Translations under genes and position numbers: made by a program | Assembly: GCA_963737965.1 (NCBI GenBank) | Contig: CAVTUS010000008.1 | Coordinates: forward strand, 420,208-484,207 | From: an uncultured Chloroflexia bacterium | Lineage (GTDB): Bacteria > Chloroflexota > Dehalococcoidia > Tepidiformales > Tepidiformaceae | Length of the DNA: 64,000 bases | Reading direction: 5' to 3' | In this document: piece by piece, positions 1-64,000 of the stretch | Layout: the number at the start of each line of letters is the position of its first letter | Position numbering within the stretch: the stretch's first letter is position 1 | Notes under the pieces: model-generated | Told to the model about the DNA's origin: nothing | The model's input: only the letters and a program-made list of their open reading frames with translations | Databases searched by the model: none

Positions 1-103
1 CTTCAAAGATGGCTCTGAGGCGGTTCTCGTCCCGCGGGGGCGGAGGCTCCCCGGGGCGGCCCCGCCACAGCAATCCCACACGGTGACCGGATGTGGCAGT
101 CAT
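1..103 (-). CDS. 5' end of an unidentified gene running off the left edge (partial)
   Basis: Reverse-strand ATG at 103-101 preceded by GAGGA. Reads MTATSGHRVGLLWRGRPGEPPPPRDENRLRAIFE. Too short to assign a family. Confidence 0.35.
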   Translation of the reverse strand, partial: MTATSGHRVGLLWRGRPGEPPPPRDENRLRAIFE

Positions 104-204
104 GGTTCCAGATCCTCAGCGGACGTCGCTTTGTCCGAATTGGCGACGCGATTGTACTGGTGAGCCCGTTTCAGCTGTCACGCCGGGCCAGGGGTGGCCT
201 GTGG

Positions 205-210
205 TAGGCT
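205..210 (+). promoter_or_regulatory. -10-like hexamer TAGGCT (TGgTAGGCT), 9 nt before the GTG start at 220; possible leaderless transcript
   Basis: Seen in sequence. No Shine-Dalgarno fits in the 9-nt gap. Confidence 0.35.
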
Positions 211-219
211 CCGCCCGTC

Positions 220-972
220 GTGGCGGAGCAGCTCCCGGAGGGCATCTATAAGGCGGGGAACGGCCTCCTCAACTTCTACGTTATCGAGGAGGGCGGGAGG
301 CTGACGCTGGTCGATACCGGTCTCCCCGGCGATTGGGGTCGGCTCCATCGCTGGCTGAGGGCCAACGGCCGCGAGGCGCGCGAGATCGAGGCGATCGTCC
401 TCACCCACGCCCACCACGACCACATCGGCGGCGCCTCCCGGGTGCAGCGCGAGAGCGGCGCGCCGGCGAGTCTGCACATCGCCGACCATCGATTCGCGAC
501 GCGACGGGGCTTTGCGTTCGGCGCCGGTGTGCCGGGCAGCGGCATGCCACCGCCGGGGCTCGGGATACCGTTTCTCGTCTTTCGAACAGTGGCGAACCTC
601 GTGGCGGCACATGCCCTGCGGTATGAGCCTCCGACGGACCTCCAAACGTTTGCCGACGGCGATGTACTCGACGTGCCCGGCCGCCCGCGAGTCGTCCATA
701 CGCCGGGGCATACACCCGGGAGCGTCTGTTTCCATCTCCCCGGGAGGGGCGTCCTCTTCAGCGGCGACGCGCTGGTGACGATGAACATGGCCAGCCGGAG
801 GCGGGGACCGGCGGTCTCGATGAGGGCGGTCAATTTCGACGATTGCGTAGCGAACGAATCGCTCGCCCTGATCGAGGCGCTGGCGGCGACGGTCGTGTTG
901 CCCGGACACGGGCGGCCCTACTTCGGCAGTCCGGCGGATGCGGTTGCTGCCGCCCGGGCTGCCCGCGCCTAG
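220..972 (+). CDS. MBL-fold metallo-hydrolase
   Basis: 250-aa ORF with the THAHHDHIGG metal-binding motif and a later PGHTPG motif, both typical of the beta-lactamase fold. Confidence 0.85.
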   Translation: MAEQLPEGIYKAGNGLLNFYVIEEGGRLTLVDTGLPGDWGRLHRWLRANGREAREIEAIVLTHAHHDHIGGASRVQRESGAPASLHIADHRFATRRGFAFGAGVPGSGMPPPGLGIPFLVFRTVANLVAAHALRYEPPTDLQTFADGDVLDVPGRPRVVHTPGHTPGSVCFHLPGRGVLFSGDALVTMNMASRRRGPAVSMRAVNFDDCVANESLALIEALAATVVLPGHGRPYFGSPADAVAAARAARA

Positions 973-1044
973 TTGGTTCCTTCTCGCCTCGACATTCGTC
1001 CTCACGTACAGTCGAAGCTCCCACCATCGCGCGCGAGGAGCCTC

Positions 1045-2360
1045 ATGGACGCCAGCATCGACCTTTCCCGGTACCCCCTCGAGGCCATCGCGACGAAGGT
1101 TGGCACGCCCTTCTACCTCTACGACGGCGCAGATCCTTCGCGAGCGGATGGCGGAAGTGGCGCGAACAGCAGGGCCGGATGGTGGCCGCGAACGGCTGCA
1201 TGCCCGCTATGCGATGAAGGCGAACTCGCTCCGCTACGTCCTCGACATCGCCCGCGAGGCCGGGCTCTGGATCGATGCCGTAAGCGGGAACGAGGTGCAG
1301 CGTGCCAGCCGCGCGGGCTTTGCCGGGGGCCACGAGCCGCCGGTGATCATGTACACCGCCGACGTCTTCCGTGACGACGCCCTGCAGACGGCGGTGGCCG
1401 AAGGAGTGCTGCCCAACGTCGGCTCGCCGGGGATGATCCGGGATCTGCACGAGGCGGGGTACGCCGGGCCGATCGCCCTCCGCGTGAACCCGGGCTTCGG
1501 GCATGGGCATGTGCAGGCCTGCGACACCGGTGGCCCTTCCAGCAAGCATGGCATCTGGCACGAACAGATGGCCGATGCACGCGCCACCGCGAAGAAGGCC
1601 GGCTACCCGGTGGTGGCGCTCCACGCGCATGTCGGCACCGGTCCGCAGATCAGCGAGTTCGACACGAATATGCGGCGGCTCGTCGATGTCTTCGACGCGC
1701 TGCTTGCAAGAATTCCCCGATGCCCGATCGGTGAACCTCGGCGGGGGCATCCCCCACGCCTACAGGCTCGACGCCAGGCACTACAACATGGGCGGCTTCC
1801 GGACCCTGATGCTCGAGGCGGCGACGACCCTCAGCGAGTCGGTAGGGCGCCAGGTCTCCCTCGAAATCGAGCCGGGACGATACCCGGTTGCGGGCTCCTG
1901 CATCCTCGTCGCGCGGGTCACCGACGTGAAGGACACCGGGACGAACGACAAGGGCCCGGGCCAGCGTTTCGTCATGGTTGATGCCGGGTTCAACGACCTC
2001 ATCCGGCCGGCGATGTACGGCTCCTACCACCACATCTCGGTGGTGGCGCCGGGTGGCCGCGTGGACGGGCGGGCCACGGAAGAGGTGGTCGTGGCCGGCC
2101 CCCTTTGCGAGAGTGGCGATGTCTTCACCCGCGACGACCAGGAGTTCCTCGAGCCACGGGCACTGCCATCGCCCCGGCCAGGCGACCTGCTCGTGCTCCA
2201 CGATGCCGGCGCCTATGGCTATGCGATGGCAAGCAACTACGTGAGCATGGGCCGCGCCCCCCAGGTCGCCTTCGACGACGGCAAGGTCACCCTCGTCTCC
2301 CGCCGCGAAACGCTGGACGACATCCTCAAGCTGGAGACGGCAGAGGCGCTGGCGCTCTAG
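1045..2360 (+). pseudogene. lysA: diaminopimelate decarboxylase, interrupted by two frameshifts
   Basis: ATG at 1045 after GAGGAG. Homology runs through three frames: MDASIDLSRYPLEAIATKVGTPFYLYDGA | ILRERMAEV...YAMKANS...HAHVGTG | EFPDARSVNLGGGIPHAY...EPGRY...CESGD. Frame changes lie near 1130 and 1712. Confidence 0.85.
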
Positions 2361-3142
2361 GCTGCCGTCCAGCCTCCGTCGATCGAGAGCAGGGCTCCGG
2401 TGATCGAGGCGGCTTCGTCGCTGGCGAGATAGGCGGCCAGCCCGGCGACCTCGCTCACATCGACGAAGCGCTTGGTCGGCTGGGCGGCGAGGAGGACGTC
2501 GCGGACGACTTCCTCCTCGGTGATGCCGCGGGCCTTCGCTGTGTCGGGGATCTGGCGCTCCACGAGCGGTGTGCGGACGTAGCCTGGGCAGATGGCGTTC
2601 ACCGTGATGTTCTCCTGGGCTACCTCGAGGGCCACGGTCTTCGTGAGCCCGGCGATCCCGTGCTTGGCGGAAACGTAGGCGGACTTGAAGGGGGAGGCGA
2701 CCAGCGCGTGGGCAGAGGCGATGTTGATGATCCGCCCACGGCCCGCCGCCCGCATGAGGGGCACGCAGAGCCGGATCGTATGGAACGCCGCGCTCAGGTT
2801 GATCGCGATGATCTGGTCCCACTTTTCAACGGGAAACTCATCCACAGGCGCCACGTGCTGGATGCCGGCGTTGTTCACAAGGATGTCGACGCCCCCGAAG
2901 ACATCGGTGGCGTGCGCGATCAGGCCCTCGATCTCGTCGACCTTCGTCAGGTCGGCTCCGTTGAACGTGGCCTCCACACCGTAGTCGTCGACGAGAGACT
3001 GGCGGATGTTTTCGATTTCGCCGGGCACGCCGAAACCGTTGAGGACAATGTTGGCGCCGCCCGCGGCGAGTCTCCGGGCGATGCCGAGGCCAATGCCGCT
3101 GGTCGAGCCTGTCACCAGGGCTATCTTCGGGTTGCCGTCCAT
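2357..3142 (-). CDS. bdhA: 3-hydroxybutyrate dehydrogenase (SDR family)
   Basis: 261 aa. ALVTGSTSGIGLGIA...NGFG, NNAGIQH, SAYVSAKHG and a C-terminal DGGWTA closely follow the BdhA pattern. GAGGAGG lies upstream. Confidence 0.85.
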   Translation of the reverse strand: MDGNPKIALVTGSTSGIGLGIARRLAAGGANIVLNGFGVPGEIENIRQSLVDDYGVEATFNGADLTKVDEIEGLIAHATDVFGGVDILVNNAGIQHVAPVDEFPVEKWDQIIAINLSAAFHTIRLCVPLMRAAGRGRIINIASAHALVASPFKSAYVSAKHGIAGLTKTVALEVAQENITVNAICPGYVRTPLVERQIPDTAKARGITEEEVVRDVLLAAQPTKRFVDVSEVAGLAAYLASDEAASITGALLSIDGGWTAA

Positions 3143-3336
3143 GCGATGCCTCCTCGCCGGGATTCGCTATCAGTGTTAGCAACGCACATTTCAGGAGTGT
3201 GAAGCAGGCCGAATGACTGGCGAGGATATCCGCGCGTCATAGATTCGCCATATGGCTCAGCGCCCTACGCTGATGCGCGGCCGGCCCACGTCCGCCCTCT
3301 CGACCCGGAGCGGTCCTGCCGAATGGGGCCGCCTTG

Positions 3337-4212
3337 CTACGTCGTCGCCAGCAAGGCCGCCATCTCCCGTGGCGTGTTTGTCGTGAACAGGTCAACGCCT
3401 GACGCCGCCAACCTCCTCACGTTCGCCTCCATGCCTGTGCGGCTGAGGTCCATCGTCCAGGCGTCCAGCTCGATCCCACGATCGTGACAAGCCTCGGCCC
3501 AGTTCAAGCCGTCCGCGAGGGAGTGCGTTAGCAACCGATGGTGGACGTAGAGAACCTCGATGCCGGGCACGAGGTCGAGGAGCATCTCGCAGCGGAGGCG
3601 GAGGTACTCAGCCACGGGGAGGTCGCGCTCGAAGGCGAGTGGATGGTCGTCGCGGTAGCCGTGGACGCCGGTGTGATAGGGAGGTGGGTCCGTGCCCGGC
3701 GCATCGGGTGGCCACCAGGCCAGGTAGAGGAGTGGGTCGAACCCGAGCGGGAAATCCGGGTCCAGCGCCCGGAACCGGCGCAGCTGCCAGTCGGCCGGCG
3801 AACTCAGGAGGACCCGGTCGCGCAGCGGCTCAACGATGCGCAGCAAGCGCTCGATCGGCTCGTCGTTGCCGTAGGGGAGCTCGTCTTTCAGGTCGAGCTG
3901 GAGCCGGCAGTCTCCCCCGGCGCGCACAAAGGCATCCACGACGTCGGAGAGCAAGGCAATCGGCAGCTCCGTTTCCTGGAACCGAAGCGCTCTCGCGCCC
4001 TTTGCGGCACAGTCGCGCGCCAACCCCACCCCCGTCGTCTGAGAGGCGAGGTCGATGTCGTGGAGCACGATGAAGTCACCGTCGGCCAGGGCAGCGACAT
4101 CGATCTCGATCCACGCGGCGCCGTAGGCAAGGCTCGCCTGCACAGCAGCCAGCGAGTTCTGCGGATGCGCCCCATCGAGGGCGGCGGAGTGATGGACGAT
4201 GGCCGGGCCGTG
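3337..4212 (-). CDS. glycerophosphodiester phosphodiesterase-family protein, 5' end unresolved
   Basis: GDPD-like AIVHHSAALDGAHPQNSLAAVQASLAYGAAWIEIDV...VLHD. The open frame reaches 4212, just below a TGA. The only in-frame start is the GTG at 4143, which lies inside the conserved N-terminal motif, so the true start appears lost or frameshifted. Confidence 0.6.
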   Translation of the reverse strand, partial: HGPAIVHHSAALDGAHPQNSLAAVQASLAYGAAWIEIDVAALADGDFIVLHDIDLASQTTGVGLARDCAAKGARALRFQETELPIALLSDVVDAFVRAGGDCRLQLDLKDELPYGNDEPIERLLRIVEPLRDRVLLSSPADWQLRRFRALDPDFPLGFDPLLYLAWWPPDAPGTDPPPYHTGVHGYRDDHPLAFERDLPVAEYLRLRCEMLLDLVPGIEVLYVHHRLLTHSLADGLNWAEACHDRGIELDAWTMDLSRTGMEANVRRLAASGVDLFTTNTPREMAALLATT

Positions 4213-4215
4213 TCA

Positions 4216-5287
4216 CAGGGGAAACAGTACCAAGCCACGGTGAATGGTCAGCCAGCTTGTGTTGTCGCGGTCGATGAAGAGGTATGGTAAGCAAGCTGTC
4301 TTGTTGTCGAAGAGTGAGGGGTGGATAGAGAAATTCATTGAAGGTGAAGGGGTGAAGGCATCAACGTCGCGGGGGAATTTCATCGGTAAGCGAAGAGCAG
4401 AGGACGGCGCACAGGGAAGCGCGAGCTACGTTGGGCGGGTGCGCTATTTGGGTAGAGCCGGTGCACGTAAAAGCTGACGACGCTAGAGGATGAACTCAGG
4501 CAGGGCGGCGAGGAAGGTCTGGCGGCTGCGAAGCAGAAACCAACGACGTACAGCATGTGAGCAAGGCCTCTCGCAGATATGCCATGGCTGCCTGGAGGTC
4601 TGCATAGAGCCCTCACGGATCACAGCAAGATGTGCTCCATGCAAGGAAAGTGCTCAACAGGGCCGCTGTGAGTGGCGGTTAGTGCAAAGTAGTGAATAGC
4701 GATTGCAGGGTGGCTTGTAGGCGAAGGCGACGGCGAGCGCTTAGTAGAACGGGTGGAGCGAGAGAAAGTAGGGCAACAAGACCAAGGCAGCACTCATGAA
4801 CTAGTTGGGAAGGGAGGAGAAGGAGGGGATGGTTGCTTGATCAAAGAGGTCAGTGAGAAGGCAGAAGCCTACACCTCAGTTCAAGCAGTCAGAAAACAGA
4901 AGGCAGGGAGAAGGGTTTGTGGCACATGATAAGTACTATAGGCATAAGTAGAAGAGAATAGTTGAGGATGAGTGAAGCAGGGGAGGGGAGAGGCAAGGGA
5001 AGTGGAAGGTGGATGGAGAAAGAGGCGGAAGCTACACTAGAATCATATAGGCCGCAGGTGCGCTCCTGCTATGGCTTTCGCCGATGGGGTCAGGCTGTGT
5101 CGCCCGTTGCTAGTACCCGTATGGCTATAATAAGGAAGGCTGGCTCTCAGATGATTAGAGAAGGGCAAAGGATGAAATACAGAAAGAAGTGGGGAAGTGC
5201 AAGAACAAGTAGGCAGATACTTGACAACGTGTGTTACTCTGCACACGAGCGAGCAACAGAGTCAGGAGGTGCCGTGACTGCAAGTGA
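4216..5287. other. purine-skewed, lower-GC, ORF-poor block of unknown nature (candidate long ncRNA or foreign insert)
   Basis: Hand counts of 60-nt lines: 4801-4860 A18 G27 C4 T11; 4981-5040 A20 G30 C5 T5; 4381-4440 A15 G26 C13 T6. The longest ORF is 111 aa. Both neighbouring genes lack starts at its borders. Confidence 0.5.
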
Positions 5288-6650
5288 GCTCTTTTAGAGC
5301 TAGACGCTCTGCGGAGCAGCCTTTAAGGCGTGCTTATTGAACGATCGCACCGAGACTTCGACCAGGTGCGCCAGGTTCTACAACGGCTATATCGACCGAC
5401 CGCGCAGGCACTTATCGCGAGGTGCTTCAACGTCGCCGATGTCGTGGACGCGCTGCGCTATGGTCGGGAGGGCAGGGCTGGAGATCGCAGTCCGCGGCGG
5501 CGGCCACAACGTCGCCGGGCGTGCGGTCGTCGATGCGGGTCTGGTCATCGACTTGAGCCCCATGAAGGGCATTTTCGTCGACGTTGCGAAGCGGACGGCA
5601 CGCGTGCAGGGCGGCGTGACCTGGGGTGAGTTCAACAGGGCCGCACAGCTACACGGCCTCGCGACCACCGGGGGAGTGATCTCAACCACCGGCGTGGCGG
5701 GCCTCACGCTTGGCGGGGGCCTCGGCTACCTGATGAACGTCGAACGGGCTCTCTGTCGACAACCTGTTGTCAGTCGAGCTCGTTACCGCTAACGCCGACG
5801 TGATTTCGGCCAGTGACGATGCAGCACCGGGATCTGTTTTGGGCGCTGCGCGGTGGCGGCGGCAACTTCGGGGTGGCGACTTCCTTCGAGTTTGCGCTGC
5901 ACCCGGTCGGACCCTTGGTGTCGGGCGGCGTTATAGCCTACGCGGTCGAGGCAGCCGGCGAGATGCTCCGGTTTTTCCGCTCATTCACCGGCACCCTTCC
6001 GGACGAGATGGTGATGTTCGCGTCGCTGCTGCATGCTCCGGATGGGTCCGGAGCGAAAATCGCCGCGATGGTCTGCGGGCATTGCGGCACGCCGGAGCAA
6101 GCGGAAGCGGATCTTCGGAGGCTCCGCGAGTTCGGAACGCCGGCCATGGATATGCTGGGGCCGATACCGTATACGGCCCTGAACGAGATGCTCGATGCCG
6201 GCTTCCCGAGGGGTGCGCGTAACTACTGGAAGTCGAGTTTCCTCGCAGGCCTGGGCGACGAGGCCATCGATACGATGGTGAGCCGGTTCGAGAGCTGCTC
6301 CTTCACCGATGACCGGCCTGCTGCTGGAGCACTTCCACGGCGCCGCATCGCGCGTGGCGCCAGACGCGACCGCCTTCCCCCACCGAAGTGACGGATACAA
6401 CTTCCTGGCTGCGTCCGAATGGCTCGAACCCGGCGAGGACGACGCGAATATCGCCTGGGCCCGCGAGACATACGAGGCGATGACGCCGTTCTTCAGTTCA
6501 GGGGGCTACATCAATTACCTGGACGACGATGAATCTGCAGACCGCGTTGCGAGATCGTATGGGCCGAACTACGCTCGCCTGCAACAGGTAAAAGCCGAGT
6601 ACGACCCGGACAATGTCTTCCACCTGAACCAGAACATCCGGCCAGCGTAG
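5288..6650 (+). pseudogene. FAD-linked oxidase (BBE/PCMH-type), heavily degraded
   Basis: Homology can be followed as LDALRSSL*GVLIERSHRDFDQVRQV | YNGYIDR | PTAQALIARCFNVADVVDALRYGREG | GLEIAVRGGGHNVAG...GGLGYLM | LSVDNLLSVELVTANADVISAS | HRDLFWALRGGGGNFGV... | MTGLLLEHFHGAASRV...YINY...NVFHLNQNI. There is no start codon, an in-frame TAA at 5324-5326, and at least six frame changes. Confidence 0.85.
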
Positions 6651-6660
6651 CCCAGCGTCG

Positions 6661-7465
6661 CTACCCGTAGCTCACCGCAAGGCCCGCCCGCGCGTCTGAC
6701 TGGATGCCGTACTGGGGGATCGGGTAGCGGAGGCCGTTGGCCGCTGAGCCGCTTCATCCCGGCGATGGCTTGCGGCAGGTACTTCGGTGGCATGGCCATG
6801 AGCAGTTCGTCGTCGAGCACGCCGCCGTAGCGTCGTTCGGCGAAGCAGGGGATAGCGAGGCTGGGTTCGCTCTTCAGCAGCGCCCGCCCCCACGAGTCGG
6901 CGCAGGCCGATTCGCCGACGACGCTCCACTCGAACTTGCGGTAGCCCGACCACTGGAGGCCGTTGATGAGGATCATCATCTGCCCCGGCGTGGCGTAGAT
7001 CAGGCAGATGTCGGGCGGGTCGAGGCGGCCGCTGGCGAGCGGCGAAACCGCCATCGCCGTGTAGTTGCCGAAAGGCACGACGTCCATCGCCGCCTGGTGT
7101 GCGGCGCGAGTCCTCGGGCGTCTCATACCAGACACCGGCCATGTTCTTGCCGCACAGCCACTGCTCGTCGCGCGGGTGAAGGCCGATGACCGCGCCACAC
7201 TGCGCGCCCGACGAGGTCGTCGTTGGTGATGCCGACGGTCCAGCCGAGCCGGCAGGCCTGGGCGACGATCTGGTCGGTGGTGTGGATGGCCTGTCGGGCG
7301 GCGAATCTTCGGGATCGCCTCCATCTCCGCCACCGTCGCGAACATCTTCATGCCGATCGGGTGTCGTCTTCAGGCGAAGGAGCGTGTTGAGGTCGTCGAC
7401 GAGCTTCGGCCAGTCGAAGGACTCCGGGTCCTCCACTTCAATCTCGGCGGGTTCGATGAGGGACA
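6661..7465 (-). pseudogene. DUF169-family protein, about five frameshifts
   Basis: MSLIEPAEIEVEDPESFDWPKLVDDLNTLLRLKTTP | IGMKMFATVAEMEAIPKIRRP | AIHTTDQIVAQACRLGWTVGITNDDLV | GAQCGAVIGLHPRDEQWLCGKNMAGVWYETPEDS | AAHQAAMDVVPFGNY...MMILINGLQWSGY...CFAERRYGG... | NGLRYPIPQYGIQSDARAGLAVSYG*. Confidence 0.75.
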
Positions 7466-7495
7466 TACTGCGCCTCCAGGCAAGGTGCAGCCAAG

Positions 7496-8172
7496 CTACG
7501 CGGCGGCTGGCAGCCCCACAAGCGGCTCCGGCCGGTCGCCCGCCATCAGGTAGCCACCAAACAGCACCAGCCAGAGGATCACCGGGTAGGCGACCCAGCG
7601 CTCGACGCCACCGTCGCCAAACCTGTCGAAGAGCGCCGTCCCGGATCCGACGACGGCAAAGACGAGCACACCCAGCGTCGTCGCGCCAAGCACCATCGAG
7701 GCCCAACCTGAGATGCGCGCCTGCACCTTCGCTGAGAGGATCGCGCCGACACCCCCGAGGTGAAGGCGAGGAGGGCGAAGATGCCATGCATCGGTGCCCG
7801 GTTACCTGGGAAAATCCCGACACCGAACACCGCGATGCCAATCACGAGGACTGAGATCCAGGTCCGCTTTCCGAACCTGGCTCGCCGGAGACCAACGGCA
7901 GCGGCGATGATCAGGGCGCCGCTGAGGATCATGGTTGCATTGAAGATGCGGGCCGACGGCTGCCGAATGATGCTGTTGGGCGGCGTGGTGGCGCCGAGGT
8001 CGCTGATCTCGTTGTCGTGGGTCGTGTAGGTGGCAGGGTAGAGAGCTTCGGCGGTGATGATCCCCATGAGAATCACCACGCCGGCAGTCGCAAGAGCGAG
8101 GCCGGAAAGCACCGGGGCGCGCATGTTCGCGACGCGTGAGCCGGTGTTGGGCGCGGGTTTCGTGGTTTCCAT
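7496..8172 (-). pseudogene. DUF998-like integral membrane protein, one frameshift near 7740
   Basis: METTKPAPNTGS... is followed by multiple hydrophobic helices. The reading continues in ORF 7496-7726 (ISGWASMVLGATTLGVLVFAVV...). Confidence 0.6.
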
Positions 8173-8321
8173 CGCTGCATGGTCGATCACGCGGCCCTGG
8201 CTGCCCGCGGCCGGTTGGGTACCGGGGTATGTGCCCCCACGGCCGTATTTGCGCCGCCCGCTGACCGATCGCTGACGCCAGGAGAGCCAGGCAGGCATCG
8301 ATAGCCGCGAACCATGGCTGC

Positions 8322-9611
8322 ATGAGCCTCCGCTCGTACCAGCGTCCCGTGCTGGTAGATATCCACCGCGGCATGGTCCGCGACCTCGGCGGAACCTACA
8401 CCGTCATGTTTCCGCGCCAGGCGGGGAAGAACGAGATCGCGGGCTTGCTCGTCGCCGGACTGCTCGTGGCCCATTCCCGTGCCGGCGGGACAATCGTCGT
8501 GTCGGCGCCGACGTTTGCGCCGCAGGCGCTCATCTCCCTTCAGCGGGCCATGGACATCTTTGGCCGCATGGCGAACGTCGCCGGGCAGTTCCGGACGGAA
8601 CGAAACAGCATCAGGTACGGGCGGGCGCGGGCCACCTATCTCGGGGCGAACCCGGAGGCGAACGTGGCCGGTCACACGGCCTCCATCGCCATCATCGCGG
8701 ACGAGGCCCAGGACATCGAGGCGGACTGGTTCGACCGCCAGTTCCGGCCGATGGCAGCCTCGACCGGCGCCCCAACGGTGATGTTTGGGACGGCGTGGAA
8801 CGGCCAGACGATGATCGAGAGGGCGGTGGCGGCGAACAAGCACACGGCGCCGTGGCGCAACTACCGCGTGACATGGCGAGAGGTCGCGGGAGAACTCCAA
8901 GCGTACAGCAAGTACGTCCTCGCTGAGCGCGAACGTCTCGGGGCGAGCCACCATCTCTTTCGCACCCAGTACGAGCTGCTTCCCGGGCAGCCGAGGGGCT
9001 CGCTGTTCACGGCCCACCAGCTCGCCCGGCTCCCGGGCGAGCATCCACGGCTCTTCGGCCCTCTGCCGGGCGAACGGTATGTCGGCGGGCTCGATGTCGG
9101 TGGGTCAGGCCAGCAGGCCGACGCGACCGTGCTGACGATCGGGCGGGTCATGGGCCGCCGGCTGGAGGTGGTCGAGCACGTGGCCTGGCAGGGCGCCCCA
9201 TTCGGCCTGCTCGAGGTGGACCTTCGCGATCTCCAGTCGCGCTGGCGGTTGCAACGCATTGCCGTCGATGCGACCGGCCTCGGAAGTGGGCTCTTCGACC
9301 AGCTCAAGGAGGCCGGGCTCCCGGTACACGACTTCAAGTTTTCGCGGGGGAGCAAGTCCGAGCTGGGAAGTGCGCTCATCGCCGCCGTGGAGACGGGGAG
9401 GCTTGCCCTCTACGCCGATGACAGCTCGGTCGAGTACGGCGCCTGCCTGCAGGAACTGCGCGAGTGCGGTCTCGAAATGGTCGCCGGCGGCTGGCTTTCG
9501 TGGGGCAACAGCAGCGGCCACGACGACTACGTGGCGAGTCTGGCGCTCTGCCTGCATGCCGCACGGACTCTGCCGGCGTCGCGCGTGGCGGTGGGCCGTC
9601 GCCGTACGTAG
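8322..9611 (+). CDS. phage terminase large subunit-like protein (orphan, intact)
   Basis: 429 aa. Walker A-like FPRQAGKNE, Walker B-like IAIIADEAQD, and C-terminal RNaseH-like nuclease motifs GLDVGG...DATVLTI, AVDATGLG and GHDDYVASLAL. No other phage genes lie nearby. Confidence 0.75.
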   Translation: MSLRSYQRPVLVDIHRGMVRDLGGTYTVMFPRQAGKNEIAGLLVAGLLVAHSRAGGTIVVSAPTFAPQALISLQRAMDIFGRMANVAGQFRTERNSIRYGRARATYLGANPEANVAGHTASIAIIADEAQDIEADWFDRQFRPMAASTGAPTVMFGTAWNGQTMIERAVAANKHTAPWRNYRVTWREVAGELQAYSKYVLAERERLGASHHLFRTQYELLPGQPRGSLFTAHQLARLPGEHPRLFGPLPGERYVGGLDVGGSGQQADATVLTIGRVMGRRLEVVEHVAWQGAPFGLLEVDLRDLQSRWRLQRIAVDATGLGSGLFDQLKEAGLPVHDFKFSRGSKSELGSALIAAVETGRLALYADDSSVEYGACLQELRECGLEMVAGGWLSWGNSSGHDDYVASLALCLHAARTLPASRVAVGRRRT

Positions 9612-9619
9612 GGCCGACC

Positions 9620-10057
9620 TCAGGCGACGACTTCGAGCGAGTCGTGGATCTCGGGTACGGCCATCAGGGTCTTGTGGACGGGGCACTTGCTGGCGACGCG
9701 GAGGAGGTCCTGCTGCTGTTCCTCGTCGAGGTCGCCGCGGAGGACGATGCGGCGATGGAAGTGCTGGACGTAGCCTTCGTGCTCATTTTCGCAGTCCGTG
9801 CAGTCCTCGGCGTGAATACGCTCGTGCTCGACCTGCACCGCCACCTCCTCGAGCGGGTATCCCTTCTTGCGCGCGTACAGCTGGATCGTCATGGCCGTGC
9901 AGGCGCCCAGCGCCCAGGTGAGGAGGACGTAGGGCGTGGGCCCGAGGTCATCGCCACCTTCGTCTTCCGGTTCGTCCGCAACGAGGGAGACGCCGGGCGC
10001 CGTCAGGAGCTGGGCGAAGTCGTAGTCGGCGAGCGACTGGGCGATAACGGTGATCAT
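9620..10057 (-). CDS. OsmC/Ohr-family protein
   Basis: GPTPYVLLTWALGACTAMT...ASKCPVHKTL pattern. ATG at 10057 is preceded by GGAGG. Confidence 0.75.
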   Translation of the reverse strand: MITVIAQSLADYDFAQLLTAPGVSLVADEPEDEGGDDLGPTPYVLLTWALGACTAMTIQLYARKKGYPLEEVAVQVEHERIHAEDCTDCENEHEGYVQHFHRRIVLRGDLDEEQQQDLLRVASKCPVHKTLMAVPEIHDSLEVVA

Positions 10058-10159
10058 GGCGCCTCCGGCGAGGGAAACTAGGTGCACCCCCAGCCAACGG
10101 TAGCCGGTTGGGGAGAAGCGTGGGAAGGGCGCCGGCGCTCCACCAACCGCCGAAATGGG

Positions 10160-10165
10160 TAGAAT
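10160..10165 (+). promoter_or_regulatory. -10-like TAGAAT, 8 nt before the nudC ATG (leaderless-type)
   Basis: ggTAGAATcggacgccATG. The same gTAGAATc string recurs at 21419-21424 (reverse), 29480-29485 and 53752-53757. Confidence 0.4.
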
Positions 10166-10173
10166 CGGACGCC

Positions 10174-11011
10174 ATGGCGTTTCTCATTCACAACGAAGAC
10201 TCCCGGGACCCCTACCCGGAGGCGCACTGGTTCATCGTCCGTCGCAGCGAGATCCTCATCTACGACTCGCCGGAAGGCCCACGAATCCCCTACCAGCGGG
10301 GCGAGCCGCCAATCGAAGGTGTGTCGCGGCACGTCCTCGGTTCGATGGATGGCGTCATCAGCTACGCCATCGACGCCGGCGAGGACCCATCGATCGCGGA
10401 GCCGCCGGACCACCGCTGGGTGAACCTGCGGGCCGCGTTCGCTGAGCTGAACGAAGAGGCCTGGACGGTCGCCGGGCGGGCAGAGCAGCTCGTGGCCTGG
10501 GGCCGGACGCACCGCTATTGCGGCCGCTGCGGCAACGAGAATGAGCTCCACCCGGTGGAGCGGGCGATGGTCTGCTCGCGCTGCGGGCTGATGCAGTTCC
10601 CGCGACTTTCGCCGGCGACCATCACCCTGGTAACCCGCGGCGAGCAACGACGAGGAAGTGCTCCTCGCCCACGGCCGCCAGTTCGGGCGGACCTTCTACA
10701 GCTGCCTTGCGGGGTTCGTGGAGCCGGGCGAGAGCCTCGAAGGCTGCGTCGCCCGCGAAGTGCAGGAAGAGGTCGGCCTTGAAATCAAGGACATCACCTA
10801 CTTCAACAGCCAGCCGTGGCCGTTTCCCAACTCGCTCATGATCGGCTTCCGGGCGCGGTATGCCTCGGGCGAGCTGAATCTCCAGGAATCCGAGATCGTC
10901 GACGCCCGGTGGTGGCGTGTCGGCGATATGCCTGACAGCTACCCCCGCGGGGGTATGTCGATTGCCGGTTGGCTGGTCGAGGGCTGGCTGGCGGAGCAGG
11001 GCGCGCTGTAA
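10174..11011 (+). pseudogene. nudC: NAD+ diphosphatase (NUDIX, NudC-type), one frameshift near 10640
   Basis: Zinc ribbon YCGRCGNENELHPVERAMVCSRCG...FPRLSPA, then in another frame the NUDIX box GFVEPGESLEGCVAREVQEEVG and SQPWPFPNSLM. Confidence 0.8.
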
Positions 11012-11113
11012 AGCACCGGCGCGATCGGCCGTCCCGCTGAACCGCGGACTGTCGGCGCGTGTGTCCCCCGGCGGATACGATCCTCCCACACTCCTGCTAC
11101 AAGAAGGAACGAC

Positions 11114-11618
11114 ATGGATCTGCTTCTCAACGACCTCACGCCCTGGCCGTGGGCGGTCGGTGGCGCCGGCATCGCCGCCATCACGCTGGTCTTGCTCTAT
11201 GTGGGCAATCACCGCCTGGGCGTCTCCACCGGCTTCGAAAACGTCTGCTCGCTCGTCGTCGACGACGCCGTACTTTCGCCGCGATGCCGTCAGCGGCTCG
11301 AATTCCTGGCGGCTGCCGCTCCTCGGCGGCCTCGTTATCGGCGGGTTTCTCTCGGCGATCCTCGGCGGTGGCTGGTCGCCGTTCTGGGACATGGGCATCT
11401 TCGATACCGACATCGGCTGGGGACCTGCCGGCAAGGTCGTCTGGATGTTTGCCGGCGGCGTCCTCATCGGCTTCGGCACGCGCCTTGGCGGCGGCTGCAC
11501 CAGCGGCCACGGCATCTTCGGCATGTCGAACCTGGAAGTGCCAAGCATCGTCAGCACCGTCAGCTTCATGGTCGGCGGCATCATCACCACCAACCTCATC
11601 TACCGGGTGATCGTCTGA
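11114..11618 (+). pseudogene. YeeE/YedE-family sulfur-compound transporter half, one frameshift near 11270
   Basis: MDLLLNDLTPWPWAVGGAGIAAITLVLLYVGNHRLGVSTGFENV | ...GGLVIGGFLSAILGG...GFGTRLGGGCTSGHG. Confidence 0.7.
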
Positions 11619-12072
11619 TGCGCTGGACCGCCTTCTACCTCGCCCTCGGCACCGTCTTCGGCCTCACCCTCAGCCGCTCCGGAGCCGCCGACTACAACTA
11701 CATCCAGGGCATGTTCCTCTTCGAGAAGTTCCAGCTCTACGGCATCATCGGCACGGCCGTGGTCCATCCTCGACGCCGAGCCTCTTCCTCCTCAAGCGCT
11801 ACGGCCGCACCGCCGATGGCTCGCCACTGGTCATCGAACGAAAGCCCGGCCACCGCGGTAACGTCGCCGGCGGACTCCTCTTCGGCGTCGGCTGGTCGAT
11901 CACGGGCATGTGCCCGGGCCCGGTGCTGGTCAATGTGGGCGAAGGAAAGTGGTACGCCCTGGCGGCCCTCGCCGGTGTCCTTGTTGGCGCCAGCAGCTTC
12001 GGCGTGGCCTACCCGCGCCTCACCGGCATCTTTCGGCTCCCACCACTCGAGGTCGGCACCGGCGAGGGATAG
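11618..12072 (+). pseudogene. YeeE/YedE-family transporter second half, one frameshift near 11770
   Basis: TGATG stop/start overlap with the previous gene. MRWTAFYLALGTVFGLTLSRSGAADYNYIQGMF... | ...[21 protein letters not shown]. Confidence 0.65.
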
Positions 12073-12122
12073 CGAGCGTTCAGCGCGCCGCGGAGAGCGT
12101 AGAGTCCTCCCGGAGGCAAGGC

Positions 12123-12869
12123 ATGTCGAACAAGATCGCCCTCATTACCGGCGCCGGCAGCGGCATCGGCCAGGCATCCGCCATCGCCCTCGCGGAGCAC
12201 GGCTGGTCTGTCGTCCTCGCCGGCCGCCGCCGGGAAGCCCTCGACGAGACGGCAGCCCTGTTGCCCGCGGGCGCCGGATCTCTCACCGTCCCCACGGACG
12301 TCCAGGAGATTGAGCAAATCCGGGCCCTCTTCGCCGCCACGAAGGAGCGCTTTGGCCGCCTCGACCTGCTCTTCAACAACGCCGGCCTGGGCGCGGGCGG
12401 CCCCATTGAGAGCCTCGCCATCGAGCGCTGGCGCCAGGTCGTCGATACGAACCTGACCGGCGCCTTCGTTTGCACCCAGGAAGCCTTCAAGATCATGAAG
12501 GACCAGGACCCTCGCGGCGGCCGCATCATCAACAACGGATCCATCTCCGCCCACGCGCCGCGGCCGAACTCCGTTGCCTATACCGCCACCAAGCACGCGA
12601 TGACCGGGCTTACAAAGTCAACCTCGCTCGACGGGCGGAAGTACGACATTGCCTGCGGCCAGATCGATATCGGCAACGCCGCCACGCCGTTGACCTCACG
12701 GATGTCCGGCGGCGTACCCCAGCCGAACGGCGAGGTGATGCCCGAGCCGGTGATGGACGTGCGGCACGTCGCCGATGCCATCGTCTACATGGCCGAACTG
12801 CCGCTCGACGCCAACGTCGAGTTCCTCACCGTCATGGCCACGAAAATGCCGTGGCTCGGCCGAGGCTAA
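12123..12869 (+). CDS. SDR-family oxidoreductase
   Basis: [17 protein letters not shown] and YTATKHA motifs. TAGAGT at 12100-12105 and GGAGG upstream. Confidence 0.85.
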
Positions 12870-12878
12870 ACGGCGGGC

Positions 12879-13499
12879 TCACGCCGCGGCCAGTGCCAGC
12901 ACCACCTTCACCGCCTCATCGGCCGTAACCCGGTCGGTGTTGATGACGAGGTCGTAGGCCTCCGCCGTCTCGGCATCGACACCGTAGAAGCGCTTGAGGA
13001 AGTCGAGGCGCGCCTTATCCGACTCCGTGATCTCCTGGCGGGCGCGTTTGGGGCCATGGGCGTCCTTCTTGAGCCGGATTGCCCTGGCATCCACGGAGCC
13101 GGTGACGAGCACCCGCACGACGCCATCGGCCGGGCCGAGGGCGTGACCGGCGCCGTGTGCAACAAGAACGCACTTTCCCGCCGCGGCCACCTCGCCAATG
13201 ACGCCGACGATGACCTCCGGATAATCAGGCCCCAGCATCTGGACGTAGTCGCTGGCGGCCCCGGGAATCTCGGGAGTCGAGAGGCTGGCGCGGGCGAGGT
13301 TGTCCATCATGCGGGCGAGCAGACCCTGCCGCCGTTCGGCGCTGGCGACTTCGGCAGCCGTCGCGCCAACCCGTTCGGCCGCCATATCGATGATCTCGGT
13401 GTCGACGTAGCGAAAGCCCAGCTCCGAGGCCAGCGTCCGCCCGATCGCTTCGCCGCCGGCGCCCAGCGCCCGCGAAATGGTGATCACATTTGTCTGCAT
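12879..13499 (-). CDS. cytidylate kinase-like (AAA) family protein
   Basis: 206 aa with ITISRALGAGGEAIGRTLASELGFRYVD P-loop-like N-terminus. Confidence 0.65.
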   Translation of the reverse strand: MQTNVITISRALGAGGEAIGRTLASELGFRYVDTEIIDMAAERVGATAAEVASAERRQGLLARMMDNLARASLSTPEIPGAASDYVQMLGPDYPEVIVGVIGEVAAAGKCVLVAHGAGHALGPADGVVRVLVTGSVDARAIRLKKDAHGPKRARQEITESDKARLDFLKRFYGVDAETAEAYDLVINTDRVTADEAVKVVLALAAA

Positions 13500-13597
13500 C
13501 CCGGGTCACTCCCCTCGTGGTGGGACGTTTGTACATCATCAGGCGGCACCACTGTGTGCGACGGATCGCATTCGCCGGTGGCATACTCCCGTGACGA

Positions 13598-14906
13598 CAT
13601 GGCCACTCCCAAGATTCGCTATGCAACGACAGGTGACGGCGTCCGCATCGCCTGGGGCGAACTTGGAACCGGGCGCACCGTCTTTCGTGTTTCCAACGGC
13701 CCCTTTCTAGAATTCCTCCCCATCTATCTCCCGGACTATGCCGAAGCAATGTCGACCGCCTTCCGGTGGGCGTCCTATGACCTCCGCGGAACTGGTCTTT
13801 CACAACGCCCAGTCGCAGAGGTGAGTGCCGAAACGATGCTTCGCGACGCGGAGGCTGCGCTTGGCGCCCTTGGCAACGAGCCACTCGTCATGAACGCGCC
13901 AGCCGAAATGCTGGCTACCCGAACTGCACTTGAACTCCTGGAGCGACACCAGGGTCGTTTCACTCATCTCTGGCTCGATGCTCCGTATGCATCCGACGCT
14001 GGGTTTCGGGAGGTCTCCCGCATAGGCCGAGCGCGCGGTGCCCTCCGTCAGATGGACTGGGAAGCGCAGACCGACGTGGTGGAGCAGGTGTTCCGCGAGA
14101 TTGACACACCCGCTGTCCGACAACGCGGCGGCGAGATGATGAGACAGAGCATCGATGCGGACACCTATCATGCCTACTCCCGGCTCCTCCATACTGAGCT
14201 GGCTGCAGAGTTCTCTCGGGTCAGCATTCCGACTATTGTGGTCGGGAACGAACGTTCAGCTGTCCCCGTAGAACTTTCGCAGGCAGTTGGCTGCCCTCAT
14301 CCCCGGCGCCGATTACGTCCAAATATCGGACCCCACCTGGATAGCCTCGTTGCAGGCGGCGAGAGAGTTCGTCAACGGGTCGCGAAGCCCCACTGCGGTC
14401 GGTCTCCCTTCCCCCTTCCGCACGATCCTCTTCACCGACATCGAAGGCCACACAGCCATCATGTCCCGGCTTGGCGACGACAAAGGGCGGGATGCTGCTG
14501 CGTGAACATGAGCGGCGCACCCGGGAAGCGCTTCGAGCCCACAGCGGGAGTGAGGTAAAGAGCATGGGCGACGGCTTCATGGCGAGCTTCAGTAGCTGCT
14601 CAGCGGGCCCTCGACTGTGCCCGGGCCATCCAGAAGGCTTTCGCCGAGCCCATTGCCGGGGAGTCAATCCGGGTGCGCATCGGCCTCAATGCCGGTGAGC
14701 CTGTAGAAGAGGACGACGACTTCTTCGGCGCCAGCGTTATCGCCGCCGCCCGCATCGCCGCAAAGGCCGAAGGTGGCCAGGTGCTCGTCGCCAACGTTGT
14801 CCGCGAGCTGGTCGCGGGCAAGGGCTTCCTCTTCCACGACACCGGCCAGCACGACCTCAAGGGACTGGAAGAGCCGGTCAGGCTGTGGGAACTGCGGCTG
14901 GAGTAG
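13598..14906 (+). pseudogene. alpha/beta-hydrolase-like domain fused to a class III adenylate/guanylate cyclase domain, three frameshifts
   Basis: N-terminal MATPKIRYATTGDGVRIAWGELG.... The cyclase part is ILFTDIEGHTAIMSRLGDDKG | LLREHERRTREALRAHSGSEVKSMGDGFMASF | AAQRALDCARAIQKAF...RIGLNAGEPVEEDDDFFGASVIAAARI. Shifts lie near 14285, 14500 and 14592. Confidence 0.7.
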
Positions 14907-14925
14907 GTCGCCGAGACAGGCGACT

Positions 14926-15537
14926 CTATGCCGGCAGTGGGTGGCGCCCTACCGCGGTGTTGAAGTAGAAGTCGAGCATGGCCGTCAGGGGGGCTGGGCT
15001 CCTCAACAGGCGGCTACGCAGGGCCGCCCCCTCCCAGCAGTCCGTCAGGAGACTCGCCATAGCGATGGTATCGGAACCGGCGGGAATATCGCCGCGGGCG
15101 CGCGCCTCCTCCAGGCAGACTGCAACCTGCCGGGCAATCTCGGCGATGCAGCCCTCGATCTTCTCCCGGAACACATCGTTCACGCCGGATAACTCCTGCC
15201 CGAGACCGCCAAGCAGACACCCCATGTACCCCTCCTGCCGGTAGGACTCGAGCGTCGCTTCGAAGAAGTTCCGCACCCGGGCCAGCGGCGGCGCCGCCCG
15301 GTCGCCCAGGCACTCGCCGAGGCCAGCATGGACGGCCTCCATGTACTCGTCGACAACCTGGAGGGCGAAATCCTCTTTGTCCTTGAAGTGGTGGTAGAAG
15401 GAGCCCTTCGGCGTCCCCGTCTCGTCGAGCAAGGCCTGGATCCCGAGGTCGTGGTAGCCGCGCTCGAGGAGCATGGCCCACCCTGCATCGATCAATCGCT
15501 GCTTGGTCTCGTGCTTCGTCGACATGGTTGGAGACAC
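14926..15537 (-). CDS. TetR/AcrR-family transcriptional regulator
   Basis: N-terminal HTH: KQRLIDAGWAMLLERGYHDLGIQALLDETGTPKGSFYHHFKDKE. Confidence 0.85.
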   Translation of the reverse strand: MSPTMSTKHETKQRLIDAGWAMLLERGYHDLGIQALLDETGTPKGSFYHHFKDKEDFALQVVDEYMEAVHAGLGECLGDRAAPPLARVRNFFEATLESYRQEGYMGCLLGGLGQELSGVNDVFREKIEGCIAEIARQVAVCLEEARARGDIPAGSDTIAMASLLTDCWEGAALRSRLLRSPAPLTAMLDFYFNTAVGRHPLPA

Positions 15538-15568
15538 CCCGGGAGTGCCCCGGGATGTCCCGGAGCCG

Positions 15569-15952
15569 CTAGCCGTTCACCTTCTGGATCATATGCTCGA
15601 TGACCCGGGTGTGCTCATGCTGCGGACTGAACATAACGATCTCAGCATCCTCTTCGACTCGCACGTTGTGGCCGGCGGGCCAGAAGAAAAGGTCGTTTGC
15701 TGACACGGTTTCGTGCCGGCCCGAGGCGTCTGTGGTGGTCAGCTGGCCCTGGAGGACGAACCCCCAGTGGGGAACCTGGCAGAGGTTGCCTTCGAGGCCG
15801 AGAAAGAGGGGCGTCGTGTCCACGCCCGCAGAGAGCGAGAAGTACTCCCCGCTGATTTCCTCGCCTCCTATGTCGCCGAGGCCGTATCGCTGCCTGAGCG
15901 TGGCACCGGGAATCTCCATTCGGACGTCCACTTCATCCTTGGTGACGTGCAT
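15569..15952 (-). CDS. cupin-domain protein (first gene of the cupin-tetR pair)
   Basis: ATG at 15952 after AAGGAG. Small beta-barrel-like sequence, co-oriented with and 31 nt upstream of tetR. Confidence 0.65.
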   Translation of the reverse strand: MHVTKDEVDVRMEIPGATLRQRYGLGDIGGEEISGEYFSLSAGVDTTPLFLGLEGNLCQVPHWGFVLQGQLTTTDASGRHETVSANDLFFWPAGHNVRVEEDAEIVMFSPQHEHTRVIEHMIQKVNG

Positions 15953-15978
15953 CGCTACTCCTTGTTCTGTTTCAATTT

Positions 15979-16002
15979 CTACTAGACCGATCGGTCTAGT
16001 AG
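15979..16002. promoter_or_regulatory. perfect 24-bp palindrome, probable TetR operator
   Basis: CTACTAGACCGATCGGTCTAGTAG equals its own reverse complement. It lies 27 nt upstream of the cupin-tetR start. Confidence 0.6.
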
Positions 16003-16281
16003 GTGGGGGAAGCTTGGCCTCCGAAGGCCCGGTTGTCAATCCCCGGCGGGTGAAAGCCTGTCACCCGGGCAGCAATCCCCGTGGAAGCATCCCGTTCACC
16101 GGGGCGGAACCGATCGAGATTGGCATGCTTGGCCTGGCGCCCCGCGCCGCCGCCGCGCGCGCGGCGACCGTGCTGCGCTGGCCCTGGCACAGTCGCTCGA
16201 ACTCCCGGTCTACGCATCGGACGCTGCCTGGCTGGGAGTGGATGTCGGCGCCGAGGTGCGGCTGATCCGGTTCTCGGTCCG

Positions 16282-16425
16282 CTAGTACTTCGCGAAGACA
16301 GTTGGCATTCGCGCGTTCAACGCCTCGCAATGTGCTCCCCTTCTCCCGCGTGAGTCGGGAGAAGGGGCTGGGGGTTGAGGGCCGGTCTCCGGGCTCGAAC
16401 GCTGAGTTTCGCAACTGAGTACTAG
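16282..16425. repeat. MITE-like element, copy 1 (144 bp), with a nested 31-nt hairpin insertion
   Basis: Termini CTAGTACT...AGTACTAG. Near-identical to 33105-33218 except for the extra ctccccttctcccgcgtgagtcgggagaagg at 16335-16365 (11-bp stem). Abuts the stop codon of the gene at 16426. Confidence 0.75.
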
Positions 16426-17400
16426 CTACACGAGGTAGGTGGTCCCCACCGCGTTGTGGACATACGCCTCGGGGAAGGCGGCGGCGATCGCCTGCTGGGG
16501 CTTCCAGCCGGTGCAGTGGGCAGGCACAACCAGGCCGGGCGTGAAGGCCCGGAGACCGTCAATCGTCCGCCCGATGACCGGCTCAAAGTAACGGCCCGTG
16601 AGGTGGAAGCCGCCGATGATGGCGTGCACCCGCTCTACGCCGGTCACCTGCACCGCTCGCTTCACGATGTTGACGATGCCCGAATGCCCGCAGCCCGTGA
16701 TCACCACGAGCCCTTTGCCGCGCACGTTGGCGATAAGCGCCTGGTCATCGAGCAGATGCGGCTCAGGCTGCCAGCCATTCCCCTCGTTCGATTGAAAGAA
16801 CGGGAATCCCTGCTCGAAGTCGGTCACTCTCGGCACCTCGCCGGTAAGCATCAGGGCACCGTGGAAGAGCAGCGAAGGGTCACGCTCTTCCAGTAATTCG
16901 AATCCGGCGCCTTCCATTGCTGAGCGCGAGGGCGGGACGAGCGGTATCGGGCCCGCCCCGGGAGGGGCGGCGCGCCGATTGGTGTAGATGCGGGGGTGGG
17001 CCATGAGCGGCATGTTCGCCTTGCCGAGGCGCTCGACCAGCCCGGCGAGCCCGCCGGTGTGGTCCCAGTGGCCATGCGAGAGAGCGACGGCCTCGATCTC
17101 CTTCGGGTCGATTTGCAGCCTGTCGATGTTGCCGATGAGGCCGTCCGGAGAAAGCCCCGCATCGAAGAGCAAGCAATGCGTTTCGCCGCCACTGTGAACG
17201 GTGACCAGGCTCGAAAAGCCATGCTCGGCGTGGAGCGTCACCCGCACGTTCGGCTCTTCGAGCAAGGGGTTGTAGGCAGCGCCGGCAGCCCACGGTTGGC
17301 GACGGACCTCTTCGTCGCCATCGAGGAGGGCATCGATCTGGTTGTCGACGAGGATCGTTACCTCGATCGAGTCGGCCTCGATCAGTTGCGGTTGGCTCAT
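16426..17400 (-). CDS. MBL-fold metallo-hydrolase
   Basis: 324 aa. HGFSSLV...LFDAG...LSHGHWDHTGGL motif. Confidence 0.8.
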   Translation of the reverse strand: MSQPQLIEADSIEVTILVDNQIDALLDGDEEVRRQPWAAGAAYNPLLEEPNVRVTLHAEHGFSSLVTVHSGGETHCLLFDAGLSPDGLIGNIDRLQIDPKEIEAVALSHGHWDHTGGLAGLVERLGKANMPLMAHPRIYTNRRAAPPGAGPIPLVPPSRSAMEGAGFELLEERDPSLLFHGALMLTGEVPRVTDFEQGFPFFQSNEGNGWQPEPHLLDDQALIANVRGKGLVVITGCGHSGIVNIVKRAVQVTGVERVHAIIGGFHLTGRYFEPVIGRTIDGLRAFTPGLVVPAHCTGWKPQQAIAAAFPEAYVHNAVGTTYLV

Positions 17401-18938
17401 GGCGCCTCCTGCAGCATCTCTGCAATCCGTTCGCCGATCATGATCGCCGTGAAGTTCGTGTTCGCCCGGACGAGGTTCGGCATGATCGAAGCGTCGGCAA
17501 CGACCAGTCCTTCGAGCCCATAGACACGGCCCGACTGGTCGACCACCGCGAGCGGGTCGCCGGCGGGCCCCATCTTGCAGGTGCCCACCGGGTGCACGAG
17601 GTGGGTGACGCTCTCCCGCAGAAACTCCTGCACGGCCTCGTCGTCGTCCACCAGCTCCTGCGTGGGGCGAAGGATGGCGGCCGTGTGTTCGGCGATCGGA
17701 CCCGAAGTCAGCAGGCGCCAGGCGACCCGGACGCCGTCGACCATCTTCTCCATGTCCTGCTCTTCCGCCAGCAGGTTGATCGCGATGGCCGGCTGCACCG
17801 CCGGATCAGGGCTCGCCAGCCTTACGCTGCCCAGCGACAGTGGCCGCTGAAGGCTGACGCAGAGCATGAACAGCGCCTCGATGCCGGGCATAGCGGCTGC
17901 CAGCTGCGGCGTCCGCCTCGTTTCGTTGCTCCACATGTACATCTGCATGTCGTTCTCTTCGCTGCTGCCGGCGGCGGTGTAGCGAAGGCCGATCTGCTGC
18001 AGCGGGTCTCCCGGCGCGATCACTCCGGGCCGGGGCAACGCAATGAGTGTGACCGAGGGATGGTCCTTGAGGCCCTCGCCCACACCGGCCAGGTCGTGCA
18101 CAACCTCGATCCCCATCTCCCCCAGGTGCGAAGCCGGGCCGACGCCCGAGCGCAGGAGGATCGGCGGCGTGTGCAGCGCCCCCGCCGAGAGCACGATCGT
18201 CTTCCCGTGGACCTCCTGACGTGCGCCCCCGCTCTCGACCGCCAGCCCGACCGCCCGCTTCCCTTCGAAGAGGACGCGGTCGACGTGGCAGTTCGCCCGG
18301 ATCGTGAGGTTCAGGCGTCCCCGCGCCGGTCCAAGGTAGCCCGTCGCCGTCGAGACGCGGAAGCTGCCCGTCCGGTTCATCGCCCAGCTGCCGACGCCCG
18401 TGGCGCCGGGAACGTTGTGGTCCTCCTGGGGCGGGTACCCGGCTTCAAGGCAGGCAGCCTTGAACGCTCGCTGCACGGTAGCCAGCTCGTCCTCGCGCCA
18501 GCGGACAACGGGGATTGGCCCGTTCTTGCCGTGGAAGTCGCCGCCGAAGTCCTGGTCGGCCTCCAGCTTGCGAAAGTAGGGCAGGCACTGCTCCCAGCCC
18601 CAGCGATCGTTGCCCAGGGCCGCCCACTCGTCGTAGTCCTCGGGCACCCCCCGGATGGCGACGATCCCGTTCACCGCCGAGGATCCGCCGGTCACCTTCC
18701 CTCTCGGGTAGGCCACCGCGCGGCCCTTCACGGCGTCGCCCTGCCAGTGCCAATCGTGCGCATCGAGGGACGCAGTGGTGCCGTCAGCGAGGTCGCTGGG
18801 AAGGGTGGCCGGGTCCGGGTAGTCGGGCCCGGCCTCCAGGAGGAGGACGCTGGTCTCCGCGTTCTCCGTCAGGCGCGCCGCGATCACCGCTCCTGCGCTC
18901 CCGGCGCCGACGACGATGTAGTCATAGGTAATACTCAC
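17397..18938 (-). CDS. GMC-family FAD oxidoreductase (choline dehydrogenase-like)
   Basis: 513 aa. YDYIVVGAGSAGAVIAARL N-terminus and GGSSAVNG. C-terminal HPVGTCKMG...VVDASIMP. Confidence 0.9.
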   Translation of the reverse strand: MSITYDYIVVGAGSAGAVIAARLTENAETSVLLLEAGPDYPDPATLPSDLADGTTASLDAHDWHWQGDAVKGRAVAYPRGKVTGGSSAVNGIVAIRGVPEDYDEWAALGNDRWGWEQCLPYFRKLEADQDFGGDFHGKNGPIPVVRWREDELATVQRAFKAACLEAGYPPQEDHNVPGATGVGSWAMNRTGSFRVSTATGYLGPARGRLNLTIRANCHVDRVLFEGKRAVGLAVESGGARQEVHGKTIVLSAGALHTPPILLRSGVGPASHLGEMGIEVVHDLAGVGEGLKDHPSVTLIALPRPGVIAPGDPLQQIGLRYTAAGSSEENDMQMYMWSNETRRTPQLAAAMPGIEALFMLCVSLQRPLSLGSVRLASPDPAVQPAIAINLLAEEQDMEKMVDGVRVAWRLLTSGPIAEHTAAILRPTQELVDDDEAVQEFLRESVTHLVHPVGTCKMGPAGDPLAVVDQSGRVYGLEGLVVADASIMPNLVRANTNFTAIMIGERIAEMLQEAP

Positions 18939-18991
18939 GGGCAGTTCCCTTCTGACGGGTGGGGCGATTCCATCTTCGGCGGATCCGCGGG

Positions 18992-19414
18992 CTACATCTC
19001 TTCGCGCAGGAGCGGGCCTTGTACCACGGAAGATTCGACGATCAGACCGTCCGCGACGCGATAGAAGTCCGCTCCCTCGAAGTAGAGAACTGTTCCCCCG
19101 GGCATGCCCGGGCGGTCGTTCGTGGTGGACGCCCAGAACCGATACCGGACCGCGACCCGGTCACCGGCTTCTACGATTTCGCGAATCTCGATCCGCCTGT
19201 TCCGCATTCGGCCGGCCACGACATCATGTTGAGCCCGGAATTGCTCCTTCCCTTCAAGCCTGGAAGCCGGCTCAAAGGTGGTCGCAGGTAGGTTGATGAT
19301 GGCGTCGTCTGACCACACCTCGAGGAACCTGTCGGTACCGTAGATGTCTGGAGTACCGTCGTTGTACAGCGCAAAGTGGCGTTCAACGACTTGCCGTGGG
19401 GTGAGACCTGCCAT
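18992..19414 (-). CDS. SnoaL-like / NTF2-fold protein
   Basis: ATG at 19414. About 140 aa: VERHFALYNDG...FYRVADGLIVE, typical of the ester-cyclase/SnoaL fold. Confidence 0.6.
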   Translation of the reverse strand: MAGLTPRQVVERHFALYNDGTPDIYGTDRFLEVWSDDAIINLPATTFEPASRLEGKEQFRAQHDVVAGRMRNRRIEIREIVEAGDRVAVRYRFWASTTNDRPGMPGGTVLYFEGADFYRVADGLIVESSVVQGPLLREEM

Positions 19415-19424
19415 ATGTGTCCTC

Positions 19425-20591
19425 CTAGAACAGTGGGCTCCGCGATTCCTGCCCCAAAAACACCCGGCCGGCCGCCTCGATCCACTGGCCGGAAGCCATG
19501 ATTTGTTGCGGTACCACGTGGACATCCCGCCGGCAGCGTTCGAGGATGCCGTGCTCGAGGTTGGCACTCGTGCCAGCCGCCTCGCAGACCAGTTCGACGG
19601 CGCGAGCACTGGCACGTGCGGCATTGCTGCAGGCGAGCTGGACCATCGCCCGTTGCTGCTGGGGCACCTCGTCGCCCCGCATGGCAGCCTCCCAGAGCTC
19701 GTCGACCACTTCGAACACCCAGGCGCGGGCACTGCGCAGGGTCGCCTCCGCCTCGGCGATGGCGACCTGGGCCATGCCTCGTTCGGCCAGCGTACTTCGC
19801 GTTCCCCGTGGGACCTTGTTCATGGCGAGGTCGATGAAGGCGTCGAGCGCCCCCCGCGCGATGCCGGTCGAGACACCAACCTTGTTATAGGCGAGGCGGC
19901 TGTAGACCGGGAGCTGGAACAACGTCCCGCTGTGCAGCGCCCGGTAGAAGGTGCGCGTGATGTGGGTCTCCGGCACGAAAACGTCGTCCATCGCGATGTC
20001 GTGACTGCCCGACCCTCGCATCCCCACGGTGTGCCACGTGTCGAGGATCTCGAACTGCTCTCGCGGCACGAGCACCTCGACCAGTTCGACGTTGCCCTGT
20101 GGATCACGGCGAAACTCGCCGGACTCGTCGACCACGATGCACTGGCCGTGGAACCAGGTGGCGTTGTGACAGCCGCTGGCAAACGGCCACTGGCCCGTGG
20201 CCCGGTAGCCGCCCTCGACAGGCAGGGCGCGGCCTTTCGGGTTGAGCGCGCCGGAGAAGATGGTGTGCGGGTCGCGGAAGATCGCGGCGGCCGTCTCCGG
20301 GGGCAGCCCCGCCGAGGCCATCCCCGTCGCCTCGATGCCGATCATCAGGTTCCAGCCGGTGGCGCCGTCCGCCTCCGCGATCGTTTCGATCACGCGGATC
20401 TGCTCGTGCGGATGGACTTCGCCGCCGCCGAGGCTCGCCGGTACCGCCACCCGGTAGAGGCCCGCCTCCGCCATGGCCTTCGCGACGACGTCCGGCAGGT
20501 GGCGCTGCTGCTCAGCCTCAAGCGCATGCTCCCGGACGAGCGGCTGCAACTCCTTCGCTCGCTGGACGTAGTCGACGGCCACCATGGTCAT
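19425..20591 (-). CDS. acyl-CoA dehydrogenase-family protein
   Basis: 388 aa with the ACAD three-domain layout (WPFASGCHNATW..., C-terminal helical bundle). Confidence 0.8.
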   Translation of the reverse strand: MTMVAVDYVQRAKELQPLVREHALEAEQQRHLPDVVAKAMAEAGLYRVAVPASLGGGEVHPHEQIRVIETIAEADGATGWNLMIGIEATGMASAGLPPETAAAIFRDPHTIFSGALNPKGRALPVEGGYRATGQWPFASGCHNATWFHGQCIVVDESGEFRRDPQGNVELVEVLVPREQFEILDTWHTVGMRGSGSHDIAMDDVFVPETHITRTFYRALHSGTLFQLPVYSRLAYNKVGVSTGIARGALDAFIDLAMNKVPRGTRSTLAERGMAQVAIAEAEATLRSARAWVFEVVDELWEAAMRGDEVPQQQRAMVQLACSNAARASARAVELVCEAAGTSANLEHGILERCRRDVHVVPQQIMASGQWIEAAGRVFLGQESRSPLF

Positions 20592-20608
20592 GGGCCTACC
20601 TCCTCGCC

Positions 20609-21388
20609 TCAGGCGTTGAACACCGGGTCGCGCTTCTCGACGAAGGCCCGTGCGGCTTCGCCAAAGGCAGGGCTGCGGGCGGCCTGTCCGAAGATCTCGT
20701 CTTCGGTCTGGAGCACCGAACGGATGTTGTCGTTCACCGCGTTGGCGTGGAGCATCTTCTTCGCCCAGCGCACGTGGGTCGAAGGATTGAAAGCGATCTC
20801 CTCGGCAAGGGCAATCGCCTCGTCCATCAGGCTCTCGTGCGGCACCACCTTGTTCACCACGCCGAGCCGGAGTGCCTCATCCGCGTTGTAGATCCGCCCG
20901 GTCAGCATCATCTCGGCAGCGTTCGCCAGTCCCGCCACCTGCGGCAGGATCTGGGTCGAGCCAAGTTCCGGCGTCAGGCCGATGCGGACGAAGCGCATCG
21001 ACACCCGCGCCTTCTCCGAAGCGATCCGGATGTCGCAGGCGAGTGGAAGGGTGAAGCCGACGCCGACCGCCGCCCCGTTGATCGCCGCGACGATCGGCTT
21101 CGAGCGCTGGAGAAATTCGGGGAGCGACTCGCCTTCAGGCTCGGGCGCCTGCCGCTCGCCGTCGCCATCCCGCGGTCGCTGAAGGTCGGCGCCGCTGCAG
21201 AAACCGCGCCCGGCGCCGGTGAGCACGATCGCGCCGATGCCCTCGTCGTTGTTGCACTCGTTGATGTGGTGCGGGACCAACTTCGCCATCTCCCTCGACC
21301 AGGCGTTCAGGCGTTCGGGACGGTTGAGCGTGATGATTCCCACCCTGCCGCGCTTTTCGAAGAGGACGTGGGCATCCGAATCCGACAT
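20609..21388 (-). CDS. enoyl-CoA hydratase/isomerase-family protein
   Basis: 259 aa. IITLNRPERLNAW...VLTGAGRGFCSGADL, AAINGAAVGVG. Confidence 0.9.
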   Translation of the reverse strand: MSDSDAHVLFEKRGRVGIITLNRPERLNAWSREMAKLVPHHINECNNDEGIGAIVLTGAGRGFCSGADLQRPRDGDGERQAPEPEGESLPEFLQRSKPIVAAINGAAVGVGFTLPLACDIRIASEKARVSMRFVRIGLTPELGSTQILPQVAGLANAAEMMLTGRIYNADEALRLGVVNKVVPHESLMDEAIALAEEIAFNPSTHVRWAKKMLHANAVNDNIRSVLQTEDEIFGQAARSPAFGEAARAFVEKRDPVFNA

Positions 21389-21418
21389 CGTCTGTGCTCC
21401 CTGGCCTTGGTGGGCGCG

Positions 21419-21424
21419 ATTCTA
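21419..21424 (-). promoter_or_regulatory. -10-like TAGAAT (reverse strand) upstream of the ECH-ACAD-SnoaL-GMC-MBL gene string
   Basis: Reverse strand reads ggTAGAATcgcgcccaccaaggccaGGGAGcacagaATG. Confidence 0.4.
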
Positions 21425-21491
21425 CCCGGACTCGCGACTCGTTGCGGAAACGGTCGCCCACCGCGACATAGCGCCGCGCTATCATGCGCCC

Positions 21492-22523
21492 ATGGCCGAT
21501 GCACCCGCTTGGACCCGGCTCCTTGGATCCGACCCCACACCCTGGCTTCTCCAGGAGGATACGCCGGCGGTGCGCGCCTTCGCGCACGAGCGGTTGCTCG
21601 ACCGGTCCAGCCACGACCCGGATGTCGTCGAGGCGCGTGCGGCGGCGATGCGCACGGACCCAATCGCCGGGATCCTCGCAGCCCAGGACCCCGCTGGCTG
21701 GTGGGTGAAGCCGGGTCCGGGCTATGCGCCGAAGTACTCGGGCACCGTCTGGAATCTCATCTTCCTCGAGCAGCTCGGCGCCGACCCGGCAGACACGCGC
21801 ATCCAGAAGGCTTGCGAGTACGTCATCGAGTGGTGCCCCACGAGCGCGGGCGGGATGGGTGCAACCGGTTCGCACCTGGAACGGAATCCGGCCCCGTCCT
21901 CGGCGCTGCACTGTCTCAACGGCAACCTGCTGCGCTCGCTGGTCGTGTTCGGGTACCGCGACTGCCCCGCGGTCGTGGCGGCGGCCGAGTGGGCGGCACG
22001 AACGATCCTCGGTGAGGGCGTCGAGCGCTGGTACGCCTCAGGAACCTCCGGTCCGGGCTTCGCCTGCGGCGCGAACCAGGGGTTGCCCTGTGCCTGGGGC
22101 GCAATCAAGGAGTTGCGGGGGCTTGCCGCGATACCGCTGGCCCGGCGGACGAACCTCGAACAACGCGCCATCGAAGCGGGCGTTGAGTTCCTCCTCTCGC
22201 GCGACCCTGCCGAGGCCGACTACCCGATGGGGTACGGGAATAGGAATCCATCGTCGTCATGGTTCAAGCTCGGCTTCCCGTCGGGCTACGTCACCGACGT
22301 GCTCCAGAACCTCGAGGTTCTCTGCGAACTTGGGCGTGGGGACGACTCCCGCCTCGACCGCGCGTACGAGTGGCTGTTGAGCACCGCTGGCCCTGATGGC
22401 CGCTGGCGGAACCGCTACGCCTACGCCAGCAAGACCACCGTGCCGATCGAGAAGCAGGGCGGCGTGTCGAAGTGGGTGACGCTGCGTGCCGCGACGGTTC
22501 TGCGAGCCCGGTATGGAGATTGA
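21492..22523 (+). CDS. prenyltransferase/terpene-cyclase-like (alpha/alpha toroid repeat) protein, function unknown
   Basis: 343 aa from the ATG at 21492, with TATCAT 6 nt upstream. Repeated DGGW/GWW-type segments (AQDPAGWWVKPG, GPDGRWRN). Confidence 0.55.
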   Translation: MADAPAWTRLLGSDPTPWLLQEDTPAVRAFAHERLLDRSSHDPDVVEARAAAMRTDPIAGILAAQDPAGWWVKPGPGYAPKYSGTVWNLIFLEQLGADPADTRIQKACEYVIEWCPTSAGGMGATGSHLERNPAPSSALHCLNGNLLRSLVVFGYRDCPAVVAAAEWAARTILGEGVERWYASGTSGPGFACGANQGLPCAWGAIKELRGLAAIPLARRTNLEQRAIEAGVEFLLSRDPAEADYPMGYGNRNPSSSWFKLGFPSGYVTDVLQNLEVLCELGRGDDSRLDRAYEWLLSTAGPDGRWRNRYAYASKTTVPIEKQGGVSKWVTLRAATVLRARYGD

Positions 22524-22551
22524 AGGCTCGACCGCATTCGCTCAAATGTTC

Positions 22552-22557
22552 TAAACT
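22552..22557 (+). promoter_or_regulatory. -10-like TAAACT, 9 nt before the recQ ATG
   Basis: tcTAAACTgcaacccgcATG. Confidence 0.35.
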
Positions 22558-22566
22558 GCAACCCGC

Positions 22567-24617
22567 ATGACCCAGGCAGCCCTCCAACCTCCCGCTGGCA
22601 GCTTTCCATCGACGGCGCCGGCCAGGCGCTCTCCGAGGTCTTCGGCTACCACTCCTTCCGCGAAGGGCAGGAGGAGGTCATCACCAGCGTGCTCGCGGGC
22701 AGGGACACTCTCGCCGTCATGCCCACCGGCGGCGGCAAGAGCCTCTGCTACCAGGTGCCCGCCTTGCTCTTCGACAGCGGCGTCACCATCGTCGTCTCCC
22801 CGCTGCTCGCGCTGATGAAGGACCAGGTCGACGCCCTCCGCTCGGCCGGGGTCGCTGCTGCGGCGATCAACTCCACCGTCTCGAAGGACGAGCAGTCGGC
22901 CATCCTCGACGCCGTCGCCCGCGGCGATATCCGCCTCCTCTACGTCGCCCCCGAGCGGTTCGGCGCCTATGGCTTCCTCGAAGGCGTTGCGGCAGCGGGC
23001 GCAGGTCGCGCTCCTCGCCATCGACGAGGCGCACTGCGTGAGCCAGTGGGGCCACGACTTCCGCCCCAGCTACCGCGACCTTGCCCGCGTCCGCGAGCGC
23101 CTCGGAGGCCCGCCGATGGTCGCCCTCACCGCGACTGCCGACCCCCTCGTCCGCGACGACATCGTCAACCAGCTCGGCCTCCGCAATCCCGCCGTCCACG
23201 TCGCTGGCTTCGACCGCCCGAACCTCCACCTCGCCGTCGTCCGGGCGCAGCTCCCTCAAGCAGAAGGCGCGAGCTCATCGCGGAACAACTGCGCGGCCTC
23301 GGGAAGGAATCGGCGATCGTCTATTGCGCCACCCGCAAGCGCGTCGAGAACCTCTCCGAGGCGCTCCACCGGGCCGGGATCCGCAACGCGCGCTACCACG
23401 CCGGCATGGATGCCGACGACCGCCGCCGGCATCCAGGAGGCCTTCCAGCGCGACGCCCTCCGCGTCATCGTCGCCACCAACGCCTTTGGCCTTGGCATCG
23501 ACAAGCCGGACGTGCGGCTCGTGCTCCACCACGACCTGCCCGAGTCGCTGGAGGCCTACTACCAGGAGGCGGGCCGCGCCGGGCGCGATGGCCTCCCCGC
23601 CACCTGTGTCCTCTATTACAGCGCCCGCGACCGCCAGCTCCGCGAGTTCTTCATCGACCTCTCCCACCCCGACCCGGATACCGTCCTCGACATCTATCAC
23701 GCGCTCGAGCGCACCACTGCCGCCATCCACGTCCGCGAACTGATGGCGAGCGACGACGAGCCGGGCATCAACGCTGCGATAGCGGCCCTCGTGGAGAGCG
23801 GCCTTGCCGAGCGGCGGGGCTACATGGTCAAGCTGGCCCGCATCGGCGCAGAGGCTGAGATTGACCTCGCCGGGCTGGAAGCGCACCGCCAGCACGCCAT
23901 CGACAAGCTGGACCAGATGCAGGCCTACGCCGAATCAATGACCTGCCTGCGCGTGCGCATTCTCCAGTACTTCGAGCCGGGTCATCGGGCCGAGCCATGT
24001 GGCAATTGCGGCCCCTGTGTCGCCGGTCCCCAACAGCAACAACAGCAGGCCGTCGACGCCGAATCAGAAGATCTGTTCCAGAAGCTGCGCGAATTCGGCG
24101 CACAATTGCCGACGAAGCCGGCGTGCCACCGTACGTCGTCTTTAGCGACGCGACACTGCGCGAAATGGCGGCGCAGAAGCCACGCAACCGCGTCGAGATG
24201 CTGGCGGTAAGCGGCGTCGGCCAGGTGAAGTGGGAACGCTACGGGATGCAGTTTCTCTCCATCGTCCGGGAGGCTGCCGGCGCCGAACCGCCCCCCACCG
24301 TTGCGGCCCCGGCAAACACTGCCGGCTCCACCCTCGACCAGACCCTCGCGCTCGTGCGGGCCGGGATGTCCATCGCCGACATCGGGAAGCAACGAAGCCT
24401 CGCCACCTCGACGATCGCCGGCCATATCGAGACCCTCGTCACCCGTGGCGCCATCGACGACATCACCCCTTGGGTCGACACCACCACCCTCCGCCGCATC
24501 CAGCAAGCCGCGGGCGAAGGCCGAATCACCGCGCTCGGCCCCCTGCGCGAAGCACTAGGAGAAGACGTGGGGTTCGAGCAGCTTCGGATCGCGCGCGCCT
24601 GGCTGAACCGGGGATAA
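22567..24617 (+). pseudogene. recQ: ATP-dependent DNA helicase RecQ, about five frameshifts
   Basis: FGYHSFREGQEEVI...AVMPTGGGKSLCYQVPAL | LAIDEAHCVSQWGHDFRPSY...LTATA | ESAIVYCATRKRVE...YHAGM | VIVATNAFGLGIDKPDVRLVLHHDLP...YYQEAGRAGRDG...C..CGNCGPC | HRDC-like VPPYVVFSDATLREMA plus a C-terminal wHTH. Shifts lie near 22605, 22985, 23265, 23430 and 24095. Confidence 0.9.
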
Positions 24618-24637
24618 AGAAGTTTGACACGCATTTA

Positions 24638-24643
24638 TAGACT
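24638..24643 (+). promoter_or_regulatory. -10-like TAGACT, 6 nt before the ATG at 24650
   Basis: ttTATAGACTggcggtATG. Confidence 0.35.
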
Positions 24644-24649
24644 GGCGGT

Positions 24650-24865
24650 ATGCCTGCGAAGCGTGGTGACGCGGACGCTTGGGGCCTGAGCCCGGCCGAG
24701 GACGATATCCTCGATCTTATCGCGCAGGACTACACGGACCCTGAGATCGCGGAGATGCGCACCCTCTCCATCCACACCGTGAAGACCCACGTCCGCCACA
24801 TCCTCCAGAAGCTGGGGGTGGCGAACCGCCGCGAAGCCGCCCGTCTTTACCGAAAATCACTCTAA
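24650..24865 (+). CDS. stand-alone LuxR-type HTH protein (71 aa, no receiver or ligand domain)
   Basis: LSPAEDDILDLIAQDYTDPEIAEMRTLSIHTVKTHVRHILQKLGVANRREAA is a GerE/LuxR C-terminal domain. Confidence 0.8.
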   Translation: MPAKRGDADAWGLSPAEDDILDLIAQDYTDPEIAEMRTLSIHTVKTHVRHILQKLGVANRREAARLYRKSL

Positions 24866-25008
24866 ACGAGGGACGCGGGGCACTGACTACACCGGCTAGG
24901 CTCCGATAGATTTAGCCATGCGCGATTGAATATCGCACGGTACGCGAACAAACATCTGGCGAGGGCACGCCAGCAACAAGACAGAGGACGTGTGTCAATG
25001 ATGTCGAA

Positions 25009-26163
25009 ATGGCCCGAGTGCCGTCCCGTCAGGCGCCGGGGGATTCTACTAGACATTCGCCCGGTGCTGCATACGAGTTGGCGAGGCGACGGTTTGCGGT
25101 CTTGAATGACCGAAGCGCCTTGAATGTGGTAGTGGGCATCGCCGTGGTCGTCCTGGGCATTGCGATTCTTGGTTGGGGGGCGTGCGCTTCGGCTTATGCC
25201 CTCCCGCAGCCTTCTCCCATTTACAACGGGGATTTGGTCCTGCGCACGACAGTTTTGATGTGGTCGGATTCACGAGACCATTACGTGCAGCTGCGCGAGG
25301 ACACGGCCGGGGTGGTGCGCGTGCTCATCGACCTCGAAGATGCGCCGATCGGCACATATGCGGTCGCGACGTACGGAGCGGGCGCCTGCCCTGTGGCGGC
25401 TGACGCGGCGCCATTTGAGGACAGAACCCTCAGGTGGACTGGAGAGGCGAGCGCTGGAGGGCCCTTTGTTGCCTTCGATACGGACAAGTTGGCCCTTTCA
25501 CGGAATGCAGCGGATACGATATATGACGCGGATGGAACGACGATGACAGTGAAACTTCCATCCGGCGAGCTCCTCGGATGCGCGGTCATCTCGTCGGTGG
25601 ACGCAGAACTCTATTTTGATAATCGGGTCGCTCTAGAATTTGCGGTTGCCTTCGAAGGTGCGGATGGCCACGAACACTACGTGACACTCCGACAAGATGA
25701 CCATGGGGTTGTACAGATTCAGCTTCAGCTCACCGACGTGCTTGCCGGAACCTATACTGTAGCGACTTATAGCGACGGGGGTTGCTCGAACGTCACTCAA
25801 CTGGATATCTCTCGTGCAATCGAGAAACGTCAGATAATCCGGCCGTCACCGGAAAGCGGAGACGTTGTGAAGAGCTTCTACACAACAAACGCGATCTCTC
25901 TTGCGCGGAACGTCCCGAAGTCAGTGTATGACGCGGACGGCACGTCGCTCGCCGTGTACAACAATGATGGGTCACTGCTTGGTTGCGCGGACATCTCGGC
26001 GGTAGACGCGCAGCCGCTGCCTACTGTAACGCCGGAACCGCCAGGTGCAGGAACTGGCATCGTAGGCGCTCAGCCGAATAAGGGCGGCGAGATGTGGTTG
26101 CCCGTCGCGTGGATGCTCGCGGGGCTTGGTGTACTGGCGCTGCTAATTTTGAAGCGCCGCTGA
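25009..26163 (+). CDS. membrane-anchored protein with two tandem ~125-aa domains resembling Cu/Zn-SOD but lacking His ligands
   Basis: N-terminal hydrophobic signal/anchor. Repeat 1 is ...GTYAVATYGAGAC...IYDADGTTMTVKLPSGELLGCAVIS. Repeat 2 is ...GTYTVATYSDGGC...VYDADGTSLAVYNNDGSLLGCADIS. C-terminal hydrophobic helix plus KRR. Lower GC than its surroundings. Confidence 0.6.
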   Translation: MARVPSRQAPGDSTRHSPGAAYELARRRFAVLNDRSALNVVVGIAVVVLGIAILGWGACASAYALPQPSPIYNGDLVLRTTVLMWSDSRDHYVQLREDTAGVVRVLIDLEDAPIGTYAVATYGAGACPVAADAAPFEDRTLRWTGEASAGGPFVAFDTDKLALSRNAADTIYDADGTTMTVKLPSGELLGCAVISSVDAELYFDNRVALEFAVAFEGADGHEHYVTLRQDDHGVVQIQLQLTDVLAGTYTVATYSDGGCSNVTQLDISRAIEKRQIIRPSPESGDVVKSFYTTNAISLARNVPKSVYDADGTSLAVYNNDGSLLGCADISAVDAQPLPTVTPEPPGAGTGIVGAQPNKGGEMWLPVAWMLAGLGVLALLILKRR

Positions 26164-26722
26164 GTCCGCCGGCTGGGCCGTGGTCGACCTCGAAAACGCA
26201 GGCGCGACAGGCGTCATCACTACGGCACATTGCCAAAACCTCACTACGTATTGGGAAAACGGGAGCACGTCGTGGAGCGTTTAGTTTGTTGCTCGAGCAT
26301 ATGATGCGTATCGCGACGTCCAATGGCTTTCCGTCTTGGGGACCGAATATGCTCAGTTCTTTGATGGTTCGTCCTTACGCGCTGTCGACGGAACACAGCC
26401 GCGTAGCTCTCAGACGATCGGCCAACTTGTATGCCATTACGGGATTACCACGGGCTATAGTTGCGGACAGCTCACTTCAAAGACCTACAAGCCGACCTGG
26501 ACTTACCCGGACGCCTGCCCTGGTGGCCCATGCGCACAGTCATGGATGAAGGTCGATGACTGGCAATCGCAGGACGTGAGCTGCGACCATGGCGACAGCG
26601 GAGGCCCGTGGTTCCTGGCAACCACGGCGTACGGTGTGCACAAAGGTAGCCCGGGCAGCTCCTGCGTCTACATGGCCATCGATTTCATTTCGCCGATGGG
26701 AGTGTACGTCCTGACCCAATGA
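26153..26722 (+). pseudogene. alpha-lytic-type S1 serine protease remnant (N-terminally truncated, in-frame TAG)
   Basis: GWAVVDLENAGATGVITTAHCQN (His), in-frame TAG at 26283-26285, DVQW (Asp), CHYGITTGYSCG, CDHGDSGGPWF (Ser). No signal peptide or pro-region. The frame is closed by TAA/TGA at 26144-26152. Confidence 0.7.
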
Positions 26723-27101
26723 AGATCCTGCTCTCCCTGTTCGCATTCGTTGTCGTCACCGCAGCGGCGGCGGCGGTGGGGATGACTGGCTCCCCCGCTA
26801 CAAGGGCGAGCCGAACGGGGATGATGCCGAGCTTCGCGGCTCGCTCGTCCGCGAGGGCGACTGTCTCTATGTTGAGGATGGCGGAATGCGCTGGATGCCC
26901 GTCTTTCCGACCGTTCGGACGAGCTTCGATCGGGAAACGAATGTGCTGAAAATCGACGACAATCAGTTCGCCGTTGGCAACGAGGTAGTACTAGGCGGGA
27001 GTGGTGCTCCCCTCGCCGATTTGCCCAATGTGCAGTGGGCGACCGAGCCGGACGACTCCTGCGATTCGACGTATATATGGTCCGTCGGGCTCTTCAACTG
27101 A
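26719..27101 (+). pseudogene. small secreted protein, unknown function, one frameshift near 26780
   Basis: ATGA overlap with the protease remnant. MKILLSLFAFVVVTAAAAAVG | DDWLPRYKGEPNGDDAELRGSLVREGDCLYVEDGGMRWMPVFPT...STYIWSVGLFN. Confidence 0.5.
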
Positions 27102-27121
27102 ATCTCGCCGTTCGCCCCTAT

Positions 27122-27193
27122 CGCTGCACCCCGCCCGGCTGGCACGTCCGGCAAAAGCTCGTGACCCGCTGGTTCGCCGTGATCTCGCTGATG
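27122..27193. repeat. 72-bp duplicate of the mutM 3' end (copy A, detached)
   Basis: 69 of 72 nt identical by hand alignment to 27910-27981. Reverse strand encodes ISEITANQRVTSFCRTCQPGGVQR*. Upstream of this the reading is unrelated to mutM. Confidence 0.85.
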
Positions 27194-27307
27194 CCACCCC
27201 TCCGGGAACGACGGGCGGTCGAGGATCTCGGCATCGCCCGGGGCCAGCTGGACCGCTGGCGTCGGGTTCAAGTTCGCCCTCGCACCGGCTAGTATTCCCT
27301 CGAAAGA

Positions 27308-27952
27308 ATGCGCGACACATGTGGCCGGGACTGGAAGCCGTTCAGCATCGCGTTCCTGGTGGGCGCGACGCTCACTTCCGTGGCGCTGGCGTCGTCGGCC
27401 TTCGCGGACTCGCTTGGCGACAACGGAGCGGGTTCCGGCGACTCCGCAGTGGTGGCCGCAGCCACCGGTACGGTGTTCGCCTACGCGCCGGTGGCCACGG
27501 CTCGCGCTATGCCGGTGGCGTCGGTTGTACCCACATGGGACCCACGAACGCCACTACCAGCCACCGCCACGGTGAAACCCACCCGAGCTCCAACCAGGAT
27601 GGACTTCACGCCGCCGCCCATGGATCAATCGCAGGTCGATGCTCTGGCCGACGGGGTAGTCACCTTCGATGAATACGCGTCGGCAGTGGATAGCACGCTC
27701 GCCTGCGTTGAGGAGCGAGGCCGCTCCCACACCGAACCGGCATACGACGGGTCGCGCCACCAGTTCCAGTACACCATCGTGGGCGACTCGCCTGGTGACA
27801 GTCCGATGTCGGCCTACGACGAGTGCTGGATTCGGTTCGAGCGCGATATCCAGGCACAGTGGGTCCTGCCAGAACACGGACTGAGCTTCCGCTTCGAGCG
27901 GTTGCTTACCGCTGCACCCCGCCCGGCTGGCACGTCCGGCAAAAGCTCGTGA
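27308..27952 (+). CDS. secreted hypothetical protein
   Basis: Signal-peptide-like FSIAFLVGATLTSVALASSAFA. No recognisable domain. The last ~47 nt run antisense into mutM, so the 3' end is uncertain. Confidence 0.5.
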   Translation: MRDTCGRDWKPFSIAFLVGATLTSVALASSAFADSLGDNGAGSGDSAVVAAATGTVFAYAPVATARAMPVASVVPTWDPRTPLPATATVKPTRAPTRMDFTPPPMDQSQVDALADGVVTFDEYASAVDSTLACVEERGRSHTEPAYDGSRHQFQYTIVGDSPGDSPMSAYDECWIRFERDIQAQWVLPEHGLSFRFERLLTAAPRPAGTSGKSS

Positions 27953-28740
27953 CGCGCTGGTTTGCGGTGATCTCGCTGATGTTCGTGCCGCAGCGTGGGC
28001 ATGGCTTGCCGCCTAGCCGGTGCACGTGCATGAAGTCGCGGCGCTCTTCGTAGTCGAGGACGTCGCCCTTCACCATCGCGTCGCGAACGAGCGGAGTGGC
28101 CCACGCCATCACCTGCGCGGGCGCTGGTGTAGAGGCGGCGGAGGTCGGCTTCGTCCAGCTCGGTCTTCTTCGCGTAGGGGTTGATCTTCGCCTCCCAGAG
28201 GATCTCGTCGGCGTAGGCGTTGCCAATCCCCTGGACGAACTCGGCGTTCGTGAGGATGTTCTTGATCACGCCCCGGTACTTCTTCATCCGCGCCAGCCAG
28301 GCGTCCTCGTCCAGCTTCGGGTCGAGCAGGTCGGGGCCGTTGCTGTCCCAGTTGGGGATGAGCCCGAGCTGGTCCGTGGCGACAAGGTAGAGCTTCCCCA
28401 TCAGCCGTTGGTCGTGGTAGCGAAACTGCCGGTCGCTGTCCTTCAGGGTGACCACGAGGCAGGTCTTGCCGTGCACCTTCGTCTTCGGGTCGATGAACTG
28501 GAAGCGCCCGGTCAGCATCGGGTTGATCGCCAGCACCCGGTCGCTCGCGAGAGTGAAGAGGAGGAACTTCCCGTGCCTGTGGACCTCGCCGAAGCTGTCG
28601 CCCGGCAGGCTCTCGCGGAACTCCTTCGCCGGGCTACGAAACACCGTCGGGATCCGCGTCTCCACCGACGCGACCGTGCGGCCCTGCAGGTGCTCGTTGA
28701 AGAACCCCTTGATCGCTTCGAGCTCCGGTATCTCCGGCAT
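27906..28740 (-). pseudogene. mutM: formamidopyrimidine-DNA glycosylase, one frameshift near 28125
   Basis: MPEIPELE N-terminus with catalytic Pro2. HGKFLLF...GNAYADEILWEAKINP | ...zinc finger CPRCGTNISEITANQRVTSFCRTCQ. Confidence 0.85.
27910..27981. repeat. 72-bp repeat copy B (the functional 3' end of mutM)
   Basis: See copy A at 27122-27193. Confidence 0.85.
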
Positions 28741-28820
28741 CCCGCCAGTATAGGCGGCCCGCCTGCCCCCACCGGTAGTTCCCATGAGAACCAACCCGGC
28801 GCTCTCAACGTATCCAGAGC

Positions 28821-29339
28821 ATGATCGCCAACAAGGCCCTCGCCTTCCTCATCCTCCCCCTGCTTCTCGCATTCGTCGTCGCCTGCGGTGGCGACGACGA
28901 TGACGACACCAGTGGCGAACCCACGGCTACCCCGTCGTCGGACGAGGCCACCGGCCCCATCCGCGTCGGCAACGTCGAAGGCATCGGCGCCGTCCTCACC
29001 AACGCCGACGGCCTCACGCTCTACACCTTCAAGAACGACAACCCCGGCGAAAGCACCTGCTACGACGCCTGCGCCGGCACCTGGCCGCCGCTTCTCACCG
29101 AATCCACGGAGATCGCCACGCCCGACGGCGTCGCCGGCAGCCTCACGGTCATCCCCCGCACCGACGGTACAACCCAGCTCGCCCTCGACGACGCTCCCCT
29201 CTATACCTACAGCGCCGACACTGCGCCCGGTACGGCGAATGGCCAGGGCAGCGGCGGTGTCTGGTTCGCCGCCACCCCGAACGGCGATAGCTCGGCCTCC
29301 ACCGACGACGATACGGACGGCATCGGCCGCTACGACTAG
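28821..29339 (+). CDS. lipoprotein with two 'secreted repeat' (COG4315-like) units
   Basis: Lipobox LLAFVVAC. LTLYTFKNDNPGESTCYDACAGTWPP and APLYTYSADTAPGTANGQGSGGVWF. Confidence 0.75.
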   Translation: MIANKALAFLILPLLLAFVVACGGDDDDDTSGEPTATPSSDEATGPIRVGNVEGIGAVLTNADGLTLYTFKNDNPGESTCYDACAGTWPPLLTESTEIATPDGVAGSLTVIPRTDGTTQLALDDAPLYTYSADTAPGTANGQGSGGVWFAATPNGDSSASTDDDTDGIGRYD

Positions 29340-29343
29340 CCCT

Positions 29344-29450
29344 CGTAAAGGATGTTGCGCTCGTGTACTCCCTTCTCCCGCGTGAGTCGGGAGAAGGGGC
29401 CGGGGGATAAGGGCGCTTCGCCCGGGCAGCGAACACCGTTTTCCCCAACT
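29344..29450. repeat. partial relative of the MITE-like family carrying the same hairpin module
   Basis: cccttctccc-gcgtgagtc-gggagaaggg (29370-29398), followed by ggccgggggataagggcg...ccccaactg. This parallels 16335-16415 but lacks the AGTACTAG terminus. Confidence 0.6.
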
Positions 29451-29516
29451 GCCTGACCTCCGCCTTGACCGGTGCTGCGTAGAATCACTCCCGCGGACTC
29501 GCGAGGGAGGAGCACC

Positions 29517-31017
29517 ATGAACGTCGTCACCACAACCAGCGGAAAGCTCGAAGGGCATGCAGCGCGAAGGCCACCTCGCCTTCATGGGCATCCCCTTTGC
29601 CACTGCCGGCCGCTGGAAAGCGCCTACACCCGTTGCCGCCTGGGATGGCGTCCGCCAGGCCGACCGCATAGGCGCCGCCGCTCCGCAGCCCGAGCATCCT
29701 GTCCCCGGCTTCGCCGCCAGCGGCCACCAGGACGAAGACTGCCTCAACCTCAACGTCTTCACACCCGCCCTCGACGACGCCCGGCGGCCCGTCATGCTCT
29801 GGATCCACGGCGGCGGCTTCACCCATGGCGCCGGCTACGAGCCGCTCTACAACGGCGGTCCCCTCGCGCGTCGCGGCGACGTCGTGGTGGTCACCATCAA
29901 CTATCGGCTTGGCGCCCTCGGCTACCTCTACCTCGACAGGCACCTGCCTGACGCCGGCGTCACCGCCAACGCCGGCCAACTCGACCAGGTGGCCGCCCTC
30001 CAGTGGGTGCACGACAACATCGCCGCCTTTGGCGGCGACCCGGGCAACGTCACCATCTTCGGCCAATCCGCCGGGGCGGCCGCGGTGGGGACGCTTCTCG
30101 CCATGCCCGCCGCTACCGGCCTCTTCCACAAGGCGATCATGGAGAGCGGCACCGGCCGTGGTACCCCAGTCGCCCAGGCTGCCGTGGTTACCGATATGGT
30201 CCTCAGCGAACTCGGCATCGAACCGCAGAGGGCCGACGAAATCCTCTCCGCCGGCACCGGCCGAATCCTCGAAGCGCAGGTGAAGGCCGGGGGCCGCGCG
30301 CGCGTGACGATGGGCCTCGCCTTCGGTCCCGTCATCGATGGCGAAATCCTCCCTGAGGAGCCAATTGCCGCCATCGAGGCGGGCAGAGCCGCCGACATCC
30401 CGGTCATGCTTGGTTCCAACCGCGACGAGGTGAAGCAGTTCGTCGCCTTCTCCCACCGCGACGAGATCGATGATGAGGCTCTTGTCGATGCCGCGGCCCG
30501 CGCCCTGCCGAATGCTCCCAAGGCCCAGATCCCGCGGCTGATCTCGCTCTACCGCAACTCACGCATGGCGAAGAACCTGCCGCATACAAACCTCGACCTC
30601 CAGGACGCGATCGAGACCGATGCTCGCACGCGCTACAACGCTATCCGCTTCGCCGAATCCCAGGCGGCGCGCCAGCCGAACACCTTCCTCTACCTCTTCA
30701 CCCACGAGTCGCCCGCCCGGCGCGGCGCTCTCGGCGCCTGCCACTCGCTCGAGATGCCCTTCGTCTTCGGCACCCTCGACGCCCCCACGCAGGACAAGTT
30801 CGCGGGCACCGGCCCCGAGGTCGAACGCCTCTCCGCCAACATGATGGACGCCTGGATCCTTTTCGCCCGCAACGGCAACCCCTCGCACGAAGGCATCGGC
30901 GACTGGCCAGGTTACAACCCGAACACCCGCCCGACGATGGTCTTCGGACCTGAAACAGGCGTCCAAAACGATCCCTTCGGCGAAGAGCGTGCCGCCATCG
31001 CCTCGCTCGCGCGGTGA
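29517..31017 (+). pseudogene. type-B carboxylesterase (para-nitrobenzyl esterase-like), one frameshift at codon ~13
   Basis: ATG at 29517 after GGGAGGAG. MNVVTTTSGKLEG | REGHLAFMGIPFA...EDCLNLNVFTP...WIHGGGF...FGQSAGAA. Confidence 0.85.
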
Positions 31018-31078
31018 CTCCCGGGCCATACGGCCGTGGTAGACTCCGCGCTCGAATCCTGTTCGAAAGGCAACACCG

Positions 31079-32347
31079 ATGACGGCGACCGACGAAGCTC
31101 CCGGGGCGACCATCGCCCCCGCCTACCCGACCCTCCTTGGGAGCGCGATCACCGCTGAACAGCAGCGCCTGCTCGAGCGTGCCCGCACCCACGCCAGGGA
31201 CTTTGCGACCCGCGCCGACGAACACGACCGCGAGAACACCTACCCGCTCGAAAACATCCAGGCGATGAAAGAGAGCGGCTACGCTCACATGACCCTGCCG
31301 AAGGAATTCGGTGGCGAAGGCGTCGGCCTCCTCGACCTTTGCGCCTGCCAGGAGCAACTGGGCCAGGGCTGTGCCGGCACCGCTATCGCTATCAACATGC
31401 ACATCTTCGTGCTCGGCGCCCTCCAGCTCGACCTCGCCGGCACTCCCGAGAGCGCCGGATTGCTCCAGATGCTGAACACCATGGTCGGAGGCCAGAAGCT
31501 CATCCTCTCCGGCTCGTTCAGCGAAACAGGGTCGCCCGGCGCCTACCAGATGCCCGCCACCTCCGCCGTCAAGGTCGATGGCGGTTGGAAGGTGAACGGT
31601 CGCAAGTCCTACACGTCCAACCTCCCCGCGGCCGACATGGTCGGCTTCCTCGTCCACCTCAAGGACCACCCCGACGGCGATGACATGGTCGCGAACATCA
31701 GTGTCCCCAAGTCGACGCCCGGTATCTCCAGCCCCGGCGCAGCCAGCTGGGATGTGCTGGGCGTCCGCGCCAGCGGCTCCTGGGACCTCATTCTCGAAGA
31801 CGTCTTCGTCCCCGACATGATGGTCCGCGCTCCCGTCCACGCGGCCCAGGCGCTCTCGGCGATGTCGAGCTTCATCTCCTGGTTCACGGTCACCGTCTCG
31901 GCAGTCTATCTCGGAGTTGCCCAGGCAGCGGTCGACTGGACTACCAACTACATCACCAGCCGTAAGCCGGCCATGGAAGAGCGCCCCCTTAGCCACATGC
32001 CGGGTATGCAGTACAAGCTCGCCGAAATGATTGCCCTCAACGAAGCTAGCCGCGGCCTGATCAAGCGCTCCGCCGAGAGCTGGGCTTCCGGTCACTGGGA
32101 CCAGGTCGATGCGGGTGCCAACGGTGCTATCTGCAAGTACATCGTCAGCAACAACAACAACCGCGTCCTCGACCTTGCTATGGACGTCGCGGGCGGTCCG
32201 GGACTCTTCCGCCAATTCGGCCTCGAACGCCTCTACCGCGACGTCCGGGCGAACAAGCAACACCCGCCGTCCGACATGCTCGGTCTCGAATGGATTGCCA
32301 AGCGGCACCTCGGGATCGGGCTCGACTTCCGTCCCCGCTGGGCCTGA
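31079..32347 (+). CDS. acyl-CoA dehydrogenase-family protein
   Basis: 422 aa with ACAD-like domain order (ENIQAMKESGY..., GSFSETGSPG, C-terminal helical domain). Confidence 0.8.
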   Translation: MTATDEAPGATIAPAYPTLLGSAITAEQQRLLERARTHARDFATRADEHDRENTYPLENIQAMKESGYAHMTLPKEFGGEGVGLLDLCACQEQLGQGCAGTAIAINMHIFVLGALQLDLAGTPESAGLLQMLNTMVGGQKLILSGSFSETGSPGAYQMPATSAVKVDGGWKVNGRKSYTSNLPAADMVGFLVHLKDHPDGDDMVANISVPKSTPGISSPGAASWDVLGVRASGSWDLILEDVFVPDMMVRAPVHAAQALSAMSSFISWFTVTVSAVYLGVAQAAVDWTTNYITSRKPAMEERPLSHMPGMQYKLAEMIALNEASRGLIKRSAESWASGHWDQVDAGANGAICKYIVSNNNNRVLDLAMDVAGGPGLFRQFGLERLYRDVRANKQHPPSDMLGLEWIAKRHLGIGLDFRPRWA

Positions 32348-32424
32348 CACCATCTCCCACACCCGCTTGAATTGGCATAGGATGCGACCACGCGAAGGTC
32401 TCCCGCAGGCAGCGGAGGTGGATT

Positions 32425-33108
32425 GTGGCCGAACGACGCCGGCTGATCAGGGTCATGACCGTCGACGACCATGCCGTGATGCGGCAGGGCCTCAGCGTGC
32501 TTCTCGGCCATGTGGATGATGTCCAGGTGGTCGGGTCCGCTTCCGACGGGCGCCAGGCAGTCCAGCTGGCCCAGGAACTTCGGCCCGATGTCCTCCTCAT
32601 GGACGCCGTCATGCCCGGGCTCAACGGCCTCGATGCCACCCGCCAGGTCAAACAGTCCTTGCCCGATGCCCGCGTCATCATGCTCAGCGGCTACGTCGAC
32701 GAAGACCAGTTGATCGAGGCGATTCGCGCCGGCGTTGACGGCTACATCGAGAAGAGCACCGGCATCGACGAGGTGTTGCGGGCCGTCCGCACGGTCATTC
32801 GCGGCACAAAGTACTTCTCCCGCACTCTGGAAGAGAAGTTCAACCTGCCGGACCTCCTCCTCCAGGCCCAGGCGGGCGAGCGCACGACCGGACTTGAGGC
32901 CCTCTCGCCCCGCGAGCGTGAGGTGCTCCAGCTTATCGGGGAGGCCAGCTCCAACCAGCGTGTCGCCCAGGAGCTGAACATCAGTATCAAGACCGTCGAG
33001 GCCCACCTCACCCGGATCAAAGAGAAGCTCAACGCCCGCAACCGCGGCGACATGATCCGCATCGCCCTCCGCGCCGGCCTTGTCCGCGACGAACAGCGCA
33101 TCGACTAG
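32425..33108 (+). CDS. NarL/FixJ-type response regulator (REC + LuxR HTH)
   Basis: IRVMTVDDHAVMRQGL...DVLLMDAVMPGLNG and LSPREREVLQLIGEASSNQRVAQELNISIKTVEAHLTRI. Confidence 0.9.
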   Translation: MAERRRLIRVMTVDDHAVMRQGLSVLLGHVDDVQVVGSASDGRQAVQLAQELRPDVLLMDAVMPGLNGLDATRQVKQSLPDARVIMLSGYVDEDQLIEAIRAGVDGYIEKSTGIDEVLRAVRTVIRGTKYFSRTLEEKFNLPDLLLQAQAGERTTGLEALSPREREVLQLIGEASSNQRVAQELNISIKTVEAHLTRIKEKLNARNRGDMIRIALRAGLVRDEQRID

Positions 33109-33218
33109 TACTTCGCGAAGAAAGTTGGCGTTTGCGCGTTCAACGCCTCGCAATGTGGGCTGGGGGTTGAGGGCCGGTCTCCGGGCATCGAACGCTGAAT
33201 TTCGCCACTGAGTACTAG
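33105..33218. repeat. MITE-like element, copy 2 (114 bp)
   Basis: CTAGTACT...AGTACTAG termini, with arms that pair imperfectly over ~45 nt. Its first CTAG supplies the TAG stop of the response regulator. Confidence 0.75.
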
Positions 33219-33283
33219 GCACTCGCCTCCAGCACTCGTCCCCGCCCTGTAGGATTCGCTTCCACACCTCCGGGGGGACCGCA

Positions 33284-34051
33284 ATGGCAAAGCTCGAGAA
33301 CAGGGTCGCATTCATCACCGGCGCCGGTAGCGGCATAGGTCGCGCCAGTGCCCTCCGCATGGCCTCCGAAGGCGCCGCCATCATGTGCGCCGACCTCGAC
33401 GAAGAAGCCGCCCAGGGCACCGCCGCGGCGATCGCCGAGCATGGCGGCAAGTCCGCGGCGATGAAGATCGATGTCTCCTCAAGTGACGAAGTGAAGGCAG
33501 CGCTCGAACAGACGGCCCGCGACCTCGGCGGCCTGCACGTCATCTACAACAACGCGGGGGTCGGCGGTGGCTTCGGCTGGGACCGCACCATCGCAATCAA
33601 CCTCAGCGGCGTCTACTACGGCCTCTTCCATGGCGCTCCCTTCCTCGCCGAGCGCGGCGGCGGCGCCATCATCAGCACGGCGTCCGTCGCCGGGCTCGTC
33701 GGCCTCGTTGGCGTCCAGCCGGCCGAACCGGGTCAGCCCCTTGCCGAAGGTGCCGGCGCTTACGTTGCCGCCAAGCATGGCGTGGCCGGGCTCACCAAGC
33801 AGTTCGCCATCACCTTCGCCCGCCAGGGCGTCCGCGTGAACGCCATCGCGCCCGGCTACATCGAGACGCCGATGATCGCGATGGCCAGCGAGGATCCCAA
33901 CGCTCGCCGCTTCCTCGAGTCACTGCACCCGATGGGCCGCCTCGGCCAGCCGGAGGAGATCGCTGCCGCCGCTGCCTTCCTCGCCAGCGACGATGCCAGC
34001 TTCATCACCGGCATCGTCCTCCCCGTGGATGGCGGTTACACCTCGCGCTAG
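33284..34051 (+). CDS. SDR-family oxidoreductase
   Basis: [24 protein letters not shown]. Confidence 0.9.
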   Translation: MAKLENRVAFITGAGSGIGRASALRMASEGAAIMCADLDEEAAQGTAAAIAEHGGKSAAMKIDVSSSDEVKAALEQTARDLGGLHVIYNNAGVGGGFGWDRTIAINLSGVYYGLFHGAPFLAERGGGAIISTASVAGLVGLVGVQPAEPGQPLAEGAGAYVAAKHGVAGLTKQFAITFARQGVRVNAIAPGYIETPMIAMASEDPNARRFLESLHPMGRLGQPEEIAAAAAFLASDDASFITGIVLPVDGGYTSR

Positions 34052-35010
34052 AGGCGGCGCTCCAACGCCGAGCTAACCGGCTGAAAGTACCGACCCCAAA
34101 AGCTGTCCGCTTCGAGGTTGGCCGACTCGTGGTCAACGGAAAGTACCGTTAGCCCGCGACGTTCGGCTTCGGAAGCCACAGCGGACAGCAGTGCCTGCGC
34201 CACGCCCGTGCCGCGATGCTCAGGTTCCACGAACATGCCGTTGATGGCGAGGACCTCATCGCCGTGAACCGCATAGGAGACATCGAACTGCGGCTCCTGG
34301 GCCTTGATGTAGCCGACCGGCTTCCCACCGTAGCTGGCGACAAAGGCAATGGACGACTCGCCGCGGAGCCAGTCGGTCCACCGCTCGACCGACCACCCGG
34401 TGGCCGCGGGGAGGAACACCGGCGACGCCTCCAGGTGCGCTTCGAGCAGGGCGTGGAGTCGCGAGAGGTCCACTGCGTGCTCTGCGGTCGCTGGTGTGAT
34501 CGTGCAGGCTGCGGGAACCACCGGGTCACCGACGGCCGAGCGCACGTGCGACACCGGTGAGGCACGGTTTGCCAGGAAGCGCCCGAAGCCGAGCTGGACG
34601 AAGGCCTCTTCGGTCTGGCTGTCAGTGGCGAATACGGACACCGTATGCAACCGGCAATCACGCTGCACCAGTTCCGCGGCAAGAGCCCGGTAGAGGTGAC
34701 CGACATCGCGGCTGCCATTGCCAGCGTTGGTGGCGGCGCAAGCCCACTCGAGGGCGAGGCCGCCAACCGTTGCCCCGCGTAAGCCAGGGATAAGCAACAT
34801 GCCAAGAAAGGTCTTGAGGCGTCCTTCATCGAATGCCCCGAATGCGACCCCTTCGTCGGCAAGCCTGGCGAGTTCTTGGCCGAGGACTGACGTGGCGCCC
34901 GCGGGCAGGAACGGCAACTCGGTTCGCAGCCTGGCGTGGCCGGATACTGCGAGGTCCAACATCGCAGGGATGTCGTCGGAGGTGAGCGCGCGTATCGCGG
35001 AGGAAGCCAC
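34048..35010 (-). CDS. GNAT-family N-acetyltransferase (two-lobed)
   Basis: 320 aa. The C-terminal lobe has MFVEPEHRGTGVAQALL (acetyl-CoA motif A). Confidence 0.7.
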   Translation of the reverse strand: MASSAIRALTSDDIPAMLDLAVSGHARLRTELPFLPAGATSVLGQELARLADEGVAFGAFDEGRLKTFLGMLLIPGLRGATVGGLALEWACAATNAGNGSRDVGHLYRALAAELVQRDCRLHTVSVFATDSQTEEAFVQLGFGRFLANRASPVSHVRSAVGDPVVPAACTITPATAEHAVDLSRLHALLEAHLEASPVFLPAATGWSVERWTDWLRGESSIAFVASYGGKPVGYIKAQEPQFDVSYAVHGDEVLAINGMFVEPEHRGTGVAQALLSAVASEAERRGLTVLSVDHESANLEADSFWGRYFQPVSSALERRL

Positions 35011-35028
35011 CGCGGAAGTGTACGCCGG

Positions 35029-36345
35029 CTAGCCCGACCCGCCGCCCGGCGCCGCCTCTTCGACGTGCACCGGCACCGCCGGATGGTGGCTCATTACGCC
35101 GGCATCGTGGGGCAGGTCGTGCTCCTCGATCGGCGGACGCTGCCCGTACTTTCGATGTGCCCTGTACCACGCCCCAAAGAGCACCGGTAGCCCGATCGCC
35201 CCGACCGCGAGTCCGAGCCCGTAGCCGGCCCGCAGTCCGTGGTTCTGCGCCAGCCACCCGGTCAGCGGTACCATCACCCCGATCAGCAGGCTCAGCATGA
35301 ACGAGTAGAGCGAGAGCACGGTTGCCCGCTGAGCACTCGGCACGCGCCGGTTCACGTAGTCGGTCACCACCGGCTGAGCCGTACCTTCCACCGCCGCCGC
35401 GAGCGGAAACACCAGCACGACCCAGAGCGCATCGACGCCGGCGAAAAAGACCAGTGGCACCAGCGCCATGCCCGCGAGCACGATGAGCATCCGTGGGAAG
35501 CCTGCCCGTAGCACCAGCCGGTAAGCCACCAACGAGCCAACGATGCTCAGACCCTGGCCAGGCAGCATCATGGTCCCCCACCAGCCCACCGCCACACCCT
35601 GGTGGTCCAGGAAGGGCTGGATGAAGATCCAGGTGATCCCGGCGGTCGCTACGGTCAGCGCCGCCAACGGCATGACCGTCCGCAACTGCGGTTCCCCCGA
35701 CACCAGCTTGACCGCGTACTTGGTGCTCGCTGCAAAGCCGAGCCGCTCTTCGCCTTCGTCGTGCCGCGGCGGTTCGTGCAGCAGGAACGAGACGCCAATA
35801 AGCGGAAGCGTGAGGACCGCCCCGGCGATCACCGCGAAGTGGATGGAGGTGAACTCCGCCAGGGCGGCCCCTCCGACGAGGCTCGCGGCCAACCCGACGG
35901 ACTGCAGCGCCCAACAACGGCCCCAGAGCTTCTGGTAGTCGTGCTCCCGGCCGGCCGCCTTCAGCGAGTCGTAGAAGAGCGCGGCATCGGCCCCCGAAAA
36001 CAACGTAATCGCCAGCGCGAGGAGCATGTAGCTCCCGAAGAGCACGCCAAAATTGTCGGAAAAAGCAAAGGCAAACATGCCCGCCGCATTCACGATCGCG
36101 CCCGCCCGCAGCGACATCGTCCGGCCAAACCGGTCGGCGATGACGCCCGTCGGCACTTCAAGCAGCAGTGTGGCCAGCCAGAAGGGCCCTTCCATCGCTG
36201 TCACCTGGCCGAGCGTCAGTCCCCGCACGTCGATCAGGTAGATCACCCAGATAGGGAGAAAGAGCTGCAGCATGTAGAGGAACGAGAACGCGTAGAAACG
36301 CGGCACGTTCGATTCGTAGGCATGCGGGTTCGCGACGTTGGACAT
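35029..36345 (-). CDS. MFS transporter
   Basis: 438 aa, about 12 hydrophobic helices, GVIADRFGR motif. Confidence 0.85.
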   Translation of the reverse strand: MSNVANPHAYESNVPRFYAFSFLYMLQLFLPIWVIYLIDVRGLTLGQVTAMEGPFWLATLLLEVPTGVIADRFGRTMSLRAGAIVNAAGMFAFAFSDNFGVLFGSYMLLALAITLFSGADAALFYDSLKAAGREHDYQKLWGRCWALQSVGLAASLVGGAALAEFTSIHFAVIAGAVLTLPLIGVSFLLHEPPRHDEGEERLGFAASTKYAVKLVSGEPQLRTVMPLAALTVATAGITWIFIQPFLDHQGVAVGWWGTMMLPGQGLSIVGSLVAYRLVLRAGFPRMLIVLAGMALVPLVFFAGVDALWVVLVFPLAAAVEGTAQPVVTDYVNRRVPSAQRATVLSLYSFMLSLLIGVMVPLTGWLAQNHGLRAGYGLGLAVGAIGLPVLFGAWYRAHRKYGQRPPIEEHDLPHDAGVMSHHPAVPVHVEEAAPGGGSG

Positions 36346-36455
36346 GGGCAGCGCTCATTGAACGCCAGAACGCCTCTATGGTTACCGTTTCACGCCACGA
36401 TTTGGCCTTGCCCTGACATTCGTGTGTCCCACGTCACACGCGAGTCGCGGCAGCG

Positions 36456-36953
36456 TTGGTTGCGATGCCGATCTGCGGACATCCGACTGTCAGGGGCACG
36501 CCCTGCCGCTGGGAACGTGACGAATGTAACTACCACCGCGGCCAGCGGATCGCTGCGGTCGCACCCCCGGCTCCGGACGAAACCACGTCGCTGCCACCAC
36601 GCGCGGCCGCGGCCATCGAAGGGCACAGGCTGCATGCACTCGGCTGGTGGCTGGTGGAGGCTGTGGTGGGCGGAAGCATCGATCGGGAGCGGACCGCCTC
36701 GGTGGTGAGCATCATGCGCGTCCTCGTCTCCCTCGGCGACGAACCACCCTCCGACGACGACGTCCGGAACGAGGCGCTTCTGCGCGCTCAGCTCGCCTTC
36801 GGGATGCCGCCAAGGAACGAAGCCGAATGGGAACTCGCAGAACGGCTCCTCGACCCCGAGACCCTGCGCGAGGTTCATCGGCAGGTGGACGAAGCCGACC
36901 GTCGGGCCGCCGCACTTCAATCAGATATAGGAGATAGCCATGATCGCGGTTAG
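36456..36953 (+). CDS. hypothetical protein with an N-terminal Cys/His cluster
   Basis: MPICGHPTVRGTPCRWERDECNYH, then an Ala/Arg-rich helical region. Its 3' end overlaps the convergent gene by 33 nt. Confidence 0.45.
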   Translation: MVAMPICGHPTVRGTPCRWERDECNYHRGQRIAAVAPPAPDETTSLPPRAAAAIEGHRLHALGWWLVEAVVGGSIDRERTASVVSIMRVLVSLGDEPPSDDDVRNEALLRAQLAFGMPPRNEAEWELAERLLDPETLREVHRQVDEADRRAAALQSDIGDSHDRG

Positions 36954-37475
36954 CCAGTTCGACAGTGGTACCGATGCGCTGACGAGGTCGACGTTGCCGC
37001 TCTCCGCCACATAGACCACCGTGTCTGTGCCGCTCTCGGCCAGGAAATAGCGCAGCGTCACAAGGCGAATGCCATCGGAGCGGATCCCGCGCATCTCGAC
37101 GTACCCATCCGATGGGGCTCCCATGGCCGCGGCAAGGTCCACCAGCGTTACGCCGGTGTACGTCTCGCCGTCCGCCGCCTCAATTTCGCTCTGGGGCATT
37201 GCCGCGAGGTCGGCCGCCGTGGGTTGCAACACCGTCTCGCCGTAGTTCACCACCATCAGCGGGTCGGTATCGGCCACGCGGGTGGGCGTCGCAATCGGTT
37301 CGTCGGGCGTTGCCGTCGGGCTCTCACTCGGAGTCAGGGTTGCCGCCGGCGTGCCGTTGTTCGAACTGGCGTCACTCGTGGCAGTCGCGTCCGATCCGTC
37401 GTCGTCGCCTCCGCAGCCCGCTACGGCGAGCAGCAGCAACGGTCCGGCAAGGCAAAGGGCAGCGATGCGAATCAC
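36921..37475 (-). CDS. lipoprotein, unknown function
   Basis: Lipobox LLLAVAGC followed by GGDDDGSD and a Thr/Pro linker. Confidence 0.7.
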   Translation of the reverse strand: MIRIAALCLAGPLLLLAVAGCGGDDDGSDATATSDASSNNGTPAATLTPSESPTATPDEPIATPTRVADTDPLMVVNYGETVLQPTAADLAAMPQSEIEAADGETYTGVTLVDLAAAMGAPSDGYVEMRGIRSDGIRLVTLRYFLAESGTDTVVYVAESGNVDLVSASVPLSNWLTAIMAISYI

Positions 37476-37550
37476 AGGGAGCCTCAGGAAGAAGATAGGT
37501 TCACGCTAGGTCCCGGCCGATATCCGGGCAACGGCAGCGTAACGAAGCGG

Positions 37551-38576
37551 TTAGGGAGTCTCTTCTGAGCCGGCTGCATCCGTCGGTGCCGGTGAGACGG
37601 TGCCAGTGGACGATTCCGTTGTCGGTGAGCTCTCGGAAGGCGCTTCGGTTGCGGGGACCGGAGTCTCGCTGGCAACAGGCGTGCCGGGCGTCGCCGATGC
37701 GTCCGGATCAGTCGTCGGCGTCACCGTAGGCGTTCCCTGTTCGCTCGTCGGCGAAGGCGTGGCCGTCTTCGTTGGGGTAGGTGACGGGGCCGAGACGCCG
37801 GTAATCACGCCTGCGAGGCTTGCCGCCGCCGCAAGTGTGTCGTCGATCTCGTCGGAGAGTTCCGGTTGGGCCGCCTTTGCCGTCGCCAGCACGGCACTCG
37901 CCGATTCGGAAACAGCCTTCACGTTGGCGCGCTGCACGGGGTCCAGCTCCTTGTCGCCAACGAGGGTGCCCAGCTCGTCGAGCTCTTTCCGGACATCCTG
38001 CACGTTCTCTTCCGATATGCGCCCCTGCTCGCTGAGCTTCTGGAATTCCTCGATCCGCACCAGGGAGTGCTGGATCTGGATGTCTGTGCGGGCGTCACCG
38101 CTGGAAAGGGAGTATTCGAGCCGTTCACCGGCGATCTTGAAGGCATAGTTCCAGTCGCCCGGGACCGAGTCGCCCGAGGTGACGACGCCGAGTGTCATCA
38201 CGCTGAGGCCGCCAAGCACAATCGCGACCGCGGAACCGGCCATCACGCCCTGGAAGCGCAGGAATCCGGCGGCCGCCGGCACCGGCGCCACCACCGCCAC
38301 AGGTTCGTGGACGGGAGCGGCAGCACGGGTTGCCCGTTCCACGCCGGCTTCCACGAAGCGGTTCTTCAGCGACGCTTCGAAGTAATAGCTCGCTTCCTCA
38401 ACGGCGAAGCTCTCGCCGATCACGATCCCCGTGTCGAGGAGGGGGGCCAGCCATTCGGCATCGTCCGGGTAGAGGTCGAGGACGAACGAAAGTTCCAGCC
38501 CATCGTCGATCAGACCCTGGGCCTCAGCGAAGATCTCTCCTTCGCGGTTCGTGCGCCGTAACAGCCGGCCGATCAC
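37551..38576 (-). CDS. probable anti-sigma factor (single-pass membrane protein, Pro/Thr-rich C-terminus)
   Basis: 4-nt overlap with the upstream ECF sigma gene. Central TM GSAVAIVLGGLSVMTLGVV. Extracytoplasmic helical domain. Confidence 0.6.
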   Translation of the reverse strand: MIGRLLRRTNREGEIFAEAQGLIDDGLELSFVLDLYPDDAEWLAPLLDTGIVIGESFAVEEASYYFEASLKNRFVEAGVERATRAAAPVHEPVAVVAPVPAAAGFLRFQGVMAGSAVAIVLGGLSVMTLGVVTSGDSVPGDWNYAFKIAGERLEYSLSSGDARTDIQIQHSLVRIEEFQKLSEQGRISEENVQDVRKELDELGTLVGDKELDPVQRANVKAVSESASAVLATAKAAQPELSDEIDDTLAAAASLAGVITGVSAPSPTPTKTATPSPTSEQGTPTVTPTTDPDASATPGTPVASETPVPATEAPSESSPTTESSTGTVSPAPTDAAGSEETP

Positions 38577-39142
38577 TCGTCTTTCACCATCTTCTGTAAT
38601 CGCGACACTGCCTTGTGTTGAAGCACTTTCACATTGTTCTCGGATTTACCCAGGACCGATGCCGTCTCTTTCACCGAAAGCCCGGCGCCGAAACGAAGCG
38701 CGATCACCTGGCGCTGTGCATCGGGGAGCCGTTCTGCGGCCTGGCGGACCACGATCAGCGTCGACTCCATCTCGATGCTGCCCGTGAAGTCGGGCGTCGC
38801 GTCTTCGATGGTATCGGTGAGCTGGACGTTGCCGCCGCGGTGTTTCTGCCTCCGCACGAACGAGACAAGCTCGTTGCGGGCGATGCGGAACACCCAGGCG
38901 CCGAAGGGGAGGCCTCGCCACGAGAAGCTGCCGATGTTGTCGATGATCTTGAGAAAGATCTCGTTGGTAACATCTTCGGCGTCCTCGTTGTTGCCGAGGC
39001 GGGCAACGGTGTAGCGGAACACCCTCGGGAAGTAAAACTCGTAGAGCGCTGTGAGCGCCTCACGGTCTCCCTGCTTGGCCGATTCGACGGCAACGCGCTC
39101 GTCAAAATCTGGTGCCAGCTCTTCCACAGAGAGATTTGCCAA
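38573..39142 (-). CDS. ECF-type RNA polymerase sigma-70 factor
   Basis: Region 2 FFPRVFRYTVARLGNNEDAEDVTNEIFLK. Region 4 LPDAQRQVIALRFGAGLSVKETASVLGKSENNVKVLQHKA. TTG start, so the 5' end is somewhat uncertain. Confidence 0.85.
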   Translation of the reverse strand: MANLSVEELAPDFDERVAVESAKQGDREALTALYEFYFPRVFRYTVARLGNNEDAEDVTNEIFLKIIDNIGSFSWRGLPFGAWVFRIARNELVSFVRRQKHRGGNVQLTDTIEDATPDFTGSIEMESTLIVVRQAAERLPDAQRQVIALRFGAGLSVKETASVLGKSENNVKVLQHKAVSRLQKMVKDE

Positions 39143-39655
39143 ACCAGCCCCCTGGGCCGCCGTTCACCTGGATCCGGGACGTGCCTCCTTCCGAGGATAG
39201 TGCGCGATGTCTTTCGCACTAGAGATAACGTCGATTCGTTGCCAAAGGTTAATGGCGATCCGGCATACCACAACGGCCGTCTCGCGATGCCCTGCTGTTC
39301 GTGTGAACGTTCCGCAGCAGGGGTTCAAAACCGTGATTCGCTGTGGTAATCTTATCACTGTCATCGATGTGCCTTATGAAGGCCACAAGACGTATCGACG
39401 ACGCCATAAGGAGGATTTGCACATGCGCAGCAAGCTCCACATGGTCTACGGAGTATTCGAAGTCGACAGGTGAGGCTCGCAAGAAGCGGGCCAGGTACCG
39501 ATCCGTCGGCTGCTGCCTCTCATTCAGTTGAATACGCATCAAGTTGCGGGCTCTCACCTTTGTGAGGCCCCCTCGCTCCAACGGAGCGGCCGCGAGGGCG
39601 AGCAGGTCAGGCGGATAACAAGCGCCGATGCAAGAGGCGCATGAAGCGAACGAAT

Positions 39656-39680
39656 GCGGGCCCCGGGTGACGGGGCCCGC
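39656..39680 (-). terminator. GC-rich hairpin downstream of the cupin gene
   Basis: GCGGGCCCCG-ggtga-CGGGGCCCGC, a 10-bp perfect stem. The trailing sequence on the reverse strand (attcgttcgcttc) is only moderately T-rich. Confidence 0.4.
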
Positions 39681-39774
39681 AATGCGTCCGGTGGGATTGC
39701 AGCGGACGCCATCCGCGGCTACCTGTAGCTATCCGACGCGCGATCGTGAGTGGGAGCGGTGCCGGGTTAGGGCG

Positions 39775-40254
39775 CTACCGGAAGAGATTGTCGTGGGCGA
39801 TGAAGAACGCCTCTCGCTCCTCCGGGTTCATCTTGGGGACTTCGGCCAGGCCTTCGAAGTAGGCTTCCCGGTCGACGCCGGGGGCGAAGAGGATGAGGAA
39901 CGAGGCCGGAAATTCTGATTCGTTCTTGAAGGCGTGAAGGCCGCCCGGCGGGACATACGCAAAGTCGCCAGGCTTCGCCGCGATCCAGTCCGCGCCGTCG
40001 AAGATGTTGACGGTGCCGGAGAGTACGAAGAACGACTCCGAGATGGTGCGGTGGATGTGGCGGGCGGCACCGGGAGCGCCGGGCGCCATGTCGACCCGGT
40101 AGAGGCCAAACTCGCCGTTGGTGCTGGTATTCGTCGCGAGGTAGTGGAATCGGCTGCCGTCCGCCCGCTCGATCGCAGGCGGCGTTGCTGCAGGACGGAA
40201 TGTTGCGCTCACTTCGCCGTCGTCTCCGTGGTACCTCGCCGGTGGATAGCTCAC
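39775..40254 (-). CDS. cupin-domain protein
   Basis: 159 aa. GAARHIHRTISESFFVLSG...PPGGLHAF cupin motifs. Confidence 0.8.
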   Translation of the reverse strand: MSYPPARYHGDDGEVSATFRPAATPPAIERADGSRFHYLATNTSTNGEFGLYRVDMAPGAPGAARHIHRTISESFFVLSGTVNIFDGADWIAAKPGDFAYVPPGGLHAFKNESEFPASFLILFAPGVDREAYFEGLAEVPKMNPEEREAFFIAHDNLFR

Positions 40255-40265
40255 CCTCGCCCTCC

Positions 40266-40678
40266 TCAGACGCGTGGCTTCTGCACAAAGAACTCAAGGC
40301 CAATGCCATCGGGATCGTCGAACGTGATGGCGTTCGCGTAGCCATAGTCGCGGACGGGGCTGTGCTCGATACCCAGTTCGTCCAGCCGCCCGGCCCACGC
40401 CTGGAGTGCGTCGGTGTCGGCCACCGCGAAGGAGAGGTGGTCGAGACCCGTCCGCTTCGGCGTCGAACGCGCGTAGTCGCCATGTTTGTGCCGGTGAAAG
40501 CGAGGACAAGGCGGCCGTCACCCGCGGGCACTACGATTGCGCATGCCTCCAGGTCCTGCGCCTCGTCGTCCACCCGGAACGTCTCTTTCGCGCTGAACAA
40601 TTCGCAGTACCAGCGCGAGCTGACGTCGATGTCGGTGACGCTCAGTTCCACGTGGGCGATCCCTTGCAGTTCGGGCAT
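40266..40678 (-). pseudogene. VOC/glyoxalase-family protein, one frameshift near 40493
   Basis: MPELQGIAHVELSVTDIDVSSRWY...LVLAFTG | KHGDYARSTPKRTGLDHLSFAVADTDALQAWAGRLDELGIEHSPV...FDDPDGIGLEFF. Confidence 0.75.
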
Positions 40679-40799
40679 AGGCTGACTATCGCCTCCAGCG
40701 TGGCCGGCTGTCGAGGCCCTTGTGTGACAACCCTTCCACCAGTCTCAACCGGCGACGGCCGGCGTAGGATGCCGCCCACACCGGCAGGAGGTCGCCAAC

Positions 40800-41966
40800 A
40801 TGGGCTGGTCTGTCACCCAGAAATTCGGACTCACGTTCCATCGCCCACAGCTTTCCGAAAAGGGCTACACCCTTGTGACGCCGATGGGCAGCTCCAGCTG
40901 CTACCTCCTCGATATGGATGGCCGCTTCGTCCACCACTGGGACCTCGACGACATCCGGCCGATCTGCGCCCGCCTCCTTGAGAACGGCAAGCTGCTCGTC
41001 GTCGCCCTCGAACGCAAGTATCTCCCGCCGATACCGGTCGACCAGTTCAAGCCGCAGCCACCGTTCGAACAGCACATCCGCCGGCTCGGCGCCAACTGTT
41101 CCGTCATCCGCGAAGTCGACTGGGACGGCACCGTGACCTGGGAACACAAGGAGACCGCTGTCCACCACGATGTCGTGCGGCTGCCGAACGGCAACACCGT
41201 CTTCCCTGTCTGGGTCGAGATGCCGCCGGAGGTGGACAAGGCCGTTCGCGGTGGCTACGTGCGACCGAAGGAGAAGCTGCCACCCCTCCTCGGTGATGAC
41301 ATTGTCGAGATCGATGCGAAGGGCAAGGAAGTATGGCGGGCGAAAACGTGGCAACTCTTCGATCCCCGCAAGGATCCCATCTGCCCCATCGACCGGCGCT
41401 GGGAGTGGACGCACATCAACGCCCTGGACGTCAACGGTGACGGCGACGTCCTCTTCTCCTGCCGTCAGAACAGTCGCGTCGCCGTGGTCAACCGGAAATC
41501 GGGCGAGATGACCTGGAAATACGGCTTCCCCGACACGGCCCACCAGCACCACGCAACCTGGCTGCCGAATGGCAACGTCCAGATCTTTGACAACGGCATG
41601 CACGGTCTTGGCCTTGCCGCCTCCCGCGTCATCGAGGTCGACCCCAAGACCAACGAGATCGTTTGGCAATACGAAGGCTCACCCCAGCAACAGTTCTTCT
41701 CCGGCCACATTTCCGGGGCCACCCGGCTCGCCGGGGGCAACACGCTCGTCTGCGAAGGCACCTCGGGCCGCCTCTTCGAAGTCACCCGCCGGGGCGAAAT
41801 CGCCTGGGAGTGGTGGAACCCGGTCTACAGCACCCGGCCCGACGGCCAGACGAGCGGCTGGCTCTTTCGCGCCTACCGCTACGCCGCCGGCTACCCGGGC
41901 CTCGCCGGCCGTGAACTGGACCCGGCGAGGTGCGCCGCGCTCAACAGCCTCTATGGTCTCGGCTAA
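40800..41966 (+). CDS. arylsulfotransferase (ASST)-like beta-propeller protein
   Basis: 388 aa. GYTLVTPMGSSSCYLLDMDGRFVHHW...NGNTVF...LPNGNVQIFDNG repeats. TAGGAT and GGAGG upstream. Confidence 0.6.
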   Translation: MGWSVTQKFGLTFHRPQLSEKGYTLVTPMGSSSCYLLDMDGRFVHHWDLDDIRPICARLLENGKLLVVALERKYLPPIPVDQFKPQPPFEQHIRRLGANCSVIREVDWDGTVTWEHKETAVHHDVVRLPNGNTVFPVWVEMPPEVDKAVRGGYVRPKEKLPPLLGDDIVEIDAKGKEVWRAKTWQLFDPRKDPICPIDRRWEWTHINALDVNGDGDVLFSCRQNSRVAVVNRKSGEMTWKYGFPDTAHQHHATWLPNGNVQIFDNGMHGLGLAASRVIEVDPKTNEIVWQYEGSPQQQFFSGHISGATRLAGGNTLVCEGTSGRLFEVTRRGEIAWEWWNPVYSTRPDGQTSGWLFRAYRYAAGYPGLAGRELDPARCAALNSLYGLG

Positions 41967-42820
41967 CCCGCCGCTTCCTTGAACTTCCGGATCGCCTCGA
42001 TGTGGTCGCGGGGCCCGGCCAGCCCTGCATTCATCGTGATGACGCCAACGTGGCTGGCATCGAGGTCGCGCCATCGCTGCAACTGCGACGCCCATTTCTC
42101 GGGGCCCGCCTGGTAGCCGATCGATCCCTGGATGCCGAACGAACCCGGGTCCCGCCCGGCCTCCTTCACCCAGCCGCGGACGCTCGCGATCGCTGCCGTG
42201 CCGGCGTCGTCGGGCTGGCGGTTCATCATCCAGCCGTCGCCCAACCGGGCCATGCGCCGCAGTGCTCGCTCATCGCTGCCACCGAACCAGACGGGGATCC
42301 GCCGCGCCGGCCGGGGCTTGATCCCCGCTTTGTCGATTCGGTGCCAGCGGCCCGTGTAGTCGACGACATCGTTCTCCCAGAGCAGGCGCATCACCTCCAC
42401 CTGCTCCGCCTGGCGGGCACCGCGGTTGTGAAAGTCCTCGTTCAGCGCCTCGTACTCCACCGCGTTCCAACCGGTGCCGATGCCCAGCCGGATGCGTCCG
42501 CCCGAGAGGATGTCCAGTTCGGCGACCTGCTTGGCGACCAGCGCCGTTTGTCGCTGCGGCAGGATGATCACGCCCGTCGTCAACTCGATCCGGCTCGTCA
42601 GCGCCGCAAGCCAGCCGAAGAGGATAAACGGCTCATGGAACGACGTCGCCACGTTGTAGGGACCGTTCCAACCGCCCGGCCGGTCCGGGTCTGCGCCCAG
42701 CACGTGGTCATAGGCAAGCAGGTAGTCGTAGCCCAGGTCCTCCGCGGCCTGGGCAAAATCGCGCACAACCGAAGGGTCGTGGCCAATCTCCGTCTGGGGA
42801 AAGACGACGCCAAGTTTCAT
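41963..42820 (-). CDS. LLM-class F420-dependent oxidoreductase
   Basis: MKLGVVFPQTEIGHDPSVVRDFAQAAEDLGYDYLLAYDHVLG, the luciferase-like monooxygenase pattern. Confidence 0.8.
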   Translation of the reverse strand: MKLGVVFPQTEIGHDPSVVRDFAQAAEDLGYDYLLAYDHVLGADPDRPGGWNGPYNVATSFHEPFILFGWLAALTSRIELTTGVIILPQRQTALVAKQVAELDILSGGRIRLGIGTGWNAVEYEALNEDFHNRGARQAEQVEVMRLLWENDVVDYTGRWHRIDKAGIKPRPARRIPVWFGGSDERALRRMARLGDGWMMNRQPDDAGTAAIASVRGWVKEAGRDPGSFGIQGSIGYQAGPEKWASQLQRWRDLDASHVGVITMNAGLAGPRDHIEAIRKFKEAAG

Positions 42821-42919
42821 TGGGGTACTCCTCGGGCTAGCGGGCCAGTGTGTGGACTCGATACTACGCCGGCGGAATCTGCGAAGTCGGCAGCGTCCGC
42901 GGGGAGGAGTGTGCCGCTC

Positions 42920-44566
42920 CTAGCCGCCCGAGGCGATGACCGCGGCGGCAACGGCTGCAGCGTCCGGCGCCGGCTTCTCGAGCCGGCCGATGCTCGCAAG
43001 CACGAGGTCACGGAAGAGTGGATGCGGCCGGTTCGGCCGGCTTTGCAGTTCCGGGTGGAACTGGGTACCGAGCATGAACGGGTGGCCCACGATCTCCGAG
43101 ATCTCGACGAGCGCCCCGTCCGGCGATGTGCCGCTCGCGACGAGGCCGGCTGCTGCCAGCGGCTCGCGGAACTTGTTGTTGAACTCCCAGCGGTGGCGGT
43201 GCCGTTCATTGACGACCGGCTCCCCGTAAGAGCGGTACGCCTGGCTCCCTTCCACGAGCGAGCAGGGGTAGCCGCCGAGGCGCATCGTGCCGCCTTTGTT
43301 CGTCACCCCTTCCTGCTCTTCCAGCAGGCTGATCACCGGGTACAGAGACTCGGCGTCGAACTCCGTGGAGTTGGCGCCTTCGAAGCCGCACACGTTGCGG
43401 GCGAACTCCGTCACCATCGCCTGCATGCCAAAGCAGAGGCCGAGGTAAGGGACCCGGTTCTCGCGAGCCCAGCGCGCCGCCTGGATCTTGCCCTCCCAGC
43501 CACGCTCACCAAAGCCACCGGGCACGACGACACCCTGGATCCCGGCGAGCAGCGCTTCGGCGCCACGGTTCTCCACGTCTTCGGCGTGCACCCAGCGAAT
43601 ATCGACTTCGACGCCGGCGGCGATGCCGGCGTGGACCAGGCTCTCTTTCACGCTCAGGTAGGCGTCTTGCAGCTCCACATACTTGCCCACGATGGCGATC
43701 TCCGTGGTGCCCGATGGATGCTTCAGCCGGTCGACCATCTCGCGCCACTCGTTGAGGTCACGTTCGCCCTCCAGCCCGAGCCGCTGCATCACGAAGTCGC
43801 CGAGTCCGTGCTCCTCCAGCACCAGCGGCACCTCGTAGATCGTCGAGGCCGTTTGCATCGGGATAACCGCTTTCGGTTGGACATCGCAGAAGAGGGCGAT
43901 CTTGTCCGTGATCTCGTGCGGCACCGGGTGGTCGCTGCGGGCGAGGATGACGTCGGGCTGGATGCCCATCGAGCGCAGCTCCCGCACTGAGTGCTGGGTT
44001 GGTTTCGTCTTTAGCTCATGCGTCGCCCCCACGTAGGGGAGGAAGGTGACGTGGACGTTGAGCGTGTTCTCGCGGGGCTGCTCGTGCCGGATCTGCCGGA
44101 TCGTTTCGAGGAACGACTGACCCTCGATGTCGCCGACGGTGCCGCCCACTTCGCAGATGATCACGTCCGAACCTTCGACCGCCCCATAGATCCGGGACTT
44201 CATCTCGTTGGTCAGGTGAGGCACCGCCTGGATCGTCCCGCCGAGGTAATCGCCGCGGCGTTCGCGCTCCAGCACCGCCTGGTGGATCTGGCCGCTGGTG
44301 ACGCTCGAAACCTGGTGCAAATCCTGGTCGATAAAGCGCTCGTAATGGCCGAGGTCGAGGTCGGTTTCGGCGCCGTCGCGGGTCACGAAAACCTCGCCGT
44401 GCTGGTACGGCGACATCGTTCCGGGGTCAACGTTGAGGTATGGATCGAGCTTCTGGATGGTGACGGCTACGCCGCGAGACTTGAGGATTCTGCCGAGGCT
44501 GGCGGTCGTGATGCCTTTGCCCACCGAGGAGACGACGCCGCCAGTAACAAAGATGAACTTCGGCAT
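42920..44566 (-). CDS. pyrG: CTP synthase
   Basis: 548 aa. MPKFIFVTGGVVSSVGKG, and glutamine amidotransferase motifs GLCFGMQ and HRHRWEFN. Confidence 0.97.
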   Translation of the reverse strand: MPKFIFVTGGVVSSVGKGITTASLGRILKSRGVAVTIQKLDPYLNVDPGTMSPYQHGEVFVTRDGAETDLDLGHYERFIDQDLHQVSSVTSGQIHQAVLERERRGDYLGGTIQAVPHLTNEMKSRIYGAVEGSDVIICEVGGTVGDIEGQSFLETIRQIRHEQPRENTLNVHVTFLPYVGATHELKTKPTQHSVRELRSMGIQPDVILARSDHPVPHEITDKIALFCDVQPKAVIPMQTASTIYEVPLVLEEHGLGDFVMQRLGLEGERDLNEWREMVDRLKHPSGTTEIAIVGKYVELQDAYLSVKESLVHAGIAAGVEVDIRWVHAEDVENRGAEALLAGIQGVVVPGGFGERGWEGKIQAARWARENRVPYLGLCFGMQAMVTEFARNVCGFEGANSTEFDAESLYPVISLLEEQEGVTNKGGTMRLGGYPCSLVEGSQAYRSYGEPVVNERHRHRWEFNNKFREPLAAAGLVASGTSPDGALVEISEIVGHPFMLGTQFHPELQSRPNRPHPLFRDLVLASIGRLEKPAPDAAAVAAAVIASGG

Positions 44567-44595
44567 GACCCCCCACGCTGATCCGTGCTCGGCTC

Positions 44596-44624
44596 ATGCT
44601 AGGCGCGGGGTAGGGGGGTGTCAA
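44596..44624 (-). promoter_or_regulatory. sigma-70-type promoter candidate for pyrG (TTGACA-17 nt-TAGCAT)
   Basis: Reverse strand: TTGACA (44624-44619), a 17-nt spacer, then TAGCAT (44601-44596), ~30 nt upstream of the ATG. Confidence 0.55.
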
Positions 44625-44895
44625 CGAACATATGTTTCTGGAGGGTCGCGGGTTGGGTCCGCGGGTCGGGGGTCTACGGGTCTGCGGCGCGCCCTCATTC
44701 CGAAAGACTGGAAAGCAACCTGGTGAGCATCCGTCGCACCTGTTCCACCTGCCCCAACACTGCACCCGCCGTTTCTTCCGGGACAAACCCGAGACGACGA
44801 ACGATCACCAGCCGCGCTGCTGCTCCATGCGCAATAGTATGCCCAACCCGCGGACCCTCGACCCCCGACCCTCTGACCCTGGGGGCCGCAGCCCC

Positions 44896-45873
44896 CTAAA
44901 ACGCCTGGGGCAGCGGTGTCGGGGTCGGCGTCGGCGGCTTCGGCGTCGGTGTTGGCGTTGGCGTCACCGTCGGGGTAATGGTCGGCGTCGGGGTCGACGT
45001 CGGCGGGCCGGACGGTGTGGGAGTCTTCACAGGGGTCGCCGTCGGGTCTGTGCCACCACCGCCACCGCCACCGCCCCCGCCACCGCTCGTAGGCGGAGGA
45101 GTGGGCGTGTCGTCCGGCTGGTCGGTCGGTTCCGGCGTCGCCGAAGGTGTCGGCGTCGGCGTGAGGATGACCCCGCCCGGGCGCACATGGAATTGCAGCT
45201 GCTGCTCCGGGTCCACCGGTTTGAAGTCCCAGCGCAGCTCGAAGTGGAGGAAGTTGCCCACGGCGCCAAGGATTGTCTGGCCCTTCACCACCGGGTCGTT
45301 CACCTTCACGTCGACGATCTCCATGAACCCGTAGACCGCTGTCCACTTGTCGGGGCACTTGAGCACGATGAACTGGCCGTGCGTCTCGCTGTAGTCGATC
45401 CCGGCGACGTACCCATCGCAGACCGCGTACACGTCGACTCCCGGCGTGCTATCGACGCGGAAGTCGATGCCACCGTGCACCAGGCTGTCGCCACGGTCCT
45501 CGCCAAACTTGTCGCCGATTGCATCCCATGCCACGAGAGGCGTCACCCACGGACCGATCGGTATGGTCTCATCTTCGTCCTGGGGGACATATTCTTCGTT
45601 GCTGCCCGTTGGCCGCCGGCCAAGGGTGTCGAGGTTGACCGCGCCCTCAGGGCCCGACGGATACGGCGTCGGCGTGAAGTTCGGGTTGTACGGGGTCGGC
45701 GAACGATGGGCGCCCGTCACCTGCGTCGCTGTCGGGCCGCCGTAGACAGCCACCTCCGTTGCCGTCTCCCGGGTGTTCTCCGGCGCGAACGGGTTCCCTC
45801 CGCCACCGCCACCGCAGGCAACGGCCAGCAGCGCGAGCGCCGGCGCCGCCAACAGAGCTCCAACAATTCGCAT
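44896..45873 (-). CDS. M23-family peptidase lipoprotein with a Gly-run and Pro/Thr-repeat C-terminus
   Basis: ATG at 45873. LLAVAC lipobox. HGGIDF...DGYV...HFE LytM-type motifs. Tail [13 protein letters not shown] and (TP)n. Confidence 0.8.
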
Positions 45874-45978
45874 CACACTGACAGAATCGGCACCGTCCCC
45901 GCCGGGCGACAGGGAGGAAATCCCCCTGGAGCGAACCTTTACCACGGCCCCGGCGCCAGCGTTGCGTACACTCCCACT

Positions 45979-46577
45979 GTGACCGCCGATCGCAATCAGC
46001 GTTTCCAGGACTGGCTGCAGGAGCGTGGTGTCGAAGGGCCTCGCCGCATTGTCCGCGAAACTCCGTCTGGCATCCTCCTTTCCAAGTTCGGCGAAGGATT
46101 CGCCGCCGCCCTCTTCGATTCCGTCGACCGCCTCGAGGCCCTCTTCGACGATGACCACGTTGCGAGTGAGACGGCTGTCGCTGCTGCCGCCGGCCCGTCA
46201 CTCTCGCGTGTTGCCGCCTGGCACACTGCGGCCTCACCATCCTTCGCCGGGCCGTAGCCGCCGGCATCGTGACGGCCACTGAACGGGCAGAGGTCGAAGC
46301 CGGGGTCGATTCCGTTGCCGCGCTTCTCGATACCGCCCTCTGGTCAGGCCCGACCTTTGCGATCGACGACTGGACGCCCTCCGATGGCGAAACCGCGGCA
46401 TTTCGTGATGCCCTTGCCCGAATGAACGATGCCGACGGTCTCTTCGCTCGCTACTACGGCGAGTTCGAGGGCCTGCCGGTCGAAAATCATTGCCCAGGAG
46501 TGCGCGTCGCCAGGAGACTGCTGGAGCAATGCTGGATGGTCTGCACCGGTCTTCCCGTTCCACCGCCGGCCGGCTAA
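45979..46577 (+). pseudogene. hypothetical protein, probably split by one frameshift (46170-46260)
   Basis: GTG at 45979 reads [40 protein letters not shown].... A second frame continues ILRRAVAAGIVTATERAEVEAGVDSVAALLDTALWSGPTF.... No family recognised. Confidence 0.35.
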
Positions 46578-46596
46578 CGAACCAGGGGCGGTTGGC

Positions 46597-48810
46597 TCAG
46601 TCCATGACCACGCTGCCAGGCTCGTCCATGTAGATCCAGTAGACGCCGAGGTGCAGCACGCCCCCGAGCGTGTTGAACGCTCGGGGCTTCGAAGGCGAAT
46701 AGGTCAGCCACTCTCCGTCGACGTTGTCGTACTGCAAGACGACGGTGTACTTGCCCTTGATGTTCGAGAGCGCGGCTGCCATGGCGCTGCTTTCGCCCGT
46801 GTAGACAAAGTTGTTCCAGCCCTTCTCGAAGGTCACGATTCGCCCGGATGGAGGGTTGGGGTTCACCGTCGCGGCATTCGTCGTCGTCTGCGCATCCACC
46901 CAGTACGCCTCGTAGCGCTGGGCCGAATTCCAGGTGCTCGCGACGTCCGGTGCCAGCGGGTCCTTGATCACCCGGCGATAGGCGCCGTAGACGCCTGGGG
47001 CTACCGCCAGGAGCGGGTCCCACGCATACGCTGCTGTCCAGTTGCCCGGCAGGTAGTCAAACGCTCCCGGAAGCGGCGCGGTGTCCGCCAGGTGGGCGAC
47101 GTTGTTCCAGCCCGCGGTGAGCGGCTGCACCACGATCGGCCCGGGGTCCGGCGTCACCGTGCTCAAATCCGTCTGCGTGTGCGAGAGGGGCTCGTCCTGG
47201 CCACCCCACGTCAGTGTCGGTTGTGCCGGTTGCCCGTCGATATAGACCGTCATGACCTTGCCGGGCTGCCCGCAGCCGACGCTCACCGCATCGGTGTTCA
47301 CGATCAACTGGTAGATGGAGATCTGGCTCCCCCCGAACGATTCCGAGACCGTCGACCCGCAGACCTTTCCGCTGATCTTCGCCTCCATCACAGCGCCGGC
47401 GGGGATATCGAGCCAGTTGTGCTGGGCACTTCCCGCCAACAGCATCGGTATCCGTTTCATCGCTTCACCGATGTCGATGATCCCGGCCCCGGCCCAGTTG
47501 CCCCCGTGACTGGCGGGCGGCGCCGGCTGGGCCGTTGCAACCGCTGCGTCGAGATAGACGTCGTAGGGGAGGTCCGGGTTGCGGGCCATCAATAAGGCGA
47601 ACATGCCGGTCACGAGGGGCGTGCTGAAACTCGTGCCGCTCTCCACCAGCCCGTAGTTCTGCTGCAGGATCCCCTGCCGGATCGTGCTCGTGATGTTCGT
47701 GCCGGGCGCGGCAAAGTCAACGCCGGGGCCGTAGCTGCTGAACGGAGCCCAGGAGTTTCCCGTGCTCCAGACGCTGGCGCCCACACCAATCACGTTTTCG
47801 TACTGCGTGTAGGCCGCCGGGTAACCCGGGCGGTGGTCCGCGTCTGATCCATGGTTGCCCGCCGCCGCCACCACCATCACGTCGTGGTCCTCGGCCGATT
47901 CGATGGCGGTGCGAAGCTCCGGCAGGTCCGAACTCGTATCGCCGGGAGTGCTGGCCAGGCTCAGGTTGATCACATTCGCGCCCATCCGCACGGCGTAGTC
48001 GATGCCCTCTGCCACGTCGAGCATGCTTCCGCTCGATGGCCCACCGCTTCCGCAGTCCAGCACCTTCACGATCATCAGGCGAACATTCCAGGCGACGCCG
48101 GTGATCCCAATCGAATTGTTGCCTGAGGCACCGATAATCCCCGACACGATGGTGCCGTGGCTGTGGCTGGCTCCCCCGGTGTCGTCACTCACGGCCCCGG
48201 TGGCATCCTGCGCTTCGGTATAGCCACAGAAGCCGGGCGACTGGTTGTTGACGGTGATGAACCGGCAGCCATGGATGTCGTCCACGCAGCCATTGCCGTC
48301 GTCATCGATCCCGTTGTCGGGGGTCTCCGCCAGGTTCACCCAGTACTGGCCGATCAGGTCCGGGTGCGTCAGGTCAGAGCCGGAGTCGAGGATGGCGACG
48401 ACCACCTCGTCGTTGCCCGTCGCGAGGTCCCAGCCCTCCTCCGCCCCGATCGTTTGCAGGTAGGCGTTCTGGCGCCCCGAGCTTGTGGAGTAGATCGGGT
48501 CGTTGGGCACCGCTGCCGCGTACACACGCGGGTCCACCTGGGCCGATTCGACGAGAGGGCTACGCCGGAGAAGCTCCAGGTATTCGCCGGTGGTCATCCC
48601 TGCGGGCACCGGGAGTTGTTGGGTGGACCCCGCCCAGGGCGCCTGTGCCGGCTGCCCTTCCGCAAGTGCCTGCTCGTCCACGCTCACGGCCAGGCGCACG
48701 ATCACCATATCGCCCGGCGTATCGGGAGATGCGGCCAGGGAATCCTGGGCCATGATCAGCATCGCGAACACCACGACGCCGAGGGCGGGGTACGCCCGGC
48801 GGACGTGCAC
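46597..48810 (-). CDS. secreted S8 (subtilisin-like) serine peptidase with a ~300-aa C-terminal extension
   Basis: 737 aa. Signal peptide. Catalytic triad contexts VAILDSGSDLTHPDL, SHGTIVSGIIGA and SGTSFSTPLVTG. Confidence 0.9.
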   Translation of the reverse strand: MHVRRAYPALGVVVFAMLIMAQDSLAASPDTPGDMVIVRLAVSVDEQALAEGQPAQAPWAGSTQQLPVPAGMTTGEYLELLRRSPLVESAQVDPRVYAAAVPNDPIYSTSSGRQNAYLQTIGAEEGWDLATGNDEVVVAILDSGSDLTHPDLIGQYWVNLAETPDNGIDDDGNGCVDDIHGCRFITVNNQSPGFCGYTEAQDATGAVSDDTGGASHSHGTIVSGIIGASGNNSIGITGVAWNVRLMIVKVLDCGSGGPSSGSMLDVAEGIDYAVRMGANVINLSLASTPGDTSSDLPELRTAIESAEDHDVMVVAAAGNHGSDADHRPGYPAAYTQYENVIGVGASVWSTGNSWAPFSSYGPGVDFAAPGTNITSTIRQGILQQNYGLVESGTSFSTPLVTGMFALLMARNPDLPYDVYLDAAVATAQPAPPASHGGNWAGAGIIDIGEAMKRIPMLLAGSAQHNWLDIPAGAVMEAKISGKVCGSTVSESFGGSQISIYQLIVNTDAVSVGCGQPGKVMTVYIDGQPAQPTLTWGGQDEPLSHTQTDLSTVTPDPGPIVVQPLTAGWNNVAHLADTAPLPGAFDYLPGNWTAAYAWDPLLAVAPGVYGAYRRVIKDPLAPDVASTWNSAQRYEAYWVDAQTTTNAATVNPNPPSGRIVTFEKGWNNFVYTGESSAMAAALSNIKGKYTVVLQYDNVDGEWLTYSPSKPRAFNTLGGVLHLGVYWIYMDEPGSVVMD

Positions 48811-48835
48811 GAACGGCCAACCTCCTCAGCGCGGC

Positions 48836-49585
48836 TTAGCTGCCCGATCCCGTCTGGACTGGTGGCGGGATCGGCGTCGGTTCTATCGCGTCGCTGTTGC
48901 CGAGAATACGGTCGTCGACCATGACCGCGACCTCGCGGGCCGAGTCAATCGTCATGAAGGGCTCCGCTCCATACGTCTGGACCGTCGCCACGACATTCCC
49001 GCGCCGGAAGACGAAGCGATGGTAGACGGCGACAACGTCGCTGCTTCCCACCACCCCTTGCGGCAATTCGTATGCGACCCACTCATTGCCCAATCCTTTT
49101 GGCGAAAGCTCTTTTGCTCCAGCTGCGCTACTTGTCGTCATCTTGTACGCCTCGAAGGCGCTCTCTGCACCATCTTTGGTCTCGAACAGGTGCACCTGGA
49201 TCGTGATGTAGTAGCGCCCCTGCAGCACACCCGCCAACAGCCCCTGGGGGTTGTACTGCACATTGAAGCCTTCCTGGTAGCCCCATTCGGTCGCCTTCTG
49301 CTCCCCTTCCGTCGACGAGACAAATGGCCCCGTCAGGCTCCAAGTCGCCGCCGCCAGCCCGAAGGTCTCCGGCGGATAGACCTCGAACGCCCCGAGCGAG
49401 GTGAGCTGCTCCACGAACGGCGCGTACTTTGTCACGGGGGCATCCGCAGTCACTTCCGGGCCACCGTCGGTGCCCCCGGTGCTCGCCGGGCCGGACGGCG
49501 ATCCCCCGTCATCGTCGCCGCCGCCGCACGCGGCCAACAGGACGAGGGCAAACGAGAATCCCAGCAGGAGTCGCATCGCCTTCAC
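48836..49585 (-). CDS. lipoprotein, unknown function (paralogue A)
   Basis: Lipobox LLAAC plus GGGDDDG. Shares EWGYQEGF...FRRGNVVATVQTYGAEPF with the upstream paralogue. Confidence 0.75.
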   Translation of the reverse strand: MKAMRLLLGFSFALVLLAACGGGDDDGGSPSGPASTGGTDGGPEVTADAPVTKYAPFVEQLTSLGAFEVYPPETFGLAAATWSLTGPFVSSTEGEQKATEWGYQEGFNVQYNPQGLLAGVLQGRYYITIQVHLFETKDGAESAFEAYKMTTSSAAGAKELSPKGLGNEWVAYELPQGVVGSSDVVAVYHRFVFRRGNVVATVQTYGAEPFMTIDSAREVAVMVDDRILGNSDAIEPTPIPPPVQTGSGS

Positions 49586-49586
49586 G

Positions 49587-50339
49587 CTAGTTACCCGTTG
49601 CCGTTGCTACGGGTGTTGGCTCCACGAGGGCGACCTTGCCGAGCGCCTTCTCGTCCACGATATGGGCAAGCGTGTAAACGATGTTCACGTCAACGAACGG
49701 CTCGGCCCCCCACGTCAGCACGGCGGCCACGAGGTTCCCCCGCCGGAAGAGGTACTGGTGGAATTCGCCCGGGATGTCTGAGCCGTCCACGCCATTCTCC
49801 CTGTCGACATATCGCCAGGCGCCATATTCGTTGCCAAGGGCACTCGCCGTCACCGGTTCCGAGACAGACTTGCCAAGTGCTTCCTTAAAGTAGTTGAAGA
49901 GCGCCTCCGCACCCGCTTCGTCCTTCAGCAGGTGCGTCTCCACCTTGATCGAGTGGGCGCCATTGAGCACCGCCGTTGCGCGTCCCTCCGGCGTGTAGCT
50001 CGTTTCGTAGCCGCTTTCGTAACCCCACTCCTTCAGCATCGCCGCGCCGTCTACGCCATCGAAAGCCGGCGTGCCGCCGTAAAGTTCCGGCGTCAACACC
50101 CAGGTCTCTTCGATGTCGGTGATGTAGCCGGGCCCGAGGTCGTCCTGGGAGATCGAGTACAGGCTCGCCGGGCCCGTCAGCGACGGAGAGGCCGAGGCAT
50201 CGTTCGTGAACGGTGTTGGCGTGTTCGCTGCCGTCCCGGGGTTATCGGCGTTGTCGTCGTCGCCCCCGCCGAAGAAACAGGCGGACGTCCCGACCAGGGC
50301 GGCGGCTACCAGTGGGAGGAAAAGGATTCGGGATCGCAT
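49587..50339 (-). CDS. lipoprotein, unknown function (paralogue B)
   Basis: ATG at 50339. VGTSAC lipobox-like. EWGYESGY...FRRGNLVAAVLTWGAEPF. Separated from paralogue A by one nucleotide. Confidence 0.75.
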   Translation of the reverse strand: MRSRILFLPLVAAALVGTSACFFGGGDDDNADNPGTAANTPTPFTNDASASPSLTGPASLYSISQDDLGPGYITDIEETWVLTPELYGGTPAFDGVDGAAMLKEWGYESGYETSYTPEGRATAVLNGAHSIKVETHLLKDEAGAEALFNYFKEALGKSVSEPVTASALGNEYGAWRYVDRENGVDGSDIPGEFHQYLFRRGNLVAAVLTWGAEPFVDVNIVYTLAHIVDEKALGKVALVEPTPVATATGN

Positions 50340-50482
50340 GGGGGCTCCGGGCACTTCAGCCGTGCCAGTCTGCCTGAGTGTATGGATGGCCTTCGTTTGA
50401 CGGAAGGAGGCCGGTAACGTGCCGGTCAATGGCCCTTTCCGGGCCACGGACCTCTTGAAACAAGCTCGACATCCGCTTTACG

Positions 50483-50488
50483 TATAGT
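50483..50488 (+). promoter_or_regulatory. -10-like TATAGT, 8 nt before the ATG of the ATP-grasp gene (leaderless-type)
   Basis: cgTATAGTcgggccccATG. Confidence 0.45.
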
Positions 50489-50496
50489 CGGGCCCC

Positions 50497-51960
50497 ATGG
50501 ACCGCCGCTGGGTGGAATCGTATGGCCTTCTGCTCGGGCCCGACGAGATGGTCGCGCCCGGCCACGAGGTGCGGCCTGCCTACCGCGAATTCTTCGCCCG
50601 CATGCTCCGCTGGGAAGACGGCGAATTCGAGACCCGCCAGGGCCGCGCCGACCTCGCCCTTCTCAACGCCGGCATTACTTTCACCGTCTACAGCGACGAG
50701 GCCGGCACCGAGCGAATCTTCCCATTCTCGCTCATTCCCCGCATCGTCAGCGCCCAGGAGTGGGCTCGCATCGAGAAGGGCCTCGTCCAGCGCGTCACCG
50801 CCCTCAACCACTTCCTCGCCGACGTCTACGGCGAACAGCGTTGCCTGGCGGAAGGCATCGTGCCCGCCGAAATCGTGCTCGGTTCGTCCGACTACAACCT
50901 CCGAATGGTCGGCTGGCAACCGCCGCTCGGTGTCTACGCCCATATCGTTGGCTGCGACCTCGTCCGCGACCGCGATGGCACCTGGCGGGTCCTCGAGGAC
51001 AATCTGCGTTCGCCCTCCGGCGTCTCCTACGTGATGGAGAACCGGACCGTCATGCTCCGTGTCGCCCCGGACCTGTTCCCCCCGGGCCAGGTCCGCCCCG
51101 TAAACGACTACGGCCCCCGCCTTCGCAGCATGCTCACAGAGGTTCGCCCTCGCGCCGTCGATCCTGCCGATGTGAACGCCGTCGTCCTCACTCCCGGCAT
51201 CTTCAACTCCGCTTACTTCGAGCACGCCTTTCTCGCCCAACAGATGGGCATCACTCTCTGCGAAGGCGAGGACCTCATCGTCCACGAAGACCTTGTCTAT
51301 CTGCGGTCAACGACCGGCCTCGAGCGCGTCCACGTTATCTACCGCCGCATCGATGACGCCTTCCTCGATCCCCTGGCCTTTCGCCCCGATTCCGCCCTCG
51401 GCGTCCCCGGCATCGTGAACGCCTACCGGGCTGGCAACGTCACCCTCGTCAACGCCATCGGTACCGGCGTGGCCGATGACAAGGTCATCTATCGCTTTGT
51501 CCCCGATCTCATCCGCTTCTACCTCGGCGAAGAACCGATCCTCCCCAACGTGGACACCTACCTGGCCACGCTGCCCGGTGACCGCGCGATCATGAAGGCG
51601 AAGATGGCGGAGCTCGTCTTCAAGCCCGCCAATGCTTCTGGCGGCTATGGCCTCGTCGTCGGTCCCCAGGCTTCGAAAGCCGAGCTCGAAGCGCTTTGGG
51701 AGCAGGTGGAGGCTGACCCCCGTAATTGGCTCGCCCAGCCCCTTCTCGAGTTCAGCAGCATCCCGACCGTGCAGGACGGCGAACTGGTCGCCCGCCGCGC
51801 CGACCTCAGGCCCTATGTCCTCACCGGCGAAAGTTCCTGGGTCTTGCCCGGTGGCCTCACCCGCGTGGCCCTCCGCGAAGGTTCGTACGTGGTCAACTCC
51901 AGCCAGGGTGGCGGCAGCAAGGACACCTGGGTGCTGACCGGGGACAGCATGGATGCTTAG
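50497..51960 (+). CDS. circularly permuted type-2 ATP-grasp protein (COG2308-like)
   Basis: 487 aa. Family-typical FTVYSDE...ERIFPFSLIPRI, DLVRDRDGTWRVLEDNLRSPSGVSY and NAIGTGVADDK. Confidence 0.8.
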   Translation: MDRRWVESYGLLLGPDEMVAPGHEVRPAYREFFARMLRWEDGEFETRQGRADLALLNAGITFTVYSDEAGTERIFPFSLIPRIVSAQEWARIEKGLVQRVTALNHFLADVYGEQRCLAEGIVPAEIVLGSSDYNLRMVGWQPPLGVYAHIVGCDLVRDRDGTWRVLEDNLRSPSGVSYVMENRTVMLRVAPDLFPPGQVRPVNDYGPRLRSMLTEVRPRAVDPADVNAVVLTPGIFNSAYFEHAFLAQQMGITLCEGEDLIVHEDLVYLRSTTGLERVHVIYRRIDDAFLDPLAFRPDSALGVPGIVNAYRAGNVTLVNAIGTGVADDKVIYRFVPDLIRFYLGEEPILPNVDTYLATLPGDRAIMKAKMAELVFKPANASGGYGLVVGPQASKAELEALWEQVEADPRNWLAQPLLEFSSIPTVQDGELVARRADLRPYVLTGESSWVLPGGLTRVALREGSYVVNSSQGGGSKDTWVLTGDSMDA

Positions 51961-52924
51961 CCGCACCGCCGAAAACCTCTACTGGCTCGGCCGCTACCTC
52001 GAGCGGGCTGAGAACGTTGCCCGCATGGTCGACGTCGAGTACCACGCCGAAATTGAGGCTGGCTCCATCTCCGGCGAATCCGGCAATACCTGGGACGCCC
52101 TGATCACTGCGACCGGCGCCCGCGCACTCTACGAAGCCGTGAATGCCGAACACGCCGAGGGCGAAGCCCCGGCCCCGGGTGACTTCCTCGTCCTCAGCAT
52201 CGAAAACCCGAACAGCATCCGTTCCGTCGTCACCCAGGCCCGAAACCTTGCCCGTGCTCTCCGCGAATACATCTCCCGCGAGATCTGGAGTGAGATCAAC
52301 GGCCTCTATCTCGTCCTCTCCCGCCGCAGCCACCTCGAACAGGCCGAAGTCTTCGATATCTGCAGCTCGATCAAGCGCAGCATCGAGACCGTCTTCGGTC
52401 TCTACGACAACACGGTGCTGCTGGAGGAGGGCCGCGAGTGGTTTCGCTCTGGCGCCTACATCGAACGCGCCGACATGACGAGCCGTATCCTCGACGCCAA
52501 GTACCACATCCTCCTCCCCGACGTCGGCGATGTTGGCGGGCCTCTCGACCGTTTCCAGTGGGCCGCGATCCTCCGCTCCGCCAGCGCCTGGGAGGCGTTC
52601 CGCAAAACGGTACGAGGCACGCCCAGCGCCCCGCGCGTCACCGAACTGCTCATCCACAGCCAGCAGTTCCCCCGCAGCCTCATCTTCTGCCTCATGGGGC
52701 TCCTGCGGCACTACAAGAACGCCATGTCTGACTCGCCTCCGCCCATGCGCGCCCGCAGCGAACGCGCCATCACCCTCCTCCAGCTCGACGTCGCCGGGAT
52801 TACCACGGGCGACATCCTCGAGGCCGGCCTCCACGAGTTCCTCGACGACTTCCAGAAGCGGCTCATCGAGATCGACGCCACGCTCAGCGAAAGCATCTTT
52901 CGCGCCCTCCCGGAGCGGGTCTGA
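51953..52924 (+). CDS. alpha-E domain protein (COG2307-like)
   Basis: MLSRTAENLYWLGRYLERAENVARM is the hallmark N-terminus. 8-nt overlap with the ATP-grasp gene. Confidence 0.8.
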   Translation: MLSRTAENLYWLGRYLERAENVARMVDVEYHAEIEAGSISGESGNTWDALITATGARALYEAVNAEHAEGEAPAPGDFLVLSIENPNSIRSVVTQARNLARALREYISREIWSEINGLYLVLSRRSHLEQAEVFDICSSIKRSIETVFGLYDNTVLLEEGREWFRSGAYIERADMTSRILDAKYHILLPDVGDVGGPLDRFQWAAILRSASAWEAFRKTVRGTPSAPRVTELLIHSQQFPRSLIFCLMGLLRHYKNAMSDSPPPMRARSERAITLLQLDVAGITTGDILEAGLHEFLDDFQKRLIEIDATLSESIFRALPERV

Positions 52925-53718
52925 TGCGTCTCGAGGTTGCCTGGGACACCACCTACGCCTACTCCGAGCCGGTCCGTGTCCTCCACACCGAGCTCCGCGT
53001 GCTCCCCGCGAACCGCTTCGGGCAGAAGGTCACGGGAGCGAAGCTCGGCCTCGACCCGCCGGCCCATCTCTCGGTCGCCCCCGACGCGTTCGGGAACCTC
53101 GTCAACCACTTCGACCACCTCGGCTCGGTCGACCGCATCCACATCGTCATGGAGGCGACCGTGGAGACGAACGCGGGGCTCGTCGATGCCCCGGAGCTCT
53201 CGCCACTCGATTGTCACCTCGGTCTCGTGACGACTGCCCGCTGTCCCTCTAGCCCCGTCATCCAGTCTTTCCTCGATGGCATCCCCGATGCCCGTCCGGC
53301 CCAGCTGGCCTACCGCATCCTCGACACCATGGCATCCCGCTTCGAGTTCCAGTCGGGACACACCGACGTCACCGACACGGCCCTCGGGCTGCTCAGCAAG
53401 GGCCGCGGCGTCTGCCAGGACTTCGCCCACCTGATGCTTTGCGCGCTGCGCGAGCGTGGCGTCCCCTGTCGCTACGTCAGCGGCTATCTCGCGACCGGCC
53501 AGGGCGCCGACGCCACCCACGCCTGGGTGCAGGCCTGGCACGATGGCGCCTGGCATGGCTACGACCCGGCCAACAACTGCCCCCAGGACGAGCGCTATGC
53601 CGTCATCGGCATCGGCCGCGACTACGACGACGTGCCGCCCATCCGCGGCTCCTACCGGGGGATCGCCGAGGAGGCCTGGCAGGCCATCGTCCGCGTCGAC
53701 CAGGGACAGAATCAGTAG
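52924..53718 (+). CDS. transglutaminase-like cysteine peptidase-family protein
   Basis: GRGVCQDFAHLMLCALRERGVPCRYVSGY...THAWVQAW...YDPAN (Cys-His-Asp core). 1-nt overlap with the previous gene. Confidence 0.85.
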   Translation: MRLEVAWDTTYAYSEPVRVLHTELRVLPANRFGQKVTGAKLGLDPPAHLSVAPDAFGNLVNHFDHLGSVDRIHIVMEATVETNAGLVDAPELSPLDCHLGLVTTARCPSSPVIQSFLDGIPDARPAQLAYRILDTMASRFEFQSGHTDVTDTALGLLSKGRGVCQDFAHLMLCALRERGVPCRYVSGYLATGQGADATHAWVQAWHDGAWHGYDPANNCPQDERYAVIGIGRDYDDVPPIRGSYRGIAEEAWQAIVRVDQGQNQ

Positions 53719-53808
53719 CGGGGCCAGTGCCGGGCCGGGGTCGCCGTCCCGTAGAATCAATGGGATCAGGGAGCGCGGCCCGATACGGCGCTCCCATCCG
53801 GCGGACGC

Positions 53809-54582
53809 ATGACCTTTTGCATCGGCATGAAGTGCGAAGAGGGCCTCCTCGCGATCGCCGACACGCGGATCACGAGTGGCACCGAAGCTTCGACGGCCAA
53901 GAAGATCTCCGTCCACACGATTGGTGGCGGCTCCATCTTCATCGCCTCCAGCGGGCTACGGTCGGTGCGCGACAAGACGCTGACCTACTTCGAGGAGGCA
54001 ACGCACCTCTACGGTCCCGACATCAAGCGGCTCTACCAGGCGGCCAATGTGCTTTCGGAGCAGATCCGCCGCGTGCGCACCGAGGATGGCGACTGGCTCG
54101 AGCAGAGCAAGCTGACCTTCGACATCCACTGCATCCTCGGCGGCCAGCTGGAGGAGGACACCACCCACCGGCTCTACCACATCTATCCCGAAGGCAACTG
54201 GGTAGAGGTCGGTTCCGGGACGCCGTACATCATCATTGGCGAAAGCAGCTACGGGAAGGCGCTCCTCGACAGGGTCTGGCGCCACGAACGGCCACTTTCC
54301 GAGGCCCTGACCTGCGGCCTCCTGAGCTTCGACGCCACCCGCATCAGCGTCTCCGACGTCGATCCGCCGGTGGACGTGGTGCTGTACCGCAGCAACGCCT
54401 TCCAGATGCATGAGCAGCGCTTCGACGCGGGCGCCGTGCGCCCGCTCTCGATTTACTGGAACAACGCGATGATCGAGGCTGCCGCCCGGGCCGAGCCGAT
54501 CGTGGCGAAGATGTTCGCCCGCCTGGAGGCGGCGCCAAGTTCGAGCCGGGGCGATATCCCGGGGGCCGCCGGCGGCAGGTGA
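53809..54582 (+). CDS. proteasome-type peptidase (Anbu-like)
   Basis: MTFCIGMKCEEGLLAIADTRITSG, with Thr directly after Met1. It is the fourth gene of the ATP-grasp/alpha-E/transglutaminase set. gTAGAATc at 53752-53757. Confidence 0.75.
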   Translation: MTFCIGMKCEEGLLAIADTRITSGTEASTAKKISVHTIGGGSIFIASSGLRSVRDKTLTYFEEATHLYGPDIKRLYQAANVLSEQIRRVRTEDGDWLEQSKLTFDIHCILGGQLEEDTTHRLYHIYPEGNWVEVGSGTPYIIIGESSYGKALLDRVWRHERPLSEALTCGLLSFDATRISVSDVDPPVDVVLYRSNAFQMHEQRFDAGAVRPLSIYWNNAMIEAAARAEPIVAKMFARLEAAPSSSRGDIPGAAGGR

Positions 54583-54589
54583 GGGGTGC

Positions 54590-54595
54590 GATAAT
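54590..54595 (+). promoter_or_regulatory. -10-like GATAAT, 6 nt before the MNT ATG
   Basis: gcGATAATgcccccATG. Confidence 0.4.
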
Positions 54596-54601
54596 GCCCC
54601 C

Positions 54602-54907
54602 ATGGAACGGGAGCTTCCGATCGAGATTCCCTACGAGGCATTGGCAGAGTTTTGCCGGGCGAACGGCATAACGCGGCTCTCGCTGTTCGGTTCGGTGGTG
54701 CGTGACGATTTTGCGCCGGACAGCGACATCGACGTGCTGGTCGAATTCGCGGACGGGGTGCACCTGGGTTTCCACTACTTCGAGATCCAGGACGATCTCG
54801 CCCGGTTGTTGGGCAGGCCGGTCGACCTCCTGATGCCGGAGGGGCTGAGCAAGTATTTCCGGTCGGAAGTTCTCGACCAGGCGCAGGTCATCTATGACGC
54901 AGCGTGA
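54602..54907 (+). CDS. MNT-type nucleotidyltransferase antitoxin
   Basis: LSLFGSVVRDDFAPDSDIDVLV (GSxxR...DxD). Confidence 0.85.
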   Translation: MERELPIEIPYEALAEFCRANGITRLSLFGSVVRDDFAPDSDIDVLVEFADGVHLGFHYFEIQDDLARLLGRPVDLLMPEGLSKYFRSEVLDQAQVIYDAA

Positions 54908-55252
54908 CCCGGTCGTCGCGCTTCGCCAAATGCTCGATTTCGCAGAGACATTGGTCGTCGAAACAGAGGGCCGGACGAACCAGGAGATCTTGGACTCGGC
55001 GGTACTTTGGAACGCTTCCATCCACTCATCCAGAACGTTGGTGAGGCAGCCTCGCGTGTGGACCAGGACCTTCGCGACCGCGCCGTGGACATTCCGTGGC
55101 GAGGCATGATCGGTGTTCGCAACGTGATCGCCCATGGGTACGATTCGCTCACACCGCGAGTCATCTTCGACATCATCCGCGCCGACATTCCTCAACTTGT
55201 CCCGCAGCTTGAGGCGTTGATACGGGAGCTCGAGGGCGGGATTGGTAGTTGA
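54894..55252 (+). pseudogene. HepT/DUF86-type toxin, one frameshift near 55003
   Basis: 14-nt overlap with MNT. MTQRDPVVALRQMLDFAE...ILDSAVL | ERFHPLIQNVGEAAS...IPWRGMIGVRNVIAHGYD (Rx4HxY motif). Confidence 0.8.
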
Positions 55253-55331
55253 GCGGAGCCGTGCGCGAAAGCGTGGGTTCGGATGTCCGGGGATGGCGGT
55301 GTGCTCGTAGCTCGACGCTCATCGCTCGCCG

Positions 55332-56033
55332 CTAGTACGCCGGCTCGTCTAACACCACTTCGTCCAGCAGCCACGGCTCGTCGTTCTTGACGCTGTTGGC
55401 GGCCTGGGAGACGGGCCAGGCGACGAGGGCGCCGTCGTCGGCCGGCTGGAGGAGCCCCTTGAGCTTCGCGACGTTCTCTTCGCCCGGGTAGAGCCAGGTA
55501 TCCTGGGCCTCTTCGCTTTCGAGGATGACGGGCATGCGGTCGTGGATGCGGGCCATGTAGTCGTTCGCGGCGGTGGTGACGATGGTGAAGGTGAGCTGGC
55601 GCTCCGGTTCGCCCGGGGGCTGCCAGCTTTCGAACAGCCCGGCGAAGTAGAAGACCTTGCCATCGGGGCGATGGAACCAGTAGGGCTGGCGGTTGCCCTT
55701 CGGCCCCTGCCATTCGTAGAAGCCATCGACGGGGACGAGGCAGCGGTGCTTCTTGAAGGCGCCACGGTAGGCGGGGCTCTTCTCGATCGTCTCGGCGCGG
55801 GCGTTGATCTGCTTGTAGCTGGATTTGGCGTCCTTGGCCCAGTGGTTGATCAGGCCCCAGCGGGCGACCTTCACTTCGCGCTCCTCGCGGTCGGTGGTGA
55901 CGATGAGGTGGTCGGCGGTTGGCGGGATATTGAAGCGCGCCTGGTACTCCGGCGGCAGCGACTCGACAGGCACGCCCATATCCTGCGCCAGCTCCTGCGC
56001 TTCCTTATAGCTGAGGGTGATGCGGCCGCACAC
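55332..56033 (-). CDS. SOS-response-associated peptidase (SRAP/YedK-like)
   Basis: GTG at 56033 gives (M)CGRITL with catalytic Cys2. WGLINHWAKD, FYEW and IHDRMPVIL. Confidence 0.85.
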   Translation of the reverse strand: MCGRITLSYKEAQELAQDMGVPVESLPPEYQARFNIPPTADHLIVTTDREEREVKVARWGLINHWAKDAKSSYKQINARAETIEKSPAYRGAFKKHRCLVPVDGFYEWQGPKGNRQPYWFHRPDGKVFYFAGLFESWQPPGEPERQLTFTIVTTAANDYMARIHDRMPVILESEEAQDTWLYPGEENVAKLKGLLQPADDGALVAWPVSQAANSVKNDEPWLLDEVVLDEPAY

Positions 56034-56688
56034 GGTGTGAGCGTACAGCGTGGAGCGGCGAGCGTAGAAGCGCGCTGTCGCGCGGCGTAGAGCGTGGATG
56101 GCAAAGCGCAGAGCGGGAGGCGAGCCCTGGGGTCCGCTCGGTGCTCGAAGCTCGCTGCTGCAAAAGCACTGGAACCGCACGCCACCGCATCCCACCGCGC
56201 CGATCGCACGTGGGGCGGTGGCGGGGTCACCGCATACACGGGGGCGTTCGTGGCGCGCTGAGCACGTGCGGTCCGGCCGCCGAAAGAGGCGATACGGGGT
56301 CGAGCCCTGGTGCCTGTCGTGAGGGATGCCATGGGTGGAGGGTGGCAGGTGTGGGGCGGAGCGGGGAGGGGTGGGTGGCGGTGGGATGCCATGAAGTCCG
56401 CAGCGAGTGCTGCCGGTCTCACGATTAGGAACATGCAAACGGGTACGGGCTCCGGCCAGATGCGGGGGTCAGTCGCGGTTGGTGTAGGGGCGGTGCCGAC
56501 GGCCGTTCCCGACCTCCCTGCGGCGCCCGGGCGCTGCTGCTGATGGAGTGGTGGCTAAGGTGCTGGCGGCCGTCGAGGCGAAGATCCCATGAGATGACGC
56601 TGGCCGGAAGATGCCGAACCGCCGAAGGCGATCCTTGGTACCTAGAAGTGCCTAGTTCCCGCATTTTACTATGGGTGCTATCACATTG

Positions 56689-56694
56689 TAGAGT
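56689..56694 (+). promoter_or_regulatory. extended -10-like TGTAGAGT, 8 nt before the GTG at 56703
   Basis: attGTAGAGTcgacttgcGTG. Confidence 0.35.
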
Positions 56695-56702
56695 CGACTT
56701 GC

Positions 56703-57569
56703 GTGACTTCAGAAGTCCCTGGCGATGTAGTGCCCGCATGGTCTGAACAAGGTTCAGAGGCGGTAGCGTTCTTGCGAGGCACTGAAAGGTCGCGCTCGGA
56801 CCGCGTTTCAGATGCCATCGTGACGGCGGCCCTGTCCGCAATTCCCTGGATCGGTGCGGTGGTCATGGCCAGAAAGTCGATCAAAGATGGAGAACTGTCG
56901 GATGGACAGCTTCGAGCGATAACTCAGTGGCTAATCGCTCACGAGCAAAAGACTGTATTGCTTGAAAGAGATGTCCGGTGGGTTATCGAGCGGATTGATG
57001 AGCTCGGCGAAGAGGCGCGTTCCCGTGCAGAAAGCCAGCAATTTCAAGCGCTGGTCAACGAAGCGTTCGAAGTCTGGAACCGCGCTGCGACCGATGAAAA
57101 GCGAACTTACATTCGACGGCTACTCGCGAACCATGCTGGGCGTCCCCTTACGGACGATGATATCGTTCGCATGTTCCTTGACTGGATTGACCGCTACAAC
57201 GAAAAGCACTTTCAAATCATCGCCTACGTCGATAAACACCCCTACTGTTCCAAGCAAGATGTCGGTATCGATCTCTTCGATAGAGATCTGCCTGCAGATG
57301 CCACTCCGGAGGGGGGCCTGTTCCGCGAAATGTGGCGTGAGCTCAACTTCGGCGGAATCATTAGAAAACGCCGCGAAATTCAGGGTGGGCGGTTTCTCAG
57401 GGAGCAGGCGACGGGTCGACGGGCCCGGGGAACTGCCAGCCGTTACGTAGATACAACATTCGATGATGATGGCGAACAACAACTCTCGGAACTCGGGGCC
57501 CAGTTCGTCCATTACGTCTTGACCGACACCGTGTCTGCGATCGGGGAATCAGACGTACCCCGCGATTAG
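56703..57569 (+). CDS. hypothetical protein (288 aa), lower GC, no recognisable domain
   Basis: The long ORF stands out against the surrounding composition. One hydrophobic segment (AALSAIPWIGAVVMA), then a helical region rich in charged residues. Confidence 0.55.
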   Translation: MTSEVPGDVVPAWSEQGSEAVAFLRGTERSRSDRVSDAIVTAALSAIPWIGAVVMARKSIKDGELSDGQLRAITQWLIAHEQKTVLLERDVRWVIERIDELGEEARSRAESQQFQALVNEAFEVWNRAATDEKRTYIRRLLANHAGRPLTDDDIVRMFLDWIDRYNEKHFQIIAYVDKHPYCSKQDVGIDLFDRDLPADATPEGGLFREMWRELNFGGIIRKRREIQGGRFLREQATGRRARGTASRYVDTTFDDDGEQQLSELGAQFVHYVLTDTVSAIGESDVPRD

Positions 57570-57601
57570 CGTGTACCCACGGAGCGGCGACGGGGTGCCG
57601 C

Positions 57602-57690
57602 GACTACGATGCCCCACCAAACGGGGAGTGGACGATGACCACCGCGAAGATCAGCAGCGTCGATGCCTTGTTTGATGACACGGGCGGGGG
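57602..57690. repeat. diverged duplicate of the promoter and first ~22 codons of the hydrolase gene at 58456
   Basis: gactacGATg...ggggagtgGacgATGacCaccgcgaagatca...gacacgggcggg. Encodes a 42-aa stub, MTTAKISSVDALFDDTGGG.... Confidence 0.7.
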
Positions 57691-57856
57691 TCGCGTCGGT
57701 ACCCTGGAATCGGACTTCGACAAGAAGCAAACGCGGGTGGTCCAGGCGACGTTGGGGGAGTAGTCGCGGCCCACTGTGGCCGCTTGAGGCGTACCGGTGT
57801 CCTGGCTTTAGGCACCGGCGTATCGGCGTGCCCGGGCCGATTGGCGTTACGGTGGC

Positions 57857-58354
57857 ATGGCCCAGCGACCACGGTGGGTCGCGACTACAATCGGCGCGAT
57901 GCGGTTTCCCCGGCCTATTCGCCTCCCGCGAGAGCAGTACGAAAACATCGAGCAGCGCTTCCATGTGACTATCCATGGGCACCCGGAGGTTGGTGCGTTC
58001 GCTGAACCGGTTCGCGAGCGCATCTGGCAGGCGATCTTAGACGAGCGGGAAAGGGGCAAGGTCGTCCTCTACGCGGCGTGTCTTATGCCTGACCATCTCC
58101 ACCTTCTGCTCGGGCCGGGAAGTATGGACGTGGTTCGCTTCGTGGCTTCCTTCAAGTCGTGGACTACGAGGTTGGCGTGGGACGGCGGAATGCGGGGTGC
58201 AATCTGGCAGCCGAGTTTCTTCGATCGCGCGGTCCGCGACGAGGCTGACTTCGGCGCGACGGCTGAGTACATCGTGCGCAACCCGTTGACGGCGGGGTTG
58301 GTGGAGGACGAGCGGGATTGGCCGCATACGTGGGTTTGGTGGTGGGACGAATAA
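57857..58354 (+). mobile_element. REP-associated tyrosine transposase (RAYT)-like, IS200/IS605 Y1 HUH family
   Basis: HUH motif PDHLHLLL and catalytic-Tyr context AEYIVRNPLTAGLV, in ~150-165 aa. An alternative ATG at 57899 lies 7 nt after TACAAT (57886-57891). Confidence 0.75.
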
Positions 58355-58419
58355 CAAACGGGGTAAAGGTGGCTCCGGCTGCGACGGTTATTCCCACCAA
58401 GCAACCACCCGGAGCCCGA

Positions 58420-58510
58420 GACTACAATGCGGCCAAACCTCTGGGGGAGTGAACGATGACTACCGCGAAGATCAACGGCGTCGATATCTGGTATGAGGAC
58501 ACGGGCGGGA
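58420..58510. repeat. gene-contiguous copy of the duplicated hydrolase 5' region
   Basis: See 57602-57690. Contains TACAAT (58423-58428), GGGGGAG and the ATG at 58456. Confidence 0.7.
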
Positions 58511-59410
58511 GTGGGCCGGTGATGGTGCTCCATCACGGCTACACGGGCTCGCATGATGCCTGGACGGAGCTGATTGCGCCGCGCCTGAAGGACCGCTATC
58601 GCTGCATCAGCATGGATGCCCGGGGGGCGGGCGAGAGCGGCCACCCCGAGGGCGGCTACACCATCACCCAGTACGCGCTCGACGTTGTCGGGCTGATGGA
58701 CCACCTGGGGGTGGGCACCTTCACCTACTGCGGCCACAGCATGGGCGGGGTCGTCGGCATGGAGCTGGGGATCAACCATGCGGCCCGGCTGGAGAAGCTG
58801 ATCCTCGTGGCGCCGGCGCCCGCCGATGGGGTCGATGCCCCGGCGGCGATGCACGAGCGCAGCCGCAAGCTCCGTGAGACCGGCGACCGCGACACGATGA
58901 TCCGGGAGCGGACGATCATGGCCGCGCGCGAAGGTGGCGCGGACCGCATCGCACGCTCCGTCGACCGTGCGCTGTCGGTCAGCGAAGGGCACTTCGAGCA
59001 GTCGTGGCACGAGTTGCGCGACACCCGTCGCGGCGATGCGCTCTACCAGATGCAGGTGCCGACGCTGGTGATCGCGGGCGCCGCCGACAGCCTGCTGCCC
59101 CACAACCTCGTCGACTTCCAGCGGCTGCCCGAACGCGACGCTGCACGTCTTCAGCCGCGTCGGCCACGGCGTCCCCAGCGACGTTCCCGAGGAGTTCAGC
59201 GCCGTCGTCGCCGACTTCATGGAGCACGGTGTGGTGAACAACCAGACACAGTTGCAGCGGCTGGAGGACGGAAGGCGGGCGCGCACTGAGCGAAGCGTAG
59301 AGGCCCTCACCCTCGGTCCCTCTCCCGCGGGGAGAGGGAAGGGAGATCTACCCAGCGCAACATGCTCGGAACACCTGACTCCCTCTCCCCATGGGAGAGG
59401 GTTGGGGTGA
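58456..59410 (+). pseudogene. alpha/beta hydrolase, one frameshift near 59130, with a 3' end running into a repeat element
   Basis: MTTAKINGVDIWYEDTGGSGPVMVLHHG...GHSMGG... | ...LHVFSRVGHGVPSDVPEEFSAVVADFMEHG. The ORF then continues through 59304-59410 (GPSPAGRGKG...TPSPHGRGLG*). Confidence 0.8.
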
Positions 59411-59413
59411 GGG
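59304..59413. repeat. 110-bp composite hairpin repeat
   Basis: Outer 9-bp inverted repeat ccctcaccc / gggtgaggg. Two inner 9-bp-stem hairpins, ccctctccc..gggagaggg, at 59318-59338 and 59381-59401. Confidence 0.7.
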
Positions 59414-59475
59414 GCGCCGGGAGCTTGACGATTTTCCAGGGGCATGCGGCCACGGGGGGCCGCGGCTCCGCGGTC

Positions 59476-60720
59476 TTACCCCGCCCCCGCGCCCACTGCG
59501 GGACGCTGGCAGCGGGAGGCGGGCAGGACCTCGATGGCGCAGGTCACGGCCTGGCGGACGGCGGCGCCGATGACCTCGTCGGTCGGGGCGCTGCCCCAGA
59601 GACCGTTGTGGCTGGCCCCGAACTGCCAGTGGATCACTTCGCCCTCGAGGTGGGTGCGGTCGCTGGGGACGGCCTGGCGGATGGCGATGAAGAGGACGCC
59701 TTCGCGGTCGGTGGCGTCGAGGTCGTAGAAGGGGACGATGCCGGCAGCCGTCTCCGCGACGCGGAGGAGATGGCTGTTGCCGTCGCTGAGGTCCTGGGTC
59801 GACTTGCTGTTGAAGCTGCAATCGCCGCCGATGCGAAGAGCCGTGAGGTTCACCTGGGGGACGCCGCGCAGGGGGCTGTCGAAGGTGACGACGGAGGCGA
59901 TGTGTTCGCGCGCCCATCCGGGGTCGCTGCCGGCGAGGTAGGCGGCGCCGAGGCCACCCATGCTATGGGCTACGATCACGACCCGCGCCGGCGCCACCGC
60001 ATCGATCTGGGCACGGAGGCGCTCGGCGAGGCCGCCGGGGTCGTCGATGCCCTCGCAGGTCTCGCCGTTCGCATAGTCGGCGATGGCGCCATCGGCGCCG
60101 TTGCCACCGTTGCACCAGCGGCCTGAGTAGCTCGCGTAGAGGATGTCGGCCGAACTCGTGGTGACCGCCCCGGGACCGTCGAGGAGTCCTGGCAGCCAGT
60201 CGTCGACCCGCGTGGCGAAGCCGGCGCCGCCGGGGCACCGCGAGTCGCTGCCATAGCCCTGGACGACGAGCACCTTGCGGGCGAGGACTGCCTGCGTCGT
60301 GACAGTGCTACTTTCGGCGTGGAGGGAGTCACGGACGCGCATCACGACGCGGTAGTTGCCGGGCGCGGCGTAGACATGGGTCGCCTGCACGATGCTGCCT
60401 TCGAAGAAGACGGCGAAGGGCGGCGATCCGTCGCCAAAGTCGATGCTGCCGGCGATGCCGCTGCTGTCGGGATCCGTGGCGCCGAAGGTCAGGGTGGCGG
60501 GATAGCCGGCCTGGGCGGCCGTATCAACGGCGATCTGGCCCTGGGGCGGGGCGTTAGGCTCGGGGTTGGTCGAAGGCACCGGCGGACGCTCCGGCACGGG
60601 GTAGACACCCCAGTCCGGGGTCGCGAAAGGCGCAGTGCTCGATGCCTGGTCGTCGCCGGAGCAGGCAACAACCAGGAAGCACAGGGCGACGCTTGCAGCC
60701 TGCCACCACGAAATCCGCAC
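59476..60720 (-). CDS. lipoprotein with a PKD-like domain and a lipase-type alpha/beta hydrolase domain
   Basis: Lipobox FLVVAC. IDFGDGSP...THVYAAPGNYRV (PKD-like). VIVAHSMGG nucleophile elbow. Confidence 0.75.
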   Translation of the reverse strand: MRISWWQAASVALCFLVVACSGDDQASSTAPFATPDWGVYPVPERPPVPSTNPEPNAPPQGQIAVDTAAQAGYPATLTFGATDPDSSGIAGSIDFGDGSPPFAVFFEGSIVQATHVYAAPGNYRVVMRVRDSLHAESSTVTTQAVLARKVLVVQGYGSDSRCPGGAGFATRVDDWLPGLLDGPGAVTTSSADILYASYSGRWCNGGNGADGAIADYANGETCEGIDDPGGLAERLRAQIDAVAPARVVIVAHSMGGLGAAYLAGSDPGWAREHIASVVTFDSPLRGVPQVNLTALRIGGDCSFNSKSTQDLSDGNSHLLRVAETAAGIVPFYDLDATDREGVLFIAIRQAVPSDRTHLEGEVIHWQFGASHNGLWGSAPTDEVIGAAVRQAVTCAIEVLPASRCQRPAVGAGAG

Positions 60721-60764
60721 GCATCCACCCTACCGTGCCATTCCCCATGTTCGCAGCAGGGATA

Positions 60765-61161
60765 CCATGGATTGGTGGAAGTCGAGGAACGCACAGCCTT
60801 CGTCAACCGCCCGATGACGGCGGTTTTCAGCACGGTGGACGCCCGCGGCCGGCCCCATGCCGTGCCCGTCTGGTATGCCTACCGCAACGGTGTCTTCGAG
60901 ATTTTCACCGACCGCAACAGCCAGAAGCACAGGAATGTCGTGGCGACGGGCCGCGCCAGTCTCTGTATCGACGAGCGCGATGGCGCCTACCGTCACGTGA
61001 CGGCGGAGGGTCCCTGCAGCGTCCAGGACCCGGTGACGAAGGAGGAGCGGCTGCGGCTCCACCTCCTCTACCGGAGTGCCGAGGCGGCGCGCACGATTGT
61101 CGACCGCGGCGGCCACGAGAAGATGGTGATACTGCGGCTGAAGCCCGAACGCTGGTACTGA
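60765..61161 (+). CDS. PPOX-class (pyridoxamine 5'-phosphate oxidase-like, probably F420-dependent) protein
   Basis: GTG start assumed. RTAFVNRPMTAVFSTVDARGRPHAVPVWYAY...ASLCIDE...RLKPERW. Confidence 0.7.
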
Positions 61162-61194
61162 CGGGCGGCGAGCTTCGAGCGATGAGCGTGAAGG

Positions 61195-62172
61195 GTGGAG
61201 CGTAGAGTCAGCGTTCCAATGGATGGACGGCCCTACTCCCCGGAGCACCTTCGGGCGATGCTCGCGTTCGCTTCTGCGACCGCGGCAGGGCGTCCGGATG
61301 CCGTCTACCTGCTGCCGGGCGATATCGCCTGGCGAGAGCCGTCGGCGACGGACGTGCAGCTCTGGTACGACAACGTGGGCCTGGCGGGCTACGCCTGGTT
61401 CGAGCCGCTGACGGGCGTCGAGTTCGACCTGCGGCCGGACCTTTCGTGGGACGGGCCCGTAGCGAGCGCCATCCTCGACCGGGCGGAGGCGCAGCGGCGG
61501 ACGCTTCCCGAGGCGTATCCCTGGCTGGTCGACCTCCTCAACATGGAAGAGTGGGCGGAAGCCGTCGCGCACCCGAAACAGCCGCAACCAGGTGATGGCC
61601 TCTGGTTGACTGCTATCGCCAGCGAGAAGGACACGGCACGGGTCGAGGCGCTGCGGGCTCGCGGGTTCGAGGCGACGCGGCACTTCCAGCCCGAATACCG
61701 GTTCGACCTGTCGGGCGAGATCCCGGCGCCGGAGCTACCGGATGGCTATCGCGTCCGCCACGTGCGGGAGGGCGAACTCGAAGAGCGCGTGGCGACCCAT
61801 CGCGACGCCTGGGTGGGCAGCAGCTGGACGCTGGAGCGGTACCTGGATCTGCGCAAGAGCCCGGCCTATGACCCGGAACTCGACCTTGTGGTGGAGACGC
61901 CGGAGGGCGGTTTCGCGAGCTGTTGCATCTGCTGGGCCGACCCCGGCTCCGGCATGGGTATGTTCGAACCCGTGGGTACGCGGCCCTCTGCGCGTGGCAA
62001 AGGCGTCACCCGCGCGATGATCCACGAAGGCTTCCGGCGGTTGCGGGCCCGGGGCATCACCGTCGCCCTCGAAGGGACGGCGGGCTTCAATCACCCGGCG
62101 CAGGCGCTCTACGAGGGAGCCGGCTACATCCGCACCGGCTCGAAACGGACGTTCATGAAGCGCTTGGACTAA
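61195..62172 (+). CDS. GNAT-family acetyltransferase (two-domain)
   Basis: C-terminal MFEPVGTRPSARGKGVTRAMIHEGFRRL. The start could instead be the ATG at 61219. Confidence 0.7.
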   Translation: MERRVSVPMDGRPYSPEHLRAMLAFASATAAGRPDAVYLLPGDIAWREPSATDVQLWYDNVGLAGYAWFEPLTGVEFDLRPDLSWDGPVASAILDRAEAQRRTLPEAYPWLVDLLNMEEWAEAVAHPKQPQPGDGLWLTAIASEKDTARVEALRARGFEATRHFQPEYRFDLSGEIPAPELPDGYRVRHVREGELEERVATHRDAWVGSSWTLERYLDLRKSPAYDPELDLVVETPEGGFASCCICWADPGSGMGMFEPVGTRPSARGKGVTRAMIHEGFRRLRARGITVALEGTAGFNHPAQALYEGAGYIRTGSKRTFMKRLD

Positions 62173-62963
62173 GCGACTGTCGCGACAAACGCCCGGACCG
62201 CCGTGTTGAACGCCTCCGGGTGCTCCATGTGGACCCAGTGGCTGCCGGGGATGACGGCGATTTGCACCCCCGGTGCGTGCGAGCGGAGGAGGGCGTGGTA
62301 TTCGGGCGCTTCCGCGTGGTCGATGGCCAGGGCGGGCAGCGTCCCGAGCGCTTGCATGAGCGCTTCTCCGCGTTCCCGCAGCTCGGCCTCGTTGTATTCG
62401 AAGAGGGCAGCCCAGAGCGCCATGCCAACCTCGGCGGGGGTATCTCGTCCTACGTTCAGCGCCTCTTCGACCACGGCGGCCGGGGTGCCCTCGGGCATCA
62501 ACATGCGGTTGAGCTGCTCGCGAAAGGCAGGGTGTGTCTCGGGATTTCGGATAGCTGCCTCCATCTGTCGCATGTTCGTGCCGAACGCCTCGATGTTGAG
62601 GGGCTGGTCTTCGACGACTACGGCGCGGGCGAAGCCGGGAAAGCGCCGGACCACCTCCGCCGCAAGGTAGCCACCGTAGGAATGGCCGATGAGCACCGGA
62701 CGCTCGACGCCGGCGGCGGCACAGAGGGCGACCACGTCATTGCTGAGAGCCTCCGGGAAGAAAGCGTGGTCGACCGGCATGCCGGAGCCACCGTGCCCCC
62801 GCATCTCCGGGGCAAGGCAACGATGGGCGCCGCTGAAGGCCGGCAACGTCCGCTCCCAGACGGCAGCGCTATCGCACCAGCCGTGGAGGAAGACGATTGG
62901 CGGATCGCCTGCCCCCTCGTCGCGGTAGTTGAGGAGGCAGGTGGCCGTCTGGAATGTGGGCAT
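62169..62963 (-). CDS. alpha/beta hydrolase
   Basis: ATG at 62963. PPIVFLHGW...GHSYGG...GSHWVHMEHP. Confidence 0.85.
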   Translation of the reverse strand: MPTFQTATCLLNYRDEGAGDPPIVFLHGWCDSAAVWERTLPAFSGAHRCLAPEMRGHGGSGMPVDHAFFPEALSNDVVALCAAAGVERPVLIGHSYGGYLAAEVVRRFPGFARAVVVEDQPLNIEAFGTNMRQMEAAIRNPETHPAFREQLNRMLMPEGTPAAVVEEALNVGRDTPAEVGMALWAALFEYNEAELRERGEALMQALGTLPALAIDHAEAPEYHALLRSHAPGVQIAVIPGSHWVHMEHPEAFNTAVRAFVATVA

Positions 62964-63238
62964 GGGGTGATCCTCAGGAGGTGGTGGGGGCAGGGTACTC
63001 CGGAGAGCGCGGTATCGGGGTTCGGTGTGCAACTTGGGGCCGCGGCGCCCCGTGGCCGCAAGCTCGGTACACGTCGCCATGACTTTTCGCACAATCCAGC
63101 CATGGGACGGCACGGTCGCCCAGGCGTTGCAGCGGTTCGAAAGTTGGCTGCCACCCCTGGTAATGGTGGGCCCGGAGGGCCGAGACCTCGGGAGCGTGGC
63201 ATGCGGCCACAGGGGGCCGCGGCACCACTGATTCGTCC

Positions 63239-64000
<762 letters not shown>

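Follow-up and report, generated by a model that had tools for sequence, protein, structure and literature searches.

An orphan purine-rich block within a lineage-specific insertion at the DUF169-GDPD locus of a Chloroflexota metagenome contig

Strain-specific insertion islets are single-point insertions of host-unlike composition among genes that are otherwise neighbors. We analyzed a 64,000-nt stretch of a contig from an uncultured Chloroflexia bacterium, referred to here as the window, in which an insertion resembles such islets in several respects. It occurred at one point amid genes that are adjacent in ten relatives, and it brought a single cargo gene, whose nearest homologues are found in other Chloroflexota lineages. 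Mobility genes and repeats are lacking, and only 2 nt (GC) are common to the junctions. Unlike in these islets, approximately 40% of the insert consists of orphan DNA that is non-coding, extremely purine skewed, and has a CpG-free core, which makes the cargo atypical.

The non-coding part, termed the block below, also invites comparison with large bacterial RNAs. Similarly to the CsrB/RsmZ-type sponge RNAs (Rfam CsrB, RsmY, and RsmZ), it is purine rich and contains a number of GGA triplets. CsrB measures about 0.37 kb, and the block is roughly three times that length. In contrast to these RNAs, however, its GGA content is at composition level, GGA is not presented in hairpin loops because there is no excess structure, and neither an Rfam match nor conservation was detected. 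With OLE, GOLLD, ROOL, HEARO, and raiA it shares the size class (0.3 to 1 kb) and the intergenic position, but it differs from them by having no covariance-model match, shuffle-level folding, and no homologues. A fourth comparison is with unpolished or low-coverage segments of long-read metagenomes, which likewise combine dense indels in conserved genes with orphan sequence, here on a 509-kb contig of a metagenome-assembled genome (MAG). Unlike such segments, the block is neither repetitive nor of low complexity, its borders are in keeping with the gene starts and with the insertion junction, and its purine bias fits no error mode that we can document.

The insertion and its composition

In all ten Chloroflexota relatives (L002 and L011 to L019), the DUF169 gene lies 34 to 37 nt upstream of the GDPD gene, with a distance of 36 nt in L011 to L019. 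In the window, the two are separated by an insertion located directly after the DUF169 stop codon (Table 1). Using blastn, window positions 4252 and 6660 were mapped to the adjacent bases 9955 and 9956 of L002. The segment from 3348 to 4252 aligned to L002 positions 10861 to 9955, with GCTGACCATTCACC identical in both, and the alignments of L011 to L018 to the window break at 6660. The inserted sequence was present only in this window, and 10 of 10 relatives were without it at the locus. A GC dinucleotide flanks it on both sides and represents the only repeat at the junctions. Its ends carry no terminal inverted repeats, and no transposase-like ORF was found, so that it does not qualify as an IS or transposon. 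No tRNA was found nearby.

Table 1. Coordinates of features at the locus (window positions)
Feature	Position	Strand	Remarks
GDPD-family gene, full length	3337-4216	-	GTG start 4216-4214
Native GDPD upstream spacer	4217-4252		homologous to L002 DUF169-GDPD spacer
Lineage-specific insertion, 2,407 bp (purine-rich block and oxidase gene)	4253-6659		absent in relatives
Orphan purine-rich, lower-GC, non-coding block	4253-5263		65% purine, 53.5% GC
Block segment	4253-4560		65% purine; CpG observed/expected 1.25
23-nt exact match to L002 terminase-like gene (codons for INVAGEF)	4359-4381	+	isolated
Block core	4761-5030		74% purine, 50% GC; CpG observed/expected 0.08 (single CpG)
Block segment	5031-5130		47% purine; CpG observed/expected 0.89
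TATAAT hexamer, perfect; candidate -10 box only	5126-5131	+	about 143 nt upstream of oxidase start
AGGAGG Shine-Dalgarno (5264-5269) and likely GTG start (5274-5276) of oxidase	5264-5276	+	from sequence
FAD-binding (PF01565)/BBE (PF08031) oxidase gene, full length	5274-6650	+	at least 7 frame changes, one TAA
DUF169 gene	6661-7466	-	five single-base insertions (near 6742, 7100, 7209, 7294, and 7361)

An earlier reading of the sequence alone had noticed a purine-skewed block and placed it at 4216 to 5287. Homology of the GDPD spacer to the relative L002 extends to 4252, and the anomalous DNA is therefore 4253 to 5263. It fills the gap from the native GDPD spacer to the ribosome-binding site of the oxidase gene, and no recognizable coding sequence was overwritten. 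The skew itself was borne out by a scan of the window. The purine content of the block was 64.9%, compared to 49.2 ± 2.6% in all other 1,011-nt windows (z = +6.0), and its GC content was 53.5%, compared to 65.8 ± 2.5% (z = -4.9). Three purine counts made by hand in that reading (75%, 83%, and 68%) were exact. In nine related or homologous loci (about 127 kb), purine content did not exceed 57% in any 600-nt stretch, and the composition of the block differed from that of every other non-coding stretch in the window. Within the insertion, it is the block that deviates from the host, whereas the oxidase part is host-like in GC content. Segment-wise purine content and CpG observed/expected ratios revealed that the block is heterogeneous along its length; the CpG ratio over the whole window was 1.16. 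The block is not of low complexity, as its compressibility equals that of random sequence of the same composition. A search of it for tandem and dispersed repeats yielded nothing meaningful and no tandem repeats.

With a probability of about one half, we regard the block as orphan, non-functional spacer DNA that arrived together with the oxidase gene by illegitimate recombination. The block, about 1.0 kb, would make up the upstream portion of a fragment of 2.4 kb, with the FAD/BBE oxidase gene as the rest. This fragment would have entered the lineage right behind the DUF169 stop codon, separating the DUF169-GDPD pair that is adjacent in relatives. Foreign DNA was probably gained in one illegitimate, end-joining-type recombination event; the junctions have only the 2-nt GC in common, and the fragment is without transposase, inverted repeats, or tRNA site. 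The foreign origin of the block is suggested by two observations, its composition and its absence in relatives. Purine skew, low GC content, and the CpG-poor core would then be the composition of the donor DNA or of a long-dead gene, both of them hypothetical sources. It should be noted that 65 to 83% purine and a CpG-free core are extreme for bacterial DNA, and the insertion model accounts for neither.

The sequence-only reading had also entertained foreign or illegitimately recombined DNA, in the version of an event that knocked out two promoters. Its first half agrees with the location of the block inside an insertion absent from ten relatives, but the damage does not, since both gene starts are kept. 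Nor can the oxidase gene be a resident that lost its promoter, because synteny with the ten relatives places it inside the same insertion.

Neighboring genes and assembly quality

GDPD had been described as decapitated and lacking a start codon. On the minus strand, its 5' end reads GTG ACA CGG CCC [G] GCC ATC GTC CAT CAC (M T R P A I V H H), and the N terminus in L002 is MMTRPAIVHH. From the GTG codon on, the gene thus encodes MTRP as in the relative, and beyond codon 4 the frame is shifted by a single additional base near 4204. A tblastn search with the GDPD protein of L012 covered 4206 to 3343 in one frame.

The oxidase gene, likewise said to have no start, is preceded by an AGGAGG motif and likely begins with GTG. 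It is full length compared to its homologues, with the alignment beginning within 3 to 9 residues of the N termini of 454- to 456-aa proteins and, at the proposed start, from residue 5 to 7 of these homologues. The closest of them, from Dehalococcoidia and Tepidiformaceae MAGs, are 67 to 68% identical. The in-frame TAA that had been reported is real and was located at 5324 to 5326. Homologues carry Ser at this position, and a single C-to-A change from TCA would account for it. After removal of indels, the gene retains 123 of the 128 columns conserved in the family, and the heavy decay attributed to the gene comes down to single-base indels in a gene that otherwise appears to be under selective maintenance. 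The regions upstream of the oxidase homologues in L005 to L009 were ordinary, and none was purine rich.

DUF169 behaves in the same way. Without its five extra bases it yields a clean 266-aa protein in which 148 of 150 conserved columns are kept, so that both indel-ridden genes retain 96 to 99% of family-conserved residues. The density of indels is highest beside the block, where the 1.4 kb of the oxidase gene contain at least 7 frame changes and the 0.8 kb of DUF169 contain 5, whereas other genes checked had 0 to about 1.5 per kb. Roughly 14 indels fall within 4200 to 7760. Same-strand phase switches followed this pattern, with ten between 4 and 8 kb and 0 to 4 in each other 4-kb bin. Elsewhere in the first 11 kb, single-base indels were found in the Orn/DAP decarboxylase gene (2) and the NUDIX gene (1). 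Since they interrupt otherwise conserved genes, the indels in the oxidase and DUF169 genes look like consensus errors and not like the marks of old pseudogenes. The apparent breakage of the neighboring genes is a matter separate from the block and stems from single-base indels that cluster in a poorly polished part of a long-read-style MAG contig.

The main value of the locus therefore lies in caution, as an apparent double gene knockout with a decaying oxidase gene is really an ordinary strain-specific insertion combined with single-base indel errors. Annotators would call GDPD, the oxidase, DUF169, and a membrane gene pseudogenes, while the two that were compared with their families, DUF169 and the oxidase, look selectively maintained once their frames are corrected. 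What remains odd is 1 kb of DNA with 65 to 83% purine and a CpG-free core that has no relative in any of the collections searched, among them over 5 billion predicted proteins.

No part of the window is richer in indels than the one that holds the block, and the sequence there could derive from very few reads and be unfaithful. The main alternative, possible but less probable, is that part or all of the block, notably the core, is an artifact of unpolished long-read assembly or basecalling and not genomic DNA. Unpolished or junk sequence from a single long read, or from a few of them, would have entered the consensus, and sparse reads nearby would have left indel-rich flanks. The source is a 509,545-bp contig of a soil Chloroflexota MAG (NCBI/ENA), and L002, the relative closest to it, belongs to the Microflora Danica MAGs. 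MAGs of that collection are Nanopore only and were assembled with Flye and polished in one Medaka round (PMC12313526). The single-base indels disrupting genes in which purifying selection is otherwise clear, both beside the block, where they peak, and elsewhere in the first 11 kb, would be explained in this way. A block unmatched in every collection searched and compositionally unlike other non-coding DNA of the window would be too.

Several observations speak against such an artifact. Low complexity and tandem repeats are absent from the block. Both flanks rejoin at the identical genomic point, which is not expected of chimeric reads. The anomaly starts exactly at the insertion junction and stops just before the intact AGGAGG-GTG, harming neither gene. 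Instead of forming the symmetric halo expected around junk sequence, the indel patch extends rightward of the block for about 2.5 kb but leftward for only about 50 nt. Furthermore, the platform on which the source was sequenced is itself only inferred, and we are not aware of any documented error mode by which C would become A across 1 kb. Should reads confirm the block, it would illustrate how much orphan non-coding DNA can accompany a transferred gene; should they not, it would be an unusual long-read artifact worth screening for.

A C-to-A mutation or error process spilling into the flanks was considered separately and rejected, as substitution spectra relative to L002 were symmetric. Spill into the 5' end of the oxidase gene was rejected as well; divergence there from the homologues is no greater than that among homologues. 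No independent contig or assembly covering the block was found, including by exact look-ups of the window ORFs and of corrected DUF169 and GDPD, and a literature search on purine-rich Chloroflexi elements or long-read junk insertions returned nothing specific. The same population is present in independent short-read data (ERR11718635), represented by L010, which is 99.75% identical to window positions 7993 to 9613 without gaps.

Coding potential of the block

The block could alternatively be the remnant of a dead protein-coding gene, a purine-rich plus-strand gene for a charged protein or one from a mobile element, that arrived with the oxidase and has become unrecognizable through decay. Plus-strand ORFs of 77, 69, 58, and 111 aa nearly tile it, and from 4660 to 4840 a degree of 3-base periodicity is visible, the first codon positions being rich in G. 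The longest ORF is indeed the one of 111 aa at 4962 to 5297 that had been singled out previously; no protein family matches it. Most of the block, however, lacks GC3 periodicity, and a GC-phase hidden Markov model classified 4284 to 5460 as non-coding. Stop codons occur at the frequency predicted from composition or below it (TAG, 20 observed versus 19.8 expected; TGA, 20 versus 20.3; TAA, 7 versus 12.2), and neutral decay does not produce a strand of 65 to 83% purine.

Protein searches also argue against a dead gene. A search of ten block ORFs against Pfam and PHROG gave no match at the default E value of ≤0.001, and after relaxing it to ≤1 just two appeared, both weak (E values, 0.14 and 0.014). 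Eighteen open frames from both strands, concatenated, had no match among 5.8 billion proteins, and phmmer with the plus-strand ORFs found none among 1.84 billion representatives. At the nucleotide level, blastn of the block against plasmids and phages was without a match, a comparison at word size 7 with the remainder of the window gave chance matches only, no copy exists in related loci, and exact 22- to 23-mers of the block are absent from IMG/VR.

One isolated identity hints at genic ancestry: 23 nt of the block are identical to part of a terminase-like gene of L002, but do not match the copy of this gene that the window itself contains. In chance controls, none of 300 simulations and 2 of 63 reversed chunks gave matches of at least 20 nt; 20-nt chance matches are thus uncommon yet possible. 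That the block is a garbled copy of the terminase-like gene was rejected, because diagonal k-mer counts and semiglobal alignment, judged against simulated and reversed controls, detected no collinear similarity beyond the 23-mer. Taken together, we consider a dead gene unlikely.

Motifs, folding, and promoters

The sequence-only reading had proposed, as its other hypothesis, a long structured or sponge-type RNA in a block packed with GGA motifs. In 300 first-order Markov simulations, these motifs turned out to be at composition level: GGA was found 27 times versus 31.0 ± 5.1 expected, AGGA 9 versus 11.2, and GGAGG 4 versus 4.3. GGAG was also at or below expectation under the composition model, and the sole motif in excess was GAAGG (13 versus 3.9). 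Searching the whole window with Rfam 15 at the gathering score gave no match and hence no CsrB, CsrC, or RsmX/Y/Z. At an E value of ≤10 over 3900 to 5700, nothing was found inside the block, the one hit being a chance miRNA match in GDPD. Folding energies of 1,000 nt of the block did not differ from those of shuffled sequences (z = +0.50 for the plus strand and -0.09 for the minus strand), and the z values of six subsegments ranged from -1.18 to +1.34. No homologue was found in the ten syntenic relatives, plasmids, or phages, with exact 22- to 23-mers in IMG/VR, or in ORF-level searches, and nothing thus points to conservation. The hypothesis thus finds no support, and a sponge or structured RNA is very improbable.

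The same holds for a functional element in the wider sense, be it a plus-strand GGA/Shine-Dalgarno-like sponge, a pyrimidine-rich minus-strand leader of GDPD, or a polypurine/polypyrimidine tract forming triplexes or R-loops; extreme strand asymmetry, the GAAGG excess, and a location amid two divergent starts that suits a regulatory region favor it, but the motif counts, the Rfam and folding results on both strands and all subsegments, the lack of terminators, and promoter scan sites no more numerous than in shuffles speak against it, and absence from ten relatives and all databases searched leaves no evidence of selection. It is equally hard to credit that the block is a genuine strain-specific transcript or DNA tract of about 1 kb, purine rich, with a CpG-free core, and gained with the oxidase, that acts without stable secondary structure, although single-stranded titration of an RNA-binding protein or ribosomes, or insulation of divergent promoters by a triplex/R-loop tract, would be possible modes.

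If the block is instead spacer DNA inserted with the oxidase gene, it would have no sequence-specific function of its own and would at most serve as a long divergent intergenic spacer that now has to supply promoters. No clear promoter was found for GDPD, and the perfect TATAAT hexamer in the block has no good -35 partner. Expression of the oxidase would presumably make use of this candidate hexamer together with the AGGAGG-GTG at the right edge of the block.

Insertion between the DUF169 and GDPD genes

In a blastn comparison with L002, the closest relative locus (a Chloroflexia MAG from Microflora Danica), window positions 3348-4252 aligned with L002 10861-9955 and positions 6660-11011 with L002 9956-5538. 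Since the two segments meet at adjacent L002 bases (9955/9956), the 2,407 bp in between, consisting of a purine-rich block and a FAD-binding (PF01565)/BBE (PF08031) oxidase gene, are a single-point insertion. The insertion point directly follows the stop codon of DUF169, and the insertion has a GC dinucleotide on either side. The 36 nt at 4217-4252 can still be aligned to the GDPD upstream spacer of L002. DUF169 followed by GDPD, 36 nt apart, was also found in nine more relatives (L011-L019, independent assemblies), and blastn of L011-L018 broke at the identical window coordinate, 6660. Neither terminal inverted repeats nor a transposase-like ORF was found in the insertion, nor a tRNA near it, and none of the tested defining features of insertion sequences was observed. 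The sequence-only reading had considered foreign or recombined DNA that knocked out two promoters. The insertion, absent from L002 and L011-L019, fits the first part; the knockout falls away, as both flanking genes are complete.

The slot between the GDPD and SDR genes is a second indel hotspot of this neighborhood, occupied by a photolyase gene in L002 (10866-12176) and a DUF4386 gene in L011-L019.

Coordinates of features in the window, with values for block segments
Feature	Position (strand)	Purine (%)	CpG observed/expected	Remark
Whole window			1.16	
Orn/DAP decarboxylase homologue	1045-2330 (+)			two frame changes, near 1076-1173 and 1701-1723
GDPD-SDR slot	3143-3336			194 nt only
GDPD gene	3337-4216 (-)			one 1-nt insertion near 4204
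Insertion	4253-6659			
Block	4253-5263	64.9 (+ strand)		53.5% GC
Block segment	4253-4560	65	1.25	
Block segment (core)	4761-5030	74	0.08	one CpG in 270 nt
Block segment	5031-5130	47	0.89	
Block segment	5131-5263	68	0.46	
Oxidase gene	5274-6650 (+)			at least 7 frame changes, one TAA
DUF169 gene	6661-7466 (-)			five single-base insertions
Terminase-like gene	8322-9611 (+)			Terminase_6C sole domain
NUDIX homologue	10174-11008 (+)			one frame change, near 10646
Stretches without host GC3 coding signature	24835-27129, 56074-57921, 13474-14600, 39104-39770	balanced		0.7-2.3 kb; 59-62% GC
ARAGORN 'tRNA-???'	33987-34082 (-)			96 nt; four-base anticodon (agcg); at gene boundary

Gene starts and frameshifts

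On the minus strand, GTG (4216-4214) is followed by ACA CGG CCC, one extra base and GCC ATC GTC CAT CAC. Without the extra base, the GDPD product begins M-T-R-P-A-I-V-H-H, matching the MMTRPAIVHH of the closest relative, so the gene is complete and not decapitated as had been claimed. The same claim for the oxidase was contradicted by AGGAGG at 5264-5269, followed after four bases by GTG at 5274. The frame-stitched product covers its homologues in full (the best 120 are mostly 451-464 aa, the closest 454-456 aa), with the alignment beginning at their residue 5-7, and this gene, too, is complete. Homologues carry Ser at the position of the TAA (5324-5326), and a single C-to-A change from TCA would therefore explain it. 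Nor is the oxidase heavily decayed: its breaks are of the single-base type, and after frame correction it retains 123 of the 128 columns with a conservation of 97% or more among homologues. The closest homologues among the best 120 are 67 to 68% identical and derive from Dehalococcoidia and Tepidiformaceae MAGs; nothing unusual was found in the upstream regions of the nearest ones.

Removal of the five extra bases from the DUF169 gene yielded a clean 266-aa product in which 148 of 150 highly conserved columns (conservation of 97% or more across 119 homologues) are retained. The gene is also the best-conserved DNA segment relative to L002 (85 to 90% identity). Five frameshifts with almost all conserved residues kept are impossible by neutral drift, so the indels are either errors or extremely recent; the apparent decay is very probably consensus error. 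A membrane gene carries one deletion. Frame changes in the Orn/DAP decarboxylase and NUDIX homologues, both 79 to 89% identical to relatives at the amino acid level, suggest that consensus-type indels spread across the first 11 kb, beyond the surroundings of the block. Beyond 17 kb, ORFs are for the most part long and intact. By a GC-phase HMM, the bin at 4-8 kb holds 10 same-strand phase switches and each other 4-kb bin 0 to 4.

The source contig has 509,545 bp (NCBI/ENA). The catalogue of L002 consists of Nanopore-only MAGs assembled with Flye and one Medaka round (PMC12313526), and we infer a comparable long-read assembly for the window. A short-read contig (L010, run ERR11718635) matched window 7993-9613 at 99.75% with no gaps, so the organism is present in independent data; no independent contig extending into the block was found. 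As a practical lesson, indel artefacts are the probable cause of four apparent pseudogenes in this region. A 328-aa DUF169 protein from a 1,245-nt contig (P0121, JGI) has its C-terminal segment duplicated at the N-terminus (VVGETACADSWGRAL... twice), suggesting a short contig assembled with a wrap-around or tandem artefact.

Composition and origin of the block

All other 1,011-nt windows average 49.2 +/- 2.6% purine and 65.8 +/- 2.5% GC, placing the block at z = +6.0 and -4.9, respectively; no other 1-kb stretch of the window is as extreme on either measure. The skew reported by the sequence-only reading, including three exact hand counts, was thus confirmed, as was its paucity of ORFs (longest, 111 aa). 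No stretch above 57% purine over 600 nt was found in nine related or homologous loci (about 127 kb), and the remaining non-coding-like stretches of the window are strand-balanced (46 to 54% purine). Purine content and CpG vary from segment to segment. Against 300 simulations preserving the dinucleotide make-up of the block, the supposed packing with GGA-type motifs disappeared: observed versus expected counts were 27 and 31 for GGA, 9 and 11 for AGGA, 9 and 14 for GGAG, and 4 and 4.3 for GGAGG. Only GAAGG was over-represented (13 versus 3.9). Compressibility was no greater than in simulated sequences, and TRF detected only a two-copy 8-mer.

The favored reading, with a probability of about 0.5, takes the block as non-coding orphan DNA that was acquired together with the oxidase gene and makes up the upstream portion of the acquired fragment. 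Foreign DNA carrying both would have been captured by an end-joining type of event and placed between DUF169 and GDPD by illegitimate recombination. The block would now merely be a divergent intergenic spacer, holding a candidate TATAAT (5126-5131) and the oxidase ribosome-binding site. It is best filed with small strain-specific insertions or islets with non-coding filler. The insertion model accounts for neither the purine skew nor the CpG-free core.

The main alternative, less likely than the insertion reading, is that some or all of the block is an unpolished or junk long-read segment. The block sits within the worst-polished patch, has no match anywhere searched and is unlike the rest of the genome; however, it is not of low complexity, its flanks rejoin at exactly the same genomic point, and it starts at the insertion junction and stops immediately short of a ribosome-binding site and start codon that are both intact. 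The strongly one-sided indel-rich zone also argues against a junk read.

Coding and RNA tests

The block is non-coding, unstructured and unconserved. Most of it shows no codon periodicity, its ORFs hold no Pfam or PHROG family, and searches of 5.8 billion proteins with 18 open frames and of 1.84 billion cluster representatives with the + strand ORFs gave no match. No copies were found in the window, plasmids, phages or relatives, and its exact 22-23-mers are absent from IMG/VR. A gene decayed beyond recognition is accordingly improbable. A functional RNA or DNA element is less probable still: no known RNA family in Rfam matched, folding was at shuffle level (z = +0.50 on the + strand and -0.09 on the - strand; -1.2 to +1.3 for six sub-segments), and there was no promoter or terminator excess. 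The earlier suggestion of a sponge or structured RNA is left unsupported. Tested as a large structured ncRNA, a CsrB/Rsm sponge and a recognisable pseudogene, the block lacked every defining feature examined.

Block positions 4359-4381 are identical over 23 nt to L002 7998-8020, within a terminase-like gene (INVAGEF); the window's own copy differs there, and the match is isolated, with no collinear extension. None of 300 simulations yielded a match of at least 20 nt; among reversed GC-rich chunks, 2 of 63 did. By chance, the identity is thus uncommon, not impossible.

In most relatives, the terminase-like gene (429-430 aa; L002 6978-8286, L012 2690-3982) is flanked by OsmC and DUF169; in a few it is shortened or lies at the end of a contig. 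It is surrounded by no other phage genes and may be domesticated. L010 matches the window copy at 99.75%. Elsewhere in the window, the stretches without the host GC3 signature may be foreign genes or non-coding DNA, and the ARAGORN call is probably a false positive.
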